From the IMG/VR virus record IMGVR_UViG_3300035126_001036, positions 62,001-126,000 of that record: a DNA stretch of 64,000 bases. One strand, 5' to 3'. Below the pieces are notes generated by a model. It saw only the letters and a list, made by a program, of their open reading frames with translations, did not search any database and was not told where the DNA came from. The position numbers and the translations under genes are program-made. Of this stretch, positions 1-64,000 are shown piece after piece. Every line of letters starts with the position of its first letter. Within the stretch, counting starts at the first letter, position 1. This DNA is from an uncultured virus (IMG/VR IMGVR_UViG_3300035126_001036) (lineage: Duplodnaviria; Heunggongvirae; Uroviricota; Caudoviricetes).

Positions 1-193
1 CGGGAGACAAAAAACATCAGACGAACTGTATAAAGAAAGAACCAGAGGGAGAGGAATCAGAGCAACCAATAAAGAAGGCCAAAAAGGATGGATTAAAAAT
101 GGTAAATTTACAGTAGGCGATTGGTAAACTGTCCACTAATGTCCTTCAACGGGGCATTTTTTGTTTATAATCGTTGAAATTCATCACAAAACA

Positions 194-376
194 ATGGATA
201 AAAAAGAAATTAAGGCCGCGATTAAGGAAATTGAGCAAGAACAACTCTCTAGAGAATTGAGGCAAAGTTTTATTGAAAAGGGCGTTTATGGGTGGTATCG
301 AGATCCTGAAACTCCTGATTGTAAAATCACAAAAAAGGGGTGGATGAAAAGGGGAATTATCACCTGGGTCGATTGA
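194..376 (+). CDS. hypothetical protein (probable ATG start 194)
   Basis: ORF directly after family-A promoter; stop lies inside the next palindrome. Confidence 0.6.
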   Translation: MDKKEIKAAIKEIEQEQLSRELRQSFIEKGVYGWYRDPETPDCKITKKGWMKRGIITWVD

Positions 377-447
377 GGAACTGTCCACCACTAATCACCC
401 AACCCATCACTGTCGTTTAAACTGATTCCAGTTAAACAATTTTCGTC

Positions 448-756
448 ATGGCCACTCAGGAACAGAAAACTATTTGGCTCATTGGAGCCGTGGAAAAACT
501 GGGCAATTTGGGTTTTATGAATAGTCTTTCTCATAGGCTAGATGAGTATGGTATTTCTATATTTTGGGAAGTTGATGAAATCAGGGATATTTTGTTTGAA
601 GATAATAATGAACTAAAAATGTACATTTATGGGTGGTTTCATGAGGATCTTGATGATGAAGATCTAGATGATCTTTATGATATTGTTTTAACTTTTAAAA
701 ATAATAGAAATAAAGTATTTACATACGGAATGAATAACTTTCTTCTTGTTAAATAG
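448..756 (+). CDS. hypothetical acidic protein
   Basis: 102-aa ORF after family-A promoter. Confidence 0.7.
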   Translation: MATQEQKTIWLIGAVEKLGNLGFMNSLSHRLDEYGISIFWEVDEIRDILFEDNNELKMYIYGWFHEDLDDEDLDDLYDIVLTFKNNRNKVFTYGMNNFLLVK

Positions 757-766
757 TTAAAAAGTC

Positions 767-895
767 ATGAACACTCCCAATTGGCAACACAACTCCGAGA
801 AGAAAAAGAAAACTCGGGGAATTTCTAAAGGAAAAATTAAATCTAGGAAACAGGTTCTTAAGTGTCTTAAGAAGAAGTACAATATAAATAATTAA
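767..895 (+). CDS. small basic hypothetical protein (MNTPNWQHNSEKKRK...)
   Basis: Read by hand, 42 aa, below the ORF-track cutoff; N-terminus resembles small cyanomyovirus ORFs as I recall them. Confidence 0.5.
   Translation: MNTPNWQHNSEKKKKTRGISKGKIKSRKQVLKCLKKKYNINN
883..890 (+). promoter_or_regulatory. T4-type late promoter TATAAATA
   Basis: Exact T4 late -10 consensus about 20 bp upstream of ORF 910. Confidence 0.7.
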
Positions 896-909
896 AATAT
901 TTAAATTAG

Positions 910-1422
910 ATGAAGACCTATAAGCAGTTCATGATTGAATGTGATGAGATAAACGAATCATCACTTTCTAGAATAATGAGAAAATCCCAAAAAGGTGGGA
1001 TGGCCATTATGTCTGCTGAAAGAGGAGATAAGTCTAAAGAAGAAAATAAAGAAAGATCAAGTCAACTTAAAAGAGATATAAAAGGCGCCGGTCTTCCTGG
1101 TCCGACCGCAGTTTCTGGTCGTTATGTAGAAAATCCAGGTACACCACAAGAAAAAAGAGTCTCAGAAAGAAGTTTTGTTGTAAGTCCAGGTAAACAAGGT
1201 AAAAGAAAGTTTAAAAAAACTCTTAAAAAATTAGGAAAGAAGTATAATCAAGATTCTGTTCTAATCCAACGTAAGCCTAGTGGAAGTGCTACTCTTACTG
1301 GAACTTCTAAAACTTCCTGGCCTGGTGAAAACAAAAACGTAAATGTCGGAAAAATGAGGCCAGGAAGAACCGGGGAATTTGATACCAAAATTAAGAACAA
1401 AACTTTTACTATAGAGCCATAA
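910..1422 (+). CDS. putative T3-type SAM lyase (SAMase) with capsid-targeting-like N-terminus
   Basis: Motif series SAER..ENKER..L..AGLPG..GRYVE..ERSFVV..KYNQDSVL parallels T3 gp0.3 as recalled (SAFR..N.SR..PGLYG..GCYRE..EKTVRV..EWEQDCVL); N-terminus MKTYKQFMIE. Confidence 0.6.
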   Translation: MKTYKQFMIECDEINESSLSRIMRKSQKGGMAIMSAERGDKSKEENKERSSQLKRDIKGAGLPGPTAVSGRYVENPGTPQEKRVSERSFVVSPGKQGKRKFKKTLKKLGKKYNQDSVLIQRKPSGSATLTGTSKTSWPGENKNVNVGKMRPGRTGEFDTKIKNKTFTIEP

Positions 1423-1505
1423 AGTAGACAGTTTTTTAAGTGTCTACTAAAAAGTCGGTGCTATTAATTTTCTGTTAAATTGTATTCGTTAAACGCATTT
1501 CAAAC

Positions 1506-1676
1506 ATGAAACTCAAATTTGAACATTTTGTTGATCATGATTCAAAAAAGGTCTGGTTTAAGTGTTCTAGTTCCGTAACCGCAACGGCCATTCCAGAAAT
1601 TACTAAAAAGTATTTTCCTGGTTATACTGGACACATTGCAAGTGACGATTATTTTAATGAACTACCGCGAAGCTAA
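1506..1676 (+). CDS. hypothetical protein (56 aa)
   Basis: Read by hand after family-A promoter at 1424. Confidence 0.55.
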   Translation: MKLKFEHFVDHDSKKVWFKCSSSVTATAIPEITKKYFPGYTGHIASDDYFNELPRS

Positions 1677-1926
1677 AGACATCGCGGTTTCCTGCTTTAA
1701 ACTTATGAAAAATACTCACTACTTTGAAGTCACTGCTCTTATCAATCAAAAGATTGAACGAGCAGTTATTGAGGGATTTAATTCTCGGGATGTTAAGTTT
1801 CAGGTAGAGCAGAATTGGAGAGAAAATCAAATGTATGACCATAAAGTTATTAAAATTACTCCTTCTACCGTAAGTGATTATGAGGCTTATTGGAATTCTA
1901 TACACAATAGCCGATGTGACACCTGA
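1657..1926 (+). CDS. hypothetical protein
   Basis: ORF with probable ATG at 1657; last codons (CDT*) are supplied by the palindrome at 1915. Confidence 0.6.
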   Translation: MNYREAKDIAVSCFKLMKNTHYFEVTALINQKIERAVIEGFNSRDVKFQVEQNWRENQMYDHKVIKITPSTVSDYEAYWNSIHNSRCDT

Positions 1927-1997
1927 TTAACTGGCACAAGCACCCGACCAGACCGGCCAATTCTCTTTTATACTGTCTTTAGTTCAACCAGATTATT

Positions 1998-2180
1998 ATG
2001 AAATTACTTGAGCTGTTCGACAAAACCTTTCTCGATGTGGAAGAAGATCCTTACTATGGTGATGAGGGAGCTTTTTTATATGAATGTGGAATTCAATATA
2101 GTTTTGAAGCAGATTCTATAGATATAGAGGATCATGGATTTACTTGTCGGCCAATTAATACATGGATGTGTTCACCTTAA
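1998..2180 (+). CDS. hypothetical acidic protein
   Basis: ORF after family-A promoter. Confidence 0.55.
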   Translation: MKLLELFDKTFLDVEEDPYYGDEGAFLYECGIQYSFEADSIDIEDHGFTCRPINTWMCSP

Positions 2181-2216
2181 AAGAAAGTTTAGGGTGATTT
2201 GATCGAGGAGGTCAGT

Positions 2217-2245
2217 ATTGTATCACTGATTATGGATCCTGTCAA
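2217..2245 (-). promoter_or_regulatory. sigma70-type promoter on minus strand (TTGACA-17-TACAAT)
   Basis: Plus strand attgta 2217-2222 and tgtcaa 2240-2245. Confidence 0.55.
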
Positions 2246-2297
2246 GTCCTAGGGTCAATTGTTTAAAATCCACACTAACCACTCACTATTTTTTATT

Positions 2298-2726
2298 ATG
2301 AAACTCATTTCTATTGACGAAAAATGGCCAACAGAAAAAGATACTGATAAAAATGGAAAGATTTGGGTGTATCGTATACCGTCTATGACTAAATGGGATA
2401 GGACTGGTCAGTTGTTTAAAATTTCTTTGGAACAATATACTGAACCACTTAATGTTGAAATTATTCATTTTACCCAGCCATATAAAAAGGTTGAAGATAA
2501 TCAGTATATTCATTCGCCCCAAAAATGTACTAAGTTGGAGTATACTAAATCATCTATAACAGCATATAATAACAGAATCCAATGGCCTTATTGGATACCT
2601 GGACATATTTTACTTGAACCAGTCGAAAGAGACGACAATAAAAAAGCGATGATCAGTAGTAATTTTCCTATTGTTAAAGGACATATTACACTTGAAGAAT
2701 ACAATAAAATTATTAATAAAAAGTAA
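2298..2726 (+). CDS. hypothetical protein
   Basis: ORF, probable ATG 2298. Confidence 0.6.
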   Translation: MKLISIDEKWPTEKDTDKNGKIWVYRIPSMTKWDRTGQLFKISLEQYTEPLNVEIIHFTQPYKKVEDNQYIHSPQKCTKLEYTKSSITAYNNRIQWPYWIPGHILLEPVERDDNKKAMISSNFPIVKGHITLEEYNKIINKK

Positions 2727-2890
2727 TTAATATAGAATATAGCTCCCGCATCTTCGGAACAAATCAACTCTACTGGAAGTCAGAATAAAAGTCAAGCTAC
2801 CATGTGACAATAACAAAATCGTCATACGGACTATTGACTCATTTTAGACTTCATGCTAAATTATCTTTGTTGATTGAGGAATCACTTTTT

Positions 2891-3130
2891 ATGGAACTAA
2901 CTTTTGACAATCTTAAAGTTATTTCAGCATATGGTTTTGTTGAGTTCATTGATATACCATCTGGAGACGTGATTTTTGTTTTGAAATCAGGTGAACATTT
3001 TTCAGATGAATTACTAACTTCTGATGCGTTTAAGACTCTTTTTTGCTTGATCTATAATGAGGGTATTGTTTGCGGAAAATCAATTTTGAAAAGGCAAATT
3101 GAACGGGTTCTTGACAAATGTGATTGTTAA
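2891..3130 (+). CDS. hypothetical protein
   Basis: ATG 2891 with GAGGA RBS after promoter at 2803-2862. Confidence 0.6.
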   Translation: MELTFDNLKVISAYGFVEFIDIPSGDVIFVLKSGEHFSDELLTSDAFKTLFCLIYNEGIVCGKSILKRQIERVLDKCDC

Positions 3131-3177
3131 GGTAATTAAAGAACTAACACAACAACCAACCTTTTTCTAATTAAATT

Positions 3178-3552
3178 ATGAACGACCAACTTCAGGCTCA
3201 AGTTTCTCAAATTCTTGCCGAGATTATGACTTCGGTGGGAGAAGTTAAAGACTTTTCTTTTGCTCAACTTCCAGACATTGCCCAACAATATATTTCTTAT
3301 GGTCTGTGGGTTAACACTTTTTATGCGATTGGGTTAGTTGTTTTTATTATTGGACTATTGGTGAGTATTGGATTCATTGTTCAACTAGCAAAAAGAGAGC
3401 ATAATAGTGAAATTCTTATATTTATTACGTTTCCTATAATTTTTTTAATTTTTAGTGTTGGCGGACTAGGCTCTAAAATTCATGATCTAATTCTAATTCA
3501 TAATGCCCCGAAAGTGTGGTTCATTATGGAAATTAAAAATCTTCTTTATTAA
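3178..3552 (+). CDS. putative membrane protein (2 TM)
   Basis: Two hydrophobic stretches. Confidence 0.65.
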   Translation: MNDQLQAQVSQILAEIMTSVGEVKDFSFAQLPDIAQQYISYGLWVNTFYAIGLVVFIIGLLVSIGFIVQLAKREHNSEILIFITFPIIFLIFSVGGLGSKIHDLILIHNAPKVWFIMEIKNLLY

Positions 3553-3890
3553 GTAGACACTTTCATAACTGTCCACTAATTCACCACCAGACCACCATTT
3601 ACGCCTTATACTGATCTCAGTTAAACATTTTTAGCCATGGCCACCAAAACACAACTCCAAACCAAAATTCAAGAACTGGAATCCGAGCTTCAAGAGTTCA
3701 AACAACAGATGCTTGCTGCCAGATCTTTAGCGGTGGTAGTATCAAGGCGCTCGCGTTCTGTGGGCGTTCCTTCCGGTGTGTTACTTATTGAACCTTGAAT
3801 TTTGATACTTGATACTTGGGATGTTCATGATAAACTCCAAGAATTTTCTGGAGAAAATAGAGTCGCAAACCTGATTCTTACCACAAACTG

Positions 3891-4079
3891 ATGGAAACTG
3901 TTACTGTAATCGCAAAATCTAAAAAGGCCAAGAATCGCCTGGCCAATATGATGAATCGAGATCCTATTTGCATTGTGGAACAGCACAAAGACAATAGGAT
4001 CTTTTTAAGATCATCAAATGGTTCATACTTTTTTTGGGTTAATCTGACAAATGATTTGAATTGGTCTATTGCATCTTAA
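3891..4079 (+). CDS. hypothetical protein
   Basis: 62-aa ORF. Confidence 0.6.
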   Translation: METVTVIAKSKKAKNRLANMMNRDPICIVEQHKDNRIFLRSSNGSYFFWVNLTNDLNWSIAS

Positions 4080-4097
4080 ACTTATCCCCAACTTAAA

Positions 4098-4421
4098 ATG
4101 ATTACTGCAACACAAATCCTAAATTTTCTAACGAAGGCCGAAAAATTGGGAATTAGTACTGATTTTGTTCAAAATGATGAAGGTTATAAAATAAATCTCT
4201 ATTATGATTGGCATGGTAATAAAGATTATTATTACAAAATGGTTTTCATAAAAAACGATAATACTTCAGACTGGGATGCTGGCGATTATACCTATGATGA
4301 TATGGTAGATTACTTTGACAAAGAAATTGAAAAACAATTAGCCAGAGAATCCAAGGCCAAAAAACGTAAAGAATTCTTAGAATCTCTCACTCCAGAACAA
4401 AGAGAATTGCTGGAGCCGTGA
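4098..4421 (+). CDS. hypothetical protein
   Basis: 107 aa, C-terminal LTPEQRELL; stop inside palindrome 4417. Confidence 0.7.
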   Translation: MITATQILNFLTKAEKLGISTDFVQNDEGYKINLYYDWHGNKDYYYKMVFIKNDNTSDWDAGDYTYDDMVDYFDKEIEKQLARESKAKKRKEFLESLTPEQRELLEP

Positions 4422-4507
4422 CACCTGACTAACTGGCACAAACACCCGACCAGACACACCAATTCTCTTTTATACTGTCTTCAGTTCACCCAACTAACCA
4501 AAAAATT

Positions 4508-5089
4508 ATGTTGACTCCAATTGATTTCAAAAACAACTATTTTTCTCTGCTTACTGAAAGTCAGTCTATTACTGGAGTGACTCCAGGAGTGACTCTAATG
4601 TATGATGAATATAAGGATGTAACCGAAGATGATAAGTTTACTGTCGAGCAATGGAGTAATCTTGTAAAGGTTGCATCAATCATCAAGGCAAATGAAAACC
4701 GGTTTGAGATGCAAACCTGGCACAAAAAATCAGAATGCGGTACAATTCATTGTATCGCAGGCTGGGCAGAATCTCTTGTAAAAAAGGATACAAACTATTT
4801 GGATACAAAAGATACTTGGTTTACGGCCACAGATGTTCTATCTGAATATGCCGAACCATTCTTTTTTATTGAAATAAATGCTATCATTCCTGGGTTGGGC
4901 TTTTATGGGGTGGGAGATTATGATTCTATCGTGGATAAGAGGAACGAGCACAAAGGACTTCCAGAACAACTGGTAATGAAGTGGTTCATTGACCCAATTC
5001 TTGAGGAAGCACATAAAGAATCTCATGAACTTTCTAGTGAAATCAGCCAGTTTATTCAAAAAGCCCAGGGAGAATTTGCTCTGGCCTGA
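4508..5089 (+). CDS. hypothetical protein with CGTxHCIAGW motif
   Basis: 193-aa ORF after family-A promoter; Cys/His motif. Confidence 0.7.
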   Translation: MLTPIDFKNNYFSLLTESQSITGVTPGVTLMYDEYKDVTEDDKFTVEQWSNLVKVASIIKANENRFEMQTWHKKSECGTIHCIAGWAESLVKKDTNYLDTKDTWFTATDVLSEYAEPFFFIEINAIIPGLGFYGVGDYDSIVDKRNEHKGLPEQLVMKWFIDPILEEAHKESHELSSEISQFIQKAQGEFALA

Positions 5090-5108
5090 TTATTAAACCA
5101 TTAAACAA

Positions 5109-5333
5109 ATGTCACTTTCTTACGATCTGCTCCAAATTTCTTTTCAAAACAATTCAACCATTGAAAAAGTCAAAAAATCTCTTAGACTCGCCGCAGAAGA
5201 TGGTTATATTTCAACTGAAATAACAGGTATTGATGATGAATACGTCGATATTATTGCTGCTTATTTGAAAGCTGAAGGATTTAAATTATGGAATTATAAC
5301 AAATTTACCAAAATTTTGTTTGTATCATGGTAG
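5109..5333 (+). CDS. hypothetical protein
   Basis: 74-aa ORF. Confidence 0.6.
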   Translation: MSLSYDLLQISFQNNSTIEKVKKSLRLAAEDGYISTEITGIDDEYVDIIAAYLKAEGFKLWNYNKFTKILFVSW

Positions 5334-5414
5334 TGACACCTGATTAACTGGCACAGGCACCCGACCAGACACACCAATTCTCTTTTATACTGTCTTCAGT
5401 TCATTCAACTCATT

Positions 5415-5624
5415 ATGCAATTGACTAAAAGGTATCTTTGGAAAATTCTTTCTGAAGATGGACTACTCAAGGATCCTATGCACACTTGGGGCGATTGTAT
5501 TTTTAACCGGTGGGGTTATCAGACAAAAGAAGATGCAATCACAGAATTTCAGCGTCTTATGGATATTGGTCTACATCCGCCAACCTGTATTCTCATTGAA
5601 GAATACTCCACCTTTCAAAATTAA
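5415..5624 (+). CDS. hypothetical protein
   Basis: 69-aa ORF after family-A promoter. Confidence 0.6.
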   Translation: MQLTKRYLWKILSEDGLLKDPMHTWGDCIFNRWGYQTKEDAITEFQRLMDIGLHPPTCILIEEYSTFQN

Positions 5625-5830
5625 TCAAAATCATGGAATTTAATCTTAAATGGTTTAGTTTTTATGCTGAACTCACTGTAACAGGATCCAATTTTTCTAT
5701 TGAATCTGGTTTTCTTAATGAACAAGAACAGATTGAACTAGCCAAGCGATTGAGGGAAATTGCTGATCAATTGTATGTTGAGGAAACTGTGTGACACATA
5801 CAAATAATTAACCCCTAAAACATTTCTATT

Positions 5831-6130
5831 ATGGCCATCGAAATTTGTTACTCATGGGAAGCTGCTACCATTAGTGATTATAAACCACTAGATGATATAA
5901 CAGGTTGGCAGACTTGCCCCAACTGTGGAGAGCATCCACGTACCTGGGTGTTTGACAATGGGAATTATGCAAAATGCCGGTGTGGACATAAGTATGAAGG
6001 TGGAGTAGCCGCCGAAACAGTTTTTGAGGCGTGTGGTAAAAGAAAGGTTCCTTATCTAGAATGGAAAGATTTTCTACGAGTAGCATGGAATAATCGTTGC
6101 GAATCAATATCCAGTGTGACACCTGACTAA
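5831..6130 (+). CDS. Zn-finger protein, Lar (restriction alleviation)-like
   Basis: CPNCG...CRCG...AWNNR pattern. Confidence 0.5.
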   Translation: MAIEICYSWEAATISDYKPLDDITGWQTCPNCGEHPRTWVFDNGNYAKCRCGHKYEGGVAAETVFEACGKRKVPYLEWKDFLRVAWNNRCESISSVTPD

Positions 6131-6202
6131 CTGGCACAAGCACCCGACCAGACCCACTAATCCTGCTGTATTCTACACTTGTCGTTAAGGGATTTTTACC
6201 CC

Positions 6203-6874
6203 ATGACCCAGGTTGCTCTTACAATTGCATCTAAAAATGGCAAGACCGGAAACATTCCGGTTTCTACTTCTGAGCGTTCTACTTGCCCCACAACCTGTCC
6301 TTTTTATGATAAAGGTTGTTATGCAAAGTATGGCCCGGTTGCGATCCATTGGCGCAAGGTTTCTAACAAAGAAAGGGGAACCGATTGGGACGATTTTGTA
6401 AAACAAATTGCGAGGCTCCCTAAAAATCAATTGTGGCGTCATGGACAGGCCGGTGATCTACCCCATAATAATGGAAACATTGATTACATCAAACTCAAAA
6501 AGTTGATCACGGCCAATACAAATAAAAGGGGCTACACCTATACTCACCATATTCTCAACGAGCACAATCGCATCTGCATTGAGAACGCTAATGCCAGGGG
6601 TTTTGCAATCAATGCTTCTACTGAATCAGTAGAAGTTGCAGACAAGGTAATGTCTGAATATGGAATTCCGGCAGTTGCGGTTGTTCCTTCTGATAAGACT
6701 GAGAGGTTTTATCAAACAGAATCTGGCAGAAAAGTTATTACCTGCCCGGCCACTATTCATGATAATGTGAATTGCGCTACGTGTGGTCTTTGTGCAAATG
6801 TTGATCGGGATTTTATTATTGCATTCCCGGCTCATTCTCCTGCCAAGAAAACAGTTAATGAGATTGTGGGGTGA
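6203..6874 (+). CDS. Cys-rich phage protein (CxxxCPF...CYA; Gp88-like, possibly Fe-S binding)
   Basis: CPTTCPFYDKGCYA, WRHGQAGDL, C-terminal CPA...CATCGLC; ATG 6203 after promoter. Confidence 0.55.
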   Translation: MTQVALTIASKNGKTGNIPVSTSERSTCPTTCPFYDKGCYAKYGPVAIHWRKVSNKERGTDWDDFVKQIARLPKNQLWRHGQAGDLPHNNGNIDYIKLKKLITANTNKRGYTYTHHILNEHNRICIENANARGFAINASTESVEVADKVMSEYGIPAVAVVPSDKTERFYQTESGRKVITCPATIHDNVNCATCGLCANVDRDFIIAFPAHSPAKKTVNEIVG

Positions 6875-6951
6875 CACCTGAATAACTGGCACAAGACCCA
6901 CCACCACCAGACCATTCTAGCCTTACAATAATCACAGTTCAAAAAAACACC

Positions 6952-7464
6952 ATGTTTTCTTCTCTGATTCCTTTCTCTGGTTTTTATGGATCTATTCATA
7001 ATTCCTACATGGATGATGTTCTTGAAATGCGAGAGGCCGAAGTAAGTGATTGGAGAAATGTATTTGAGGAATATGCAAAAGAATATGTCAAAAAACTAGC
7101 CGAGTGGATGGATGTTTCTCTTGAATATGAAGAACTAATTTCACCCAAAGAATATAATTTTATGAATGATCGAATCTTTGCAGAGATCAGCCGTTCTGAT
7201 TTTGCCAAGATTTTGTGTGCCGTAAGAGGCACCACATTGAATAACAAGGTAAGGCAAATGTTCACTTCTCGTAGTGGATTTATTTCTCATTATCCCAATC
7301 GCATTTCAGAATGGGGTCGAATTTCCACCTGGGATCATAACCAGATTGGTGCTGTTCTTGCAGCCTATGTAGACAAATACCGGGAATCTGACGATAATGA
7401 GGCAAACATTGCAGAATCCATTTATGAGGATGGAACTCTTGAATCTATTATGCTGGAGGGTTGA
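6952..7464 (+). CDS. conserved phage hypothetical protein
   Basis: IPFSGFY...SPKEYNF.NDRIF; follows family-A promoter. Confidence 0.7.
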   Translation: MFSSLIPFSGFYGSIHNSYMDDVLEMREAEVSDWRNVFEEYAKEYVKKLAEWMDVSLEYEELISPKEYNFMNDRIFAEISRSDFAKILCAVRGTTLNNKVRQMFTSRSGFISHYPNRISEWGRISTWDHNQIGAVLAAYVDKYRESDDNEANIAESIYEDGTLESIMLEG

Positions 7465-7766
7465 ATATGATTAAAACTACTTCCTGGATTACATTAGACG
7501 GCTATTCTTGTTTTAGGGCAATAGAAGGAACAGATCCAAATGAAGTTAAGAATAGGGTAGCATTTATTGAGAAAACCGCCAGGATTAGAATTTCCCCTTA
7601 TGATGATAGTAAATGTTGGTCAGAAGATTACAAAAAATGGAGATATGGGCCGAGAGGCGTAGGGGGATCTGGTGATGCAGAAAAAAAAGAAATTTATGGA
7701 TTTTATCCACCTTGCCGGGAATGGTGCGATAAACGATTGATCCTTCTTGGTTATGAATTAGGTTAA
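7461..7766 (+). CDS. hypothetical protein
   Basis: ORF coupled to the previous gene. Confidence 0.6.
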   Translation: MNMIKTTSWITLDGYSCFRAIEGTDPNEVKNRVAFIEKTARIRISPYDDSKCWSEDYKKWRYGPRGVGGSGDAEKKEIYGFYPPCREWCDKRLILLGYELG

Positions 7767-7770
7767 TATA

Positions 7771-8031
7771 ATGCATAAAAGAAATTATTATTACGAAGTC
7801 AGGTGTGAGGGTGGAGAATTTTTTGATATTTCACCCAAATATAATTTTGAAAGGTCAGCCAATTATAGGTGGTTTCGTAGATATAATACCGCCCATGATT
7901 TTTGTAGGCAACTAAAATCTCTCGGTCTAGAACCATACATTGAGAAATGGATTAAACTATCCAAACGGTCTCCAAAATATAGTAAACCTGGCACCCATCG
8001 AGTCATTACTTTCTTACCCAATTATGATTGA
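7771..8031 (+). CDS. hypothetical protein
   Basis: 86-aa ORF. Confidence 0.55.
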   Translation: MHKRNYYYEVRCEGGEFFDISPKYNFERSANYRWFRRYNTAHDFCRQLKSLGLEPYIEKWIKLSKRSPKYSKPGTHRVITFLPNYD

Positions 8032-8416
8032 ACTATTTTTATTGATTCTTCCACCTGTCGCAGTGCATTTCTATTTTAAGAACATTTCTAAAAAGTTTGA
8101 GGAGGCCAAGACCACTGAATTTTATTGTGAGATGCGAGAATTTCTAAAATATAGGAATTCTCATGTTCGTTTTGGTCTTGCGTTAAATCGAAAACTACCA
8201 ATTGAGTTTTTAGATGTATTGACAGCAGACAAGAATAAAGAAGTAAAATATATTGCAACAATGAATTATAATCACAGGACATATATGGCAAATGAGTATT
8301 CAGATTTTTATAATTTAGTTAATGGTGATCAGGAATTACTGGACACTTTTCTCTCAATTTCCCCAGTTATTCTCGACGATTATTTGTATCTTTATGGCAA
8401 GCATGACAGTCTGTGA
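8024..8416 (+). CDS. hypothetical protein, N-terminal TM and one LRV/HEAT-like repeat
   Basis: VRFGLALNRKLPIEFLDVLTADKNKEVK; probable ATG 8024. Confidence 0.5.
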   Translation: MIELFLLILPPVAVHFYFKNISKKFEEAKTTEFYCEMREFLKYRNSHVRFGLALNRKLPIEFLDVLTADKNKEVKYIATMNYNHRTYMANEYSDFYNLVNGDQELLDTFLSISPVILDDYLYLYGKHDSL

Positions 8417-8482
8417 ACTGTCCACTGACCTACCACCAACAATTAATTCTCTTTTATACTGATCTCAGTTCAACCAATTCCT

Positions 8483-8836
8483 ATGAACATTCCAAATAAC
8501 ATCATTTTGGGTAAGAAAGTTATGATTAACACCATTCCCATGACTGCTGATGGAGAAATCATTTTTCCTGGAATGTCTGTTTATGTTATCGAGCCCTTTT
8601 GTATCGAAAAAGTAAGAAAAGCCACGATTTATTGTGTTCTTCGTGATAGCGATAGTTCTAAAAAATATCCAGACTATTATTGTGTATTGGAAGAAGAACG
8701 TTATTGCAATGGTGAAGGTTATTGGGATGATGGAAATACTGAGTACGTTTCTAGAGTTTATGTTGATTATAATAAGGCAATGGAAAGAGTTAAACTTATC
8801 GAATCAGATCATGAATACCTTATGAATATGCTGTGA
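8483..8836 (+). CDS. hypothetical protein
   Basis: Flanked by family-A repeats. Confidence 0.65.
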   Translation: MNIPNNIILGKKVMINTIPMTADGEIIFPGMSVYVIEPFCIEKVRKATIYCVLRDSDSSKKYPDYYCVLEEERYCNGEGYWDDGNTEYVSRVYVDYNKAMERVKLIESDHEYLMNML

Positions 8837-8915
8837 CACTTCCCAAACTGTCCACTGATCCACCCAAACCAGCCCACCATCCATCATAATAAGGAAGTCC
8901 CAAGCAAATCACACT

Positions 8916-9101
8916 ATGGACAACGAACTTTATTCTTTCTCTCTTGCGCTTCATGGAAATGATCTTAATGCAATGATTCCATGGCTTTGTAATTTTTGGG
9001 CGCAGCATTACAATTTTCTTGTTGATCTTCCTATTTTTGAGGAATATGAGCAAGAATGGTTCCGGCAACAATACAATTTCAACAAAATCTACGATTGCTG
9101 A
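8916..9101 (+). CDS. hypothetical protein
   Basis: After family-A promoter. Confidence 0.55.
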   Translation: MDNELYSFSLALHGNDLNAMIPWLCNFWAQHYNFLVDLPIFEEYEQEWFRQQYNFNKIYDC

Positions 9102-9252
9102 TGTCTTTCATTCTTGCCTCTGATATTCAAACCCAGCAAACTATCTGGGTTGCTTATAAGGATGAAGAAATGTGTCTTTTTCGTGGCGATCCGGTGACTG
9201 CGACTGCAGTACAACTGGCAAATCACTATTCGGTTCTTTATTCCCAAGATAA

Positions 9253-9477
9253 ATGATCAAATCAATTGAATCTATCACTCCACGAGATAATCACTTCATC
9301 GTGGAGGCAATTATTGAGGATGGAGTAATGGTTTCTGGGGCCACAATTTATGATCCACCAGAATATGCAGATTGTATCTGTCGTGCAGAAATTTCTCTTC
9401 TTGAAGAAGAGATTACAATTGATATTCTTGAAGAAATGGATATTGAATGGGTGCCAATTGATGATCGGGACTGGTGA
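9253..9477 (+). CDS. hypothetical acidic protein
   Basis: 74 aa, DPPEY motif. Confidence 0.6.
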   Translation: MIKSIESITPRDNHFIVEAIIEDGVMVSGATIYDPPEYADCICRAEISLLEEEITIDILEEMDIEWVPIDDRDW

Positions 9478-10025
9478 TGAAAATTGATCTTTCTAAGTTT
9501 GTAGGTCAAGAAGTAGAGGCAACTCTACAATGTGGAGAAAAAATTGTCGGAGTCGTGACTTATGAAATCAGCTATAGAGAAACTGAACTTAATTATAAAG
9601 TTGGACTGAAAATTTTTGATACATTTACTGTTGATGGTTTTTATCAGTCTGATCGTTGCCCATTCTCTCCATGCAACATTATCAAAATTAAACCCATGAA
9701 AAAGTATCAAAAACTAGAGCAACAAGTCGAGGATCTTCAAAAAGAAATTGAACGACTGAAAGAAGAAGAAAAAGAGAATACACTCCCTAAACATTTTATA
9801 CTAGATCATGCCCTGTCATTCTTAGATTGTCCAAATTTTTTGGATCTTGTCAATATGTTTACATGGCATAGTTCACCCCAAGGTCAGGTTTATTGGGAGG
9901 ACCTTTATAGTGAAATGAATAATTATCAATCTGAATCAGGTGACAATCCTGATTATAAAGTACCGGACGAGGCTATTATTCAGATTCAAAAATGGGTGAT
10001 TGAATTTTATAGAAATAAGCTATGA
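9474..10025 (+). CDS. hypothetical protein with central coiled coil
   Basis: 183 aa; KLEQQVEDLQKEIERLKEEE. Confidence 0.65.
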   Translation: MMKIDLSKFVGQEVEATLQCGEKIVGVVTYEISYRETELNYKVGLKIFDTFTVDGFYQSDRCPFSPCNIIKIKPMKKYQKLEQQVEDLQKEIERLKEEEKENTLPKHFILDHALSFLDCPNFLDLVNMFTWHSSPQGQVYWEDLYSEMNNYQSESGDNPDYKVPDEAIIQIQKWVIEFYRNKL

Positions 10026-10132
10026 TAATCTCTCTCTGCTCTTTATAATATGCCAGTCACCAAACTGGCACAAGCGCCAACCTCTGACCACCTTCCTAGA
10101 CTTACAATAGTCTCAGTTCAACCAAACCAGCC

Positions 10133-10618
10133 ATGAAAAAAACCATTAACGGAAAAGAGTACACTATTGGATGGGGCGCCGATCTTCGGAACGCCAATCT
10201 TGTGGGCGCCAATCTTGTGGATGCCGATCTTCAGGACGCCAATCTTCGGTGGGTCAATCTTGTGGGTGCCGATCTTGAGGGCGCCAATCTTCGGTGGGTC
10301 AATCTTGTGGGTGCCGATCTTGAGGGCGCCAATCTTCGGGGAGCCGATCTTCGGGGCGCCTATCTTCGGGACGCCAATCTTGTGTACGCCTATCTTCGGG
10401 GCGCCAATCTTGAGGGCGCCAATCTTGTGGATGCCGATCTTGAGGGTGCCAATCTTGTGGGCGCCAATCTTCGGTACGCCAATCTTGAGGGCGCCAATGT
10501 AAAGAATACAATTCTTGAAAAGAAAGAAGTTCTTGATGATAAGGACAAGAAAATTCAGGAATTAGAAAAAGAACTTAAAGAACTTAAAAACAAAATTAAG
10601 TCCCTTTTGGACACCTGA
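10133..10618 (+). CDS. pentapeptide repeat protein with C-terminal coiled coil
   Basis: About 22 A(D/N)Lxx pentapeptides; 15-bp DNA periodicity 10177-10500. Confidence 0.92.
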   Translation: MKKTINGKEYTIGWGADLRNANLVGANLVDADLQDANLRWVNLVGADLEGANLRWVNLVGADLEGANLRGADLRGAYLRDANLVYAYLRGANLEGANLVDADLEGANLVGANLRYANLEGANVKNTILEKKEVLDDKDKKIQELEKELKELKNKIKSLLDT

Positions 10619-10693
10619 ATAACTGGCACAAGCGCCAGACTCACCAGACTATTCTACCTGCTACAATAACCTCAGTTCAGGGACACCCCTATC

Positions 10694-12166
10694 ATGCAAC
10701 TTTCACCCCAGCAGTCTGTCGCCATTAACGAAGTCGAGAGTGGGAAGGGATCGATTATACTTTCTGCCGTCGCGGGTGCTGGTAAGACAAGCACGCTGAT
10801 TGAAATGTTAAAAGTAACAAAAGGCACCACCGCCTTTTGTGCATTCAATAAGGCAATTGCAAAAGAAATTGAATGTAAAGTAAACCAACAGAATATCAAT
10901 AAAGATGTAAAGGTGGGCACTGTTCATAGTTTCGGTTTTGGTGCTCTTAGAAGGGCCTATTCCAGAATCAGTGTAGACGGAAATAAGTTACAAAATCTGG
11001 CCAGGGAAGAATTTAATAATGAGCACGAAATCCTGCGCCCATTTGTGACATCTGCTGTTGCAATGGCCAAAGAAGTCGGAATCGGTGCATGTATCGACGA
11101 TGATTATAATAATTGGACCCAGATGTTTGATCATTATGATCTGTGGGATAATCTGCCGACCACTGTTTCTGATGATACTGCTGTAGATGCGTGTCAATAT
11201 CTTCTTAGTATCTCTAACCAGATTACAAGTGTGGTGGATTTTGCAGACATGATTTATCTGCCGATTCGCAACAGGCTCAAAATCTGGCAGTACGATTATA
11301 TTTTTCTTGATGAGGCCCAAGATACTAATGCAACTCGCAGGGCATTAGTTAAAATGATGCTTAAAAAGTCTGGTAGGCTTATTGCGGTTGGTGATCCACA
11401 TCAGGCAATTTATGGATTTACGGGCGCCGATTCTAATGCCCTGGATCTAATCAAGAAAGATTTTAATGCAGTTGAGCTGCCTCTTTCTGTGACATTCCGC
11501 TGCCCCAAAAATGTAGTAAAAGAGGCCCAAAAATTTGTTTCGCATATTGAATCTCACCCCGATTCCCCGGATGGAATTGTAGACGAATGTACCCTAAAAG
11601 ATCTCGCCAAACTTGTAATTCAAGAGGATGCAATCATCTGCCGCAATACTAAGCCTCTTGTGGAGGTTGCTTATAATCTTATCCGAAACAAAATTCCTTG
11701 TAAGGTAGAAGGAAGAAAGATCGGTGAAGGTCTAATCAAACTTGCAACAAGGTGGAAGGTAAACACCGTCAAGACCCTGATCAATAAGTTAGAAATTTAT
11801 AAGGAAAAAGAGATTCAAAAGTATAAAGAAAAAGGAAATGATACCAAGTGTCAGGTAATCGAGGATCAGGTAGAAACACTTATGGTCTTTATTGATCAGT
11901 GTGCATTTGATGATCCTATTTCTACTCTAATCAATAAGATTCGGGAATTGTTTGATGATACCGAGAATAAAAAGATTCTTGTATTGTCCACGATTCATAG
12001 GTCCAAAGGTAGGGAATGGAATCGAGTATTCTCCCTGGGAATGAATCATTATTCTCCGTCCAAATGGGCCAAACAGGACTGGGAATTACAACAAGAAGAT
12101 AATCTTCTTTATGTTCAGGTAACTCGCGCAAAGCACCATCTGACCAAGGTTATTGTAGAGGATTGA
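10694..12166 (+). CDS. UvrD/Rep-family SF1 DNA helicase
   Basis: AVAGAGKT (Walker A), DEAQD, VGDPHQAIYGF, STIHRSKGREW, YVQVTRAK. Confidence 0.9.
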   Translation: MQLSPQQSVAINEVESGKGSIILSAVAGAGKTSTLIEMLKVTKGTTAFCAFNKAIAKEIECKVNQQNINKDVKVGTVHSFGFGALRRAYSRISVDGNKLQNLAREEFNNEHEILRPFVTSAVAMAKEVGIGACIDDDYNNWTQMFDHYDLWDNLPTTVSDDTAVDACQYLLSISNQITSVVDFADMIYLPIRNRLKIWQYDYIFLDEAQDTNATRRALVKMMLKKSGRLIAVGDPHQAIYGFTGADSNALDLIKKDFNAVELPLSVTFRCPKNVVKEAQKFVSHIESHPDSPDGIVDECTLKDLAKLVIQEDAIICRNTKPLVEVAYNLIRNKIPCKVEGRKIGEGLIKLATRWKVNTVKTLINKLEIYKEKEIQKYKEKGNDTKCQVIEDQVETLMVFIDQCAFDDPISTLINKIRELFDDTENKKILVLSTIHRSKGREWNRVFSLGMNHYSPSKWAKQDWELQQEDNLLYVQVTRAKHHLTKVIVED

Positions 12167-12279
12167 TTATAAGAGAGATCCCTTCCTTTTTATAATGTGC
12201 CAGTCACCAAACTGGCACAACCACCAGACTCACCAGACCATTCTACCTGCTACAATAACCTCAGTTCACAACCACTCAA

Positions 12280-12564
12280 ATGAACACCCTAGAACTTCGC
12301 CGCCAACGTGTGAGTCAACTGATTAAAGAGGGGAGGGTTATGAATGACACCCTTAGGCGCAAGAACAAAATTAAAGTCGCCCACGAACAAAAAGTAGAAC
12401 AAATGGCCGATGTTATTCTGAGGCAACTGGCCACTAATTCCACACCAATTCGCAAGGTAACACCAATCAAACAAAATGCACCTGAGGCAAATGTTTTCTT
12501 GAAAACAAATGCAAAAACCGATAAACTCGCAATTAAGGCAGCAAAAATTATTCAAGAACTATGA
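12280..12564 (+). CDS. hypothetical basic protein
   Basis: After family-A promoter. Confidence 0.65.
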   Translation: MNTLELRRQRVSQLIKEGRVMNDTLRRKNKIKVAHEQKVEQMADVILRQLATNSTPIRKVTPIKQNAPEANVFLKTNAKTDKLAIKAAKIIQEL

Positions 12565-12880
12565 ATTATTATCCTCCAGATGCAACTGTTCAAATCCGCC
12601 GAACAAGAATTAAAGGCAGTTGCAGATAAGTATGGATTTGATCTTAGATTGGTAGATGATAATAAAGGTACTTGGTATTTCTATCCTGAAATTTATTCTG
12701 TTTGATTATGAAATCTTCCCATGATTTGAAACTCGTTTATATGTTAGACGAGGCAGTTTCTTCAATGAAAAAAGGCGAGGGGATTAGGAGTGGTTTTTAT
12801 TTACGTGCGGCATACAATTATGTTCATGGAATAAACTCTAACGAGGTAGAAATTGCTCTTGAAAATTACTATTCTTGATT

Positions 12881-13108
12881 ATGAACAATTGGATCCCAGT
12901 AAATGTCCAACCACCAATAGATCCTGAATATAATTATGCTGATGAATGGCGATCTGTGGAAGTTATTTTCACTGATGGAAAAGGACAATGGATTGGTTAT
13001 CAGCAAGTTGAACTTGAAATGGGAGCAGATTATTGGATAATGAAAGGTCCTGATGGTTATGACGTTGAAAATGTGACTCATTGGAAAATGTTAGACAGCT
13101 TCCCATAA
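12881..13108 (+). CDS. DUF551-like protein
   Basis: WIPV..PP N-terminus and VTHW C-terminus. Confidence 0.55.
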   Translation: MNNWIPVNVQPPIDPEYNYADEWRSVEVIFTDGKGQWIGYQQVELEMGADYWIMKGPDGYDVENVTHWKMLDSFP

Positions 13109-13143
13109 AAGGGATTCTTTCACTTTTTCTCGATCCCAGACCG

Positions 13144-13722
13144 CTACCCTTCCTCCTGTCGAATCTGATGAAGGATTTTTTTTAAACCTCTCTGATTCGC
13201 GTACATATCCATCAATTCTGTAACCATTTCATCTATAAAGTCAAATTCTTTACCCTGATAGGCTCCTTTTATCACTGCTGCCTTATAAAAAAGTTTCAAT
13301 TCGGCCACTAATTTATCGGATAGGATGGATTCTTTTTCCAGATCATTTATCATTTCCGGTCTGGTGCGTGGCCGCCCCATCTTATGATCCTTTTTAACGC
13401 GGTATTTATCTACGCTTATGATATTTTCCAGTGAATTATCGTAAACATCATCTGATCTGTGAATGAAGTATTTTCTATGATTACTTTTAGGAATAAAAAG
13501 TTTCCCTACCAGTATATGCACGTAAAAGGCTCTTGTTACACCATTCTTTCCACATAGTATAACTTTGTTATAACTGGGACCTATTCCACTCTTAAAAAAT
13601 GCTTTCTTTTTTAGTCCTTTATTTTTCTGTCTGTTGGAATATACATTCCCATGAATATCTACAAAATACCCTGAGAAATCTTCAAGACCTTCTATTTTAG
13701 AGACTTCTTTTAGATTGTTCAT
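13144..13722 (-). CDS. HNH/NUMOD4-like homing endonuclease-related protein (possibly degenerate)
   Basis: YFVDIHGNVYS...YVHILVGKLFIP...IHRSDDVYDNSLENI; AATAAATA late promoter and AGGA RBS upstream on minus strand. Confidence 0.55.
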   Translation of the reverse strand: MNNLKEVSKIEGLEDFSGYFVDIHGNVYSNRQKNKGLKKKAFFKSGIGPSYNKVILCGKNGVTRAFYVHILVGKLFIPKSNHRKYFIHRSDDVYDNSLENIISVDKYRVKKDHKMGRPRTRPEMINDLEKESILSDKLVAELKLFYKAAVIKGAYQGKEFDFIDEMVTELMDMYANQRGLKKILHQIRQEEG

Positions 13723-13844
13723 TGTTATAATTCCTTAACCTAGTTATTTATTTTTATGGCAGTCTAAAATTTGGGCAAATATACGTCCTTACGGCAATTT
13801 TTTAGTATTCGTGTATAATATATTTGTACTATTTGTATTATTTT

Positions 13845-14066
13845 GTAGTATATCTGTATTATTTTGTTTTTATGTAGTAGTATATCTGTATTATTTTATA
13901 TTTTATAATTTAGTCTTTTTTATGTCTGTATTATTTTATATTTTAGTCTTTTTTATGTAGTAGTATATCTGTATTATTTTATATTTTATAATTTAGTCTT
14001 TTTTATGTAGTAGTATATCTGTATTATTTTATATTTTATAATTTAGTCTTTTTTATGTAGTAGTAT
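13845..14066. repeat. AT-rich tandem repeat, 50-bp unit
   Basis: TATGTAGTAGTATATCTGTATTATTTTATATTTTATAATTTAGTCTTTTT at 13871, 13954 and 14004; 33-bp deleted unit at 13921; partial units at both ends. Confidence 0.9.
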
Positions 14067-14487
14067 TGGCCTGCATAAAATACACAACCCACAATTATAT
14101 CATAAAAAACAGAAAAGATCATAAAAAACAGACACTTTCGCAACTGTCCACCACATAAAGATGCTAAATATAATTGTGATAAGAATTGTTTTTTATAATG
14201 AACACCCAGGAATCATTGATTCGGTCACTGTTCTAAACAAAAGACAATTGTTCTCTCTTTATTATAAACCTCTTACATACTCCTACGGGATAAAGTATTA
14301 AAGTTTATAAGAAAGTCGAACATCGTTTATTATACAATAAAATACTAGGTTTGCCCCAGTTTGGATAAAAAATCCAAAAATCTTTAGGGGTATTTGTTGT
14401 ATGTGTCACTTTATGAACTGTCCACTGGTGACCACTGGGACCGGTTCTTATGGGTTACACTGTATGAGTCAACCAAAGGATTCACCA

Positions 14488-14724
14488 ATGGCCCGAGAAA
14501 AGTATATTATCGAGGTTCGTGATCAAGATGGGAAACTTGATTTTGGTTCTCAAGAACTAAGGCGAAAAGAGCATCCTTATTTGTTCTCTAAACCTGAGTT
14601 TACTATTGATGAACTTTGTTATTATGCTTCTTATGGTCAACAAAGAAACAATCCATCCGGCCCTATGCAGTTGGGTCAATTTATGAACCAAATTGGTATT
14701 TCTTATCGGCTAAAAACTTGGTAA
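14488..14724 (+). CDS. hypothetical protein
   Basis: ATG 14488 with AAGGA RBS after promoter at 14402. Confidence 0.65.
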   Translation: MAREKYIIEVRDQDGKLDFGSQELRRKEHPYLFSKPEFTIDELCYYASYGQQRNNPSGPMQLGQFMNQIGISYRLKTW

Positions 14725-14730
14725 GTTAAT

Positions 14731-14762
14731 AAAATTCTTGGGTTATACCCAGGGATTTTTAT
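14731..14762. terminator. intrinsic terminator, probably bidirectional
   Basis: AAAATTCTTGGGT-TAT-ACCCAGGGATTTTT. Confidence 0.6.
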
Positions 14763-14785
14763 TGTTTTTATAAACTTATAAAATT

Positions 14786-14826
14786 GCAGGAGTAGTTTCT
14801 AGTTTTGTATAAACACGCCCCTGCGT
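14786..14826 (-). ncRNA. candidate multicopy sRNA, conserved core copy 1
   Basis: 41-bp conserved element; minus-strand TATACT at 14834-14839. Confidence 0.55.
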
Positions 14827-14956
14827 TGTTTATAGTATAATCTATAAAAACCTTAATCGTGACTGATGGTGTGCCAGTTACATAAGTGTCACAAGGTCCT
14901 GACCAGTCACGCATTATCTCCCTTATAATAAGCTAGTCATTACACCATTATCGTCA

Positions 14957-15166
14957 ATGGAATTTCTTAAATTAACCGATTGGCAAACTCGTGAGCCAGT
15001 TTACCTAGATCCAAATAAAATACTCTTTATTCAGCAAATAGCCGAACATGATGATTATCCTCGACGCACTCGTATAGACATTATTGGCAGTTCCCAGATT
15101 TTTCTTGTTTCGGAAGATGCTGACCAGATAGCTCTTGTTAGTGGTAGGGGGTTTCAGGATATTTAA
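14957..15166 (+). CDS. hypothetical protein
   Basis: After promoter 14870. Confidence 0.65.
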   Translation: MEFLKLTDWQTREPVYLDPNKILFIQQIAEHDDYPRRTRIDIIGSSQIFLVSEDADQIALVSGRGFQDI

Positions 15167-15218
15167 TAAAAACCAATTTCACCACATCTTATAATAAACC
15201 AGTCAACACAAAAACACC

Positions 15219-15419
15219 ATGACTCAAATCACTCTAACCTCTGGTGAAATCCTGGATATTATTTCAGTCTTGTGTGATAAAGAGCAGGCAGTTTATGATA
15301 ATGACCCGCATCTGTCGGCTTATTATCTGAACATGGTTCAACAATTCGAGGCTGTTTATAATAAACTCCAAGAATTGCCTGGTGAAAAAAGAGTTGCAAA
15401 CCTTATTCTGGCTGCCTGA
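15219..15419 (+). CDS. hypothetical protein
   Basis: 66 aa; C-terminus homologous to relic at 3824-3890. Confidence 0.65.
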   Translation: MTQITLTSGEILDIISVLCDKEQAVYDNDPHLSAYYLNMVQQFEAVYNKLQELPGEKRVANLILAA

Positions 15420-15603
15420 ATTATGATTATCATTTACCGTGCTAATCAGTGGGAGTTGTTTCGTGCTCCCAGGATATAAACGAGGCCTGGGAGCTGGCGG
15501 TTAAATTAACTTTGGAATCTGGCGTTCAGCATTACGTTGGGCGGGTCTAAAAATATAAAGGAGAGATTTATTCTCTCTTTTCTTTTTATAATAATAAAAA
15601 ATT

Positions 15604-15644
15604 GCAGGAGTAGTTTCTCGTTTTATGTAATAACGCCCTTGCGC
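15604..15644 (-). ncRNA. candidate multicopy sRNA, core copy 2
   Basis: Conserved element; minus-strand TATAAT at 15666-15671. Confidence 0.55.
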
Positions 15645-15665
15645 TTGTGTGGTTGTCTTAAGACC

Positions 15666-15780
15666 ATTATAACGCCTCTGGCGGGCTCCTAGGGGCCTCT
15701 GGTGGTCAGTATGAGTTATCAGTCCCATAAGCACCGCTGATCATAAAATGCTTGCATAGGGCTTCTAGATGCCGTATTCT
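15666..15780. promoter_or_regulatory. divergent promoter, family B (tandem LysR-type 15-mers)
   Basis: GTCAGTATGAGTTAT 15705 and ATAAGCACCGCTGAT 15727; -10 boxes 33 bp away on each side. Confidence 0.7.
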
Positions 15781-15808
15781 ATGGAAGTCGTCAAGGGAAC
15801 ACCAACCC

Positions 15809-15994
15809 ATGAGCAACCCCTACATCGCCAACGGATTCGCCAACCGCGAGGAGTATCTTGATTCTCTCCGTGAAGAATACGGGGGATTGGTTGATATTCT
15901 CTCGGATCTTCTTGGTCCAGAAGAAGATTTTGACGGACTGGTTACAGATTTGGAAGATGCAATGGATTCTGGAGAGTATGATGATTTGATCTAA
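15809..15994 (+). CDS. small acidic hypothetical protein
   Basis: MSNPYIANGFANREEYLDSLREEYG...EDFDGLV; paralog at 18053. Confidence 0.75.
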   Translation: MSNPYIANGFANREEYLDSLREEYGGLVDILSDLLGPEEDFDGLVTDLEDAMDSGEYDDLI

Positions 15995-16029
15995 AAATTT
16001 GTCCCGTATTCTTTATTCTTTCAAATTCA

Positions 16030-16191
16030 ATGAATACCCTTCTTCTAATTGTCCCAACTACTTTAGATGTTTCATTGTTTGGGGCAAAATCTTTCTTCAC
16101 TGATGGTAAAAAATGCTGGGAGCATTTAATCAATGGTAAAAAAGGTAAACGGATAAACAAACCAGATTGGTATAGTTTACCACTAGATTGA
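16030..16191 (+). CDS. hypothetical protein (53 aa)
   Basis: Read by hand; followed by terminator hairpin 16203-16224. Confidence 0.45.
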   Translation: MNTLLLIVPTTLDVSLFGAKSFFTDGKKCWEHLINGKKGKRINKPDWYSLPLD

Positions 16192-16246
16192 TATAAACAC
16201 TTGAGGGATAATTCCCTCTTTTTTGTTTTTATAATAATATAAAATT

Positions 16247-16287
16247 GCAGGATTAGTGTCTAGTTTTGTATAATCACGCCCCTGCGT
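16247..16287 (-). ncRNA. candidate multicopy sRNA, core copy 3
   Basis: Conserved 41-bp element. Confidence 0.5.
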
Positions 16288-16367
16288 TAGTTAAGTTTTA
16301 GATTAAACATTCAAGGTTTTTCTCCCTTGGTATGAACATAGTCTAGCAGGTTTTTATGGAATTTGGT

Positions 16368-16443
16368 ATTAGGGTTGCTTATCTGTCACATAAAATCCTC
16401 TTATCGTTTAATGGTTGCTAGGGGGTGATGGGTCTGTTATTGT
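16368..16443 (+). promoter_or_regulatory. family B promoter (tandem LysR-type 15-mers)
   Basis: ATTAGGGTTGCTTAT 16368 and ATAAAATCCTCTTAT 16390; TATTGT 33 bp downstream. Confidence 0.65.
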
Positions 16444-16470
16444 ATGGGAGTCGTTAGGCAATCAACCGCC

Positions 16471-16986
16471 ATGACTCGCATCACTGGTTCCCAACTTGTT
16501 GCTCTCGTTGATACTCTCACGGCAGAGGGTAAGACGCGATCCGAGATTTGTCGTGCGGCTGGTTATATTGGACAAAAGGAAGATGGTAGTGAGCGTCTAC
16601 ATTTTACCGCGTTTTATGAGGCCCTAATTGAGGCAAAGGGTGGCCCAGAACAACTGAATAATAATGAAGATGATGAGTGGGATTATACTCATCCAAGTGT
16701 TGATGAAGAATATATGGAAATTTATAATGATTTGTGCGATCAGTATACCCAGCAGGCAGTAGATTTCTTTCTAACGTCTTGGTGTGATGTAGACCTGGAA
16801 GATTTTAGTGATTATTATATTGGTTATTATGATTCCGAGGCAGAATTTGCCGAAGAAATAATGACCGAAGTTTATTGCATAGACATTCCTAGTCAGATTA
16901 TTGTAGATTGGCAGGCAACATGGGATACTAGTTTGCAGTACGATTTCTACTTTATGAGTGGTTATGTGTTCCGGAATTGTATATAA
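16471..16986 (+). CDS. AbrB-like N-terminal domain fused to ArdA-like antirestriction domain
   Basis: ITGSQL...AGY...DGSERLHFTAFYEALIEAKG, then acidic YIGYYDSEAEFAEE..IP..VDWQATW..GYVFR. Confidence 0.7.
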   Translation: MTRITGSQLVALVDTLTAEGKTRSEICRAAGYIGQKEDGSERLHFTAFYEALIEAKGGPEQLNNNEDDEWDYTHPSVDEEYMEIYNDLCDQYTQQAVDFFLTSWCDVDLEDFSDYYIGYYDSEAEFAEEIMTEVYCIDIPSQIIVDWQATWDTSLQYDFYFMSGYVFRNCI

Positions 16987-17069
16987 TATGCCACTCTAAC
17001 AACTGGCACAAGGGGACTGTTTATGGTTCCCTTTCCACCTTATACTAAGCAAGTCAACCGGACACGATC

Positions 17070-17321
17070 ATGCAAACCACCATCCAACACACTGATAACG
17101 AAGGGTCCACCCCGGTTTGGATCACTTGGTTTTCACAATCCGATTGTGATGAGTATAATGAAGCCGAAGGATTGCGTGAAACTTCTGGTGATAATTTGTA
17201 TGAACCAGGTTACTATTGGGTAGTTTGTTCGCCTGGTTGTATTCCTGATTCTGAGTTTTTTGGCCCATTTGTTACAACTGAAGAGGCCGAAGATAATGCT
17301 AATGAGGTATTGAATTATTGA
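17070..17321 (+). CDS. hypothetical acidic protein
   Basis: GYYW..C.PGCIPDS..FGPF motif; after promoter 16987. Confidence 0.7.
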   Translation: MQTTIQHTDNEGSTPVWITWFSQSDCDEYNEAEGLRETSGDNLYEPGYYWVVCSPGCIPDSEFFGPFVTTEEAEDNANEVLNY

Positions 17322-17387
17322 TAATTCGTATAAAAGAGTTAGTTAATTCTGACTCTTTTTTGTTGTTTTTTATAATAATAAAAAAGT

Positions 17388-17428
17388 GCAGGATAAGTGT
17401 CTCGTTTTATGTTATCACGCCCCTGCGT
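17388..17428 (-). ncRNA. candidate multicopy sRNA, core copy 4
   Basis: Conserved element; minus-strand TATACT 17449-17454; terminator 17332-17361. Confidence 0.55.
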
Positions 17429-17570
17429 TAATTTGTTTTGTTGTTTATAGTATAATCCATAAAAACCTTAATCGTGACTGATGGTGTGCCAGTTCCATAA
17501 GTGTCACAAGGCCCTGACCACTAACCCATTCTCTCCCTTATACTAATCCAGTCAACCAGACAATTCTCCA

Positions 17571-17954
17571 ATGGCCACTATCTCTGACAAAATAGCCAAA
17601 CAACTTGAGGAGATTGAAAATAGGGCTTATAAGGAAATTGATGCAATTGCAGAACAATACTTTGAATCAACTGTTGTTCCATTCTGTAAAGAGAATGATC
17701 TAACTTTTGTGGTAGGTATGGGTAAGATATTCTTTTGTAATGAGAAATATGATCTGAGTTTCCATGAGTCTGACGAGATTCCAGATGTTAATGAGGATCT
17801 TTTAGAGCTAGACGAAGATGATCTTTATCCTTGTGAAAAATATGCTTTAGAGCACCCATTGGCCAAGGAAAAACTAAGAGAGATTTTCGATGTTCTTAAC
17901 ATTATAGTTTTCAAGTTTGAGTTTGGTTTTAGTGTTCCTAACTTCCAAGGATAA
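17571..17954 (+). CDS. hypothetical acidic protein
   Basis: After promoter 17485. Confidence 0.7.
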   Translation: MATISDKIAKQLEEIENRAYKEIDAIAEQYFESTVVPFCKENDLTFVVGMGKIFFCNEKYDLSFHESDEIPDVNEDLLELDEDDLYPCEKYALEHPLAKEKLREIFDVLNIIVFKFEFGFSVPNFQG

Positions 17955-18052
17955 TTATTTTAATTGTGCCAGTTGTTTAAGTGGCACAAGGTACGGTGAT
18001 CGTCTGGTTTTTATGGGTTACAGTTGACTAGTCAACCAAGGGAACGCCTCTC

Positions 18053-18252
18053 ATGTCTTGCCCCTATCAGAACAACGGTTTTGCTAATCGTGGGGAGTAT
18101 CTTGATAATTTGCGCGAAGAATATGGTAGCCTAGTTGATGTTCTGACCAACATCTTGCCCCTAGTGAAGATTTTGATGGGCTAGTTACAGAACTGGAAGA
18201 CGCTATGGATTCTGGGGGATATGACGAAAAAGAATTTCTCACCTTGATCTAG
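18053..18252 (+). pseudogene. frameshifted paralog of 15809-15994
   Basis: MSCPYQNNGFANRGEYLDNLREEYGSLVDVLTNILP continues as SEDFDGLVTELEDAMDSGGYD only after a shift at the C-run 18158-18161. Confidence 0.75.
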
Positions 18253-18286
18253 TTAATTTACCAACTTTCCTTCATTCTTTATAGTT

Positions 18287-18466
18287 ATGTCTGTCACACT
18301 TAGCGGTTATTGTATTCGCATGGCTTTACTTGATCGCCGTAGAGAATTGATCCGGTGCGCGTCTATCACTAAAGATGCTACTTTTGATTCTAAGATTAAA
18401 GAATTGGATGATGCATTGGTTCAACTTTGGTACGCAAAGGAAATTATACTAACTGAAGTAGTATAA
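18287..18466 (+). CDS. hypothetical protein (59 aa)
   Basis: Read by hand; followed by terminator. Confidence 0.5.
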   Translation: MSVTLSGYCIRMALLDRRRELIRCASITKDATFDSKIKELDDALVQLWYAKEIILTEVV

Positions 18467-18470
18467 AAAA

Positions 18471-18510
18471 CAGTGACCCGCGAGTTCTTTATACTTACGG
18501 GTCACTTTTG
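18471..18510. terminator. intrinsic terminator, probably bidirectional
   Basis: AGTGACCCG...CGGGTCACT with flanking A and T tracts. Confidence 0.7.
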
Positions 18511-18536
18511 TTTAGTATAAAAAATAGTATAAAAAA

Positions 18537-18577
18537 GCAGGATAAGTGTCTCGTTTTATGTTATTGCGGTCCTCCGC
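18537..18577 (-). ncRNA. candidate multicopy sRNA, core copy 5
   Basis: Conserved element; minus-strand TTGACA-17-TATACT (18627..18599). Confidence 0.6.
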
Positions 18578-18598
18578 TTGTTTTCTTTTGTTGTTTAT

Positions 18599-18713
18599 AG
18601 TATAAAACACTTTTCCAGTATTGTCAAGCATTTTATGATTAGTGTTGCTTATCAATCCCATAAGCACCGCTGATCGTTAAAGGCTTGACCTAGTGGGGCT
18701 GATCTGGTATTCT
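18599..18713. promoter_or_regulatory. divergent promoter, family B
   Basis: ATTAGTGTTGCTTAT 18638 and ATAAGCACCGCTGAT 18660; -10 boxes 33 bp away on both sides; TTGAC -35 boxes on both strands. Confidence 0.75.
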
Positions 18714-18737
18714 TTAAAGGTAATCGGGTTTCACCCC

Positions 18738-19181
18738 ATGACTGTTTCATTCGTTGATTTTGCAGCTTTCCAGGATGCTCAGAATAAAATTCAATTGAAT
18801 GTCAGGAAGTATTGTCTCCAGTTGATTGATGCCCTGAAGGATAATTATCGGAATTATGCTATTCGCGGACATCAAATTTTCATCGATAGGGAAGAATCAG
18901 TTGAGTATCATCAATCTTGTATTGATAAACTGAAAGAGGGACATTCCGACATTGATTATGAAATTGAGTCGGGTAGTAAGTATCACAAAATCATTATGAT
19001 TTCTTATGGTGGATCACGTTCGGTTCATTGTTTTGTTGATAAAAAGACCGGGGAAGTTTATAAATCAGCAAGCTGGAAATCCCCCGCTAAAGGTATTCGA
19101 TTTGATCTGCGATTGATCAAAGATCGTGAATGGTTGTTTGAAAATGCCGATTGGAGTGGTGGTTATCTTTACAAGAGATGA
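18738..19181 (+). CDS. conserved phage hypothetical protein
   Basis: GSKYHKI...SVHCFVDKKTGEVYKSASWKSPAK; ATG 18738. Confidence 0.75.
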   Translation: MTVSFVDFAAFQDAQNKIQLNVRKYCLQLIDALKDNYRNYAIRGHQIFIDREESVEYHQSCIDKLKEGHSDIDYEIESGSKYHKIIMISYGGSRSVHCFVDKKTGEVYKSASWKSPAKGIRFDLRLIKDREWLFENADWSGGYLYKR

Positions 19182-19243
19182 ATCGAATAATTATAAGAAT
19201 CCTTCGGGATTCTTTTTTATTGTTTATAGTGTATTATTAAAGT

Positions 19244-19284
19244 GCAGGATAAGTGTCTCGTTTTATGTTATTGCGGCCTTCCGC
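19244..19284 (-). ncRNA. candidate multicopy sRNA, core copy 6
   Basis: Conserved element; minus-strand TTGACA-17-TATACT; UUCG terminator hairpin 19195-19218. Confidence 0.6.
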
Positions 19285-19305
19285 TTGTTTTCTTTTGTTG
19301 TTTAT

Positions 19306-19400
19306 AGTATAAAACACTTTTCCAGTATTGTCAAGCCCTGGACCCATAAGCATTTCTGATCGTTTGGGGTCTTGACGGATCGGCCTGGGTCTGCAATACT
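19306..19400. promoter_or_regulatory. divergent promoter, family B (single 15-mer)
   Basis: ATAAGCATTTCTGAT 19346-19360 with -10 boxes 34 bp away on each side. Confidence 0.7.
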
Positions 19401-19424
19401 TAAAGGGTCAAAGGGATTCACCCC

Positions 19425-19742
19425 ATGAAAGACTACCGCCCTGAAGTCCGCAGCCTGCTTAAGTCCCTCAAACGGGCCGGATTTACACCTTTGAGTGTAA
19501 ACAATGGAGAGGAAAATATTCGATATTCGGATGTATCCAAGACTGAGTTCTTGGAGGAAACTGTGGCTACAGACGAATCCACATTGCGGCTTCAACATAA
19601 CAATAAAAAGGTGGCAATCTTCCTGGTTCTGGGTAATGAACCCGGTGTAATCGCCGCCGATTATACTGATTACGAACCGTTGCAGGAAGTAATCGACGCG
19701 CATTATGATCGGTGGGAGAATAAGAAACAGCCAACCTGCTGA
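19425..19742 (+). CDS. hypothetical protein
   Basis: 105 aa, LVLGN..G.IAADY. Confidence 0.7.
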   Translation: MKDYRPEVRSLLKSLKRAGFTPLSVNNGEENIRYSDVSKTEFLEETVATDESTLRLQHNNKKVAIFLVLGNEPGVIAADYTDYEPLQEVIDAHYDRWENKKQPTC

Positions 19743-19810
19743 TTATAATCAACCACCTGGAGGTTTTATACTTCCAGGTTTTTTTTTGTTTTTTATAATA
19801 ATATAAAAGT

Positions 19811-19851
19811 GCAGGATAGGTGTCCTGTTTTATGTTATCACGCTTTTGCGT
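19811..19851 (-). ncRNA. candidate multicopy sRNA, core copy 7
   Basis: Conserved element; minus-strand TTGACT-17-TATACT; terminator 19755-19787. Confidence 0.55.
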
Positions 19852-19873
19852 TTTGTTTTCTTTTGTTGTTTAT

Positions 19874-19988
19874 AGTATAGCAGCAGTGCCCCATAAAGTC
19901 AAGGTTTTATTCATAAACATATTTTATCAGACCCATAAGCACCGCTAATCGTTAAAACCTCGCCACTAGCCTCTAGAGCTGCTACACT
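19874..19988. promoter_or_regulatory. divergent promoter, family B
   Basis: ATAAACATATTTTAT 19913 and ATAAGCACCGCTAAT 19935; -10 boxes 33 bp away each side. Confidence 0.7.
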
Positions 19989-20013
19989 ATGGGAGCAGTC
20001 AAGGGAACAACCC

Positions 20014-20415
20014 ATGATCAAACTCACCGGAACCGCTCTCCTGGCCCACCGTGAGGCCCGCCGTGCTGCTGGTGTCAGCAATGCTATCATTGTTCGCTCT
20101 GCTGGTTATATTGGAACCCGCAAGGATGGCAGCGAGCGGCTACAATTTACCGAGTATTATGAGAATGTTCTCATTGCCAAAGGTGAAATGTTCCGCATTA
20201 AAATAGACGTGGCCGAGATTACCCCAGCCGGACTACAGCCCGTGTGGGGATATTCGTTCACTACGACTACTAAAAACCACCAGAGTATTGCCCGTAAAGT
20301 GCGGGAACTGACTCAACTTACCAATGTTAAATGTAATCGAACTGTCAAAGATGGGGTGGTTCGTTTACAGCCCAAGGGAACGAATGAAATGATTGCTTAT
20401 ACTTTGCCTGCATGA
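20014..20415 (+). CDS. AbrB-like N-terminal domain protein
   Basis: KLTGTALL...AGYIGTRKDGSERLQFTEYYENVLIAKG; homologous to the N-terminus of 16471. Confidence 0.65.
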   Translation: MIKLTGTALLAHREARRAAGVSNAIIVRSAGYIGTRKDGSERLQFTEYYENVLIAKGEMFRIKIDVAEITPAGLQPVWGYSFTTTTKNHQSIARKVRELTQLTNVKCNRTVKDGVVRLQPKGTNEMIAYTLPA

Positions 20416-20492
20416 GTTAATAACAATCAGTGGCCCTAGAGTTCTTTATACTCTGGGGTCTTTATTTGTTCTTTATACTTTATTATTTTATG

Positions 20493-20534
20493 GCAGATTA
20501 AGTGTCTTGTTTTATATCATTGCGGCGCCCCCGC
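20493..20534 (-). ncRNA. candidate multicopy sRNA, core copy 8 (divergent)
   Basis: GCAGATTAAGTGTCTTGTTTTATATCATTGCGGCGCCCCCGC; minus-strand TAGTAT at 20556-20561. Confidence 0.5.
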
Positions 20535-20555
20535 TCTTTTTATTTTGTTGAAACA

Positions 20556-20682
20556 ATACTAAGACGGATCAGGCCAGGCCACTGTATCGGCTGATACCAA
20601 ACGGCCATCAGCGTATCTTATCAGTCGAATCCTGGAAACGGTAGCGGTTGATACAGAACGGCGAGCCGAAACGTGGGATTAT
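20556..20682. promoter_or_regulatory. divergent promoter with two NtcA-type boxes (GTA-N8-TAC)
   Basis: GTATCGGCTGATAC 20584-20597 is 22 bp from minus-strand TAGTAT; GTAGCGGTTGATAC 20641-20654 is 22 bp from GATTAT. Confidence 0.65.
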
Positions 20683-20711
20683 TAAAGGGTCAAACAAACG
20701 GAGCCGATCCG

Positions 20712-21119
20712 ATGACAACCGCCACTCTCAACCGTTACACTCTCAACTGGGAAGCCTACTCTACGTGGCCGCCTGCTGATGATGACATCGGTGGAATCTA
20801 CACCGATTGTGTACATTTTAGCACTGTCGATGATTATAATTTTGCGGTATCATTCCACATCGGTGAGGGTAGGCAACAGGGCTTGCTTTTCTGTGAGGTT
20901 GTTATGGTTTATCCTAACCGGATTGATACCAATAAGTTGCATTATTGTATGGGGCAGTTTTATAAAAACAGTGGCGCAAAATTGTTTGCCCAATTTGCTC
21001 TGAACCACTTTATCGAGACGGAAACGTGGAGCGTATGCCCATCATTTCAGCCGGTTGATTATATCGACGGCGAACCTTATACTCTCGGCGGTGATGAGAT
21101 CGTGAGCGAAATTATCTGA
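20712..21119 (+). CDS. hypothetical protein
   Basis: ATG 20712 with GGAG RBS. Confidence 0.65.
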   Translation: MTTATLNRYTLNWEAYSTWPPADDDIGGIYTDCVHFSTVDDYNFAVSFHIGEGRQQGLLFCEVVMVYPNRIDTNKLHYCMGQFYKNSGAKLFAQFALNHFIETETWSVCPSFQPVDYIDGEPYTLGGDEIVSEII

Positions 21120-21190
21120 GTTAGGTACATCAGGGGAGGGCACAGTCTCTCCCCTGATTCTCTCAAACCTCCTATCTCCCAGTGTTAACA

Positions 21191-21424
21191 ATGGCCACAG
21201 AATACGCCACTCCAGCAGACTTCCAACGGTGGGAAGATCATGCTAAAGTGTTAGATTGTTACAGTCTGGTTCATGTTATCAAAGACTGTCAATCTGCGGC
21301 CCGCAATATGAAGGGATGGAATGATGTAAGGGAAGGTTACTACATCGACCAGGCCTGTACTTATGGGATGGAGCTAACACGTAGGAACCGACAATTGCCT
21401 GCTGGTTTGCGTCATCGAGTCTGA
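21191..21424 (+). CDS. hypothetical protein
   Basis: ATG 21191; EGYYIDQACTYGMELTRR. Confidence 0.65.
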   Translation: MATEYATPADFQRWEDHAKVLDCYSLVHVIKDCQSAARNMKGWNDVREGYYIDQACTYGMELTRRNRQLPAGLRHRV

Positions 21425-21495
21425 CACAGTTAGTATCACGAACTCACCCCTAATCTTCGTGGGTTCGTGATATTATTACAGTTTATTACGAGCAG

Positions 21496-21524
21496 TTGAC
21501 AGTATGGGCGGGGTGTGGTATGAT
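21496..21524 (+). promoter_or_regulatory. strong sigma70-type promoter (TTGACA-17-TATGAT with TG extension)
   Basis: Consensus match; no ORF for about 280 bp downstream. Confidence 0.7.
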
Positions 21525-21810
21525 CGCGGCCTGGGCCTAACCATAAAAAATCAAACCCTTTTAAAATAAAACCCCAAATCCACCCCCATTATCCCATAAT
21601 TACATAAAACCCCCATTTTCCACCAAAAACCCGAACCAATTTACGTCTTATAAAAAAATCCCGGCCGGGTAAAATTACATAAAAAGGTCAAATCAAAATT
21701 CACTTTTTGTTTCCCATAAACCAAAAAATTTCCGCCGGGTAAAAATCGTCATAAATAGTCGGCTCATAAAAATGACGCGAATTTAACTTAATTATTAGGA
21801 GAATATTAAA

Positions 21811-22803
21811 ATGCCACGAGGTTTCACAGTTAAATCAAAAAATACATCAGATAATCTTGATTTTCAGGATCTAGAAAATCATATCAAAAGACTTTCTGAA
21901 GAAATTCAAAAAAATTCGTCTAAACAAGAGTCGCTCTTACCAGAACTACAACAATACCAGCAACAACTTAATGAATATTATAATAAAGTAAAAGCCAAGA
22001 TGAGGGGTAAGAAAATCGTTTTCTGTCTTCCTGGAAGATCTTGTTCTTATGCATTTCTAAAAAGTTTTGTTCAACTATGTTTTGATCTAGTGAACAATGG
22101 AATGGGAATTCAAATTTCTCAGGATTATTCTTCTATGGTGAACTTTGCAAGATGTAAGGTTCTTGGCGCGAATGTCACAAGTGGTCCATGGCAAGAACCC
22201 TGGCAAGGAAAACTAGAATATGATTGGCAATTATGGATCGATAATGACATTGTTTTTAATTCTGAAAAATTCTGGCAATTGTGTGATCTTGCCGTAAAGG
22301 ACGTTCCTTCTGAAAAAGAATTTGATAAGGAAGAATATCCTCTATGGGAAGTTTCTGATGAGGAACTTGAATCTATGCACAAGTCAGATTTTAATGTACG
22401 AAAGGAGCGGGTTCGGCGTCTTATGGTGAATGTCAATCCAATTGTCAGTGGTTATTATATGACCGAGAACGGTTTTACTACTTCTGTTGCTCATTGGCTA
22501 GAGGCCGATGATTTTATGAAGAATGGGGGTATTATGAATCATGAGACCGCCGAAAGTATTTCTAAGAGAAAGAAGCCTTTTTCTGTTGATTATGTCGGTG
22601 GTGGTTGGATGATGGTATCCAAGGGTGTTTTTGAGAATATGGAATATCCTTGGTGGGGTCCAAAACTTCAGAAGTTTGAGAATGGCGTACAAGACTATTG
22701 CGGCGAAGATGTGTCAATGAACCTGGACGCAAAAAAATTGGGTATCGATATTCTAGTTGATCCAAGAATCAGAGTAGGACACGAAAAAATCCGTGTGCTC
22801 TAA
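21811..22803 (+). CDS. glycosyltransferase (GT-A)-like protein of cyanomyoviruses
   Basis: WIDNDIVF (DxD), GED, VGHEK motifs; ATAAATA and AGGAG upstream. Confidence 0.7.
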   Translation: MPRGFTVKSKNTSDNLDFQDLENHIKRLSEEIQKNSSKQESLLPELQQYQQQLNEYYNKVKAKMRGKKIVFCLPGRSCSYAFLKSFVQLCFDLVNNGMGIQISQDYSSMVNFARCKVLGANVTSGPWQEPWQGKLEYDWQLWIDNDIVFNSEKFWQLCDLAVKDVPSEKEFDKEEYPLWEVSDEELESMHKSDFNVRKERVRRLMVNVNPIVSGYYMTENGFTTSVAHWLEADDFMKNGGIMNHETAESISKRKKPFSVDYVGGGWMMVSKGVFENMEYPWWGPKLQKFENGVQDYCGEDVSMNLDAKKLGIDILVDPRIRVGHEKIRVL

Positions 22804-22875
22804 CTATTTAGTAAATTTCTAACTTATAAAACCAATCAGAGTACCGAATACTCCCCATAAAAATCCAACAAACAC

Positions 22876-22916
22876 TTGACAAATCTAGAGACCTGGGCTA
22901 TAATGTCCAGGTCTCT
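22876..22916 (+). promoter_or_regulatory. sigma70 promoter with -10 inside a 10-bp inverted repeat
   Basis: TTGACA 22876, TATAAT 22899; AGAGACCTGG-N10-CCAGGTCTCT 22887-22916. Confidence 0.65.
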
Positions 22917-22956
22917 TTCCGCAAGAAGGAGATTTGTAAATCCATATTATATAGAC

Positions 22957-24108
22957 ATGAACAAAATTCGCATAAAAGAACACGATGGCTACTACTTCTC
23001 ATATGACGAGAATGATCCATCTGTTCCTGTAACAATTCATAGTAACTGGAGAAAGACCGGACAGACTCCTGCAGTCATCGATTTAACGTACTCAAGACCC
23101 TTAAAATCCGCAGACAATAGGGACCGACTATACGTCACTATCGCAACCATGGGTAAAAAGGTGAGAGTCTACTTAGATACTCTTGTTGCATCCTACCTGA
23201 TTGATAATCCAAGAAATTATAATAGAGTCATTCATAAAGACAACAACATTTATAATTGCCATCCAACGAATCTAAAATGGGTTTCAGACAGTGACTATAA
23301 ACTCTTTGCCGTAAACATTAATCGGGCCAAGGGAAAAACGAAACAATTTGAAGTCGTTTACCTAGATGGACGTAAAGAAATTGTAACAGGATTTCTTGAG
23401 TTTCTAGAAAAGAACAACCTTTCAGAGGAGTCCATATATAAACTTCGTAAAGGAGAAATTCTAGAATATAATGGAATTATTGCCTTTAATGAAATTGAAA
23501 GGAATCTAAAGGGCCGTTCTAGGAAAAAAGAAGAATTAAAAATTGATCTTTCTGGTTATGATACTGTTGAACTAGATGATTGGCCTGGGTATTATATTGT
23601 TTATAAAAAAGATGATCCCTCAGAACAAGTAAGAATCTTTAGTAAATGGAAACCGGTTAAAAACGAAATGGTTCTATCAGAGAACTTTGTTAGAGAAACA
23701 TCTCAACATGTTCATAAGACTGGATATTATCAATTAAACATGAAACTTCCTGGTGAGAAAAAGATTATTCAAAAGCTCCATAGACTTATTGCAAAACAAC
23801 TTGTTGAAAATTCAAATCCCGATGAATTTGATACTGTTGATCACATAGACAACAATAAACAGAATAATCATCCATCCAATCTTCAATGGATGACATCAAG
23901 TGCTAATTCTGCAAAAGGTGGAGATCCAGAAACTATGTACTATGTTGCGAAACAATATGAGGTAACCTATGTTGATGAAACAAAAGAAATTTTTGTGAAT
24001 CTGAATATGTTTTGCAGAGAAAGAGGATATTCAAGGGGTTCTCTATGGTCTATGATTCAAGGAAAGCAACATAAACACAAAAATATTGTAAAAATCACCA
24101 AACTATGA
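22957..24108 (+). CDS. free-standing HNH homing endonuclease with duplicated HNH modules
   Basis: VIHKDNNIYNCHPTNLKWV and VDHIDNNKQNNHPSNLQWM, LHRLIA; probable ATG 22957. Confidence 0.8.
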   Translation: MNKIRIKEHDGYYFSYDENDPSVPVTIHSNWRKTGQTPAVIDLTYSRPLKSADNRDRLYVTIATMGKKVRVYLDTLVASYLIDNPRNYNRVIHKDNNIYNCHPTNLKWVSDSDYKLFAVNINRAKGKTKQFEVVYLDGRKEIVTGFLEFLEKNNLSEESIYKLRKGEILEYNGIIAFNEIERNLKGRSRKKEELKIDLSGYDTVELDDWPGYYIVYKKDDPSEQVRIFSKWKPVKNEMVLSENFVRETSQHVHKTGYYQLNMKLPGEKKIIQKLHRLIAKQLVENSNPDEFDTVDHIDNNKQNNHPSNLQWMTSSANSAKGGDPETMYYVAKQYEVTYVDETKEIFVNLNMFCRERGYSRGSLWSMIQGKQHKHKNIVKITKL

Positions 24109-24236
24109 TAAACATCCTATATAAAGGAAGACCAATCTATAAAAACATCTCTGACGAGGAGATCACTAAAATTCTTTTAGAATTGGCCATGGACGATAAA
24201 GTAAACGAAGAAGACATTGAAATTGAGGAGGTCTAA
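24105..24236 (+). CDS. small hypothetical protein (43 aa)
   Basis: Read by hand: MINILYKGRPIYKNISDEE... Confidence 0.5.
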   Translation: MINILYKGRPIYKNISDEEITKILLELAMDDKVNEEDIEIEEV

Positions 24237-24371
24237 ATGAAAAACACCAAGAAACAAGAAATTCAACCAGTCGAGAAAAAAAGCCGTCAGGGTAATGGAC
24301 GAAACACCAAATACGCCGCATCAAGTAGAAACGGAGCCTCTAAAAAATATAGGGGACAAGGAAAGGGCTGA
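24237..24371 (+). CDS. small basic conserved cyanophage-type protein (44 aa)
   Basis: KKSRQGNGRNTKYAASSRNGASKKYRGQG; GAGGAGG RBS. Confidence 0.65.
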   Translation: MKNTKKQEIQPVEKKSRQGNGRNTKYAASSRNGASKKYRGQGKG

Positions 24372-24792
24372 CATAAAAGAATGGATAAAAAACGTCTCCG
24401 AGATTCGTCCAGAACTCGGGGGCTTTTCTATATGCCCATTTTCTAAAAAAGCCAATTATGAAATTCTAAAAATTGATATTGATAAAATATATCCGATTAA
24501 TGATTTTGATGTTGTAATTTATATTGTAGAAGAAACCGATCTAGAGGCCATTAATTGGTGGGTTGACTTCTATAATAAAAAATATAACAACTGGCTATTC
24601 TTTGAGGATTGCGCCTCTTATGATACCTTTATTAACGGAGTTCAGACCAATAATGGAAAGTATAATCTAATATTAGGACAGCCTAAAGAGAAACTAAGAA
24701 AGTTTAGGGAAATATTAAAGAAGACCGATTATTATTCTTATTGGGACGAAGACTATTATAAAGAAATTATGATTTCGGATTGCGAATCATAG
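24295..24792 (+). CDS. hypothetical protein (true start probably further downstream)
   Basis: WIKNVSEIRPELGGFSICPF motif. Confidence 0.6.
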   Translation: MDETPNTPHQVETEPLKNIGDKERADIKEWIKNVSEIRPELGGFSICPFSKKANYEILKIDIDKIYPINDFDVVIYIVEETDLEAINWWVDFYNKKYNNWLFFEDCASYDTFINGVQTNNGKYNLILGQPKEKLRKFREILKKTDYYSYWDEDYYKEIMISDCES

Positions 24793-25171
24793 TATCAGAA
24801 ACAGAAAAGTCCTTATTTCTTCCCTTGTTTGATTTAAAGCCAAATTTTTTATACCAATTTGTTAATTTGTGTTTATAGCCTCTTTTTGCTGCTGGAGTGA
24901 GCGAGACTCTTTTTCCAACTCTATCGGCATATTTTGTTACACCTCTTAAACGGGCGGAACCCACTCCTGCCGTTCCTCCATAAAATCTTTTTTTGTTTCT
25001 TTGGTCTTTGGGAACTTCCATATTGTCAACTCTGATATCATCATTATTAAATGTCGTATGCGCCACAAATTTGATGTCGGGGGTTGCTCTTGTGGTATTT
25101 TTTACAATCGTCTCAAGAGCATCTGGTTTGGGTTGTTTTGCCTCTAAAATAAACTGCTGATAGGTTTTCAT
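24767..25171 (-). CDS. putative internal head protein, GNAT acetyltransferase-like
   Basis: MKTYQQFILE leader; VPKDQR..GVG...YAD..G..VSLTP...WYKKFGF. Confidence 0.6.
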   Translation of the reverse strand: MKTYQQFILEAKQPKPDALETIVKNTTRATPDIKFVAHTTFNNDDIRVDNMEVPKDQRNKKRFYGGTAGVGSARLRGVTKYADRVGKRVSLTPAAKRGYKHKLTNWYKKFGFKSNKGRNKDFSVSDTMIRNPKS

Positions 25172-25686
25172 TTTTTCTTTCTTATTGTTGGCGGTGGATT
25201 TTTATCTATTGACTTATTTGCAACGTCTTTATTAACCATAATGTATGATCCCTTTGGTACTTTTCTCATCGGATTTTCATGAGCATCAGGAACTCTGACA
25301 ATTTTTTCGCCTCTATCTATTGCAGATTTTGCCTGTTTTCTTGGATCAAGTGGTCTATTTTTATCAGTGACTACATCTTCATCTGATGCACCTCTCATCC
25401 AGGACTTTAAATTTTGTCTATATTCTTTAGGTGAACTTGTAGAATGGACCTTAGGATTCACCATTCTTAAATTTACGGGCCTTGTTCCGTAATCATTACC
25501 AACTCTTGATGATGGCGTAGTATAAACAACAGACTTCCCCTGAGGATGATAAGTCCCAGAAGATGGAGAATCTTTAAATCCTTTTTGTAAAATTTCTTTT
25601 TGATTTTCTGGTGTAGTATAATGTTTAGTTCTTAAGACCTTAATTCGTTTGGTGGCCTCTTCTAAGAATTGATAATATGTTTTCAT
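25168..25686 (-). CDS. putative internal head protein, ADP-ribosyltransferase-like fold
   Basis: MKTYYQFLEE leader; HYT...ILQKGF...VYTT...DYG. Confidence 0.5.
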   Translation of the reverse strand: MKTYYQFLEEATKRIKVLRTKHYTTPENQKEILQKGFKDSPSSGTYHPQGKSVVYTTPSSRVGNDYGTRPVNLRMVNPKVHSTSSPKEYRQNLKSWMRGASDEDVVTDKNRPLDPRKQAKSAIDRGEKIVRVPDAHENPMRKVPKGSYIMVNKDVANKSIDKNPPPTIRKKK

Positions 25687-26126
25687 TTTTTCTTAGGCCT
25701 AATTTTAGTTCTTTGTTTAAACGGTGAATGGCGTCTATATTCTACTGGAACTTTAGGAGCATGAACCACCCCGTCTGAATCTTTTGTCATATGCTTTTTA
25801 GCATAATCCCTATCCATTGCAACAGAATACTCATCTTTTCCCCATACAGTGGTTCCTCTTTGGCCATCTGTCTTTACAACCTTTCCTGGTGGAGTTTCTT
25901 TGACGGCCTTTTTAGGGACATTAAACTTAAGAGTTTTTACACCCTTTCCGTGTCTACTGCCGAAAGACCGGGCAATTCCACTGCTTGTTGATGCATAAAC
26001 TTCAGGAGAATTAAAACCAGATTTTTCTATTTTTTTTGAAGCCTCTGGAGAAGTCCCATGATAAAATATAACTCTCTTCATTCTCTGTGGGGCCACCTCT
26101 AAAATAAACTGCTGATAGGGTTTCAT
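25683..26126 (-). CDS. putative internal head protein, ADP-ribosyltransferase-like fold
   Basis: Start re-set to ATG 26126 (MKPYQQFILE); FYHGTS...IEKSGF...VYASTS..IARSFG; minus-strand CTAAATA at 26153-26159. Confidence 0.55.
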   Translation of the reverse strand: MKPYQQFILEVAPQRMKRVIFYHGTSPEASKKIEKSGFNSPEVYASTSSGIARSFGSRHGKGVKTLKFNVPKKAVKETPPGKVVKTDGQRGTTVWGKDEYSVAMDRDYAKKHMTKDSDGVVHAPKVPVEYRRHSPFKQRTKIRPKKK

Positions 26127-26237
26127 CCTAAAAAATTTCTTACACATAAAACTATTTAGTATCGACCTAAATACCACTGGTGATTCAGAAACCACCCAAA
26201 AAGTTTCTCTTAAAACTCAATTTAAGGAGACAAATCA

Positions 26238-26432
26238 ATGACTGATCGTAATGCACAATTCATGAAAGAAATGTGGGGAACCACTTCTCTTGTAACTGAT
26301 TATAAACCAGAAAAAAAGAAACTTCTAAGAGAAGTTACTGATGAAAAATTCAAAAAAGAAGAGGAACAAAAAGAGACCGAACTTTTTGATGCCTGGGATT
26401 ATGGCCTGGATTCACTCACTCTAAATACCTAA
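26238..26432 (+). CDS. hypothetical protein
   Basis: AAGGAG RBS; CTAAATA upstream. Confidence 0.65.
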   Translation: MTDRNAQFMKEMWGTTSLVTDYKPEKKKLLREVTDEKFKKEEEQKETELFDAWDYGLDSLTLNT

Positions 26433-26437
26433 TAAAA

Positions 26438-26830
26438 ATGGCAATTCGGACCAGTAGGCAGTTTAAAGATATCAGTGCAACCTTTCAAATTAATCCCTTG
26501 AATAAGGATGCGATTGCTATTAAAAATGAAACTGCCATCTCCAGGTCCGTTCGTAATCTAATTTTTACTCAGATCGGTGAGATTCCATATTCCGATATTG
26601 GAAGTTCTGTAAACAGACTTCTATTTGAGAATATGGACTCTTTCACCTCAACCGCACTTGAAAGTGAGGTACGAAATGCCCTTACAAATGAACCCCGAAT
26701 AAATGTCAGAGAAGTCATCATTACACCAGATTTTGATAACAATGCATTTAATGTAAGATTGACCTATGATATCATCGGAATTGATGTTCCACCTCAACAG
26801 TTAACCTTGGCCCTAGTTTCAACACGATAA
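26438..26830 (+). CDS. gp25: baseplate wedge subunit gp25
   Basis: FKDIS..F..NP...AI.RSVRNLI.T..GE..., EPRI; position before gp6. Confidence 0.9.
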   Translation: MAIRTSRQFKDISATFQINPLNKDAIAIKNETAISRSVRNLIFTQIGEIPYSDIGSSVNRLLFENMDSFTSTALESEVRNALTNEPRINVREVIITPDFDNNAFNVRLTYDIIGIDVPPQQLTLALVSTR

Positions 26831-28728
26831 TGGCTCTTACTCAGTTTACTAATCTAGATTTTGATCAAATTAAGGTTTCTATTAGAGACTATCTAAGAGC
26901 CAGTTCAGAATTTACTGATTATGATTTTGAAGGATCTAATTTTAGTATTCTGATCAATACTCTGGCCTATAATACCTACATCAATTCTTATAATGCAAAT
27001 GCGATTGCAAATGAGGTCTTTCTTGATAGTGCTACTCTAAGAGAAAATGTCGTCTCTAGGGCCAAAGAGATTGGCTATCTTCCAAGATCCAGAACCGCAG
27101 CGCGGGCTAATATTTCATTTTTTGTAGATACCAATAATTTAACTACTAATCCTTTAACTCTGACTCTTAAAAGAGGAACCGTGGCGGTTTCTTCTTCTCA
27201 ATTTAATGGAAGAAACTTTACTTTTTCAATTTTAGATGATATTACTGTTCCGGTTGTTGATGGTCTGGCCTTTTTTGATAATATCACGGTTTATGAAGGT
27301 AATTTTATTGTAGAAAACTTCACTTTTTCTGGAAATCGGAGATTTATTCTTTCAAATATTGGAATTGACACTTCTTTGATTTCTGTTACTGTAAGAGAAA
27401 GTGAGCAATCAAACTTTTCTTCTAAGTATAACCTTAGTAGGGATATTTTTGAGGTCAGATCTGATTCAAAAGTGTTCTTTATTCAAGAAATTGAGGATGA
27501 ATATTATGAAATTTTCTTTGGAGATGGTATTTTTGGCAAAAAACTAGAAAATAATAACTATATTGACATAACTTACCTAACATCATCAGGTGAAGAGGCT
27601 AATGGTGCTCGGTCTTTTTCATTTTCTGGTCGTATTTTTGATAATAATGGAGGCATTGTTAACAATGACATCTCCAGAATCACCGTCAACACCCCTGCAT
27701 TTGGTGGAAAATCCATCGAAAGCCTAGATTCTATCAAAAGATACGCCCCGAGGCTCTATTCGGCCCAAAATCGGGCTGTCACGGCGGCTGATTATGAGGC
27801 CATAGTACCTCAAATTTATCCCGAAGTCGAGTCAATTTCGGCCTTTGGAGGTGAAAACCTGACTCCACCTCAATTTGGTAAGGTTTTTATCAGTATAAAG
27901 CCCATAAATGGCGAATTCTTATCAAATAATGTAAAAGACAACATTAAAGCTGCTCTCAGAAAGTATGCAGTGGCCGGAATTGTTCCTGAAATTATTGATC
28001 TTAAGTATCTTTACATCGAATTTGACACGTCTGTTTACTATAATCCCAATTTTACGGTCTCCCCAGAGGCCCTAAGGTCCAATTTGATTGAGATTATTCA
28101 GTCTTATGCAAAATCAACCGAATTAAACAAATATGGTGGAAGATTTAAGTATAGTAAATTTCTTAATTTAATTGATGAATCATCCGAGGCAATTACTTCT
28201 AACATCACAAAGATCAAAATTAGAAGAAACTTGAAAGTGGAGGTCAATAAATTCGCCACATATGAAATTTGTTATGGAAATGCGTTTCATATTAGAAATC
28301 AAAATGGAAATAATATAAAATCCTCTGGTTTTTATATTCCTGGGATCAATTCAGTCGTTTACTTGGCCGACCTTCCTTCTTCTAATGATTCTGGAAGTCT
28401 CTATCTGTTTACTCTTTCTGATGATGAATCAATTAATATCGTTAGAAGAAACGTAGGTGAAATCCATTACACCAAAGGAGAAATAATTTTATACCCAATA
28501 AATATTAGAGATACTGTTAAAAAGTTTGGTTTTGATAATATTATAGAAATTGCAGCAATTCCTAGATCCAATGATGTGATTGGATTACAGGATCTCTATT
28601 TACAATTGGATACCTCAAATAGTACCGTAAACATGATTGTTGACAATATCTCATCCGGCGCAGACATCACAGGATCAAACTACATATCTACATCAAGTTA
28701 CCTAGAAGAAAAAATTATTAGACGATGA
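26830..28728 (+). CDS. gp6: baseplate wedge subunit gp6
   Basis: LDFDQIK...FTDYDFEGSN...FLDSATLRENVVS; QNRAVTAADY. Confidence 0.95.
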   Translation: MALTQFTNLDFDQIKVSIRDYLRASSEFTDYDFEGSNFSILINTLAYNTYINSYNANAIANEVFLDSATLRENVVSRAKEIGYLPRSRTAARANISFFVDTNNLTTNPLTLTLKRGTVAVSSSQFNGRNFTFSILDDITVPVVDGLAFFDNITVYEGNFIVENFTFSGNRRFILSNIGIDTSLISVTVRESEQSNFSSKYNLSRDIFEVRSDSKVFFIQEIEDEYYEIFFGDGIFGKKLENNNYIDITYLTSSGEEANGARSFSFSGRIFDNNGGIVNNDISRITVNTPAFGGKSIESLDSIKRYAPRLYSAQNRAVTAADYEAIVPQIYPEVESISAFGGENLTPPQFGKVFISIKPINGEFLSNNVKDNIKAALRKYAVAGIVPEIIDLKYLYIEFDTSVYYNPNFTVSPEALRSNLIEIIQSYAKSTELNKYGGRFKYSKFLNLIDESSEAITSNITKIKIRRNLKVEVNKFATYEICYGNAFHIRNQNGNNIKSSGFYIPGINSVVYLADLPSSNDSGSLYLFTLSDDESINIVRRNVGEIHYTKGEIILYPINIRDTVKKFGFDNIIEIAAIPRSNDVIGLQDLYLQLDTSNSTVNMIVDNISSGADITGSNYISTSSYLEEKIIRR

Positions 28729-31700
28729 GAATTCCCGTTTCAACGATTGTAGATTCCCAATTACCACTTTTTGTAAGAGAAGAATATCCTCTATTTTCGG
28801 AATTCCTTCGTCAATATTATCTTTCCGACAAATCGGAAGAACTTATTCAAAATTTAGATAAAAATATTGATCTAGATGTAGTCTTTAATATTCGATTAGA
28901 GGCAATATTAGATCAAAATGTCGGTTTTAATGATACCACAATTACTGTTGATTCCACAGAAGGATTTCCGGATAATAATGGTCTAATTAAAATCAATAAT
29001 GAAATTATCTTTTATAAATCAAAATCAGAGACTCAATTTATCGGTTGTGTCAGAGGATTTAGTGGAATTACGAAACTTGATAGAAAGTTCCTAGAATTTT
29101 CTGAATCAGAAAGTGAGAGACATTCAAGTGAATCTGTTGTTTTAAATTTGAGTGCCCTATATCTTCAGCAATTTGCAATACAAACCAAAAAGAAAATTAT
29201 TCCAGGATTTGAAGATAGAAAATTCTTCTCCGGTCTAAATGCATCTAATTTTGCAAAAAATGCCAAGTCTTTTTATTCTTCTAAGGGTTCTGATGAATCT
29301 TTTAGAATGTTGTTCGGGGCTCTTTATGGTAAGCCTGTTGATGTTATCAAGCCAAGAGATTTTCTAATTCGCCCATCAGATGCCCAGTATAGGGTCACCA
29401 AGGACCTCGTAGTGGAGGTTATTTCTGGCGATCCTTATGGTCTGATCAATTCCACTCTTTATCAGGATGCTACTTCATCCATAGAACCAGCCCAGGGGAC
29501 GGTTATTGAGGCCACCAAGATCATAAGAGACAATAAAGAATATTTTATTATTAGTCTTGATTTTGATTATAATCGAGATGTGGATGCATCTGGTACAGTA
29601 AAAAGTGAATTCAGTATTCACCCCAAAACATTATCCACTTCTAGAGTTAATTCAGGATCAGCCCATATTGATGTTGATTCAACCGTTGGGTTTCCAGATT
29701 CTGGTGAGTTAAAAATCAACCTAGAAGATGGAACAATCTTAACAGTATCTTATCAAAGTAAGGTTTTAAATCAATTTTTAGATTGTTCTGGTATTTCAAA
29801 TACTATTCCAGAAAAATCAGAAATTAAAATTGATAATTTGATTTATGGATTTGATAACAATGGAAATAGAGTTGAATTGTTTGTAAATGGGGTACTTGGT
29901 GATATTGATTATATTGACAATACCTTCTATTATGAGCCAAAAGAAAAAATTAAAATCAAGACTTTAGGCGAAGACATTTCCGAACTGAAGGCTAACAACT
30001 GGTTCTTTAATATTTCAGTTACCTATGATGTTCAGGCAATTATAATAGAAGATTCTTCTAATTTTTCTTATAGGGTTTCTCTTTTTGATGAACATAATTT
30101 CGTAATTGGCGATTCCTTTACTCTCTACGCCTCTGATGGTTCAAACTATAATGGAACCATAAACTTTGTAGAAAATGAGAAAATCGTAATTATCACGGGT
30201 ACTGGTCCATTAAACGAGATTTTATCTTATACCATAAGAAAGAATATTTCAAAAGTAAATGTCCAGTCTGAAAAATATTCTAATATAAGCATCTTTAATT
30301 CAAATGTTCAAAACATTTACACTGATTATGATAAGAGTGTTTATGTTTCGTCGCCGTCTCTCCCAACATATCTAGGATTTCCTCTTGAAATCAACGATTT
30401 TACTCTGACCATCCCTTCTGGTGATTATGATGGCCTAAATCAGATAGTATTTTCCAGACCACACGGCCTGTTTACAGGGGAATCTGTTGTTCTTAAAAAC
30501 CAAAATTCAATCGCAACGGATGGTTCTTATATTGTTTTTGTTGTTTCTATAGATACAATAAGACTAGCAAAAAGCCCAGAAAATATTATTTCTAATGAAT
30601 TTGTTGTCTTCTCTGGGCAAATCTCAAATGGTTCTCTTGAGCCCCTAGGTTTTAATGACTTAAATTTCAATAGGCTTCCACTTCGACCACAAAATATCAT
30701 TAAAAAATTAGAATCTCCTATCTTAAAGGACAAAGAAGAGGTTACTGAATCCGGAACTGTTGGTATTCTAATTAATGGGGTTGAAATTTCAAACTTTAAA
30801 TCAGAAGATTCATCTTTCTATGGACCTATTACATCTGTTGATGTTCTAGATGGTGGTGATAGTTACAATGTAATTCAACCACCCACAATAAATGTTGTTG
30901 ACACAGTTGGCACTGGGGCCTCATTATCTGTTGCGGTTGAGGGCTCTCTTGAGAGAATTGATGTAATTGATCCAGGGTTTGATTATCTTGATGTTCCACA
31001 AATTAAAATCACAGGTGGAAATGGTGCGGGTGCCGAAGCCACAGTAAAATTGGTTTCATTTATTCATTCTGTTGAATTTAATTCAGAGACAGCGGTTGAT
31101 ACTATAAATGACATTATTGTATTTACCGAGGATCACAAATTTGCAGATAATGAAGAGGTTATTTATAGAACCGACAACCAAAAGAATGTTGTCGGTATTG
31201 ATACAAACTCAAAATACTATGTAAAGCCTCTTGATGCAAAAAGAGTTCAGTTATACTTTGCTCTTGATCAATCTACCCCAATTAATTTAAGTGGAATTGG
31301 GACCGGAATTCATTCATTGACTTCGATTAGTTCAAAGAAAAAAATTTCAAGAATAGAAGTCACAAATTCTGGTTCCGGGTATAAAAATAAGAGAGTAAAA
31401 ATTGTTGGAATTAATACTGCATCAGATTCTTTGATTATTAATAATCATGGATATGTTTCTGGTGAGATTGTTGAATACAAGACTTCTGGATCACCAATTG
31501 TTGGTCTTGCCCAGACTACTCAATATTACGTTACTGTCATTGATAACGATCAAATTAGACTTTCAGATACCTCTTCAATTGAAAGAGCCGATGTCAATTA
31601 TAAAAAGAAAAAGTATGTAGATATTTTATCATTACCTTCTGGAAATCATTATCTAAATTATCCCGAAATTAAAGTAGAGCTTTCTGGAAGAATAGGTATT

Positions 31701-34700
31701 TCCACTTTTTTGGGGCAAGATTTTAGAGGGCAAATTCAGCCGGTATTTTCTGGTAAAATTCAATCTATCCAAATAGATCAAGGCGGGCAGAATTATGGTT
31801 CAGCAAATATTTTAAATTATCAAAGAAAGCCCAATTTAATTATACAAGAAGGAAGAAATGCCCAAGTAACTCCAATTATCGTAAACGGTTCTATCTCTAG
31901 AGTAATTGTCAACTCCTCTGGTAGTGGATACCAGCAAATTCCAGAATTAGTTGTTGGTCCGGTGGATACCGGGGTCAATTTAACTCCTGTTATTGTTGAA
32001 GGAAAATTAGTTCAAGTAATTGTTGTTAATGGTGGACAAAATCTTAATCCAGATAATACTATTATTTCTGTAATTCCAAAAGGCTTTAATGCAAAGTTTA
32101 ATGTAAATATAGCCTCAAGAAGAGTCAATCTAGTACAAAAATTAATATCGGGTGAAAATATAACAAAAGATGATGGTTTCTTGGCAAGAAACGTGAATTC
32201 TCTTGAATATACCCATCTTTATGCTCCAAGATCACTAAGAAGATCCCTACTTAGAAAAGTCGGAAATGTAAATGTCAGAGATTTAAACGTTGTTCAGGGG
32301 AAAGAAATTGCCTCAAATGCACATTCCCCCCTTATTGGCTGGGCCTATGATGGAAATCCCATCTACGGACCCTATAGTTATGCAAATGGAAATTCTGGAC
32401 AGGTAAGGGCTCTTAAATCTAGCTATAGAATAAAAACCACAACTGAACTAAGTCAAGAAAATAGACCCCCATTATCTATTTTCCCTATTGGCTTTTTTGT
32501 GGATGATTACTTGTTTGATGGTAGTGGAGACCTCGATGAGAATAATGGAAGATTCTGTATTACTCCAGAATTTCCCCAAGGAACCTATGCGTACTTCTGC
32601 ACCATTTCAAATATTGTTGCAAGTTCTGGGCCATTTTTTAATTATTTTACTCCAGTGTTTCCTTATATTATTGGTCCAACATATAAAAATAAAAAAACAT
32701 CACAAATTGACAAGTTTGAAGATCTGGGAAATAAGATTTTAAGAAATACCACCCCATATAAACTATTAAATGATACAAGTAGATATGAATTCCTCTTAAA
32801 TCCGAATAAAATAAAAGAAGAATCTCTAGAGATCATAAAAACCAAAACTTCTTTTGTTGATGGTTTTGAAATTGTTGAATCTGGAAGTAATTATAAAGTT
32901 GAAGATTCTATTACTTTAAGTGATGGGACAATTGCGAGAGTTAATGAAATTCAAGGTGTCGGGGTTTATTCAATTGGTGTTTCTCATACAACATTTTCTG
33001 GTCTAGAAATCATTCCATTTAAAAACTCACATATCGGCCTTTTTGAAAATCCACATAATATAGAAACCACTACCCCCTTTAGACTAAATTCAGAATTTGA
33101 ACTCAACAAAAAAATAAAAGCAACTCCGGTTCAAACTACTCTGTCACTATCGGCTCCTGTTGAACCGGGGGCTGTTACTGGATTCGTCACATATTTTAGT
33201 GTAGATGGTAATTTAAATTTCCCACTTAAAGAGAATGATGTTTTTATTATTAATAACGAAAAAGTAAGAGTTCTTTCAATTGATTCAAAAGCATCTAGAA
33301 TTAAAGTGCAGAGAGGATATGGTGGGTCTTCGGTGGGCATTTCTACTTACCCAATAAATACAACTCTTTCTGAAGATTCAAGAAAACTTACATTTAATAT
33401 AGGTATTTCTACTTATTATAATTTTAAATTAAATCAGGAATACTATTTTAATCCAGTAGAATCTTTAGGAATTGGAACAGTAGGTATTTCTACTGTATTT
33501 TTCTCAAATCCTGGTCTTGGTGTTACATTCCTCACTATTCCTAATAAGACTATACTACTAGAAAATCATCAACTAGTTTCTGGAAATTCTCTATTCTATT
33601 CCAGTAACGGTGGCAGTCCAATTCAAGTTTCATTTAGTGGAATTGGGACGACTACCCTCCTAGAAAATCAGGAACTATTTGTAAACAAAATTAACAACGA
33701 TCTCATTTCAATTTCCACCACAAGACAATCAGGAAATGAATTAAGTTTTGTTTCAATAGGAACCAGTGATAATCATAGTTTCAAAACAAATTTTGAGGGT
33801 AATTTTATTGCAAATATTTCAAATAATAAAGTAAATGTAATCACAAATTCCAATCACGGTTTAAGTCTTCTTGACCAAGTAAATGTTAATGTTGTAAGTG
33901 GAATTACCACAAGTTACAGTATTTTTTATAATGATCATAATCGAAGATTCTGTGTCAATAAAAGATTCATAGATTCTATTGATGTTTTAACTAATGTTAT
34001 TACATCAAATAATCATAAATTTAGACTTGGCGAAAAAGTAATTTATAATGAAACCTCTCCTATTGGTGGATTAACAGGCCAGGGAATGTATTATGTCATT
34101 CCCATCACTAAAAATCAGTTTAAACTGGCCAATTCCTATTATGATGCGGTGACACCCCCACTAGAAGAAATTAATCTGACTTCTTCCGGTTCGGGTTTCT
34201 TCTATTCAATAAATCCAAAAATAGAAATTATTAAAAATCAAAATATTATTTTTGATGTTTCTGATTCCTCACTTTCTTATACAATTTCTGGGGAAATCTT
34301 TCCGGCATTTACATTAAGGTTATATGAAGATAAAGACCTGATTAATGAGTACTTTACATATAATCTGGCTCAAGAAGGAATAGTTGGAATTGATAGTACT
34401 GCAAAATATAAATTAACCACTGAAAATATTAAAGATAATTTATATTATGCTATCATCCCAACTTCGGAAGCCCCGGTCATTAAAAGAGAAATATCTTTTG
34501 ACTTAGAGCAAATTGAGGCCTTTGGTTTACAAAAAATAGATAGCAAATATTCTGGGCCACATGAAATCATTTCAGTTGGCTCCACCACTTTCTCTTATGA
34601 ACTTTTTGATTATCCAGAGGCAAATTCTTATCAAAATTCAATAACTTACACAACAAATTCTAAGACTGCTATTGGACCTATTCACAATATTAAAGTAACT

Positions 34701-37151
34701 AATATAGAATATTCAAATACCCTGCCAGTAATAGATAAAATTGAAACACAATCTGGAACTGATGCTGTAATAAATCCAATTTCTAGCGATATTGGCCAAA
34801 TTGAAAATACTAAGAAGTTAGATATTGGTTTTGATTATACTGTTGATTATACAATTAGACCAAAGGCAAATCTTCCTCAAATTTTAAGAATTGCGAGATT
34901 GTTCCAGTTGGAGTCAGTTACAGTAACTGAAAGAGGATTTGGATATTCATTTGCTCCAGATTTAATTCTGATTGATAAAACAACGAGAATCCCTCATACT
35001 GCGGAGTTAGATTATGATCTAGATTCAAATCTGGTTAAAATAATTCAAAATACAAATAAAATTACAGATAATGGTGCTGAAATAATTCCAGTAAATAATG
35101 ATAATGGGTTTGAAATTTCCGCAATCACTTTTAACTCCGGAACAAAAATTGTAACGGTTCAATTAAAAAATCCTTTTAATAGTGTTGATGAATTTCCATT
35201 TTCTACTGGCGAATTTGTTTATATTGAAGGAGTTTCTGCCATTAGTGGTTCTGGCTATAATTCAAGTAATTATGGGTATCAATATTTTGAAATTCTTTCC
35301 GGAAATGCTAATATTGGTGGCCTGGCTAATTTTACATTCGCCCTAGATCAAATAAATCCAGGAACAGTAGATGATTTCTATACTAGTGGTTTCGCTATTC
35401 CTCAGAAATATCTACCCTCTTTCGATATTAAACTAAAAACCAATATTTATCTTCGGGGTGAAAAATTTAGAACTCTTTCTAATAAGATTGGTGAAGTTAT
35501 TAATTGGGATGTTGATAATTCTATTCTCAAGGTAATTTCAGTAGATAAGATCAATACTGATGATATAATTTTTGGAGTAACAAGTAAGAACTATTCCGAG
35601 GTTACTTATGCATATTTACCGGAAGCATATATTGATATTGAACCAAGTTCAGTCGTACAAAAAGGCTGGAATAGCAATGTAGGGTTCTTAAATGATTCTC
35701 TTCAAAGACTGCATGATAGTGATTATTATCAATATTTTTCATATGATTTAAGATCCGAAGAACAATATGTGGATTGGACTGATACCGTTGATTCATTAAA
35801 TCACACTGCTGGTTTTAAAAAATTTGGAAATCTTTTAATCAACACGACTCACGATAATGTTGGTTTCAACACGGAACAAGGTCTTGGAACAGTTGAGGTT
35901 ATCAATGATATTCAAAATGTTTTAGATGTGAATTGTGTCTATGACTTTGATTTGGTCACGGAAAATTATTTTGATATTGATGGTGTAACAAGTTCAAATG
36001 AAATCTACTTTAATAATAAAAGAATCCAAAATTATATTGAATCAGTTGGTAATAAAGTTGTTCTCATTGACGATATTTCTGATAAATTTTTACCAGTTAT
36101 AAGAGAAAATAATGTAGATATTGATACTTTTAATAAATTTTTATATAGATTTAAAAAGTACACTATTCACATTTTTGATAGAAATGAACCTCAGGATTCT
36201 CAGTCTCTTTTGATTAATCTCTTGCACGATGACATCATTGTGTCAATAAATCAATATGCTGTAAATGATTCCATAAAGGAATTAGGAACATTCAACGCCG
36301 AGGTTAATGGTCTAAATATTAATCTTAAATTTTTCCCATTTGATATTTCTAATAAAGTCTACTCTGTGAATACTTTTTCATTCAATATCAGTGATTCTGA
36401 TGATGAACTTGGTTCCATTTCTTTAGGTGATGTTGTACAAATTAATTCACATAAAACAGTTGGAGTTGGGACAAGTACTAATACAATATTAAGTATTCCA
36501 GATTCAAAATCTGCAGCAAAGGTTCTTATTGTATATTCCGATAAAGAAAATGGAAACTATTATTCTGATGAAATAAACTATGTTCATGATGGGACAAACA
36601 TAATTTATAATTCTTATGGTGGTTTAAATATGGGAAATCCTTCTGGTGTGGGATCATATAATATTTACCTAGAAAATTCAGAAGTTAAAATTGATGTAGA
36701 ACCGAACAGCTCCACACCGTATGAAGTAAATTCTTTGTCCATTGAAATCTCAGGTACAACATCTACTAGCACTAGTTCTTTTATTATTAGTGGAAATAAA
36801 TTAGATAGTTCTTATGTTGGCGTGGCTACTACTTCAAAAACCCTGATTTATTCTTATGATAATGATTTTAAGGCAGGTTCACATCAAATATTAATTCAAG
36901 ATAATAATTCAAGTTCTATCAATTATACGGAATTATTAACCATGTTAAATAGTTCAAATCAAGAAATATATTCAGTGGAATTTGGTGATCTAAATATACA
37001 AAATTCAATAGGACAATTGGAAGTAGAATATTCAAATGTCAATGGCGATTTAGAAATATATTTTACCCCCTTTAGTAGTTCTGATTATGAAGTTAGGGTT
37101 TTTAGTAATTTAATTTCACGATTTAGAAGATCCGATACATTAATTCCATGA
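28725..37151 (+). CDS. gp7: baseplate wedge initiator gp7-like giant protein (N-terminal part), with YHYH-like segment
   Basis: FYSSKGS.ESF..LF..LYG; HSPLIGWAYDGNPIYGPY; DSDYYQYFSY; between gp6 and gp8. Confidence 0.8.
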   Translation: MRIPVSTIVDSQLPLFVREEYPLFSEFLRQYYLSDKSEELIQNLDKNIDLDVVFNIRLEAILDQNVGFNDTTITVDSTEGFPDNNGLIKINNEIIFYKSKSETQFIGCVRGFSGITKLDRKFLEFSESESERHSSESVVLNLSALYLQQFAIQTKKKIIPGFEDRKFFSGLNASNFAKNAKSFYSSKGSDESFRMLFGALYGKPVDVIKPRDFLIRPSDAQYRVTKDLVVEVISGDPYGLINSTLYQDATSSIEPAQGTVIEATKIIRDNKEYFIISLDFDYNRDVDASGTVKSEFSIHPKTLSTSRVNSGSAHIDVDSTVGFPDSGELKINLEDGTILTVSYQSKVLNQFLDCSGISNTIPEKSEIKIDNLIYGFDNNGNRVELFVNGVLGDIDYIDNTFYYEPKEKIKIKTLGEDISELKANNWFFNISVTYDVQAIIIEDSSNFSYRVSLFDEHNFVIGDSFTLYASDGSNYNGTINFVENEKIVIITGTGPLNEILSYTIRKNISKVNVQSEKYSNISIFNSNVQNIYTDYDKSVYVSSPSLPTYLGFPLEINDFTLTIPSGDYDGLNQIVFSRPHGLFTGESVVLKNQNSIATDGSYIVFVVSIDTIRLAKSPENIISNEFVVFSGQISNGSLEPLGFNDLNFNRLPLRPQNIIKKLESPILKDKEEVTESGTVGILINGVEISNFKSEDSSFYGPITSVDVLDGGDSYNVIQPPTINVVDTVGTGASLSVAVEGSLERIDVIDPGFDYLDVPQIKITGGNGAGAEATVKLVSFIHSVEFNSETAVDTINDIIVFTEDHKFADNEEVIYRTDNQKNVVGIDTNSKYYVKPLDAKRVQLYFALDQSTPINLSGIGTGIHSLTSISSKKKISRIEVTNSGSGYKNKRVKIVGINTASDSLIINNHGYVSGEIVEYKTSGSPIVGLAQTTQYYVTVIDNDQIRLSDTSSIERADVNYKKKKYVDILSLPSGNHYLNYPEIKVELSGRIGISTFLGQDFRGQIQPVFSGKIQSIQIDQGGQNYGSANILNYQRKPNLIIQEGRNAQVTPIIVNGSISRVIVNSSGSGYQQIPELVVGPVDTGVNLTPVIVEGKLVQVIVVNGGQNLNPDNTIISVIPKGFNAKFNVNIASRRVNLVQKLISGENITKDDGFLARNVNSLEYTHLYAPRSLRRSLLRKVGNVNVRDLNVVQGKEIASNAHSPLIGWAYDGNPIYGPYSYANGNSGQVRALKSSYRIKTTTELSQENRPPLSIFPIGFFVDDYLFDGSGDLDENNGRFCITPEFPQGTYAYFCTISNIVASSGPFFNYFTPVFPYIIGPTYKNKKTSQIDKFEDLGNKILRNTTPYKLLNDTSRYEFLLNPNKIKEESLEIIKTKTSFVDGFEIVESGSNYKVEDSITLSDGTIARVNEIQGVGVYSIGVSHTTFSGLEIIPFKNSHIGLFENPHNIETTTPFRLNSEFELNKKIKATPVQTTLSLSAPVEPGAVTGFVTYFSVDGNLNFPLKENDVFIINNEKVRVLSIDSKASRIKVQRGYGGSSVGISTYPINTTLSEDSRKLTFNIGISTYYNFKLNQEYYFNPVESLGIGTVGISTVFFSNPGLGVTFLTIPNKTILLENHQLVSGNSLFYSSNGGSPIQVSFSGIGTTTLLENQELFVNKINNDLISISTTRQSGNELSFVSIGTSDNHSFKTNFEGNFIANISNNKVNVITNSNHGLSLLDQVNVNVVSGITTSYSIFYNDHNRRFCVNKRFIDSIDVLTNVITSNNHKFRLGEKVIYNETSPIGGLTGQGMYYVIPITKNQFKLANSYYDAVTPPLEEINLTSSGSGFFYSINPKIEIIKNQNIIFDVSDSSLSYTISGEIFPAFTLRLYEDKDLINEYFTYNLAQEGIVGIDSTAKYKLTTENIKDNLYYAIIPTSEAPVIKREISFDLEQIEAFGLQKIDSKYSGPHEIISVGSTTFSYELFDYPEANSYQNSITYTTNSKTAIGPIHNIKVTNIEYSNTLPVIDKIETQSGTDAVINPISSDIGQIENTKKLDIGFDYTVDYTIRPKANLPQILRIARLFQLESVTVTERGFGYSFAPDLILIDKTTRIPHTAELDYDLDSNLVKIIQNTNKITDNGAEIIPVNNDNGFEISAITFNSGTKIVTVQLKNPFNSVDEFPFSTGEFVYIEGVSAISGSGYNSSNYGYQYFEILSGNANIGGLANFTFALDQINPGTVDDFYTSGFAIPQKYLPSFDIKLKTNIYLRGEKFRTLSNKIGEVINWDVDNSILKVISVDKINTDDIIFGVTSKNYSEVTYAYLPEAYIDIEPSSVVQKGWNSNVGFLNDSLQRLHDSDYYQYFSYDLRSEEQYVDWTDTVDSLNHTAGFKKFGNLLINTTHDNVGFNTEQGLGTVEVINDIQNVLDVNCVYDFDLVTENYFDIDGVTSSNEIYFNNKRIQNYIESVGNKVVLIDDISDKFLPVIRENNVDIDTFNKFLYRFKKYTIHIFDRNEPQDSQSLLINLLHDDIIVSINQYAVNDSIKELGTFNAEVNGLNINLKFFPFDISNKVYSVNTFSFNISDSDDELGSISLGDVVQINSHKTVGVGTSTNTILSIPDSKSAAKVLIVYSDKENGNYYSDEINYVHDGTNIIYNSYGGLNMGNPSGVGSYNIYLENSEVKIDVEPNSSTPYEVNSLSIEISGTTSTSTSSFIISGNKLDSSYVGVATTSKTLIYSYDNDFKAGSHQILIQDNNSSSINYTELLTMLNSSNQEIYSVEFGDLNIQNSIGQLEVEYSNVNGDLEIYFTPFSSSDYEVRVFSNLISRFRRSDTLIP

Positions 37152-40100
37152 GCAATATTTCCTTTTCTTCTGGTTATGGTGAATATGTTAGCGGTGAGTT
37201 CTCTGGTGGGACTGCGTTTGAACTTAAATCAAACGATAGATTTATTTTTTCTAGAGAATTTCTTGGAAATTCTTCATCATTTATAAATTTGACAGAAGAT
37301 TGGTTCATCTTTACTCAACACAATTTTATAACCGGGGAAGAGCTGATTTATAAATCAGACATTTCACCAATTAAAATCATTCCCACTGTAATTTCTGGTA
37401 TAACAACTGATATTCTACCATCTAAACTTTATGCAGTGAAAGTTGATGTTTCAACCATAAGAGTATCCGCAACAAAAGAAGATTCTCTTCTGGCCGAACC
37501 AATTTATCTTGATTTAGATGATTACGGATCTGGCAATCACTCAATATCATCTAAAGATCCAAATAAAAATACAATTATTACACTCAACAATATTATTCAA
37601 GATCCTATCGTATCAACAGCAATTACTTCCTTTATTTTGGAATCAATAAATGATTCTGATCTATCAGTTCCTGTAAATAATCCCAATATTTTTAAAGGCG
37701 GTGAGTTATTTAAAATTGACGATGAATATTTTAGAGTTCTTTCAGTTGGAGTAGGGACAACTAATAATCTATTTTTTGAAAGGGAGCTTCTAGGGACTGT
37801 TGGGGTTTCCCACACTTCAAATTCTGTTGTAACAAAAGTTAAAGGGAATTATAATATTGTAGATAGCTTTATTCATTTTACATATCCGCCCTATGGTAAT
37901 TTCTTTGATTTAGAAAATGGTCTAACTAATGGATCTACTTTCAGTGGAAGGGTTTTTTTGAGATCTGGAATAAAAAATACCGATAAGGGACCTTATGATA
38001 CCAATTACATCTTTGATGATATTTCACAACAGTTTGATGGACTGACTAAAAGTTTTAATCTTAAAGTAAATGAAAGTGATGTCACTGGAATTTCTACAGA
38101 CAATACAATTCTCACAATTAATGATGTATTCCAACCACCCTCTAGATTAACTGGCAACCCTATTCAGGGAGCCTATGTTTTAGAAGAAAATGTTGGAGTC
38201 ACTTCCATTACATTTACAGGCAACACAAATTTTGCAGAATATGACGTTAATTTGACTGAACTCCCTAGAGGAGGTATCATTTTTTCTGTTGCTTCTACTG
38301 AAGGATTCGGTTATCAGCCTCTGATTTCTGCAGGTGGTACTGCAATCGTTTCCGCTGCAGGGACAATTCGATCAATCTCAATTGGTTATAGTGGTTCTGG
38401 TTATCGAAGTGGTATTCAGACAGTCAACGTTGGGGTTGGTTATAGTAACGTAGTCGGAGTAGATCTAGAAATTATCGGGACTGCGACCATTTCAAGTGGT
38501 GGAATCACAACAGTTGTAATTAGTAATCCAGGTTCTGGTTACACTTCTACAAACCCTCCAAGTGTTTATTTTGATGCGCCTCTAACATATTCAAATATTC
38601 CTTTGATTTATTCATCGGGATCTTCTGGAGTTGGAACGGAAGCAAGAATTAACATAGTAGTGGGACAGGGCTCTAGTGTTATCGATTTTACCTTAGATAA
38701 TTTTGGTTATGGTTATCAGGGAGGAGATATATTAACTATTGCTGGAATTCCAACTACTAGCAGCGCAAACTTCAAAGAATTTAAAATCACCGTTGATAAA
38801 ATCTTTAATGATGATTCTACAGTTAGAACAATTGGAGAGTTGATTATTTTTGACCCAATAGATAATCAGTTTAATGGAAGAAGAAGAGCATTTTCTCTAA
38901 GATTAAATGGACAGCAAACTGCCATTCTTGCTAAAGTTGGATCTGATTTAAATGTAGAAAACTCTCTTCTGGTTTTTATCGATACAGTACTACAAGTTCC
39001 AAGAGAGTCTTATGAATTTGATGGTGGTAGTATTTTAACATTTAAAGAACCACCAAGAATTGGTTCAAAATCTACAATTCTTTTTTATGGTGGAACTGAT
39101 AATGTAGATACTGAACTCAGAGAAGTGATTGAGACCGTTAAAATTGGGGACACTCTTACTATATTTGATAATGTAGATCGATTTAGAGATCAAAATTCAA
39201 GAACTGTCCAAGACATTATTTCTGCGGATACCGCAAGAACTAATATTTATAATAGACAAGGAATTTCAGTAGATGATGAGGTTCGTCCTGTTGAATGGTG
39301 CCCTCAAAATGTTGATAAATTTATCTCTGGAATTCTAGTTACCAAAGACAGGATAATCTATGAATCACTAATCTATCCAACCGCATTTGCAATTTCTGGT
39401 ATTGGTAGCACTTCTAGTGAAATATTCGTTGATAATGTCAAAACATTTTTTGATAATGCAAATGAATCTCCTGTAACGAACAACATACGAATAATCTCTC
39501 AAGCAGTACAGGAACAATGTTTATTGTCGGCTGTTGTTTCTGTCGCTGGAACAATTTCATCAATTAATATTGATAAACCAGGATTTGGGTATTTCTCGAC
39601 CCCACAAGTTTCAATTTCACCTCCAGTTGGATTGGGGACAACTGCGATGGCAACTGCAACGGCTCAAATAAATTCTAGTGGAATTGTCACTTCAGTGAAT
39701 ATAATTAATTCAGGGTTTGGTTATACTTCAACTTCCCCTGTTTATGTTATTGTAGAATCACCAAGACAAATAATTGAAATTGTAGAAGAAGTCTCTTATC
39801 AAGGAGATTTTGGTATTATTTCTGGAATTGGAACTACTACAGGATCTATCATATTTGATCTTTATATTCCAAAAGAATCCTATCTAAGAAATTCGACCAT
39901 CAATCAAGTTGGAGCCGGAATTTCTGGTTCAAGTGGAATTTCTACTGGTTATTATTTCTATGTGAGCAATACTTCTGTTGGTTCCACTATTTCTTCATTG
40001 GATTCTGGAAATAACGTAATAGGTATTTCTACTCAGTTTATAGACAATGTTTATCAGGTAGTTTCTACCACAACAAAGCAAAAAGTTGTAATTGGTGTTG

Positions 40101-40318
40101 GACTAACAACAGTGAGTGAGGTCGTTGTTAAGGTCAATAATAACTCTTCTCTTGTTGGTGTGGCTGGAAGTGGATATTATGGTGATTATAGTTGGGGAAG
40201 AATATATAATGTATCTAAATCTGGATCTAGCGAATTTGATTACTATGCACCAGGAATTACCACTTCTACAGTAATTCAGAGGCTTAATCCTCTAAAATAC
40301 CTTGATTATTTGGTCTAA
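37148..40318 (+). CDS. large baseplate/structural protein (gp7-like C-terminal part)
   Basis: FDDISQQFDG, GSGY repeats, C-terminal YSWGRI; ATGA-coupled to the upstream ORF. Confidence 0.7.
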   Translation: MSNISFSSGYGEYVSGEFSGGTAFELKSNDRFIFSREFLGNSSSFINLTEDWFIFTQHNFITGEELIYKSDISPIKIIPTVISGITTDILPSKLYAVKVDVSTIRVSATKEDSLLAEPIYLDLDDYGSGNHSISSKDPNKNTIITLNNIIQDPIVSTAITSFILESINDSDLSVPVNNPNIFKGGELFKIDDEYFRVLSVGVGTTNNLFFERELLGTVGVSHTSNSVVTKVKGNYNIVDSFIHFTYPPYGNFFDLENGLTNGSTFSGRVFLRSGIKNTDKGPYDTNYIFDDISQQFDGLTKSFNLKVNESDVTGISTDNTILTINDVFQPPSRLTGNPIQGAYVLEENVGVTSITFTGNTNFAEYDVNLTELPRGGIIFSVASTEGFGYQPLISAGGTAIVSAAGTIRSISIGYSGSGYRSGIQTVNVGVGYSNVVGVDLEIIGTATISSGGITTVVISNPGSGYTSTNPPSVYFDAPLTYSNIPLIYSSGSSGVGTEARINIVVGQGSSVIDFTLDNFGYGYQGGDILTIAGIPTTSSANFKEFKITVDKIFNDDSTVRTIGELIIFDPIDNQFNGRRRAFSLRLNGQQTAILAKVGSDLNVENSLLVFIDTVLQVPRESYEFDGGSILTFKEPPRIGSKSTILFYGGTDNVDTELREVIETVKIGDTLTIFDNVDRFRDQNSRTVQDIISADTARTNIYNRQGISVDDEVRPVEWCPQNVDKFISGILVTKDRIIYESLIYPTAFAISGIGSTSSEIFVDNVKTFFDNANESPVTNNIRIISQAVQEQCLLSAVVSVAGTISSINIDKPGFGYFSTPQVSISPPVGLGTTAMATATAQINSSGIVTSVNIINSGFGYTSTSPVYVIVESPRQIIEIVEEVSYQGDFGIISGIGTTTGSIIFDLYIPKESYLRNSTINQVGAGISGSSGISTGYYFYVSNTSVGSTISSLDSGNNVIGISTQFIDNVYQVVSTTTKQKVVIGVGLTTVSEVVVKVNNNSSLVGVAGSGYYGDYSWGRIYNVSKSGSSEFDYYAPGITTSTVIQRLNPLKYLDYLV

Positions 40319-40341
40319 ATAGCTAATAAAAATCATAACCA

Positions 40342-41922
40342 ATGTCTGCAATTATAACTGATAATCTAAGAATTCTGAGAGCCAAACAGTTTGTTGAAAC
40401 TGCCGCAACTACAAACTACTACAGTTTTATTGGGCTTCCTAATCCTTCTGATTATTCTGCTGACTGGAATATTTCCCCATTGGCGCCTAAGGATAGTTTT
40501 GAGCAAGAATCCGACTATTGGGATACAATGATTGCTCTAAAGAAGATTTTTTCAACTGATGTTCGCCAGGCAGTCAGAAAAATTAGATGGGAAAGTGGAA
40601 TTACTTATGATATGTATCGTCATGATGTAAGTCGAACAAAAACCACTATTCCTTCTAGAGCGACTAGTTTATATTCCTCTAATTATTATGTTGTAAATAG
40701 TAACTATCAGGTTTATATTTGTTTAAACAATGGGATTTCACCAGAAAATCCAGGTGGGAGGCAATCTCAGTTTGAACCAAAATTTACAGATCTAGAACCT
40801 AGAGCAGTCGGAACCGGAGTAGATGGTTATATTTGGAAGTATCTTTACACTTTAAGTGCAACTGATATTATTCGTTTTGATAGTATAAACTTCATTCCAA
40901 CCCCACAAAATTGGGGGGAGGATGAGCAGTCGTTTTTAATTAAGAATAATGCGGAGAATAGTGGTCAAATCAAAATTTGTACTGTTACAAATAGAGGTGA
41001 TTACAGTAATGTTTCAGGAATCCGGAACCGAGTTTTCCGAAATGTTCCAATAAAAGGTGATGGCTCTGGGGGTCTAGTCACAATCACGTTTAACAATAAT
41101 GCTCAGGTAGAAAATGTCTTCGTAGCGAATGGTGGACAAAATTATACTTATGGAAGAATTGACATTCAGGCTGGGGGACTCCCAAATCCAACGACTCTAC
41201 CACAATTTGATGTGATTATTCCACCAAAAGGGGGACATGGTTTTGATATTTATAATGAACTAGGAGCATTTTATGTTTCAGTTTATTCTAGAATTGAAAA
41301 TGATTTTGATAACCCGGATTTTATCACTGGAAATGAAATCGCCAGGATTGGTATAGTAAAAAATCCTCTTAGATTTGATTCCTCGGAGGTTCTCACAGAT
41401 GATAAAGTAAGTGCTCTCAATGCAATTAAACTTGTTGGAATTACAAATCAGAGTGATTATCAATCAGCAACCTTCATCCCAGATTCCTTTATCACCCAGA
41501 CGGTTGGTCTAGGTGTCACGGCTGTTGGAAGAGTGGTATCTTATGATAGAAACACTGGAGTTCTTAAGTATTGGCAAGACAAAACACTAGCCGGATTTAC
41601 TACAGCAGGAATTCAAACATCAGCGACATATGGATTTAATCTAGAAAAATTTACTGCAACTCCGGCAACCGGTGGCAGTGTCACAATTTCTGGTGGAAGT
41701 ATTGATTTAAATATTGATACCTCTTTCGGTTCTATTGCAAATCCTGGCATAACAACCACCATAAATAATAGGACATATAGATTAGGTCAATCATTCATTA
41801 ATGGCCTGGCAAATCCAGAGGTCAAAAAACATTCTGGATCTGTCATTTATGTTGATAATAGACCGGCTATTACAAGATCTCAGAATCAAAAAGAAGACAT
41901 TAAGGTAATTCTACAGTTTTAA
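40342..41922 (+). CDS. gp8: baseplate wedge subunit gp8
   Basis: MSAIITDN.RI..A; DGYIWKYLYT; PPKGGHG; QKEDIKVILQF. Confidence 0.93.
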   Translation: MSAIITDNLRILRAKQFVETAATTNYYSFIGLPNPSDYSADWNISPLAPKDSFEQESDYWDTMIALKKIFSTDVRQAVRKIRWESGITYDMYRHDVSRTKTTIPSRATSLYSSNYYVVNSNYQVYICLNNGISPENPGGRQSQFEPKFTDLEPRAVGTGVDGYIWKYLYTLSATDIIRFDSINFIPTPQNWGEDEQSFLIKNNAENSGQIKICTVTNRGDYSNVSGIRNRVFRNVPIKGDGSGGLVTITFNNNAQVENVFVANGGQNYTYGRIDIQAGGLPNPTTLPQFDVIIPPKGGHGFDIYNELGAFYVSVYSRIENDFDNPDFITGNEIARIGIVKNPLRFDSSEVLTDDKVSALNAIKLVGITNQSDYQSATFIPDSFITQTVGLGVTAVGRVVSYDRNTGVLKYWQDKTLAGFTTAGIQTSATYGFNLEKFTATPATGGSVTISGGSIDLNIDTSFGSIANPGITTTINNRTYRLGQSFINGLANPEVKKHSGSVIYVDNRPAITRSQNQKEDIKVILQF

Positions 41923-41924
41923 TC

Positions 41925-44900
41925 ATGCCACAGGAAACCAATCTAAACGTATCTCCATATTTTGATGATTTTGATGCGGATAAGAATTACTACAAGGTTC
42001 TATTTAAACCAACTCAACCTGTTCAGGCAAGAGAATTAAATAGTCTCCAATCTATTCTACAAAATCAAGTAGAGCAGTTTGGGAATCATATTTTTAAAGA
42101 AGGATCCGTTGTAATCCCAGGTCAGCTTTCAATTGATAATCCATTTCATGCGGTGGAAATTGAGCCCCAATTCAATGGAATTCCAGTTTCTGCATATTTT
42201 AATGAAATTCTAGGAAAAACAATCCGAGGATCTCTAAGTGGAGTCAGTGCAAAGGTTGTTTATGTTTTAGATCAAAGACTATCAGAAAGAAATAATTATA
42301 CTCTTTACGTTCAATATCTAGAAAGCGGTGGGCCAAACTTTGAAAACAAGGTTTTCCTAGATGGTGAATCAATAATCACAGAAAATTCAATTACATATTC
42401 CGGAATCACCATTCAGGCTGGTCAAGAAATTGTCACAACAATTGCGGCAAATTCAACCTCAGATGGTTCGGCTGTAAATGTCGCCTCTGGTGTTTATTTT
42501 GTAAGGGGGGTTTTTGCAAGAGTAAATTCGCAGCGAATTCTTCTTGATCAATATGGAACTCAGCCATCTTACAGAGTTGGCTTCAATATTATTGAAAGAG
42601 TGGTAAATGCTCTAGAAGATGAAACTCTTTATGATAATTCTCAAGGTTTTTCTAATTATGCGGCTCCAGGTGCTGATAGATTTCAAATTGAACTAGAACT
42701 TAAAAAATATAATATAAATGATAATCCGGATAATTTTGTTGAAATTCTTCGGGTAATTAATGGTCAGCCTCAGTTTTTTGAAAGAAATTCTCAATATAGT
42801 CTTATCAGGGATGAGCTTGCAAGAAGAACTGCTGAAACTAATGGTGACTATTATGTAAGGCCATTTACGCTATTCGTAAGAGATTCCCTGAATGATAGGA
42901 CCTTAACAAATGGTATCTATTTTGAGGAACAAAGAACCGTAAATGGAAATACACCATCAGAAGATGTGATGGTGTATGAAATTGGCCCAGGAAAGGCCTA
43001 TGTTAATGGTTATGACGTTGAAACAATTTCCCCTAGACTCTTAGAAGTTCCTAAGACGAGGGAAACAAAAACACTAGAGAGGCAGGTTATTCCATATAAT
43101 GCTGGTCAATTGATCGCTCTCAACAATGTTTATGGGGCTCCTTATATCGGGATTAAGACCGATACTACTGTTAGTTTGATTGATCGTAGACTTGGGGCCA
43201 ACAAATCAGTTGCGGTTGGTACTACTATTGGTGTGGCAAGAGTTTATGATTATGTTCCTGAAAGTTCGTATTCTGACAATACAAGTATTCTTGATCTAAG
43301 ACTATTCGATATTCAGACATTTACCAAAATTACTCTGACTACTGAAATCACACAGGCAACTCCTGCACTAATTAAAGGAAAACGGAGTAATGCTTCTGGA
43401 TTCTTGTATCAAAATACATCAAATAGTAAAGAACTACTTCTTTATCAGGTCTCTGGTCAATTTTCAAATAACGAACCAATTACAATCAATGGAATTGATA
43501 ATGGAAGACTTATTAGTAGCGTAGAGGATTATTCAACTTCTGATATTAAATCCATATATTCTACTTTTAGTGGGAACACTTTTAATGCGGATCTTGTTTT
43601 AGAAAATAAAATTCTTATTGCCCCATCTGGTTCTCTGTTTAATATTACTGCCGCATCGACTGGAATTTCAACAGTATCTTCAGGTCTAAGCACTGATTTT
43701 CTACGAACTATAAAGGCAGGAGATGTTGTCTCATACGCTGTTCAAAATCTTGATGATGTCGTTTATAACAGAATAGTATCAATTTCACCAACCGGAAGAA
43801 GTTTTACCATTACCGGAATAACAACTGTTCCGGGTATTTGTGATGGAAGACTTCCTTCTTCTAATGTTACAGTAACCAATATTGTAAAACTAACTTCTTC
43901 AATTTATTCTGAAAATTCTTCACTACTGACTCAATTAAACCGTTCTAATATCTCTTCTATCAGTCTAGACAATAGCGAAATTTTCCAAAGAAGAGTTTTT
44001 TCTAATCAGACTATTACTTCATCAACCATTCTTCTAACAATAACTGATGAGGATGTCTTTTTTGATGGTTTTGATGAGGATAAGTATCTTATTTCATATT
44101 CCGATGGGACCATAGAGCCACTGAGGCGGGATAAATTTAGTCCTGTTGGCAATTCTGGAAAGCAAGTGCAGTTTACAGGCCTTACCAAGGCATCTGGAAC
44201 CGCAACAGTAATCGCAACCGTAAAAAATATTAAACCAAATTCTAAGGCAAAAACCTTAAATAAGGCAAATGTTCTTACTATTAGTAATTCTAAATTAACT
44301 TCTTCTGGTATTGGAACTACCACATTAAATGATGGTTTGACATATAGTCAGGTCTATGGAACCCGAGTACAAGATGATGAGATTTCACTTAATGTGCCAG
44401 ATGTAGTTAGAGTTCTTGCGGTCTACGAATCATCTTCTACTTCTGATCCACAACTTCCGAAACTACAATTTGGATCGTTTAGCGGACAAACCAATAGTAA
44501 CCAAGACTTGTTTATTGGGGAACAAATTATAGGAAAAACATCCGGAGCAGTTGGTTTAATTATCAACCGAATTGGAGTAGATGAGATTGAATATGTGTAT
44601 CTCAACACTTTTAAATTTGCAGAAGACGAGATTATTACGTCAAAAGAATCCAAAATTCAAGCAACAGTTCTTTCAAGAACTTTAGGTGATAATAATGTCA
44701 CTCAAAACTTTATTTTTGATGATGGGCAGAGAGAAACAATTCTAGATTATTCTAGAATTGTCAGAAAAAGGAATGTAATTGAACCATCAAAGAAATTAAA
44801 AATCGTCTTCCAAAATTACACTATTGATGCAAATGATACTGGAGAATTTGTATCAGTAAATAGTTACCAAAATGAAGATTTCAAGCATAATATTCCTTAT

Positions 44901-47900
44901 ATTAATAATGTAAGATTAAGTGATTACATTGACCTGCGGCCAAGAGTTGCTCCATACTCTGCAAGTTCAAGATCTCCATTTGAGTTTATTTCAAGAAACT
45001 TTGCGGCTGATGGTCAATATTCAAACTATGTTCTTGCCCCAGAAAATAATCTAATTCTTTCATACTCCTATTATCTCCCAAGGATAGACGTAGTTTTTCT
45101 GAATCCTAATGGAACCTTTGAGGTTGTGCAGGGGACTCCTTCCGATACTCCACAACTTCCGGAATTCAAGGCAAATGCTTTTGATATTGCGGTCCTTAAT
45201 ATTCCTCCCTATGTCTATGATGTAAAGAATATTCTGGTCAATATGTCAGAACACAAGAGATATCGAATGGATGATATCTCTCTTCTTGAAGAAAGAATTA
45301 GCAGGGTTGAAGAATTTACTGTACTTTCTGCCCTAGAAAGTAAAACAGAGAACTTTGTTATTAAAGATGCTGAGACTGGACTAGACCGATTTAAATCTGG
45401 CTTCTTTGTTGATGATTTTAAGAATCATGCGTACCATGATCTTGAAAATCCAAATTTTAAATCTTCAATTGATAAAGAAAAGAAAATTTTAAGACCACTA
45501 CACTATACAACATCCCTAGATTTGCAACTTGGATCTGAGGCCATTTCAGGTATAGGGCAAACATTTGATCCAAATGCTGACCAGAGTTTTGTAAGTGATC
45601 TTGGGTCTATTGGAATTAAAAAAACCGGAGATTTGATTACCCTTGATTATGATGAGGTTGTTTTCCACGAACAACAATTTGCCACAAAAACTGAAAGTGT
45701 TACCGCATTCCTTGTTCGATATTGGTCTGGTTTGTTAAATCTAAACCCTCCATTGGATACATGGGTTGATGAAAAGGCTATTACAACAAATAGTTTTAAC
45801 AGAGTAAGATCAGTTAACCGCTTACCAAATGCTAATATAACGGTTGTTAATAATGTAACAGAAAATGATGTGGTCTTCCGAAAGGCCCCAAATTCTCAGG
45901 CCGGTATTCAACCATTTGATTGGATTGGAAATGCCCAGAAAAGATTAGCCCAAGGTGGAAAATTTGATGTTGCTGGAGCGGCATCTCAAGGTAGTAGAAG
46001 AGCACTTGTTATTGGTAAGAATTTTAGAGGAGAAACAAGAACTCTTGAAATTGTAAATGGCAATACTATTAGAATCGATGGTCTCCACTGGAGAACCGGG
46101 GATCTGGCTCTATTGACCAAATATGTTCCCGCAGATGTTGCAAATCAATTTATAAACAGAATGCAGGCTGGGGGATTTGCAGGAAGAGGTGGAGCACTGG
46201 AATTCACCCCACCAACAATCGCAGAAACCAGAAAGACTTCAACTACAACAAAGAGCACTTCCAATACTATTACCACCGTTACCCCAGAAAGAATAGTTGA
46301 GCGCGAGACTCAGACATCTTCACTGTCTCACTATACTGAGCCAGTAAGATACCTAAGAAACCGAAACATAGAATTTGTTTCTAAAGGTCTAAAACCAAGA
46401 ACACGATTTTATCCATTCTTCCAGGGAGTAGATATCAGCAACTATGTAACTCCTAAGTTACTTGAAGTTGAAATGGTTTCTGGTAAGTTTGTTGTTGGTG
46501 AGACTGTTGTTTCTGATCCGACTTTTACCAGCCAAAATGTTTCATTTAGACTTTGTACTCCCAATCACAAAGAAGGTAGATTTAACAACCCAACTGAAAC
46601 ATTCAGGTTTAATCCTTATAATCAACAATCATTTGAACGATCATATAGTGAAACTTCTGCTGTTCTTAATGTAGATACTAGATCTATGGAACTTGCATCA
46701 GAGACTCGATTTTTTGGGCAGGTTGCTCCAAGAATGAGAATTATTGGAAGAACCTCCGGTGCAGTTGCTACCATTCGACGAATTAGACTTCTTTCTGATA
46801 ATAGCGGAACCCTAATTGGTTCGTTTAATGTTCCTGATCCAAATGTAAGAGGAAATCCCCGTTGGATTAATGGTGAAAATAATTTTATATTAATTGATAC
46901 TCCTTCACTTGATCAAATAAAATTAGTCGAATTTATTCCTAATTCAAGAATCAATGAAAGTAGTGCCGAGGCTGAATTTACTTCTAGTGCTATAACTAAT
47001 ATTGCAGAGACAAATATTCTCACTACAAGAAACATTAAAATTATTCCACCAAGAAATATTAATACAACAACTATTACTAATGTAACAACCAATACAACGA
47101 CAGTTTCTCAAAATGTTGTCCCTAGCTCTGTTCAAATTCAACAACCTTATGATCCTCTGGCCCAATCATTCTATGTGTTTGAAGATACGGGTGTATTCCT
47201 AACTTCTGTTGATGTTTATTTTGAAACTAGTGATTCGGATAATGTTCCAGTAACTCTTCAAATTAGACCACTTCTTGCTGGGGTTCCTAGTAATATTGTA
47301 GTACCTTTCTCTGAGGTTACTCTTACTCCGGATCAGATTAATCTTTCTATTAATGGCTCAGTTCCAACCAAATTTACATTCCCATCTCCTGTTTATTTAC
47401 AAGGTCCTCAACAACAAACAGTAAGACAGGCGCCAATTGCAAGCGAATCTTCAGCAGAATATGCAATTGTTTTGATTTCAAACAGCCCAAATTATAGGGT
47501 ATTTGTTACTGAGCTTGGTCAAAATGATATTCAAAGTAGAATTAGAATAACCAAACAACCTACACTGGGAAGTATGTTTAAGTCCCAGAATGGAACTGTG
47601 TGGACACCATCTCAATTGGAGGATTTAAAATACAAAATTTATAGGGCACAGTTTAAAAATGAAGGTATTTTAAAATTCTTTAATCCAAAACTTGATATTG
47701 GAAATGGTAAGAAAACCGTCACCGGCCCTAATCAATTTGAATTCCTATCAAAGAGAATTATTGTTGGTCTAGGTTCAACTGGTTATTCTTCTGTGGTTCA
47801 AGAAGGTGTCACTATTACTCAGGGTAGTGCTTCGGCTACTCTAATTGGAATTTCTGGTAGAATCACAACCGGCGCAGGAGCCGGAACAACCATAAGCAAT

Positions 47901-49658
47901 GTTGGTTTTGGTTATACTAATGGGACCTTTACTAATGTTAATCTGGTTACAGAGACTGGATTTGGTCTAGGTGCAGTTGCAACTGTTGGTGTAGCTAATA
48001 GTGTTATTGGTTCTATTAATATTACTAATGGTGGGATTGGTTATAAGGTGGGCGATTCTCTTCTGATTCCACCTCTTGGACAAGGCCTAGGAATTAATGG
48101 TCGAATTACCGTTACCAATATTGCATCGCCTAACACATTTGTTCTCGATGAAGTACAAGGAACCTTTAATGTTGGGGTATCAACGGTCAACTTTATAAAT
48201 TCTTCTGGAATATCAAGTGCAATTGGAGCAGGTATTACAGTAACTTCCATTACCGAGGATCAATTCTTTGATGGTCTTCACATGAAGGTCTATCAACAAA
48301 ATCATGGTATGCATTCATTTGAAAATTATGTAGAAATTAATGATTTTAGACCACTTAATTCTGATACTAATTCTACAACATCATCTGAAATTACATCAAC
48401 CCAAAATACAATTCCACTTCAATCATCAGCTGGATTCAATATTTTTGAAGGGGTGACAGTAAGTCCAATAAATCCTGGTTATGCAATTATCGGTAATGAG
48501 GTCATCAGATACACTGCAATTTCCGGGAATACATTAACTGGTGTTACAAGAGCAGTTGATGGAACTCAGGCAATTGCATATGCGAATAATACTTTTGTTT
48601 ATAAGTATGAATTTAATGGAGTATCACTGAGAAGAATTAATAAAATTCACAATTTTGCGGAAGTAGATTCAGCCAATACTGGAAAATTCCCGATTGATTT
48701 GAATAGTTACTTCATTAAGATTGACATGAGTGATACCGATTTTGATGGAAAATCAATTGGAACTAACAGAGAAAACAATCTCTATTTCAGGCAGCATGTA
48801 CAAGGTGGACAAACCGGAACTGTTATTTCTAATAACATCCAGTACGAATCAATTACTCCAAATATTGCAAGTATTATTCCGGCAAAAACAAATATTTCAA
48901 CCAAAATTAGGACCTTCACTGGTTCTAGTGTTGGTGGAAATGAAAAGCCATTTATAGACAGAGGATTTGAAATTATTCCCCTTGATACGCAAACCTATTT
49001 CACAGAGCCAAAATTAATTTGCTCTTCTGTAAATGAAGAAAGATTTATTACTAACTCTCCTGGAAATAGATCATTGTCTTTTGAAATGCTATTTACAACC
49101 GATGATACTAGGGTTTCTCCGGTTGTTGATACAATTAATACCTCTGTTGCTCTAACATCAAACTTGATTAATAATTCAAATGGAATTGGCGAATTAGCAA
49201 CGTATTCAACCGATACTTTAGTGAGAGGAGATAATGATTCTCACGAGGCTATCTACATTTCAAAACCAACTCGTCTGAAAATCCCCGCCAATGCGATCAA
49301 GGTGATCTTAAGTGCAAGTCGCAATGATTTAAATGATGTTCGGGTTCTTTATCAAATTTTCCGAGATGATGAATCCAATGTTAATCCTTCCTTTGAACTA
49401 TTTCCTGGTTATAAAAATTATGTAGTCGATGGGTTTGGAATTAAGAGAGTTATTGATGTTTCTAAGAATGATGGATCTTCAGATTCGTTTGTCAAAGAAA
49501 CTTCAGATAGAACATTTAAGGATTATGAATATTCAGTGGATGATCTTCCTGATTTCAATGCATTTGCCATCAAAATTGTCATGGCAAGTAGTAACCAGGC
49601 GACACCCCCTCTGATTCGCCAACTCAGGGCAATCGCAACCATTAAACCGAGGATTTAA
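41925..49658 (+). CDS. VrlC-like / DUF4815 large virion structural protein
   Basis: MPQETNLNVSPYFDDFD..KNYYKVLFKP..VQARELN; APGADR; DPLAQSF. Confidence 0.85.
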   Translation: MPQETNLNVSPYFDDFDADKNYYKVLFKPTQPVQARELNSLQSILQNQVEQFGNHIFKEGSVVIPGQLSIDNPFHAVEIEPQFNGIPVSAYFNEILGKTIRGSLSGVSAKVVYVLDQRLSERNNYTLYVQYLESGGPNFENKVFLDGESIITENSITYSGITIQAGQEIVTTIAANSTSDGSAVNVASGVYFVRGVFARVNSQRILLDQYGTQPSYRVGFNIIERVVNALEDETLYDNSQGFSNYAAPGADRFQIELELKKYNINDNPDNFVEILRVINGQPQFFERNSQYSLIRDELARRTAETNGDYYVRPFTLFVRDSLNDRTLTNGIYFEEQRTVNGNTPSEDVMVYEIGPGKAYVNGYDVETISPRLLEVPKTRETKTLERQVIPYNAGQLIALNNVYGAPYIGIKTDTTVSLIDRRLGANKSVAVGTTIGVARVYDYVPESSYSDNTSILDLRLFDIQTFTKITLTTEITQATPALIKGKRSNASGFLYQNTSNSKELLLYQVSGQFSNNEPITINGIDNGRLISSVEDYSTSDIKSIYSTFSGNTFNADLVLENKILIAPSGSLFNITAASTGISTVSSGLSTDFLRTIKAGDVVSYAVQNLDDVVYNRIVSISPTGRSFTITGITTVPGICDGRLPSSNVTVTNIVKLTSSIYSENSSLLTQLNRSNISSISLDNSEIFQRRVFSNQTITSSTILLTITDEDVFFDGFDEDKYLISYSDGTIEPLRRDKFSPVGNSGKQVQFTGLTKASGTATVIATVKNIKPNSKAKTLNKANVLTISNSKLTSSGIGTTTLNDGLTYSQVYGTRVQDDEISLNVPDVVRVLAVYESSSTSDPQLPKLQFGSFSGQTNSNQDLFIGEQIIGKTSGAVGLIINRIGVDEIEYVYLNTFKFAEDEIITSKESKIQATVLSRTLGDNNVTQNFIFDDGQRETILDYSRIVRKRNVIEPSKKLKIVFQNYTIDANDTGEFVSVNSYQNEDFKHNIPYINNVRLSDYIDLRPRVAPYSASSRSPFEFISRNFAADGQYSNYVLAPENNLILSYSYYLPRIDVVFLNPNGTFEVVQGTPSDTPQLPEFKANAFDIAVLNIPPYVYDVKNILVNMSEHKRYRMDDISLLEERISRVEEFTVLSALESKTENFVIKDAETGLDRFKSGFFVDDFKNHAYHDLENPNFKSSIDKEKKILRPLHYTTSLDLQLGSEAISGIGQTFDPNADQSFVSDLGSIGIKKTGDLITLDYDEVVFHEQQFATKTESVTAFLVRYWSGLLNLNPPLDTWVDEKAITTNSFNRVRSVNRLPNANITVVNNVTENDVVFRKAPNSQAGIQPFDWIGNAQKRLAQGGKFDVAGAASQGSRRALVIGKNFRGETRTLEIVNGNTIRIDGLHWRTGDLALLTKYVPADVANQFINRMQAGGFAGRGGALEFTPPTIAETRKTSTTTKSTSNTITTVTPERIVERETQTSSLSHYTEPVRYLRNRNIEFVSKGLKPRTRFYPFFQGVDISNYVTPKLLEVEMVSGKFVVGETVVSDPTFTSQNVSFRLCTPNHKEGRFNNPTETFRFNPYNQQSFERSYSETSAVLNVDTRSMELASETRFFGQVAPRMRIIGRTSGAVATIRRIRLLSDNSGTLIGSFNVPDPNVRGNPRWINGENNFILIDTPSLDQIKLVEFIPNSRINESSAEAEFTSSAITNIAETNILTTRNIKIIPPRNINTTTITNVTTNTTTVSQNVVPSSVQIQQPYDPLAQSFYVFEDTGVFLTSVDVYFETSDSDNVPVTLQIRPLLAGVPSNIVVPFSEVTLTPDQINLSINGSVPTKFTFPSPVYLQGPQQQTVRQAPIASESSAEYAIVLISNSPNYRVFVTELGQNDIQSRIRITKQPTLGSMFKSQNGTVWTPSQLEDLKYKIYRAQFKNEGILKFFNPKLDIGNGKKTVTGPNQFEFLSKRIIVGLGSTGYSSVVQEGVTITQGSASATLIGISGRITTGAGAGTTISNVGFGYTNGTFTNVNLVTETGFGLGAVATVGVANSVIGSINITNGGIGYKVGDSLLIPPLGQGLGINGRITVTNIASPNTFVLDEVQGTFNVGVSTVNFINSSGISSAIGAGITVTSITEDQFFDGLHMKVYQQNHGMHSFENYVEINDFRPLNSDTNSTTSSEITSTQNTIPLQSSAGFNIFEGVTVSPINPGYAIIGNEVIRYTAISGNTLTGVTRAVDGTQAIAYANNTFVYKYEFNGVSLRRINKIHNFAEVDSANTGKFPIDLNSYFIKIDMSDTDFDGKSIGTNRENNLYFRQHVQGGQTGTVISNNIQYESITPNIASIIPAKTNISTKIRTFTGSSVGGNEKPFIDRGFEIIPLDTQTYFTEPKLICSSVNEERFITNSPGNRSLSFEMLFTTDDTRVSPVVDTINTSVALTSNLINNSNGIGELATYSTDTLVRGDNDSHEAIYISKPTRLKIPANAIKVILSASRNDLNDVRVLYQIFRDDESNVNPSFELFPGYKNYVVDGFGIKRVIDVSKNDGSSDSFVKETSDRTFKDYEYSVDDLPDFNAFAIKIVMASSNQATPPLIRQLRAIATIKPRI

Positions 49659-49660
49659 TT

Positions 49661-49882
49661 ATGTCTTATATCAAGGTAAAGGATAATGAACATCTTCTAA
49701 GAGATGTAGATTCTAATGGTATTATTAATAACAATACCGAAGAATATAAAAATTATGTTAATGCCTACATCAGGCAGATGAGTTCAAAGGCCAGAATAGA
49801 AGAATTGCAAAGTCAGGTTGATGATATTAGAAGTGATGTTAAAGAAATCAAAGAACTAATTTTAAAACTATTAAATAGTTAA
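49661..49882 (+). CDS. small coiled-coil protein
   Basis: 73 aa; typical position before gp13. Confidence 0.7.
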   Translation: MSYIKVKDNEHLLRDVDSNGIINNNTEEYKNYVNAYIRQMSSKARIEELQSQVDDIRSDVKEIKELILKLLNS

Positions 49883-49886
49883 AAAA

Positions 49887-50705
49887 ATGGCAAAACCATC
49901 TTCTAGACAAGAACTTGTAGATTATTGCAAAAGAAAACTGGGAGCACCGGTTTTGGAAATAAATGTTGCTGAAGAGCAAATTGATGATCTGGTTGATGAT
50001 GCAGTTCAATTCTTCCAAGAAAGACACTTTGATGGAGTTTCTCAGACTATTCTAAAATATGAGATAACCCAAGAAGATATTGACCGCGCCAGAGGAAGAA
50101 CCGGAGAAGGTACATACACCCAAGTTGGTATTGCAAAAACCTATACATATAAAGAAAATTCCAATTATATTGAAATTCCAGATCATATTATAGGTATTAA
50201 TAAGGTCTTTAAATTATTTGGAAGTCAGAGTCTTGGTTATGGAATGTTCAATTTTAAATATCAACTGTTTCTTAATGACATTTATTACTGGGGATCTACT
50301 GATATTTTAACCTATTTTATGACCAAGAGATATCTTGAAGACATGGACTGGATTTTAAGTCCAGATGCTATGGTTAGATTTAATAAAAGAGACTCTAAAC
50401 TTTATATCGATGTTGACTGGGCAACGGTTTCTCCTGGAAATATTTTACTTATTGATTGTTATAGAGTCCTGGATCCAACTGATTCAACAAAAGTATGGAA
50501 TGATAGTTTTCTTAAACCATACTTAACGGCCCTCATAAAAAGGCAATGGGGACAGAATCTTATTAAGTTTAGAGGTGTAAAACTTCCTGGTGGGGTTGAA
50601 TTAAATGGTCGGGAAATTTATGATGATGCCCAAAGAGAAATTGATATAATTATTGAACGCATGAGTTCCTCGTATGAGATGCCATGTTTCGATTTAGTTG
50701 GATAA
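49887..50705 (+). CDS. gp13: neck protein gp13
   Basis: YCKRKLGAPVLEINV; KRQWGQNLIKF.GVKLPGG. Confidence 0.95.
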   Translation: MAKPSSRQELVDYCKRKLGAPVLEINVAEEQIDDLVDDAVQFFQERHFDGVSQTILKYEITQEDIDRARGRTGEGTYTQVGIAKTYTYKENSNYIEIPDHIIGINKVFKLFGSQSLGYGMFNFKYQLFLNDIYYWGSTDILTYFMTKRYLEDMDWILSPDAMVRFNKRDSKLYIDVDWATVSPGNILLIDCYRVLDPTDSTKVWNDSFLKPYLTALIKRQWGQNLIKFRGVKLPGGVELNGREIYDDAQREIDIIIERMSSSYEMPCFDLVG

Positions 50706-50775
50706 TTTATGTTTTATAAATCTCTTTATTCTTTAGTCTCTCAGTAGTTTACCTAAATTAAGAATTCAGTAAAAA

Positions 50776-52182
50776 ATGTTAAATCCATTCTTTCTTCAGG
50801 GCTCAAAAACCGAGCAGGGTCTCATAAACGACCTAATAAAAGAAACGATCCAAATTCACGGGATAGATATTTATTATCTTCCTAGAGAATATGTCACAAA
50901 AAGAACTGTAATTAGAGAGGTTATAGAATCTAAATTTTCTTCTGCATATCCAATCGAGGCCTATATTGACACCTATGAAGGTTATGAAGGAGCCGGGGTT
51001 CTTCTCAGTAAGTTTGGAATTCAGCCTAATACGGACCTAAATTTGATTATTTCAAAAGAAAGATACGAAACCTATATTACTCCACTTTCAAAGACTAATC
51101 CAAAAATACCACTCCCAGAAAGACCAAAAGAGGGCGATTTGATTTGGTTTCCATTAGGAGATAGATTATTTGAAATTAAATTTGTTGAACATGAGACCCC
51201 ATTTTATCAGTTACAGAAAAATTATGTTTACAACCTAAGGTGTGAACTCTTTAGGTATCAAGATGAAATTATTGATACTGGATTTATCAATATTGACGAT
51301 AATATAAAGGATTCTGGATTCATTGAGGTTTATACAATGATTGGAATTGGATCCCAAGCATCTGCATCGGCAACTATTGTAAATGGTGGAGTTCGGTTTG
51401 TAACAATTACAAATAGAGGGGATGGGTATTCTTCCGCTCCTCTGGTTGTATTCGGGGATCCTCCACCGGGAGGTCAAACAGCAACTGGTATTGCAACCAT
51501 GATTTCTGGTATTGTTGATCTTTGTGAACCTGACGAAACTTTACAGAGAGTTCAGGGAGTTCAAATTACAAATGCCGGGTTTGGTTACACTGTTGCGCCT
51601 AGAGTAACTTTTATTGGTGGGGGTGGTGCCGGAGCCGAAGGATTTGCAACAATTGGCGATGGTATTGTTGGAATTGTAACAATCATCAATGGTGGATCTG
51701 GATACTCTTCCTCCCCACTAGTTACTTTTGTCGGAGCCGCAACAAGTACTGCTTCTGCAACTTCAGTATTGAATAATGGAGTTGTTTCACAAATACTTGT
51801 AAGCCATGCTGGTCTTGGCTATACCACAATTCCACAAGTTGTAATAGGGTCTCCATTTAGTTCTGGTTTTGGAACCTACATTTTCAATGAAGAAGTAGTT
51901 GGAAGTGCCTCCAGTATGACAGCAAGGGTCAGAGACTGGAACGCAACTACTTTACAGCTCCAGCTTGGAAATTCATCTGGAGAATTTTTACCAGGAGAAT
52001 TAATTGTTGGTCAAGAATCTGGCGCATCTTATCAGATCCGCCAGTCTCCAGAATTGTTGACAGTAGATGAGAGAGAAGAGCAAGGATTAATTGTTGATAA
52101 ATATAAACAAAATGATGATATTCAAATTGCGGCAAATGAAATTCTAGATTTTAGTGAAAGAAACCCCTTTGGTACACCATAA
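50776..52182 (+). CDS. gp14: neck protein gp14 with Gly-rich insertion
   Basis: LNPFFLQG..EQ.L; RPKEGDLIWFP; DFSERNPFG. Confidence 0.93.
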   Translation: MLNPFFLQGSKTEQGLINDLIKETIQIHGIDIYYLPREYVTKRTVIREVIESKFSSAYPIEAYIDTYEGYEGAGVLLSKFGIQPNTDLNLIISKERYETYITPLSKTNPKIPLPERPKEGDLIWFPLGDRLFEIKFVEHETPFYQLQKNYVYNLRCELFRYQDEIIDTGFINIDDNIKDSGFIEVYTMIGIGSQASASATIVNGGVRFVTITNRGDGYSSAPLVVFGDPPPGGQTATGIATMISGIVDLCEPDETLQRVQGVQITNAGFGYTVAPRVTFIGGGGAGAEGFATIGDGIVGIVTIINGGSGYSSSPLVTFVGAATSTASATSVLNNGVVSQILVSHAGLGYTTIPQVVIGSPFSSGFGTYIFNEEVVGSASSMTARVRDWNATTLQLQLGNSSGEFLPGELIVGQESGASYQIRQSPELLTVDEREEQGLIVDKYKQNDDIQIAANEILDFSERNPFGTP

Positions 52183-53183
52183 TGTTTGAGCACTTTTATT
52201 ACGAGGCCATAAGAAAAACTGTAATTGCTTTTGGCACTCTATTTAATAATATCTATATAAAGCACAAAAATGATGAAGGAAATGTTGTATCAACTCAAAG
52301 GGTTCCCTTTGCTTATGGTCCCACCCAAAAATTTCTGGCAAGGCTTGAGCAATCGCCCGATTTAAGTAAGCCAATTCAAATTACAACCCCAAGAATGTCA
52401 ATGGAGATTGTTGGGCTTTCTTATGATTCCCAACGAAAAGGAAATACCATGAGGGGATTTACCGCAAAAGATGAACAAGATAAGCCAAGAAAATCATATC
52501 TCCCGGTTCCCTATAATGTAAATTTTGAATTAAGTATTTTTACTAAGTTAGAGGATGATATGTTTCAAATTGTGGAACAAATTCTTCCTTATTTTCAACC
52601 ACATTATACAATTACAATCGTTGCAATAGAAGAAATTCAAGAGAAAAAAGATATTAAGTTTAATCTTGATAATATCTCAATTACTGATAATTATGAAGGA
52701 AACTTTGAGGATAGAAGGGCTCTTATCTGGACTTTGAAGTTCACCGCAAAGACCTATATGTTTCTTCCAGTCTCTTCGGACTCGATTGAATCCAGTATTA
52801 TTAACAGAGTTTCTATTGGATTTGCTGCTGGAAGTGATTCTTCTACTATTTCTAATGATATCAGAATTGCAGTAACACCAAGAGCAACTCAAAATTATAC
52901 AGGAACGGTGGTTACTAAAGTTTCTAAAGATGTTTTGTCTGGTGATCAGTTTATTGATGTAGAGGAATCTGTAAATCTTACAAAAGATACTCTTATTCAA
53001 ATTAATAATGAGACTCTTTATATCGAAGAAATTACAGGGACAACAATTAGAGTTCAAAGAGGAATTTTTGATACAAAACCCCAATTACATGTTCTTGGCT
53101 CCGATTTATTAAATATAACTACAGTAGATAACATACTCATTCCTCCAAATTCTAATTTTGGATTTCTCTCTGTTTTTAATTAA
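52182..53183 (+). CDS. gp15: tail sheath stabilizer/terminator gp15
   Basis: FGTLFNNI; VPFAYGP.QKFLARL; QIVEQILPYFQP. Confidence 0.95.
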   Translation: MFEHFYYEAIRKTVIAFGTLFNNIYIKHKNDEGNVVSTQRVPFAYGPTQKFLARLEQSPDLSKPIQITTPRMSMEIVGLSYDSQRKGNTMRGFTAKDEQDKPRKSYLPVPYNVNFELSIFTKLEDDMFQIVEQILPYFQPHYTITIVAIEEIQEKKDIKFNLDNISITDNYEGNFEDRRALIWTLKFTAKTYMFLPVSSDSIESSIINRVSIGFAAGSDSSTISNDIRIAVTPRATQNYTGTVVTKVSKDVLSGDQFIDVEESVNLTKDTLIQINNETLYIEEITGTTIRVQRGIFDTKPQLHVLGSDLLNITTVDNILIPPNSNFGFLSVFN

Positions 53184-53185
53184 TT

Positions 53186-53641
53186 ATGGCAACTAAAAAA
53201 TTCCAGGCTCTTAATGACACTTTTGAAATTGAAAGCGAGGTTGTTTCAACAGAAATTGAAAAGGTAGAACCCAAGTCAATAGTCAAGGGTTCTTCTGATA
53301 TTACAGCAGACTATGAGTATTCTAGGGCCACATTAATGTCCCTAGTCGAAAAGGGACAAGAAGCGATTAATAGTGTTTTAGAATTAGCACAAGAAACTGA
53401 TTCAGCAAGATCTTTTGAAGTGGTTGGACAATTAATCAAAACTGTTGCGGATGCTACAGAAAAACTTATGGAAAACCAGAAGAAACTTCGTGATCTTGAA
53501 GAGGAGAAAACTTCTGGAAATGTAACCAATAATGCACTTTTTGTTGGAACAACAAGTGAAGTATTGAATTTATTAAAAAATGAATTGAAAATTAAGCCTA
53601 ATAAAACCATAAATAATAAGAAGAACAAGGATCAACAATGA
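53186..53641 (+). CDS. gp16: terminase small subunit gp16
   Basis: DYEYSR..L..LVEKGQEA; RSFEV..QLIK; NNALFVGTT. Confidence 0.93.
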   Translation: MATKKFQALNDTFEIESEVVSTEIEKVEPKSIVKGSSDITADYEYSRATLMSLVEKGQEAINSVLELAQETDSARSFEVVGQLIKTVADATEKLMENQKKLRDLEEEKTSGNVTNNALFVGTTSEVLNLLKNELKIKPNKTINNKKNKDQQ

Positions 53642-54894
53642 AAAATCTTTCAGAAGACCATAAAGAAATTCAGTCAGGAAAAAAATTAGATGATGAAGGG
53701 TATATGGTTAAAGTGGAGATGGATAAAATAGAGCAATCTTTAGAAAAACTTCGGAAGATTATTAAAAAACCGGATATGCAACTTCCAGCCTGGGTGCAGA
53801 TGAAACTCACAAAATCGAGTGATTATTTGGATATTATTGCTGATTATTTGGCTTCTGATGTAAAAATGGAAGAGAATACTTCATTCACTATTAATAAAGA
53901 AAAGCATGAAAAAGTAAAATCTAGCGCAAACAGGACAAAAAAAATAGAAGGACTAACACGATCTCCAAATCCTAATGAAGCTAAAGTGGCCAAAGGAAAA
54001 TTGGGAACTCAACTTCCACCGATTGTCAAAGAAGAAACATCTCTTGTAGATAAAATCCTTTCTGAAATGCTAGGCGATAAGCCTGGAATAGATATCAAGA
54101 AAACAAAATCCTTAGATAAAATTGCAAAAAAACATAAAGTATCTGTTGAATACCTTGAAAAGCAATTAAAAAAAGGAATCAAAATTGAAATGGAGCACAC
54201 CACTGATAAGGGGGAGGCCGAAATTATTGCTCTTCATCACTTAGAAGAAATTCCTGATTATTATACCCATCTCAATAAGATGGAAAAAAGTGTTGAGATG
54301 GAAGAGGCTAAGAAATACATGACCAAAGATGAGGATCCTTGTTGGAAAGGTTATGAAATGGTCGGATTTAAAAAGAAAAGGGGTAAAAAAGTTCCTAATT
54401 GTGTTCCGGTGAGTGAAGCGACAACTCGCCTTCCAATGCAAACTGGTCAGCTTCTTAGAGTTTTGGTCAATTGGCGAGGAAAGCATCTATCGGTTCAAAT
54501 GTTCTTCCCACAACTTGGAACTCCAAAAAGAAATGAGATTGATTATGCGGTAAATCAGATTTATCCAGAAGCTAGAGTAATTTCTTATGTTCCTTGTGAG
54601 ATGGATTCTAGTACTCCGATTGTTCAGGTTAAGGAAGACTGGCAGAAAGTTAATAAAAAAGACAGAGTTGATGGAATGAGTCAGAAAGCCGTAAATACTT
54701 ACCGTAGAGAAAATCCAGGTTCTAAATTACAAACTGCTGTTACAGAAAAAAATCCAACTGGTAAAAGAATGCAGAGAAGGACTAATTATTGCACAAGATC
54801 CAAAGGTCAGCAAGAAATGCATAATATTAGTTGCTCTAAAACTCAAGATAAACCAATTTGTAAAGCAAGACGCCGCTGGAATTGTAAAAATTAA
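53638..54894 (+). CDS. modular conserved hypothetical protein with DUF5661-like segment
   Basis: KGIKIEMEHTTD..A..IALHHLEEIPDYYT; PCWKGYEMVG.K; YRRENPGSKL. Confidence 0.7.
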   Translation: MKNLSEDHKEIQSGKKLDDEGYMVKVEMDKIEQSLEKLRKIIKKPDMQLPAWVQMKLTKSSDYLDIIADYLASDVKMEENTSFTINKEKHEKVKSSANRTKKIEGLTRSPNPNEAKVAKGKLGTQLPPIVKEETSLVDKILSEMLGDKPGIDIKKTKSLDKIAKKHKVSVEYLEKQLKKGIKIEMEHTTDKGEAEIIALHHLEEIPDYYTHLNKMEKSVEMEEAKKYMTKDEDPCWKGYEMVGFKKKRGKKVPNCVPVSEATTRLPMQTGQLLRVLVNWRGKHLSVQMFFPQLGTPKRNEIDYAVNQIYPEARVISYVPCEMDSSTPIVQVKEDWQKVNKKDRVDGMSQKAVNTYRRENPGSKLQTAVTEKNPTGKRMQRRTNYCTRSKGQQEMHNISCSKTQDKPICKARRRWNCKN

Positions 54895-54903
54895 TTAATT
54901 ATT

Positions 54904-57009
54904 ATGTCTGATAAACATTATATGGGTAATCCGCTCTTAAAAAGAGCGAATGTTGCCAATGAGTTTTCTCAAGAACAATTATTTGAATTAGCAAAATGTG
55001 CGGTTGATCCAGTTTATTTTGCCAAAAATTATATAAAAATTGTTAACGTTGATGATGGCCTTGTACCATTTGATATGTGGCCTTTTCAAGAAAAGATGCT
55101 CAGAACTTTTCATGAGAACCGTTTTACCATTTGTAAACTACCTAGACAACCATTAGAAAATAATACCCCAATTCCAACACCAAATGGTTATACCAAAATT
55201 AAGGACCTAAAAATAGGGGATGTTGTTTATGATCTAAGTGGAAATAAAACAAAAGTATTAAACAAAGTAAGTTATAAAAACACAGAAAAGTGCTATAAAT
55301 TATCCTTTAAAGGTCAACATTTTGAGGAAGATATTGTTTGTGACAAGGATCATTTCTGGCGAGTTTATATAAATGAAAAACCAATTGTATTAACTGCTGA
55401 GCAGATTTCTTGTATTAAAGAAAAAATCACTCTACAAAGAACAAAATTTAATACATTAGTAAATAATTGGAATGAAAATATTGAATTAAAATCAATAAAA
55501 GAAGTTAAACCAACTAGTGTTTCCTGTATTGAAGTAGAAAATAAAGACCACTCTTTTTTATGTGGAAAGAATTTTATTCCAACTATTAATTCTGGGAAAA
55601 GCACTACTAGCGTTTCTTTCCTACTTCATTATGCTATTTTTAATGAAAAAGTATCCATAGCCATTCTTGCAAACAAAGCATCATCAGCAAAGGATATTCT
55701 CTCTAGGCTTCAAGTATCATTTGAAAATTTACCAAACTGGATGCAACCTGGAGTTAAGTCCTGGAATAAAACATCATTGGAATTAGATAATGGTTCTAAG
55801 ATCATCACAGCCTCTACCTCAGCATCATCGGTTCGTGGTGGTTCTTATAATATTATTTTTCTAGACGAATTTGCTTTCGTTCCAAATAATATAGCTGTCA
55901 ATTTTATGAATTCCGTATATCCTACTATTTCTTCTGGTAAAGAAACTAAAGTTATCATATGCAGCACTCCCCAGGGATTAAATTATTTCTATAAAATGTG
56001 GGATGAGGCAATAAAAAAATTAAACGATTATGTTCCTCTTGAAATTAATTGGAATGATGTTCCTGGAAGAGATGAAAAATGGAAAATAAAAACCATCGCA
56101 AACTTGGGTGGTGGAGAAGTGGGGGCAAGAGCCTTTGATCAAGAATTTTCATGTTCTTTCCTGGGATCATCAAATACCCTGGTTTCAGCATCAAAACTGT
56201 CATCAATGACTCATAAATCCCCAATAAGATCTAAAAAAGGTCTGGATATTTATGAAGATCCCATAGAAGGCCATCAATATATGATTAATGTTGACGTAGC
56301 AAGAGGAGTTGATCTTGATTATTCTGTATTTACAGTTATTGACATAACGAAAATGTCTTATAAATTAGTAGCAAAATATAGAGACAATCAAATTAAACCA
56401 ATTATGTTTCCATATATCATTAAAGATGCTGGTTTACATTATAATAAGGCATTTGTACTTTGTGAAACAAATGATGTGGGTGATCAGATCGCAACTGGAC
56501 TTCATTATGATCTTGAGTATCCAAATCTATTGACTTGTTTTATTAAAGGAAGAAAGGGACAGGTTTTGGGGCAGGGATTTGGTGGAGACAGAGTTGATTA
56601 TGGTGTAAAAATGTCCGCTAATGTGAAGAAAATCGGATCTCTCAATTTAAAAATGTTACTTGAATCAGATAAATTAATCATTGAAGATTATGACACGATC
56701 AGCGAACTCTTCACCTTTGTCCAAAAATCAAATACCTTTAAGGCCGAAGAAGGGAAAAATGACGACTTGGTTGATTGTCTTGTTACTTTTTCCTGGGCTT
56801 CCACCCAAGAATACTTCCGAGAAATCACTGATGACGATATAAGAAAAAGATTATTTAAAGAAAATGAAGAGCGTGAAGAAGATGACAGTATTTTACCAAT
56901 AGGTTTTATAGAAACCGGAATAGAGCCCGAGACCTTTGTTGAAAAAGATTTACTCTGGAATGTAGTTTCTCCGGATGAACTTGTTTCTTTGTGGGATTAT
57001 AGTTATTAA
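54904..57009 (+). CDS. gp17: terminase large subunit gp17, intein-containing
   Basis: KLPRQ|SGKST Walker A split by an insertion; LDEFAF; DDLVDCL. Confidence 0.95.
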   Translation: MSDKHYMGNPLLKRANVANEFSQEQLFELAKCAVDPVYFAKNYIKIVNVDDGLVPFDMWPFQEKMLRTFHENRFTICKLPRQPLENNTPIPTPNGYTKIKDLKIGDVVYDLSGNKTKVLNKVSYKNTEKCYKLSFKGQHFEEDIVCDKDHFWRVYINEKPIVLTAEQISCIKEKITLQRTKFNTLVNNWNENIELKSIKEVKPTSVSCIEVENKDHSFLCGKNFIPTINSGKSTTSVSFLLHYAIFNEKVSIAILANKASSAKDILSRLQVSFENLPNWMQPGVKSWNKTSLELDNGSKIITASTSASSVRGGSYNIIFLDEFAFVPNNIAVNFMNSVYPTISSGKETKVIICSTPQGLNYFYKMWDEAIKKLNDYVPLEINWNDVPGRDEKWKIKTIANLGGGEVGARAFDQEFSCSFLGSSNTLVSASKLSSMTHKSPIRSKKGLDIYEDPIEGHQYMINVDVARGVDLDYSVFTVIDITKMSYKLVAKYRDNQIKPIMFPYIIKDAGLHYNKAFVLCETNDVGDQIATGLHYDLEYPNLLTCFIKGRKGQVLGQGFGGDRVDYGVKMSANVKKIGSLNLKMLLESDKLIIEDYDTISELFTFVQKSNTFKAEEGKNDDLVDCLVTFSWASTQEYFREITDDDIRKRLFKENEEREEDDSILPIGFIETGIEPETFVEKDLLWNVVSPDELVSLWDYSY
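55150..55590 (+). mobile_element. mini-intein (147 aa) with class-3 signature
   Basis: Starts PLENNTPIPTPNG; DHFW (block B), VSCIEV (block F), PTIN/S (block G); no endonuclease domain. Confidence 0.88.
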
Positions 57010-57059
57010 GCTCTCCTTTTTTCTAAATAATTAATAGCAAGTATATAAAGGGAGTACAA

Positions 57060-59240
57060 ATGGCTACACCTCAATTATCTCCTGGGGTTCTAATTAGGGA
57101 AGTTGATCTCACAGTAGGTCGTGTTGACAATATTTTAGATAATATTGGCGCTATTGCTGGACCTTTTCCAATTGGTCCTGTCGAAGAAGCAGTAGACATC
57201 ACCACAGAACAGGAACTTATCAACGTTTTTGGTAAACCAAAAAATGAAGACTCTCAATATGAATATTGGATTTCAGCATCCTCTTATCTATCTTATGGCG
57301 GTATTCTTAAAGTAGCCAGAGTTGATGACGACAATCTGGTTACTGCGAATGCAATTCGCAATGCTGCTGGTGTTTCTACTGCCGGAGAACCGACTCTAAA
57401 AATCAAAAACTTTGATGATTATGAACTAAATTATGATGATGATCTGGCCAACTACGTCTTTGCTGCCAAGACTCCTGGTACTTGGGCAAATGGCCTAAAA
57501 GTTTGTGTGATTGATGACAAAGCTGACCAAATTCTGACTGTAAACTCTTCTACCAGATCTGCCGCATCAGTTGGTTTTGGTGTAACAGTTGCTCTTACTA
57601 ATCAGGTCATTGCCGGAGCCGGGTCAACTAGCCTCTTTAATGGCCACCTGAAGGGTATTATTACCGGAGTTGGGGCTTCCACTCTTGACGTAAAAATCAC
57701 CTCGGTTGTTGCCTCTGGTACTACTGTAGATATCCCAGTAACTTATCAGCAAAGAAATCAGGCGGCTTCTATTCTGGCTGGCAATACCATTTCAGTTGTA
57801 AACAGCTCAGGTTCTGCTACCACTACTCATACTCTTGCTGCTAGTTCAGTAAAAGACTGGTATGATGAGCAATTCCTTGAGCTGGATAATAGCCGAATTC
57901 TATGGAGTTCTATTGCTCCTAAACCAACCACTACTCAGTTTGCCCTAGAGCGTAGTGCCAAAAATGATTCCATTCATGTTGCCATTGTTGACGATAGCGG
58001 TAGCGTAACCGGAATTCAAGGTAATCTGATAGAGAAGCATCTGTTCCTCTCCAAGGCATCTGATGCAATTTCTGCAGTAAATCCTGCGCAGAAGAATTTC
58101 TGGAAGATTTACATCGCCCAGTTCTCCAATTATGTTTATGCTGGCGATAACCCTTCAGACAATTCTAATCCAAATGAAGTAGTAGTACAAACTGGATTTG
58201 CCTCTGGTTTTACTGGTCTTTCCACTTCACAGGGTCAATGGAATCTTCCTGCCCAAGACAAGACCTTCAGTGCCCTAGGAAACGTTACTTACAATCTCTC
58301 TGGTGGTAAGAACTACACACCAACTGATGGCTACACCGCAACTCTGGGTGGTCTTGTTAGTGCATATCGCCTCTTCTCTAACCGAGATGAAATTGAGGTT
58401 GATTATCTAATTATGGGTCCTGGTCTTGGTAATAAATTTGAATCACAGGCAAAGGCCCAAGAACTGATTTCAATTGCGAATAATCGTAAGGATTGTATTG
58501 CAGTGATTTCTCCTCATCGGGGCGATGTAGTAGACATCAGTGACTCAAATCAGCAAACCGATGAGATTATTGAGTTCTTCTCCCCATTGAGTTCTTCTTC
58601 CTATGCTGTTTTTGATAGCGGTTATAAGTACACCTTTGATCGTTTCAATAACAAGTTCCGTTACATTCCTTGCAATGCTGACGTTGCAGGTCTAATGGTA
58701 AGAACCGCGATTGAACTTTATCCTTGGTTCTCTCCTGCTGGTCAGCAAAGAGGTATCCTAAACAATGCTATCAAACTGGCCTACAATCCAAACAAGGCCC
58801 AGAGAGATCGTTTGTATCCTCTACGGATCAATTCCATTGTAAACCAGCCTGGTATCGGGGCTCTTCTGTTTGGTGACAGAACTGCTCTTGGATTTGCCTC
58901 AGCATTTGATCGTATCAATGTCAGAAAGCTATTCCTTACTGTTGAACAGGCTCTTGAAAGAACTGCTCAGGCTCAACTCTTTGAGCTGAATGATGCCATT
59001 ACCAGAGCAAACTTTATCAACATTGTTGAGCCCTATCTAAGGGATGTTCAGGCAAAACGAGGTCTGATTGATTTCCGGGTGATCTGTGACGAAACTAATA
59101 ACACTCCAGATGCTATTGATAATAAGGAATTTAGAGCAGACATTTTCCTAAAGCCCACCAAGTCTATCAACTATGTAACTCTTACATTCGTTGCTACTAG
59201 AACTGGGGTTAGCTTTGAAGAAGTGACTGGACGAGTTTAA
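57060..59240 (+). CDS. gp18: tail sheath protein gp18
   Basis: SPGVLIREVDLT; PWFSPAG..RG; FDRINVRKLF. Confidence 0.96.
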   Translation: MATPQLSPGVLIREVDLTVGRVDNILDNIGAIAGPFPIGPVEEAVDITTEQELINVFGKPKNEDSQYEYWISASSYLSYGGILKVARVDDDNLVTANAIRNAAGVSTAGEPTLKIKNFDDYELNYDDDLANYVFAAKTPGTWANGLKVCVIDDKADQILTVNSSTRSAASVGFGVTVALTNQVIAGAGSTSLFNGHLKGIITGVGASTLDVKITSVVASGTTVDIPVTYQQRNQAASILAGNTISVVNSSGSATTTHTLAASSVKDWYDEQFLELDNSRILWSSIAPKPTTTQFALERSAKNDSIHVAIVDDSGSVTGIQGNLIEKHLFLSKASDAISAVNPAQKNFWKIYIAQFSNYVYAGDNPSDNSNPNEVVVQTGFASGFTGLSTSQGQWNLPAQDKTFSALGNVTYNLSGGKNYTPTDGYTATLGGLVSAYRLFSNRDEIEVDYLIMGPGLGNKFESQAKAQELISIANNRKDCIAVISPHRGDVVDISDSNQQTDEIIEFFSPLSSSSYAVFDSGYKYTFDRFNNKFRYIPCNADVAGLMVRTAIELYPWFSPAGQQRGILNNAIKLAYNPNKAQRDRLYPLRINSIVNQPGIGALLFGDRTALGFASAFDRINVRKLFLTVEQALERTAQAQLFELNDAITRANFINIVEPYLRDVQAKRGLIDFRVICDETNNTPDAIDNKEFRADIFLKPTKSINYVTLTFVATRTGVSFEEVTGRV

Positions 59241-59275
59241 TTATAAACCCATTAACTTAAGGAGGATTTTCTAAA

Positions 59276-59896
59276 ATGTCTACTTTACGCACAATCAACG
59301 GTTTTAAATCAGCCCTAAAAGGTGGTGGTGCTCGCCCTAATCTGTTTGAGGTTGAAATTCCAAGTTTTCCAAATTCCCTTAGTGGTATTTGGGGAACAGA
59401 GGAAAAAACATCCTTCAAATTTCTTTGTGATGCAACCTCCATGCCAGCATCAAATATTGATCCAATCAATATTCCTTTCAGGGGTCGTATTATGAAAGTG
59501 GCCGGAGACCGTACTATTGATATCTGGTCAGTAACCGTAATCAACGATGAGGACTTCAGGCTCCGTTCTGCATTTGAACTCTGGGCTAATCTAATCAACA
59601 AACTTGAAAATGCAACTGGCGCTACTTCACCAAATGCTTATATGGTTGATGCCTTGGTCCATCAACTTGGTCGGGGTTCTACTAGTTTTTCTGATACTGC
59701 TAGTACTGCCCAAAATAATAGTTCTCTTACTCCACTAAGAACCTATAAAATGTATGATATTTGGCCTTCCAATGTATCAGCAATTGATCTATCTTATGGA
59801 ACCAACAATGAAATCGAGCGGTTTACTGTCGATTTCCAAGTAAACTGGTGGGAAGCCGGTAGTCCAGCAGATCAGGCAAACAGGCCAATTAAGTAA
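59276..59896 (+). CDS. gp19: tail tube protein gp19
   Basis: GGGARPNLFEV; FRGR.MKVAGDRT...W.VTVINDEDF. Confidence 0.95.
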   Translation: MSTLRTINGFKSALKGGGARPNLFEVEIPSFPNSLSGIWGTEEKTSFKFLCDATSMPASNIDPINIPFRGRIMKVAGDRTIDIWSVTVINDEDFRLRSAFELWANLINKLENATGATSPNAYMVDALVHQLGRGSTSFSDTASTAQNNSSLTPLRTYKMYDIWPSNVSAIDLSYGTNNEIERFTVDFQVNWWEAGSPADQANRPIK

Positions 59897-59926
59897 CCTA
59901 AATAGGGTGATCTTAAAATTTAAATT

Positions 59927-61606
59927 ATGGCAAAGTTATTTGGTTTCTCAATTAATGATCGCACCGAATTAACCCCAAGTACAATCTCCCCCGTTCCTCA
60001 AAATGCCGAGGACGGGGCAGATTATTATCTAACGTCTGGGTTTTTTGGCTCTTATGTTGATATTGAGGGTGTTTATAGAAACGAATTTGAATTAATCAAA
60101 CGTTATCGAGAAATGGCACTTCACCCAGAGGTGGACGAGGCCATTGAAGATATTGTAAATGAGGCAATTGTTTCTGATACTTATGACAGTCCGGTTCAGA
60201 TTGAATTGTCTAATCTAAATGCTAGTGATGGTATTAAGACAAAAATCAGAGAGGAATTTAAACACGTTCTAAAACTTCTTGATTTTGATAAAAAATGTCA
60301 CGAGATTTATAGAAATTGGTATGTTGATGGTAGACTTTATTACCATAAGGTTATTGATCTTAAAAAACCAGAACTAGGAATTCAAGAACTTCGGTATATT
60401 GACAGCCTGAAGATGAGGTATATCCGAAAGGCCAAGCAAGATAAGAGTAATAATAGAATTCTTCAACACGATCCTAGAAATAGTGATCCAATGACTTATA
60501 AGTTCCCCGAAATGGAGGAATATTTTCTTTATAGTCCAAGACCATCTTATCCAAATTCTGGAACCAATATTTCTTCAGCAAGAAATGATAATGATGGTGA
60601 AATTAAACTAGCCAAAGATAGTGTAACTTTTTGTACTTCTGGTCTGATTGATCGCAATAAAAATATTACTCTTTCTTATCTCAATAAGGCAATTAAATCT
60701 CTTAATCAACTTAGAATGATTGAGGATAGTATTGTAATTTATCGAATGGTTAGAGGGACCGAGAGAAGAATTTTCTATATTGATGTGGGTAATATGCCCA
60801 AAGTCAAGGCCGAGCAGTATCTCAGAGAAACAATGATGAGATACCGAAATAAGATGAATTATAATATTGAAACCGGAGAAGTTTCAAACGACAGAAGATT
60901 CCAGAGTCTTATGGATGATTATTGGCTTCCAAGACGAGAAGGTGGAAGAGGAACTGAGGTAACTACTCTCCCTGGATCACAGAATCTTGGAGAACTAACT
61001 GACCTTAATTATTTCCAGAGAAAACTTTATAAGTCATTGAATGTTCCGTCCTCAAGAATTGATGGTGAAAGTGGTTTTAACCTAGGTAGGTCTTCAGAAA
61101 TTCTCAGAGACGAAGTTAAGTTTTCAAAGTTTGTGGGGAGACTTAGAAAACGATTCTCTAGGTTGTTTGTGGACCTTCTAAGAACTCAATTGATTCTTAA
61201 GAATATTATTACTCCAGAAGATTGGGCCGAGATGAGTGAGCATATTCAATTTGATTTCCTTTATGATAATCATTTTGCAGAACTCAAAGAATCTGAGCTT
61301 CTCACCGAAAGACTGAATATGGTCTCAATGGCCGAGCCTTATATTGGAAGATTTTATTCCCAGGATTATGTTAGAAGGAAAGTTCTTAGACAGACTGATG
61401 AAGAAATTGTTGAACAAGATGCTCTGATTCAAAAGGAAATTGAGACCGGAGTTATCCCAGATCCTTCTATTCCTATTGATCCAGAAACCGGGCAGCCTCT
61501 CGCAGAACCACCACCAGAGGAAATTGAAGGTGATATGGGTAAGGTTCCAACAGAACCAGAAGTCAAAACAAAGGCAGTAGAAATGCCAAAAGGTGGCGAC
61601 ATCTAA
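59927..61606 (+). CDS. gp20: portal protein gp20
   Basis: WYVDGR; NQLRMIED; ERRIFYIDVGNMPK.KAEQYL; WLPRREGGRGTE. Confidence 0.97.
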   Translation: MAKLFGFSINDRTELTPSTISPVPQNAEDGADYYLTSGFFGSYVDIEGVYRNEFELIKRYREMALHPEVDEAIEDIVNEAIVSDTYDSPVQIELSNLNASDGIKTKIREEFKHVLKLLDFDKKCHEIYRNWYVDGRLYYHKVIDLKKPELGIQELRYIDSLKMRYIRKAKQDKSNNRILQHDPRNSDPMTYKFPEMEEYFLYSPRPSYPNSGTNISSARNDNDGEIKLAKDSVTFCTSGLIDRNKNITLSYLNKAIKSLNQLRMIEDSIVIYRMVRGTERRIFYIDVGNMPKVKAEQYLRETMMRYRNKMNYNIETGEVSNDRRFQSLMDDYWLPRREGGRGTEVTTLPGSQNLGELTDLNYFQRKLYKSLNVPSSRIDGESGFNLGRSSEILRDEVKFSKFVGRLRKRFSRLFVDLLRTQLILKNIITPEDWAEMSEHIQFDFLYDNHFAELKESELLTERLNMVSMAEPYIGRFYSQDYVRRKVLRQTDEEIVEQDALIQKEIETGVIPDPSIPIDPETGQPLAEPPPEEIEGDMGKVPTEPEVKTKAVEMPKGGDI

Positions 61607-61632
61607 ATAGTAGCAGTTCATTATAAACAACC

Positions 61633-61782
61633 ATGGAAGAACTAATTAATGCCATTATTGAGGATGAATCTCCTTCTGCTATCAGCGATGCAATCAAAAA
61701 TATTCTTTCTGTCAAGGCAGTAGAAAAAATTGATGAATACCGGCCAGAAGTTGCTGCTAGTATGTTTAACGTAAATGAGTGA
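61633..61782 (+). CDS. small conserved protein downstream of portal (49 aa)
   Basis: Read by hand: MEELINAIIEDESPSAISDAIKNILS.KA.EKIDEYRPEVA; CTAAATA upstream. Confidence 0.7.
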   Translation: MEELINAIIEDESPSAISDAIKNILSVKAVEKIDEYRPEVAASMFNVNE

Positions 61783-62434
61783 TCTTTCAGATTTCTTTAA
61801 ACTAGTATCTGAAGAAAAAAGAAAGGCCAAGGAGGAATTGGATGAATTAATATCCAATTCCTTTGAAGAATCTTTTGTTAAACCCCTAATCGAACAGAAA
61901 TCTAGACCAAAAAAGAAGAAAAAAGAAGAGACATCTTTTGGTCAACCAACTCTCATTCAAAAATCCCTGGGGCTTCTTGCGGAACCAATTAAAACAAATA
62001 ATTCTGATCCGTTAACTCCTCTTAATCAAAACTTTCTTACTCTAGAAGAATTCCAAAAGCACTATAAGATCTTTATTGATCGGGTTCAACAACAGCTCTC
62101 TACCCTAGGTGGAGGTGGTGAAACTAATCTGACTTTTATGGATGTTCCAATGACATCCGTAACTTCTTCTTTTTATCAAATAGTTCCACAAGACTATTAT
62201 ATTGGAGTAAATTTCTCAGGTGCAGTAACAATTGTACTTCCTAAAGCCGAAAGAGAGGGGAAGATTTTTGTTGTAAAGGACGAGTTAGGAGAAGCATCCA
62301 AAGGAACCAATCGATACATCACTATTTTACCATCAAGTTCAGATTTAATTGATGGAAGAGATCGGGCAATTCTTGCTTATAATTTTGGATCTCTTACCTT
62401 CATTTGGAGAAATAATTCTTGGAGAGTCATCTAA
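61775..62434 (+). CDS. hypothetical protein
   Basis: QQQLSTLGGGGE; C-terminal DYYIGVN..VTIVLP...VVKDE. Confidence 0.75.
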   Translation: MSDLSDFFKLVSEEKRKAKEELDELISNSFEESFVKPLIEQKSRPKKKKKEETSFGQPTLIQKSLGLLAEPIKTNNSDPLTPLNQNFLTLEEFQKHYKIFIDRVQQQLSTLGGGGETNLTFMDVPMTSVTSSFYQIVPQDYYIGVNFSGAVTIVLPKAEREGKIFVVKDELGEASKGTNRYITILPSSSDLIDGRDRAILAYNFGSLTFIWRNNSWRVI

Positions 62435-63691
62435 ATGTCACACCTTTATGAACCATATAAACCTCAAGATGATGCTTTTGGTAGGGCAAGAGTTTCTGAG
62501 CCATTTACCCTAGGTGATTATAAACATCTTTATTCAATTGATCCAGATTTTATTGATGTTTATTCTGGAATCGGCGCCACATTGACTTTTAACGTCAACC
62601 AGGCAGCCGCGAATCTTCAATCTGGTATTTCTACTAATGGTTATACAATTCATCAGACAAAAAGATATCATCATTATATGCCAGGTAAATCTCAATTGAT
62701 TTACTCCTCTTTTAACTTTGGACAACCTCAACAAAATGTAATCAAGAGGACCGGTTATTTTGATGATAGGGACGGAATTTATTTTGAACAGGATCAAAAT
62801 GGAAATCTTAATTTTGTAATTCGTTCTTTTGTTAATGCCGGTATTGGTAATTCGGAAAGAAGAATTCCACAATCTCAATGGAACAAAGATCAACTTGATG
62901 GAAGTGGCGTCTCTGGATTTGATTTAGACATTACAAAAACTCAACTTTTCTTTACCGATTTTGAATGGCTTGGTGTTGGTAGAGTTCGTTGTGGATTTAG
63001 TCTTGATGGTAAGAATATTGTTGCACATGAATTTTATAATTCTAATAATGTTGATACCGTTTACATGTCAAATCCCAATCTCCCAGTAAGATGTGAAATT
63101 AGAAACACTGGAACTCAAGTTGGTGCTGGGGGGTCTTTTATCCAAATTTGCTCTACTGTGATGAGTGAGGGTGGTTATACAGAGGCTGGAAGAGAATTTT
63201 CTCATGCAACTTCTTTAAGATCTGTTGGTGTTGGATCAACAGTTCCTGTTCTGGCAATTAAACTTAAAAATTCTTTTAAAGGTTATCCAAATAGAGCTAC
63301 GGTAAAATTAGAGGATATTTCAGTTTTTAGTGTTGGATCAAATATAAAGTATGAGGTAGTAAAAATTAATAGTGCCGTGGGTTTGAGTACAACCGGGACC
63401 TGGATTTCTGAACACCCCGAATCTGTTGTTGAATACAACCAAACTGCAACCGGAGTTGGAACAACTCTATTTGAGGATTTTATGAGTGGATATGCTTCTG
63501 GTGACAGTCAAAATGTAAATAAACCAGCCGCAACTTTTTCTAACATTCAATCTGGCCCCACATCAAAGAAAAATTTCTTGTCTCAGAATTATAATTCAAC
63601 CAATTCTGAGATTTTTTCTGTAATAGTTACCAATATTGGTTCTAATTCAACAAATGTTGGTGTTTCTTTGAGGTGGAAAGAGATTTATTGA
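62435..63691 (+). CDS. conserved phage protein, probably virion-associated
   Basis: DAFGRARVSEPFTL; EWLGVGRVRCGF; 418 aa. Confidence 0.75.
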   Translation: MSHLYEPYKPQDDAFGRARVSEPFTLGDYKHLYSIDPDFIDVYSGIGATLTFNVNQAAANLQSGISTNGYTIHQTKRYHHYMPGKSQLIYSSFNFGQPQQNVIKRTGYFDDRDGIYFEQDQNGNLNFVIRSFVNAGIGNSERRIPQSQWNKDQLDGSGVSGFDLDITKTQLFFTDFEWLGVGRVRCGFSLDGKNIVAHEFYNSNNVDTVYMSNPNLPVRCEIRNTGTQVGAGGSFIQICSTVMSEGGYTEAGREFSHATSLRSVGVGSTVPVLAIKLKNSFKGYPNRATVKLEDISVFSVGSNIKYEVVKINSAVGLSTTGTWISEHPESVVEYNQTATGVGTTLFEDFMSGYASGDSQNVNKPAATFSNIQSGPTSKKNFLSQNYNSTNSEIFSVIVTNIGSNSTNVGVSLRWKEIY

Positions 63692-63732
63692 CTAAATAGT
63701 TTTAATAAATAACTAAAGAAACCCCGTTAAAA

Positions 63733-64000
63733 ATGTCGCTTCTTGATAAAAAATCCTCAGTAAAATTAAATTCTGGACAACTTGTTCAGGGAGTTGCTGT
63801 AGTTGATAGTGACGGAAATCAAGTTACTTCATTTGGGGGTAGTGGAGGTGGTTCTACAACTGTCGGGGTAGTAACAGTTTCTAATACCGTTTCTAATCCA
63901 GTTCCGGTTATTTCTGGACTAAATATTCCAAACCACAATAGAGTATCCCTTGCATATTCGGGATCTAATTTAGTTGGTGTTGCATACAGTTTTAATAATG
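63733..64000 (+). CDS. hypothetical protein, truncated by window end
   Basis: ATG after CTAAATA/ATAAATA; open to the end. Confidence 0.55.
   Translation, partial: MSLLDKKSSVKLNSGQLVQGVAVVDSDGNQVTSFGGSGGGSTTVGVVTVSNTVSNPVPVISGLNIPNHNRVSLAYSGSNLVGVAYSFNN

Follow-up and report, generated by a model that had tools for sequence, protein, structure and literature searches.

The window, as we call the whole stretch of 64,000 nucleotides analyzed here, belongs to record IMGVR_UViG_3300035126_001036, a T4-like cyanomyovirus; among phages in culture, its closest relatives are B3 and B23, both from lakes. Among its early genes lie eight copies of a 41-bp non-coding element, all on the plus strand in the same orientation, starting at 14786, 15604, 16247, 17388, 18537, 19244, 19811 and 20493. 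The copies had been reported at these starts in a first-pass annotation, and all were recovered by a search with a degenerate 25-nt pattern (at most 3 mismatches allowed), for which 0.04 matches are expected by chance in the window; none of 100 shuffles reached eight. With this pattern the full 138,809-bp record gave the same eight forward matches, no reverse match and no match outside the eight-copy cluster, and a reversed-pattern control over the record gave 0 matches. The copies are spaced 567-1149 bp apart and are not tandem. Each lies 22-32 nt downstream of the plus-strand terminator hairpin of the upstream gene, into which the minus-strand copy had been described as running. The units built around the copies, with their neighboring parts, are as follows.

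14723..14827, minus strand: Unit 1, putative leftward RNA gene; element 14786-14826, hairpin 14815-14826, upstream plus-strand terminator 14731-14759, minus -10 TATACT 14834-14839; predicted start ~14827, which would put the hairpin at the extreme 5' end of the RNA; presumed 3' end at the shared terminator
14870..14897, no strand assigned: palindromic box (repeat family D7) between Unit 1 and the next gene; plus site 14885 with TATAAT at 29 nt, minus site 14878 with TATACT at 29 nt
15549..15659, minus strand: Unit 2, putative leftward RNA gene; element 15604-15644, hairpin 15633-15644 (one position pairs as G.U in the minus-strand reading and is A.C in the plus-strand reading), terminator 15557-15581, minus -10 TATAAT 15666-15671
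16195..16333, minus strand: Unit 3, putative leftward RNA gene; element 16247-16287, hairpin 16276-16287, terminator 16203-16218, minus extended -10 TGC-TAGACT 16340-16345, lying ~50 nt farther out from its hairpin than elsewhere in the array
17324..17442, minus strand: Unit 4, putative leftward RNA gene; element 17388-17428, hairpin 17417-17428, terminator 17332-17359, minus -10 TATACT 17449-17454, 29 nt from a minus-oriented ACTGGCACAC box
17485..17512, no strand assigned: palindromic box (repeat family D7) between Unit 4 and the gene 17571-17954; plus site 17500 and minus site 17493, both with TATACT at 29 nt
18465..18592, minus strand: Unit 5, putative leftward RNA gene; element 18537-18577, hairpin 18566-18577, terminator ~18473-18505 with 7 T in 8 in the minus-strand tail beyond it, minus promoter TTGACA-17-TATACT 18627-18599
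18537..19244, plus strand: cassette between Units 5 and 6, containing the DUF7717 gene 18738-19181 (Pfam)
19187..19299, minus strand: Unit 6, putative leftward RNA gene; element 19244-19284, hairpin 19273-19284, terminator 19195-19214, minus promoter TTGACA-17-TATACT 19334-19306; predicted fold of the 113-nt RNA, a 5' hairpin, then a long unpaired stretch, then the terminator hairpin
19747..19867, minus strand: Unit 7, putative leftward RNA gene; element 19811-19851, hairpin 19840-19851, terminator 19755-19779, minus promoter TTGACT-17-TATACT 19902-19874, with TG preceding the -10
20424..20549, minus strand: Unit 8, last of the array, putative leftward RNA gene; element 20493-20534, hairpin 20522-20534 (5-nt loop), terminator 20432-20460, minus -10 TAGTAT 20556-20561, with neither -35 nor TGn, which makes it the weakest of the eight promoters

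In related records the unit is present in 3 to 10 copies apiece, confined to one ~6-kb early-gene cluster, and covariance-model searches of whole records gave 8 matches in G000, 8 in G001, 3 in G006, 3 in G007 and 7 in phage B3, in one cluster and on one strand of each record. The clade in which the unit recurs at every early-gene cassette boundary consists of large T4-like cyanomyoviruses that infect freshwater picocyanobacteria. For comparison we used 57 distinct unit copies; since these are related by descent and gene conversion, the counts given over them are not counts of independent events.

The hairpin varies in sequence and keeps its pairing. In the window its stem is ACGC/GCGT in copies 1, 3, 4 and 7, GCGG/CCGC in copies 5, 6 and 8, and GCGC...GCGU with a minus-strand G.U pair in copy 2, while the loop, read on the minus strand, is AGGG, AAGG, AGGA or AAAA; the stem and loop variants had been assigned correctly in the first-pass annotation. 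Phage B3 has further, unrelated stems (GAGC/GCTC, AGCC/GGCT and AGGT/ACCT). In a MAFFT alignment of the 57 copies 92.9% of the hairpin cells are paired and none of 500 shuffles matched the covariation score, a check among homologs that had been proposed earlier; in a model-fitted alignment 98.3% of 232 hairpin cells are paired. The outer pair is G-C in 25 copies, A-U in 18 and G-U in 10, and the inner pair C-G in 27, G-C in 24 and A-U in 1. The stem is only 4 bp long (4-5 bp across units), and its main types may have arisen from few substitution events. From 29 long minus-strand sequences RNAalifold predicted the element hairpin and no other structure. A second candidate stem, CAGGA/UCCUG, was found unsupported (75.7% pairing, and one pair disrupted in 33 of 56 rows).

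Wobble pairs and hairpin energies favor the minus strand as the one on which the hairpin would form. Read on that strand the hairpin cells contain 14 wobble and 16 unpaired cases, against 4 and 26 on the plus strand, and in all eight well-aligned rows with a single non-Watson-Crick pair this pair is a minus-strand G.U. The hairpin energy is lower as minus-strand RNA in 44 of the 57 copies, with a mean of -5.47 vs -4.44 kcal/mol on the plus strand.

Promoter motifs point in the same direction. The arrangement TTGAC(A/T)-17-TATACT, noted previously in three copies, was found at copies 5, 6 and 7, where it makes up the three best promoter-like sites of the minus strand in 14300-21500 (match scores of 11, 11 and 10 of 12). 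A minus-strand -10 had been counted in seven copies; the boxes are present, and the count is to be raised, as a TAnnnT box was found for all eight, that of copy 3 lying ~50 nt further right with a TGn extension. The predicted starts (14827, 15659, 16333, 17442, 18592, 19299, 19867 and 20549) agree with those suggested before. When the 96 nt right of the hairpin were scanned in all 57 copies, a strong minus-sense promoter was found in 36 vs 0 in the plus-sense control: TTGAC[ATG]-17/18-TAnnnT in 17 copies with 12 different spacers and TGnTAnnnT in a further 19, with 0 and 0 plus-sense occurrences of a full -35/-10 or of TGnTAnnnT in the same stretches. The other 21 copies have a bare TAnnnT, which is frequent by chance in AT-rich DNA and was likewise found in 47 of 57 plus-sense controls. 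In copies 1 and 4 the -10 lies exactly 29 nt from a minus-oriented phage box, which gives a third promoter type; a minus-sense promoter motif stands beside each copy, and three architectures occur (-35/-10, TGn-extended -10, phage box with -10). The same spacing is used by ~27 gene promoters on the plus strand of this genome; their signal, in which a -10 stands 28-30 nt from a ACTGGCACA box, is separate from the eight-copy unit and different from it in sequence. As judged from their motifs, the unit promoters would rank among the best host-type promoters of the region.

The downstream genes, whose start codons are 171-225 nt from the element, have separate rightward promoters near their starts, which had been overlooked in the first-pass annotation. 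This arrangement bears on an alternative in which the element heads each early cassette on the plus strand as a promoter specific to the phage or as a binding site for a regulator, a unit of the promoter-early stem-loop (PeSL) type, with the AT-rich tract as upstream element, the hairpin as a DNA-level or 5'-end feature, and the leftward promoters as incidental. The copies share the orientation of the genes and sit between a terminator and the next gene; (G/T)TGCAG occupies a -35-like place in 39 of the 57, TAnnnT follows this hexamer of the element after 16 or 18 nt in 40, a TATAnT box lies at most 32 nt upstream of the element in 50, and PeSL elements have the order stem-loop, AT-rich tract, promoter (PMC4122927). 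We nevertheless regard this alternative as unlikely. There is no single -10 register (26/57 in one place, 18/57 in another), position 2 of the hexamer is G in the commoner variant, a full plus-sense -35/-10 is found in 0/57 and a TGn-10 in 4/57, and the predicted start would land inside the hairpin. A protein-binding site would not covary, and the wobbles sit on the opposite strand; the start codons are far off, and the genes' own promoters are nearer. Moreover, two diverged B3 copies (L090 4175 and 5719) lack a usable plus-strand -10, and a search of G000, G001 and B3 for a single-subunit RNA polymerase domain, which had no positive control, gave nothing.

Among the clade of the window, B3 and the G006/G007 clade, conservation extends from the terminator through the minus -10 and ends there. 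On the left, 51 of 54 copies adjoin the terminator of the upstream gene within 21-34 nt. These plus-strand terminators have stems of 6-12 pairs; the 8-nt tail beyond the hairpin holds 5.7 T on average on the plus strand vs 3.8 on the minus strand, where at least 5 T are found in only 16 of 54 copies, and the 3' end of the RNA would be weakly defined. The close association with terminators is also what would be seen if leftward transcription were real and its product had no function in trans, the polymerases sent into the shared terminator, or the antisense RNA they make, serving to stop or destroy upstream read-through; in addition, they may set the supercoiling of the divergent rightward promoter. 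With such insulation it agrees that the unit is always back to back with a rightward promoter, and that at copies 1 and 4 the two directions share a single palindromic box. We consider it quite unlikely, since collision needs neither ~60 nt of transcribed sequence conserved between clades with unalignable flanks nor a covarying hairpin, and the plus-strand terminators already look strong.

On the right of the hairpin, the plus strand of G007 is pyrimidine-rich and not U-rich, and therefore a purine-rich minus-strand leader fits better than a plus-strand terminator tail. Over its first ~47 nt the predicted RNA is purine-rich and has almost no U, a block of 25-30 bp lying downstream is A+T nearly throughout, and an AT-rich tandem-repeat island (13797-14066) stands at the head of the cluster. 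Origins of T4 consist of a promoter and an unwinding element, and these features would suit a primer role, in which each unit is an R-loop origin of the T4 oriF/oriG type with a promoter and then an easily melted AT-rich tract. This role is highly improbable in our view: we know of no precedent for 3-10 origins within 6 kb, an RNA held in a hybrid needs no covarying hairpin, and an A-rich RNA would give weak rA:dT hybrids.

The unit appears to be non-coding, as had been thought: a minus-strand ORF of at least 8 aa is absent from all eight window copies and from 47 of the 57, and plus-strand ORFs show no conservation. The impression that it belongs to no known family was borne out by a search of Rfam, where no similarity to any of 4227 families was found.

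The unit is also a place of recombination, an aspect in which it resembles PeSL elements and which had gone unnoticed before. Record G002 lacks the cassette 18537..19244, with the joint inside the unit; the left flank of its unit is that of copy 5 (300/300) and the right flank that of copy 6 (296/300). Joints inside the unit were found in at least four pairwise comparisons, and cassette order differs among all six related records. In one orthologous unit the flanks are 294/300 and 297/300 identical and the unit itself only 53/62, which indicates gene conversion. As the comparison shows, the repeated unit gives homology for deletion, insertion and exchange of early-gene cassettes. Such joints, conversion and shuffled order are what a functionless repeat would produce if it were kept alike by recombination and gene conversion and mattered only as a seam for cassette shuffling. 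That the unit is nothing else is very unlikely, as homogenization within a genome leaves unexplained its conservation across three clades with diverged flanks, the compensatory stem changes, and the retention of a promoter through 12 spacers and three architectures.

We therefore favor, with a probability of roughly 0.55, a family of ~105-140-nt leftward early non-coding RNA genes within a cassette-boundary module. Of the structured minus-strand RNA of ~100-150 nt per early cassette suggested in the first-pass annotation, the structure, strand and novelty are supported by covariation, wobbles, energies, promoters and the Rfam result, and the RNA itself stands as a candidate predicted from sequence. 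The 41-bp element would be the conserved core of a small minus-strand transcription unit, whose promoter (-35/-10, TGn-extended -10, or -10 at 29 nt from the ACTGGCACA box) would be read by host RNA polymerase. Its leader would be purine-rich with hardly any U and would measure 0-16 nt, or more in copy 3; then would come the G+C hairpin of 4-5 bp, ~55-60 nt of conserved and predicted-unpaired sequence, and the terminator hairpin of the upstream gene as the probable 3' end. Since the promoters seem to be among the best host-type ones of the region, these RNAs would be expected from the first minutes of infection, off 3-10 gene copies at once. The product would act as RNA; most likely, with about half of the weight within this reading, its long unpaired conserved stretch acts in trans by binding or titrating a partner from host or phage, and alternatively it may pair with plus-strand transcripts crossing the module. 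When the phage genome was searched for complementary 11-mers, all matches were of low complexity, and the antisense role proposed earlier for an anti-SD-like tract is weak, the tract varying between copies.

Small regulatory or decoy RNAs of phages, such as RNA anti-CRISPRs and antitoxin mimics, have their own promoter and terminator. The unit is like them in being short and non-coding, in having a promoter of its own and a hairpin together with conserved single-stranded sequence, in its predicted early expression and in its multiple copies, and differs in having no Rfam similarity, no convincing host match and stems that vary between copies. A short hairpin with a conserved flank, an own promoter and several copies are features of the RNA anti-CRISPR and type III antitoxin families, and mimicry of a specific host RNA of this kind (a CRISPR repeat or a type III antitoxin repeat) had been suggested. 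We hold it to be extremely unlikely: mimicry of one repeat is hard to reconcile with stems that differ between copies within one genome, the copies are not in tandem, and when 185,579 prokaryote species (one genome per species) were scanned for the conserved core, no host match was convincing, the 2 matches being single ones without the hairpin in Bacteroidota assemblies, with a strict pattern that diverged repeats would escape.

At the level of the module, the closest comparison is with the PeSL cassettes of the T4-type phages RB49/phi1, T4/PST and KVP40/nt-1 (Comeau et al., 2014, PMC4122927), elements also treated by Arbiol et al. (2010, PMC2839356); marine cyanophage S-PM2 is reported to be without a high PeSL density (PMC4503421). 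The present unit and the PeSL share a short, conserved composite make-up, in which a terminator stem-loop is combined with an AT-rich tract and a promoter, and both recur between small non-essential genes where the genome of a T4-like phage is hyperplastic; in both, insertions, deletions and replacements join at the repeat, here inside the unit. In PeSL a conserved sigma-70-like promoter faces the downstream gene and is followed directly by the Shine-Dalgarno sequence and start codon, whereas the well-supported promoter of the present unit points backward, into a conserved ~60-nt stretch with a covarying hairpin, and the next gene, starting 171-225 nt away, is served by separate promoters.

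A degenerate 25-nt pattern built from the copies of the repeat has eight matches in the 64-kb window, all on the plus strand and starting at 14786, 15604, 16247, 17388, 18537, 19244, 19811 and 20493. Since 0.04 matches are expected by chance and none of 100 shuffles reached eight, the eight copies proposed in the first-pass annotation are all borne out. The same eight are the only matches in the whole 138,809-bp record, of which the window covers bases 62001-126000, the reversed-pattern control gave none, and a repeat finder extends the likeness to 75-98 nt for seven of the copies. The hairpin variants, loops, minus-strand promoter boxes and upstream terminators that the annotation had described in the window copies were found again, and its claim of a minus-strand -10 box near seven copies holds for the box and needs correction for the count, such a box being present at all eight.

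The record belongs to a T4-like cyanomyovirus, with gp6, gp8 and gp25 baseplate proteins, gp15, a T4-type portal, terminase, sheath, tube and giant baseplate-wedge proteins. Its portal shares 82.3% identity with the portal of Synechococcus phages B3 and B23, which are 244-kb phages from a subarctic lake with hosts in the Synechococcus-Cyanobium complex (PMC7171214). The eight copies lie within a 6-kb run of small plus-strand genes, having a UvrD-like helicase gene on one side and baseplate genes on the other, and the giant ORFs in the window have their matches among baseplate and structural families. Ten of the 14 small proteins scanned (14401-21424) have no Pfam or PHROG family, and the matches obtained for early-cluster proteins are one weak ArdA-like anti-restriction match, one DUF7717 and one PHROG with function not assigned. 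The ArdA-like protein (16471-16986; PHROG 36653, E 7.6e-9; Pfam ArdA, E 0.009, under the cut-off) fits a possible anti-defence role of the cassette genes. Two further observations concern this region. An AT-rich tandem-repeat island at 13797-14066 (periods 21, 50 and 83, up to 98% matches) lies where a leftward HNH-like gene (13144-13722) and the rightward early cluster diverge; an analogous island occurs in B3 at L090:1574-1755. Such an island might serve as an origin, as a promoter bank or as a site connected with packaging. The small genes at 18053-18242 and 15809-15994 are paralogous (75-77% DNA identity), and the second copy, with only 43 codons open, appears frameshifted relative to the first.

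For comparison among phages, 96 candidates were collected by a fuzzy pattern from the window and 14 loci, of which 57 distinct copies were kept and 39 dropped by eye for absence of the core. The module around each copy is as follows, in plus-strand order from left to right.

Left end, plus strand: terminator of the upstream gene, located by a hairpin script, stem of 6-12 pairs and T-rich tail
Right of the terminator: near-pure A+T spacer, with a TATAnT box in 50 of 57 copies
Right of the A+T spacer: conserved core of 28 nt
Right of the core: short G+C hairpin
Right of the hairpin: pyrimidine-rich tract
Right of the pyrimidine-rich tract, minus strand: -10 box reading TAnnnT
About 60-90 nt past the minus-strand -10 box, plus strand: the downstream gene's own rightward promoter, then a short leader and the start codon

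Of the 54 copies yielding a terminator hairpin with a T-rich tail, 51 have it at 21-34 nt upstream of the element; three further copies of the 57 gave none by the terminator criteria, and all eight window copies have one. The start codon is 171-225 nt from the element. Among the clade of the window, B3 and the clade of two further related records (G006 and G007), conservation runs from the A+T spacer through the minus-strand -10 box. It ends at the terminator on the left and just past the -10 box on the right, and the terminator sequences and everything right of the -10 box differ among the clades. Many of the plus-strand terminator hairpins share the loop motif TTATAC despite differing stems (14739-14751, 18484-18494, 19765-19772, 20444-20452 and related loci). 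Separately, a conserved block composed of the core CCCATAAGCACCGCTGATCG and a flanking inverted repeat is found at 15716-15801, 16379-16464, 18649-18734 and 19924-20009; it stands between the leftward promoter and a sigma-70-like rightward promoter in five cassettes, possibly as an operator or as an element of the 5' UTR.

In the MAFFT alignment of the 57 copies, 92.9% of the hairpin cells are paired and none of 500 shuffles reaches the observed covariation score, which upholds the covariation of the stem noted earlier from the window copies, on a stem that is short and copies that are related by kinship and not independent. The outer pair is G-C in 25, A-U in 18 and G-U in 10 copies, and the inner pair C-G in 27, G-C in 24 and A-U in one. 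When the partners are slid by 1-3 columns, pairing over both tested stems falls from 83.3% to 32-48%. The unpaired rows are mostly diverged copies with longer loops that MAFFT misaligned; a model-fitted alignment, which leans towards structure, has 98.3% of 232 cells paired. RNAalifold, run without a prior on 29 longer minus-strand sequences chosen for having the -10 box at the usual distance, predicts this hairpin alone. Unrelated stems occupy the position in B3 and in the related record G003 (GAGC/GCTC, AGCC/GGCT, AGGT/ACCT and GAGGC/GCCTC), and one copy of the 57 (L089 2980) has lost the hairpin. The hairpin is thus, judged from these alignments, conserved as structure and not as sequence. 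Copy 7 and several B3 copies have a perfect second stem, CAGGA/UCCUG; over all copies it is 75.7% paired with no real covariation, and it was left out of the model.

Several features point to folding on the minus strand. Read as minus-strand RNA, the hairpin cells include 14 wobble and 16 unpaired, as against 4 and 26 for the plus-strand reading, and all eight well-aligned rows with one non-Watson-Crick pair have G.U on the minus strand, equal to A.C on the plus strand. G.U also falls on the minus strand in the stems at L088 2236 and L089 2407, and in two B3 copies at their optional fifth pair. For 44 of 57 copies, folding energies give the minus-strand RNA the more stable hairpin (mean -5.47 kcal/mol, as against -4.44 for the plus strand). 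Because the copies are related, these counts overstate the number of independent events. The tract to its right, which on the plus strand is U-rich in the clade of the window, is only pyrimidine-rich in G007, and therefore the conserved feature is a purine-rich leader on the minus strand and not a terminator tail. Wobble pairs, hairpin energies and the right-hand tract would all favour the same strand.

Promoters were sought in the minus sense over the 96 nt right of the hairpin in all 57 copies, with identical stretches in the plus sense as control. TTGAC[ATG]-17/18-TAnnnT was found in 17 copies with 12 different spacers, a TGn-extended -10 box in a further 19, and a bare TAnnnT, mostly at the homologous place, in the other 21. 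Strong promoters thus total 36 of 57 in the minus sense, and the control contained neither a full -35/-10 pair nor a TGn-extended -10 box. Copies 5, 6 and 7 carry the three best minus-strand promoter-like sites in 14300-21500 (11, 11 and 10 of 12 matches). Copies 1 and 4 have a third promoter design, in which exactly 29 nt separate TATACT from a minus-oriented ACTGGCACAC box; the same box at the same 29-nt spacing is used by about 27 plus-strand gene promoters of the genome, and at copies 1 and 4 it is a palindrome serving both directions. That a promoter persists through changed spacers and in three architectures is difficult to account for without selection on leftward transcription, as far as sequence comparison can tell. 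Leftward transcription acting solely as an insulator between cassettes would share this promoter evidence and leave the covarying hairpin aside, and we regard it as quite unlikely.

A second and more numerous signal, on the plus strand, is seen in the window (1930-17980) and genome-wide (G000:C1 12489-79980, G000 being the whole record), where a ACTGGCACA(A/C) box, often with GTGACACCTGA ahead and hence partly palindromic, is followed at 28-30 nt by a TATAAT-like box. The signal precedes the start codons of small plus-strand genes by about 20-30 nt, with about 27 plus-strand sites at the spacing, and it looks like a phage-specific promoter class of activator type.

The unit itself could alternatively be a private promoter or protein-binding site acting on the plus strand. 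The TATAnT box of the A+T spacer and a weak (G/T)TGCAG-16/18-TAnnnT in 40 of 57 copies speak for this; in the plus sense a full -35/-10 pair occurs in none of the 57 copies and a TGn -10 box in 4, with no common -10 register across copies, and we consider the explanation unlikely. If true, the unit would be a further private promoter class of these phages, a less surprising result.

Under the leftward reading, transcripts starting about 7 nt past the -10 box and ending at the upstream terminator would be about 105-140 nt long, and the minus-strand starts predicted earlier agree with those computed in this way. In the predicted fold, a short leader rich in purines precedes the hairpin, which is followed by a conserved stretch of about 55-60 unpaired nucleotides and, last, by the terminator hairpin. 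This RNA model is weakest at its 3' end: the 8 nt after the terminator hairpin contain on average 3.8 T on the minus strand (at least 5 T in 16 of 54 copies), compared with 5.7 on the plus strand. No conserved ORF was found on either strand of the unit, in line with the first-pass annotation, and a small-peptide reading was dropped.

We therefore favour, with a probability of roughly 0.55, a family of leftward early non-coding RNA genes within a cassette-boundary module, whose transcription, ends, timing and target we infer from sequence. About half of the weight within this reading goes to an RNA that would act in trans, in which the long conserved stretch, unpaired and poor in U, would bind or titrate a partner from host or phage; alternatively, the RNA would pair with plus-strand transcripts crossing the module. 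When 11-mers of the module were sought elsewhere in the 138.8-kb record, with the copies excluded, 215 hits resulted, nearly all of AT-rich low complexity and none striking, and a search for a phage-encoded Hfq found none.

The distribution of the unit is narrow. Pattern scans of the viral contig collection found it only in related large phage records, and five records searched whole have 8, 7, 10, 5 and 7 matches, in one orientation per record except in G003, where two copies about 185 bp apart are inverted relative to each other (G003:C1:119550-119759, locus L087), the only orientation exception seen. The covariance model, whose E-values are rough, gave 8 matches in the record of the window, 8 in the related record G001 (complete, 249,820 bp), 3 in G006 (complete, 258 kb), 3 in G007 and 7 in B3, forming a single cluster on a single strand in each. 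Among 50,697 GenBank phage records a 96-nt query at E up to 1 matched B3 and B23 only, in a stretch unannotated there; megablast with the 7-kb region gave no match, and model hits in the cultured marine cyanomyoviruses that come next in relatedness (S-SCSM1, S-SM2 and Bellamy) did not rise above noise (at best 15-16 bits, E 0.55-0.95). The unit is not described in the B3/B23 announcement (PMC7171214), in Rfam or in the literature searched, a comparison that stands apart from the Syn9 transcription study (Doron et al. 2016). Rfam release 15 gave no match in the 64-kb window at gathering thresholds, in line with the first-pass annotation, which did not recognise the RNA as a known family, and at E up to 10 the 14300-21000 region gave 12 weak hits to 12 different, unrelated families, none recurring across copies. 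In one genome per prokaryote species, the strict core pattern, which diverged CRISPR repeats would escape, had two single Bacteroidota hits, without hairpin and outside arrays. Mimicry of a CRISPR repeat or an antitoxin seems to us extremely improbable.

The unit is also a recombination seam, judging from flank comparisons in which joints of insertion, deletion and exchange fall at it. Cassette order and content differ among all six records (the window and five relatives); the single-linkage cassette clustering chains unrelated segments (clusters A and C), and only order differences were used. One unit of the related record G002 has the left flank of window copy 5 (300/300) and the right flank of copy 6 (296/300), and therefore the DUF7717 cassette is missing from G002 and the joint lies inside the unit. 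Copy 6 and a G001 unit have the left flank (298/300) and the unit (62/62) in common and not the right flank (182/300). Only the right flank is common between copy 7 and G001 (290/300; left 168/300) and between copy 5 and G003 (294/300; left 147/300). Copy 4 and its G001 orthologue agree in both flanks (294/300 and 297/300), with the unit identical at only 53/62 and its hairpin allele swapped, which indicates conversion between copies. A functionless repeat kept alike through recombination would account for such conversion, and not for unrelated stems retaining their pairing; we think it very unlikely.

To our knowledge, little of the transcription control or of the non-coding RNA repertoire of T4-like cyanophages has been mapped, and the organisation and shuffling of their hypervariable early regions are still to be explained. 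The locus offers a concrete and testable unit, strongly supported by comparison through covariation, a strand-specific promoter in three architectures and sharp conservation boundaries, and it is also present in two cultured phages, B3 (7 copies) and B23. If the RNA is real, this would be a multi-copy family of phage small RNAs made at the very start of infection. More tentatively, a clade of freshwater cyanophages may have amplified an undescribed early small RNA family to 3-10 gene copies, with a U-poor single-stranded body that titrates or guides a host factor (ribonuclease, RNA-binding protein or defence sensor) during takeover; the RNA genes would double as seams shuffling anti-host early genes, so that RNA dosage and early-gene repertoire would evolve together.

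An integron cassette array with attC sites was rejected, as the search for an integron integrase (tyrosine recombinase, PF00589) gave no match in the record, in the complete G001 or in B3, and the same search matched 14 of 14 control genomes. N4-type hairpin promoters are template-strand hairpins read by a virion single-subunit RNA polymerase; the search for PF00940 gave no match in these three genomes, nor in any control. At the T4 origins oriF and oriG, the transcript of a promoter remains hybridised within an unwinding element further downstream and serves to prime replication. What the sequence shows of the unit is a comparable layout of a promoter, a predicted purine-rich transcript and an AT-rich block, and a leftward transcript serving as R-loop primer is, in our estimate, of very low probability.

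The closest likeness of the favoured RNA-gene module is to the promoter-early stem-loops (PeSLs) of T4-type phages, in which insertion, deletion and exchange joints fall at the repeat, a footprint matched by the flank comparisons here (PMC4122927). Both have a terminator-type stem-loop just upstream of the conserved unit, a layout of stem-loop and AT-rich tract, a hyperplastic setting among small genes mostly without assigned family, and a role as shuffling seam. The PeSL promoter, however, is an early, sigma-70-like one and faces the downstream gene, followed by a Shine-Dalgarno sequence and start codon; the present unit lacks a promoter facing and abutting the downstream gene, which is the defining feature of PeSLs, and is therefore not filed as one. 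If the RNA is real, the PeSL principle of regulatory repeats as shuffling seams would extend to cyanophages, with the repeat itself being a gene.
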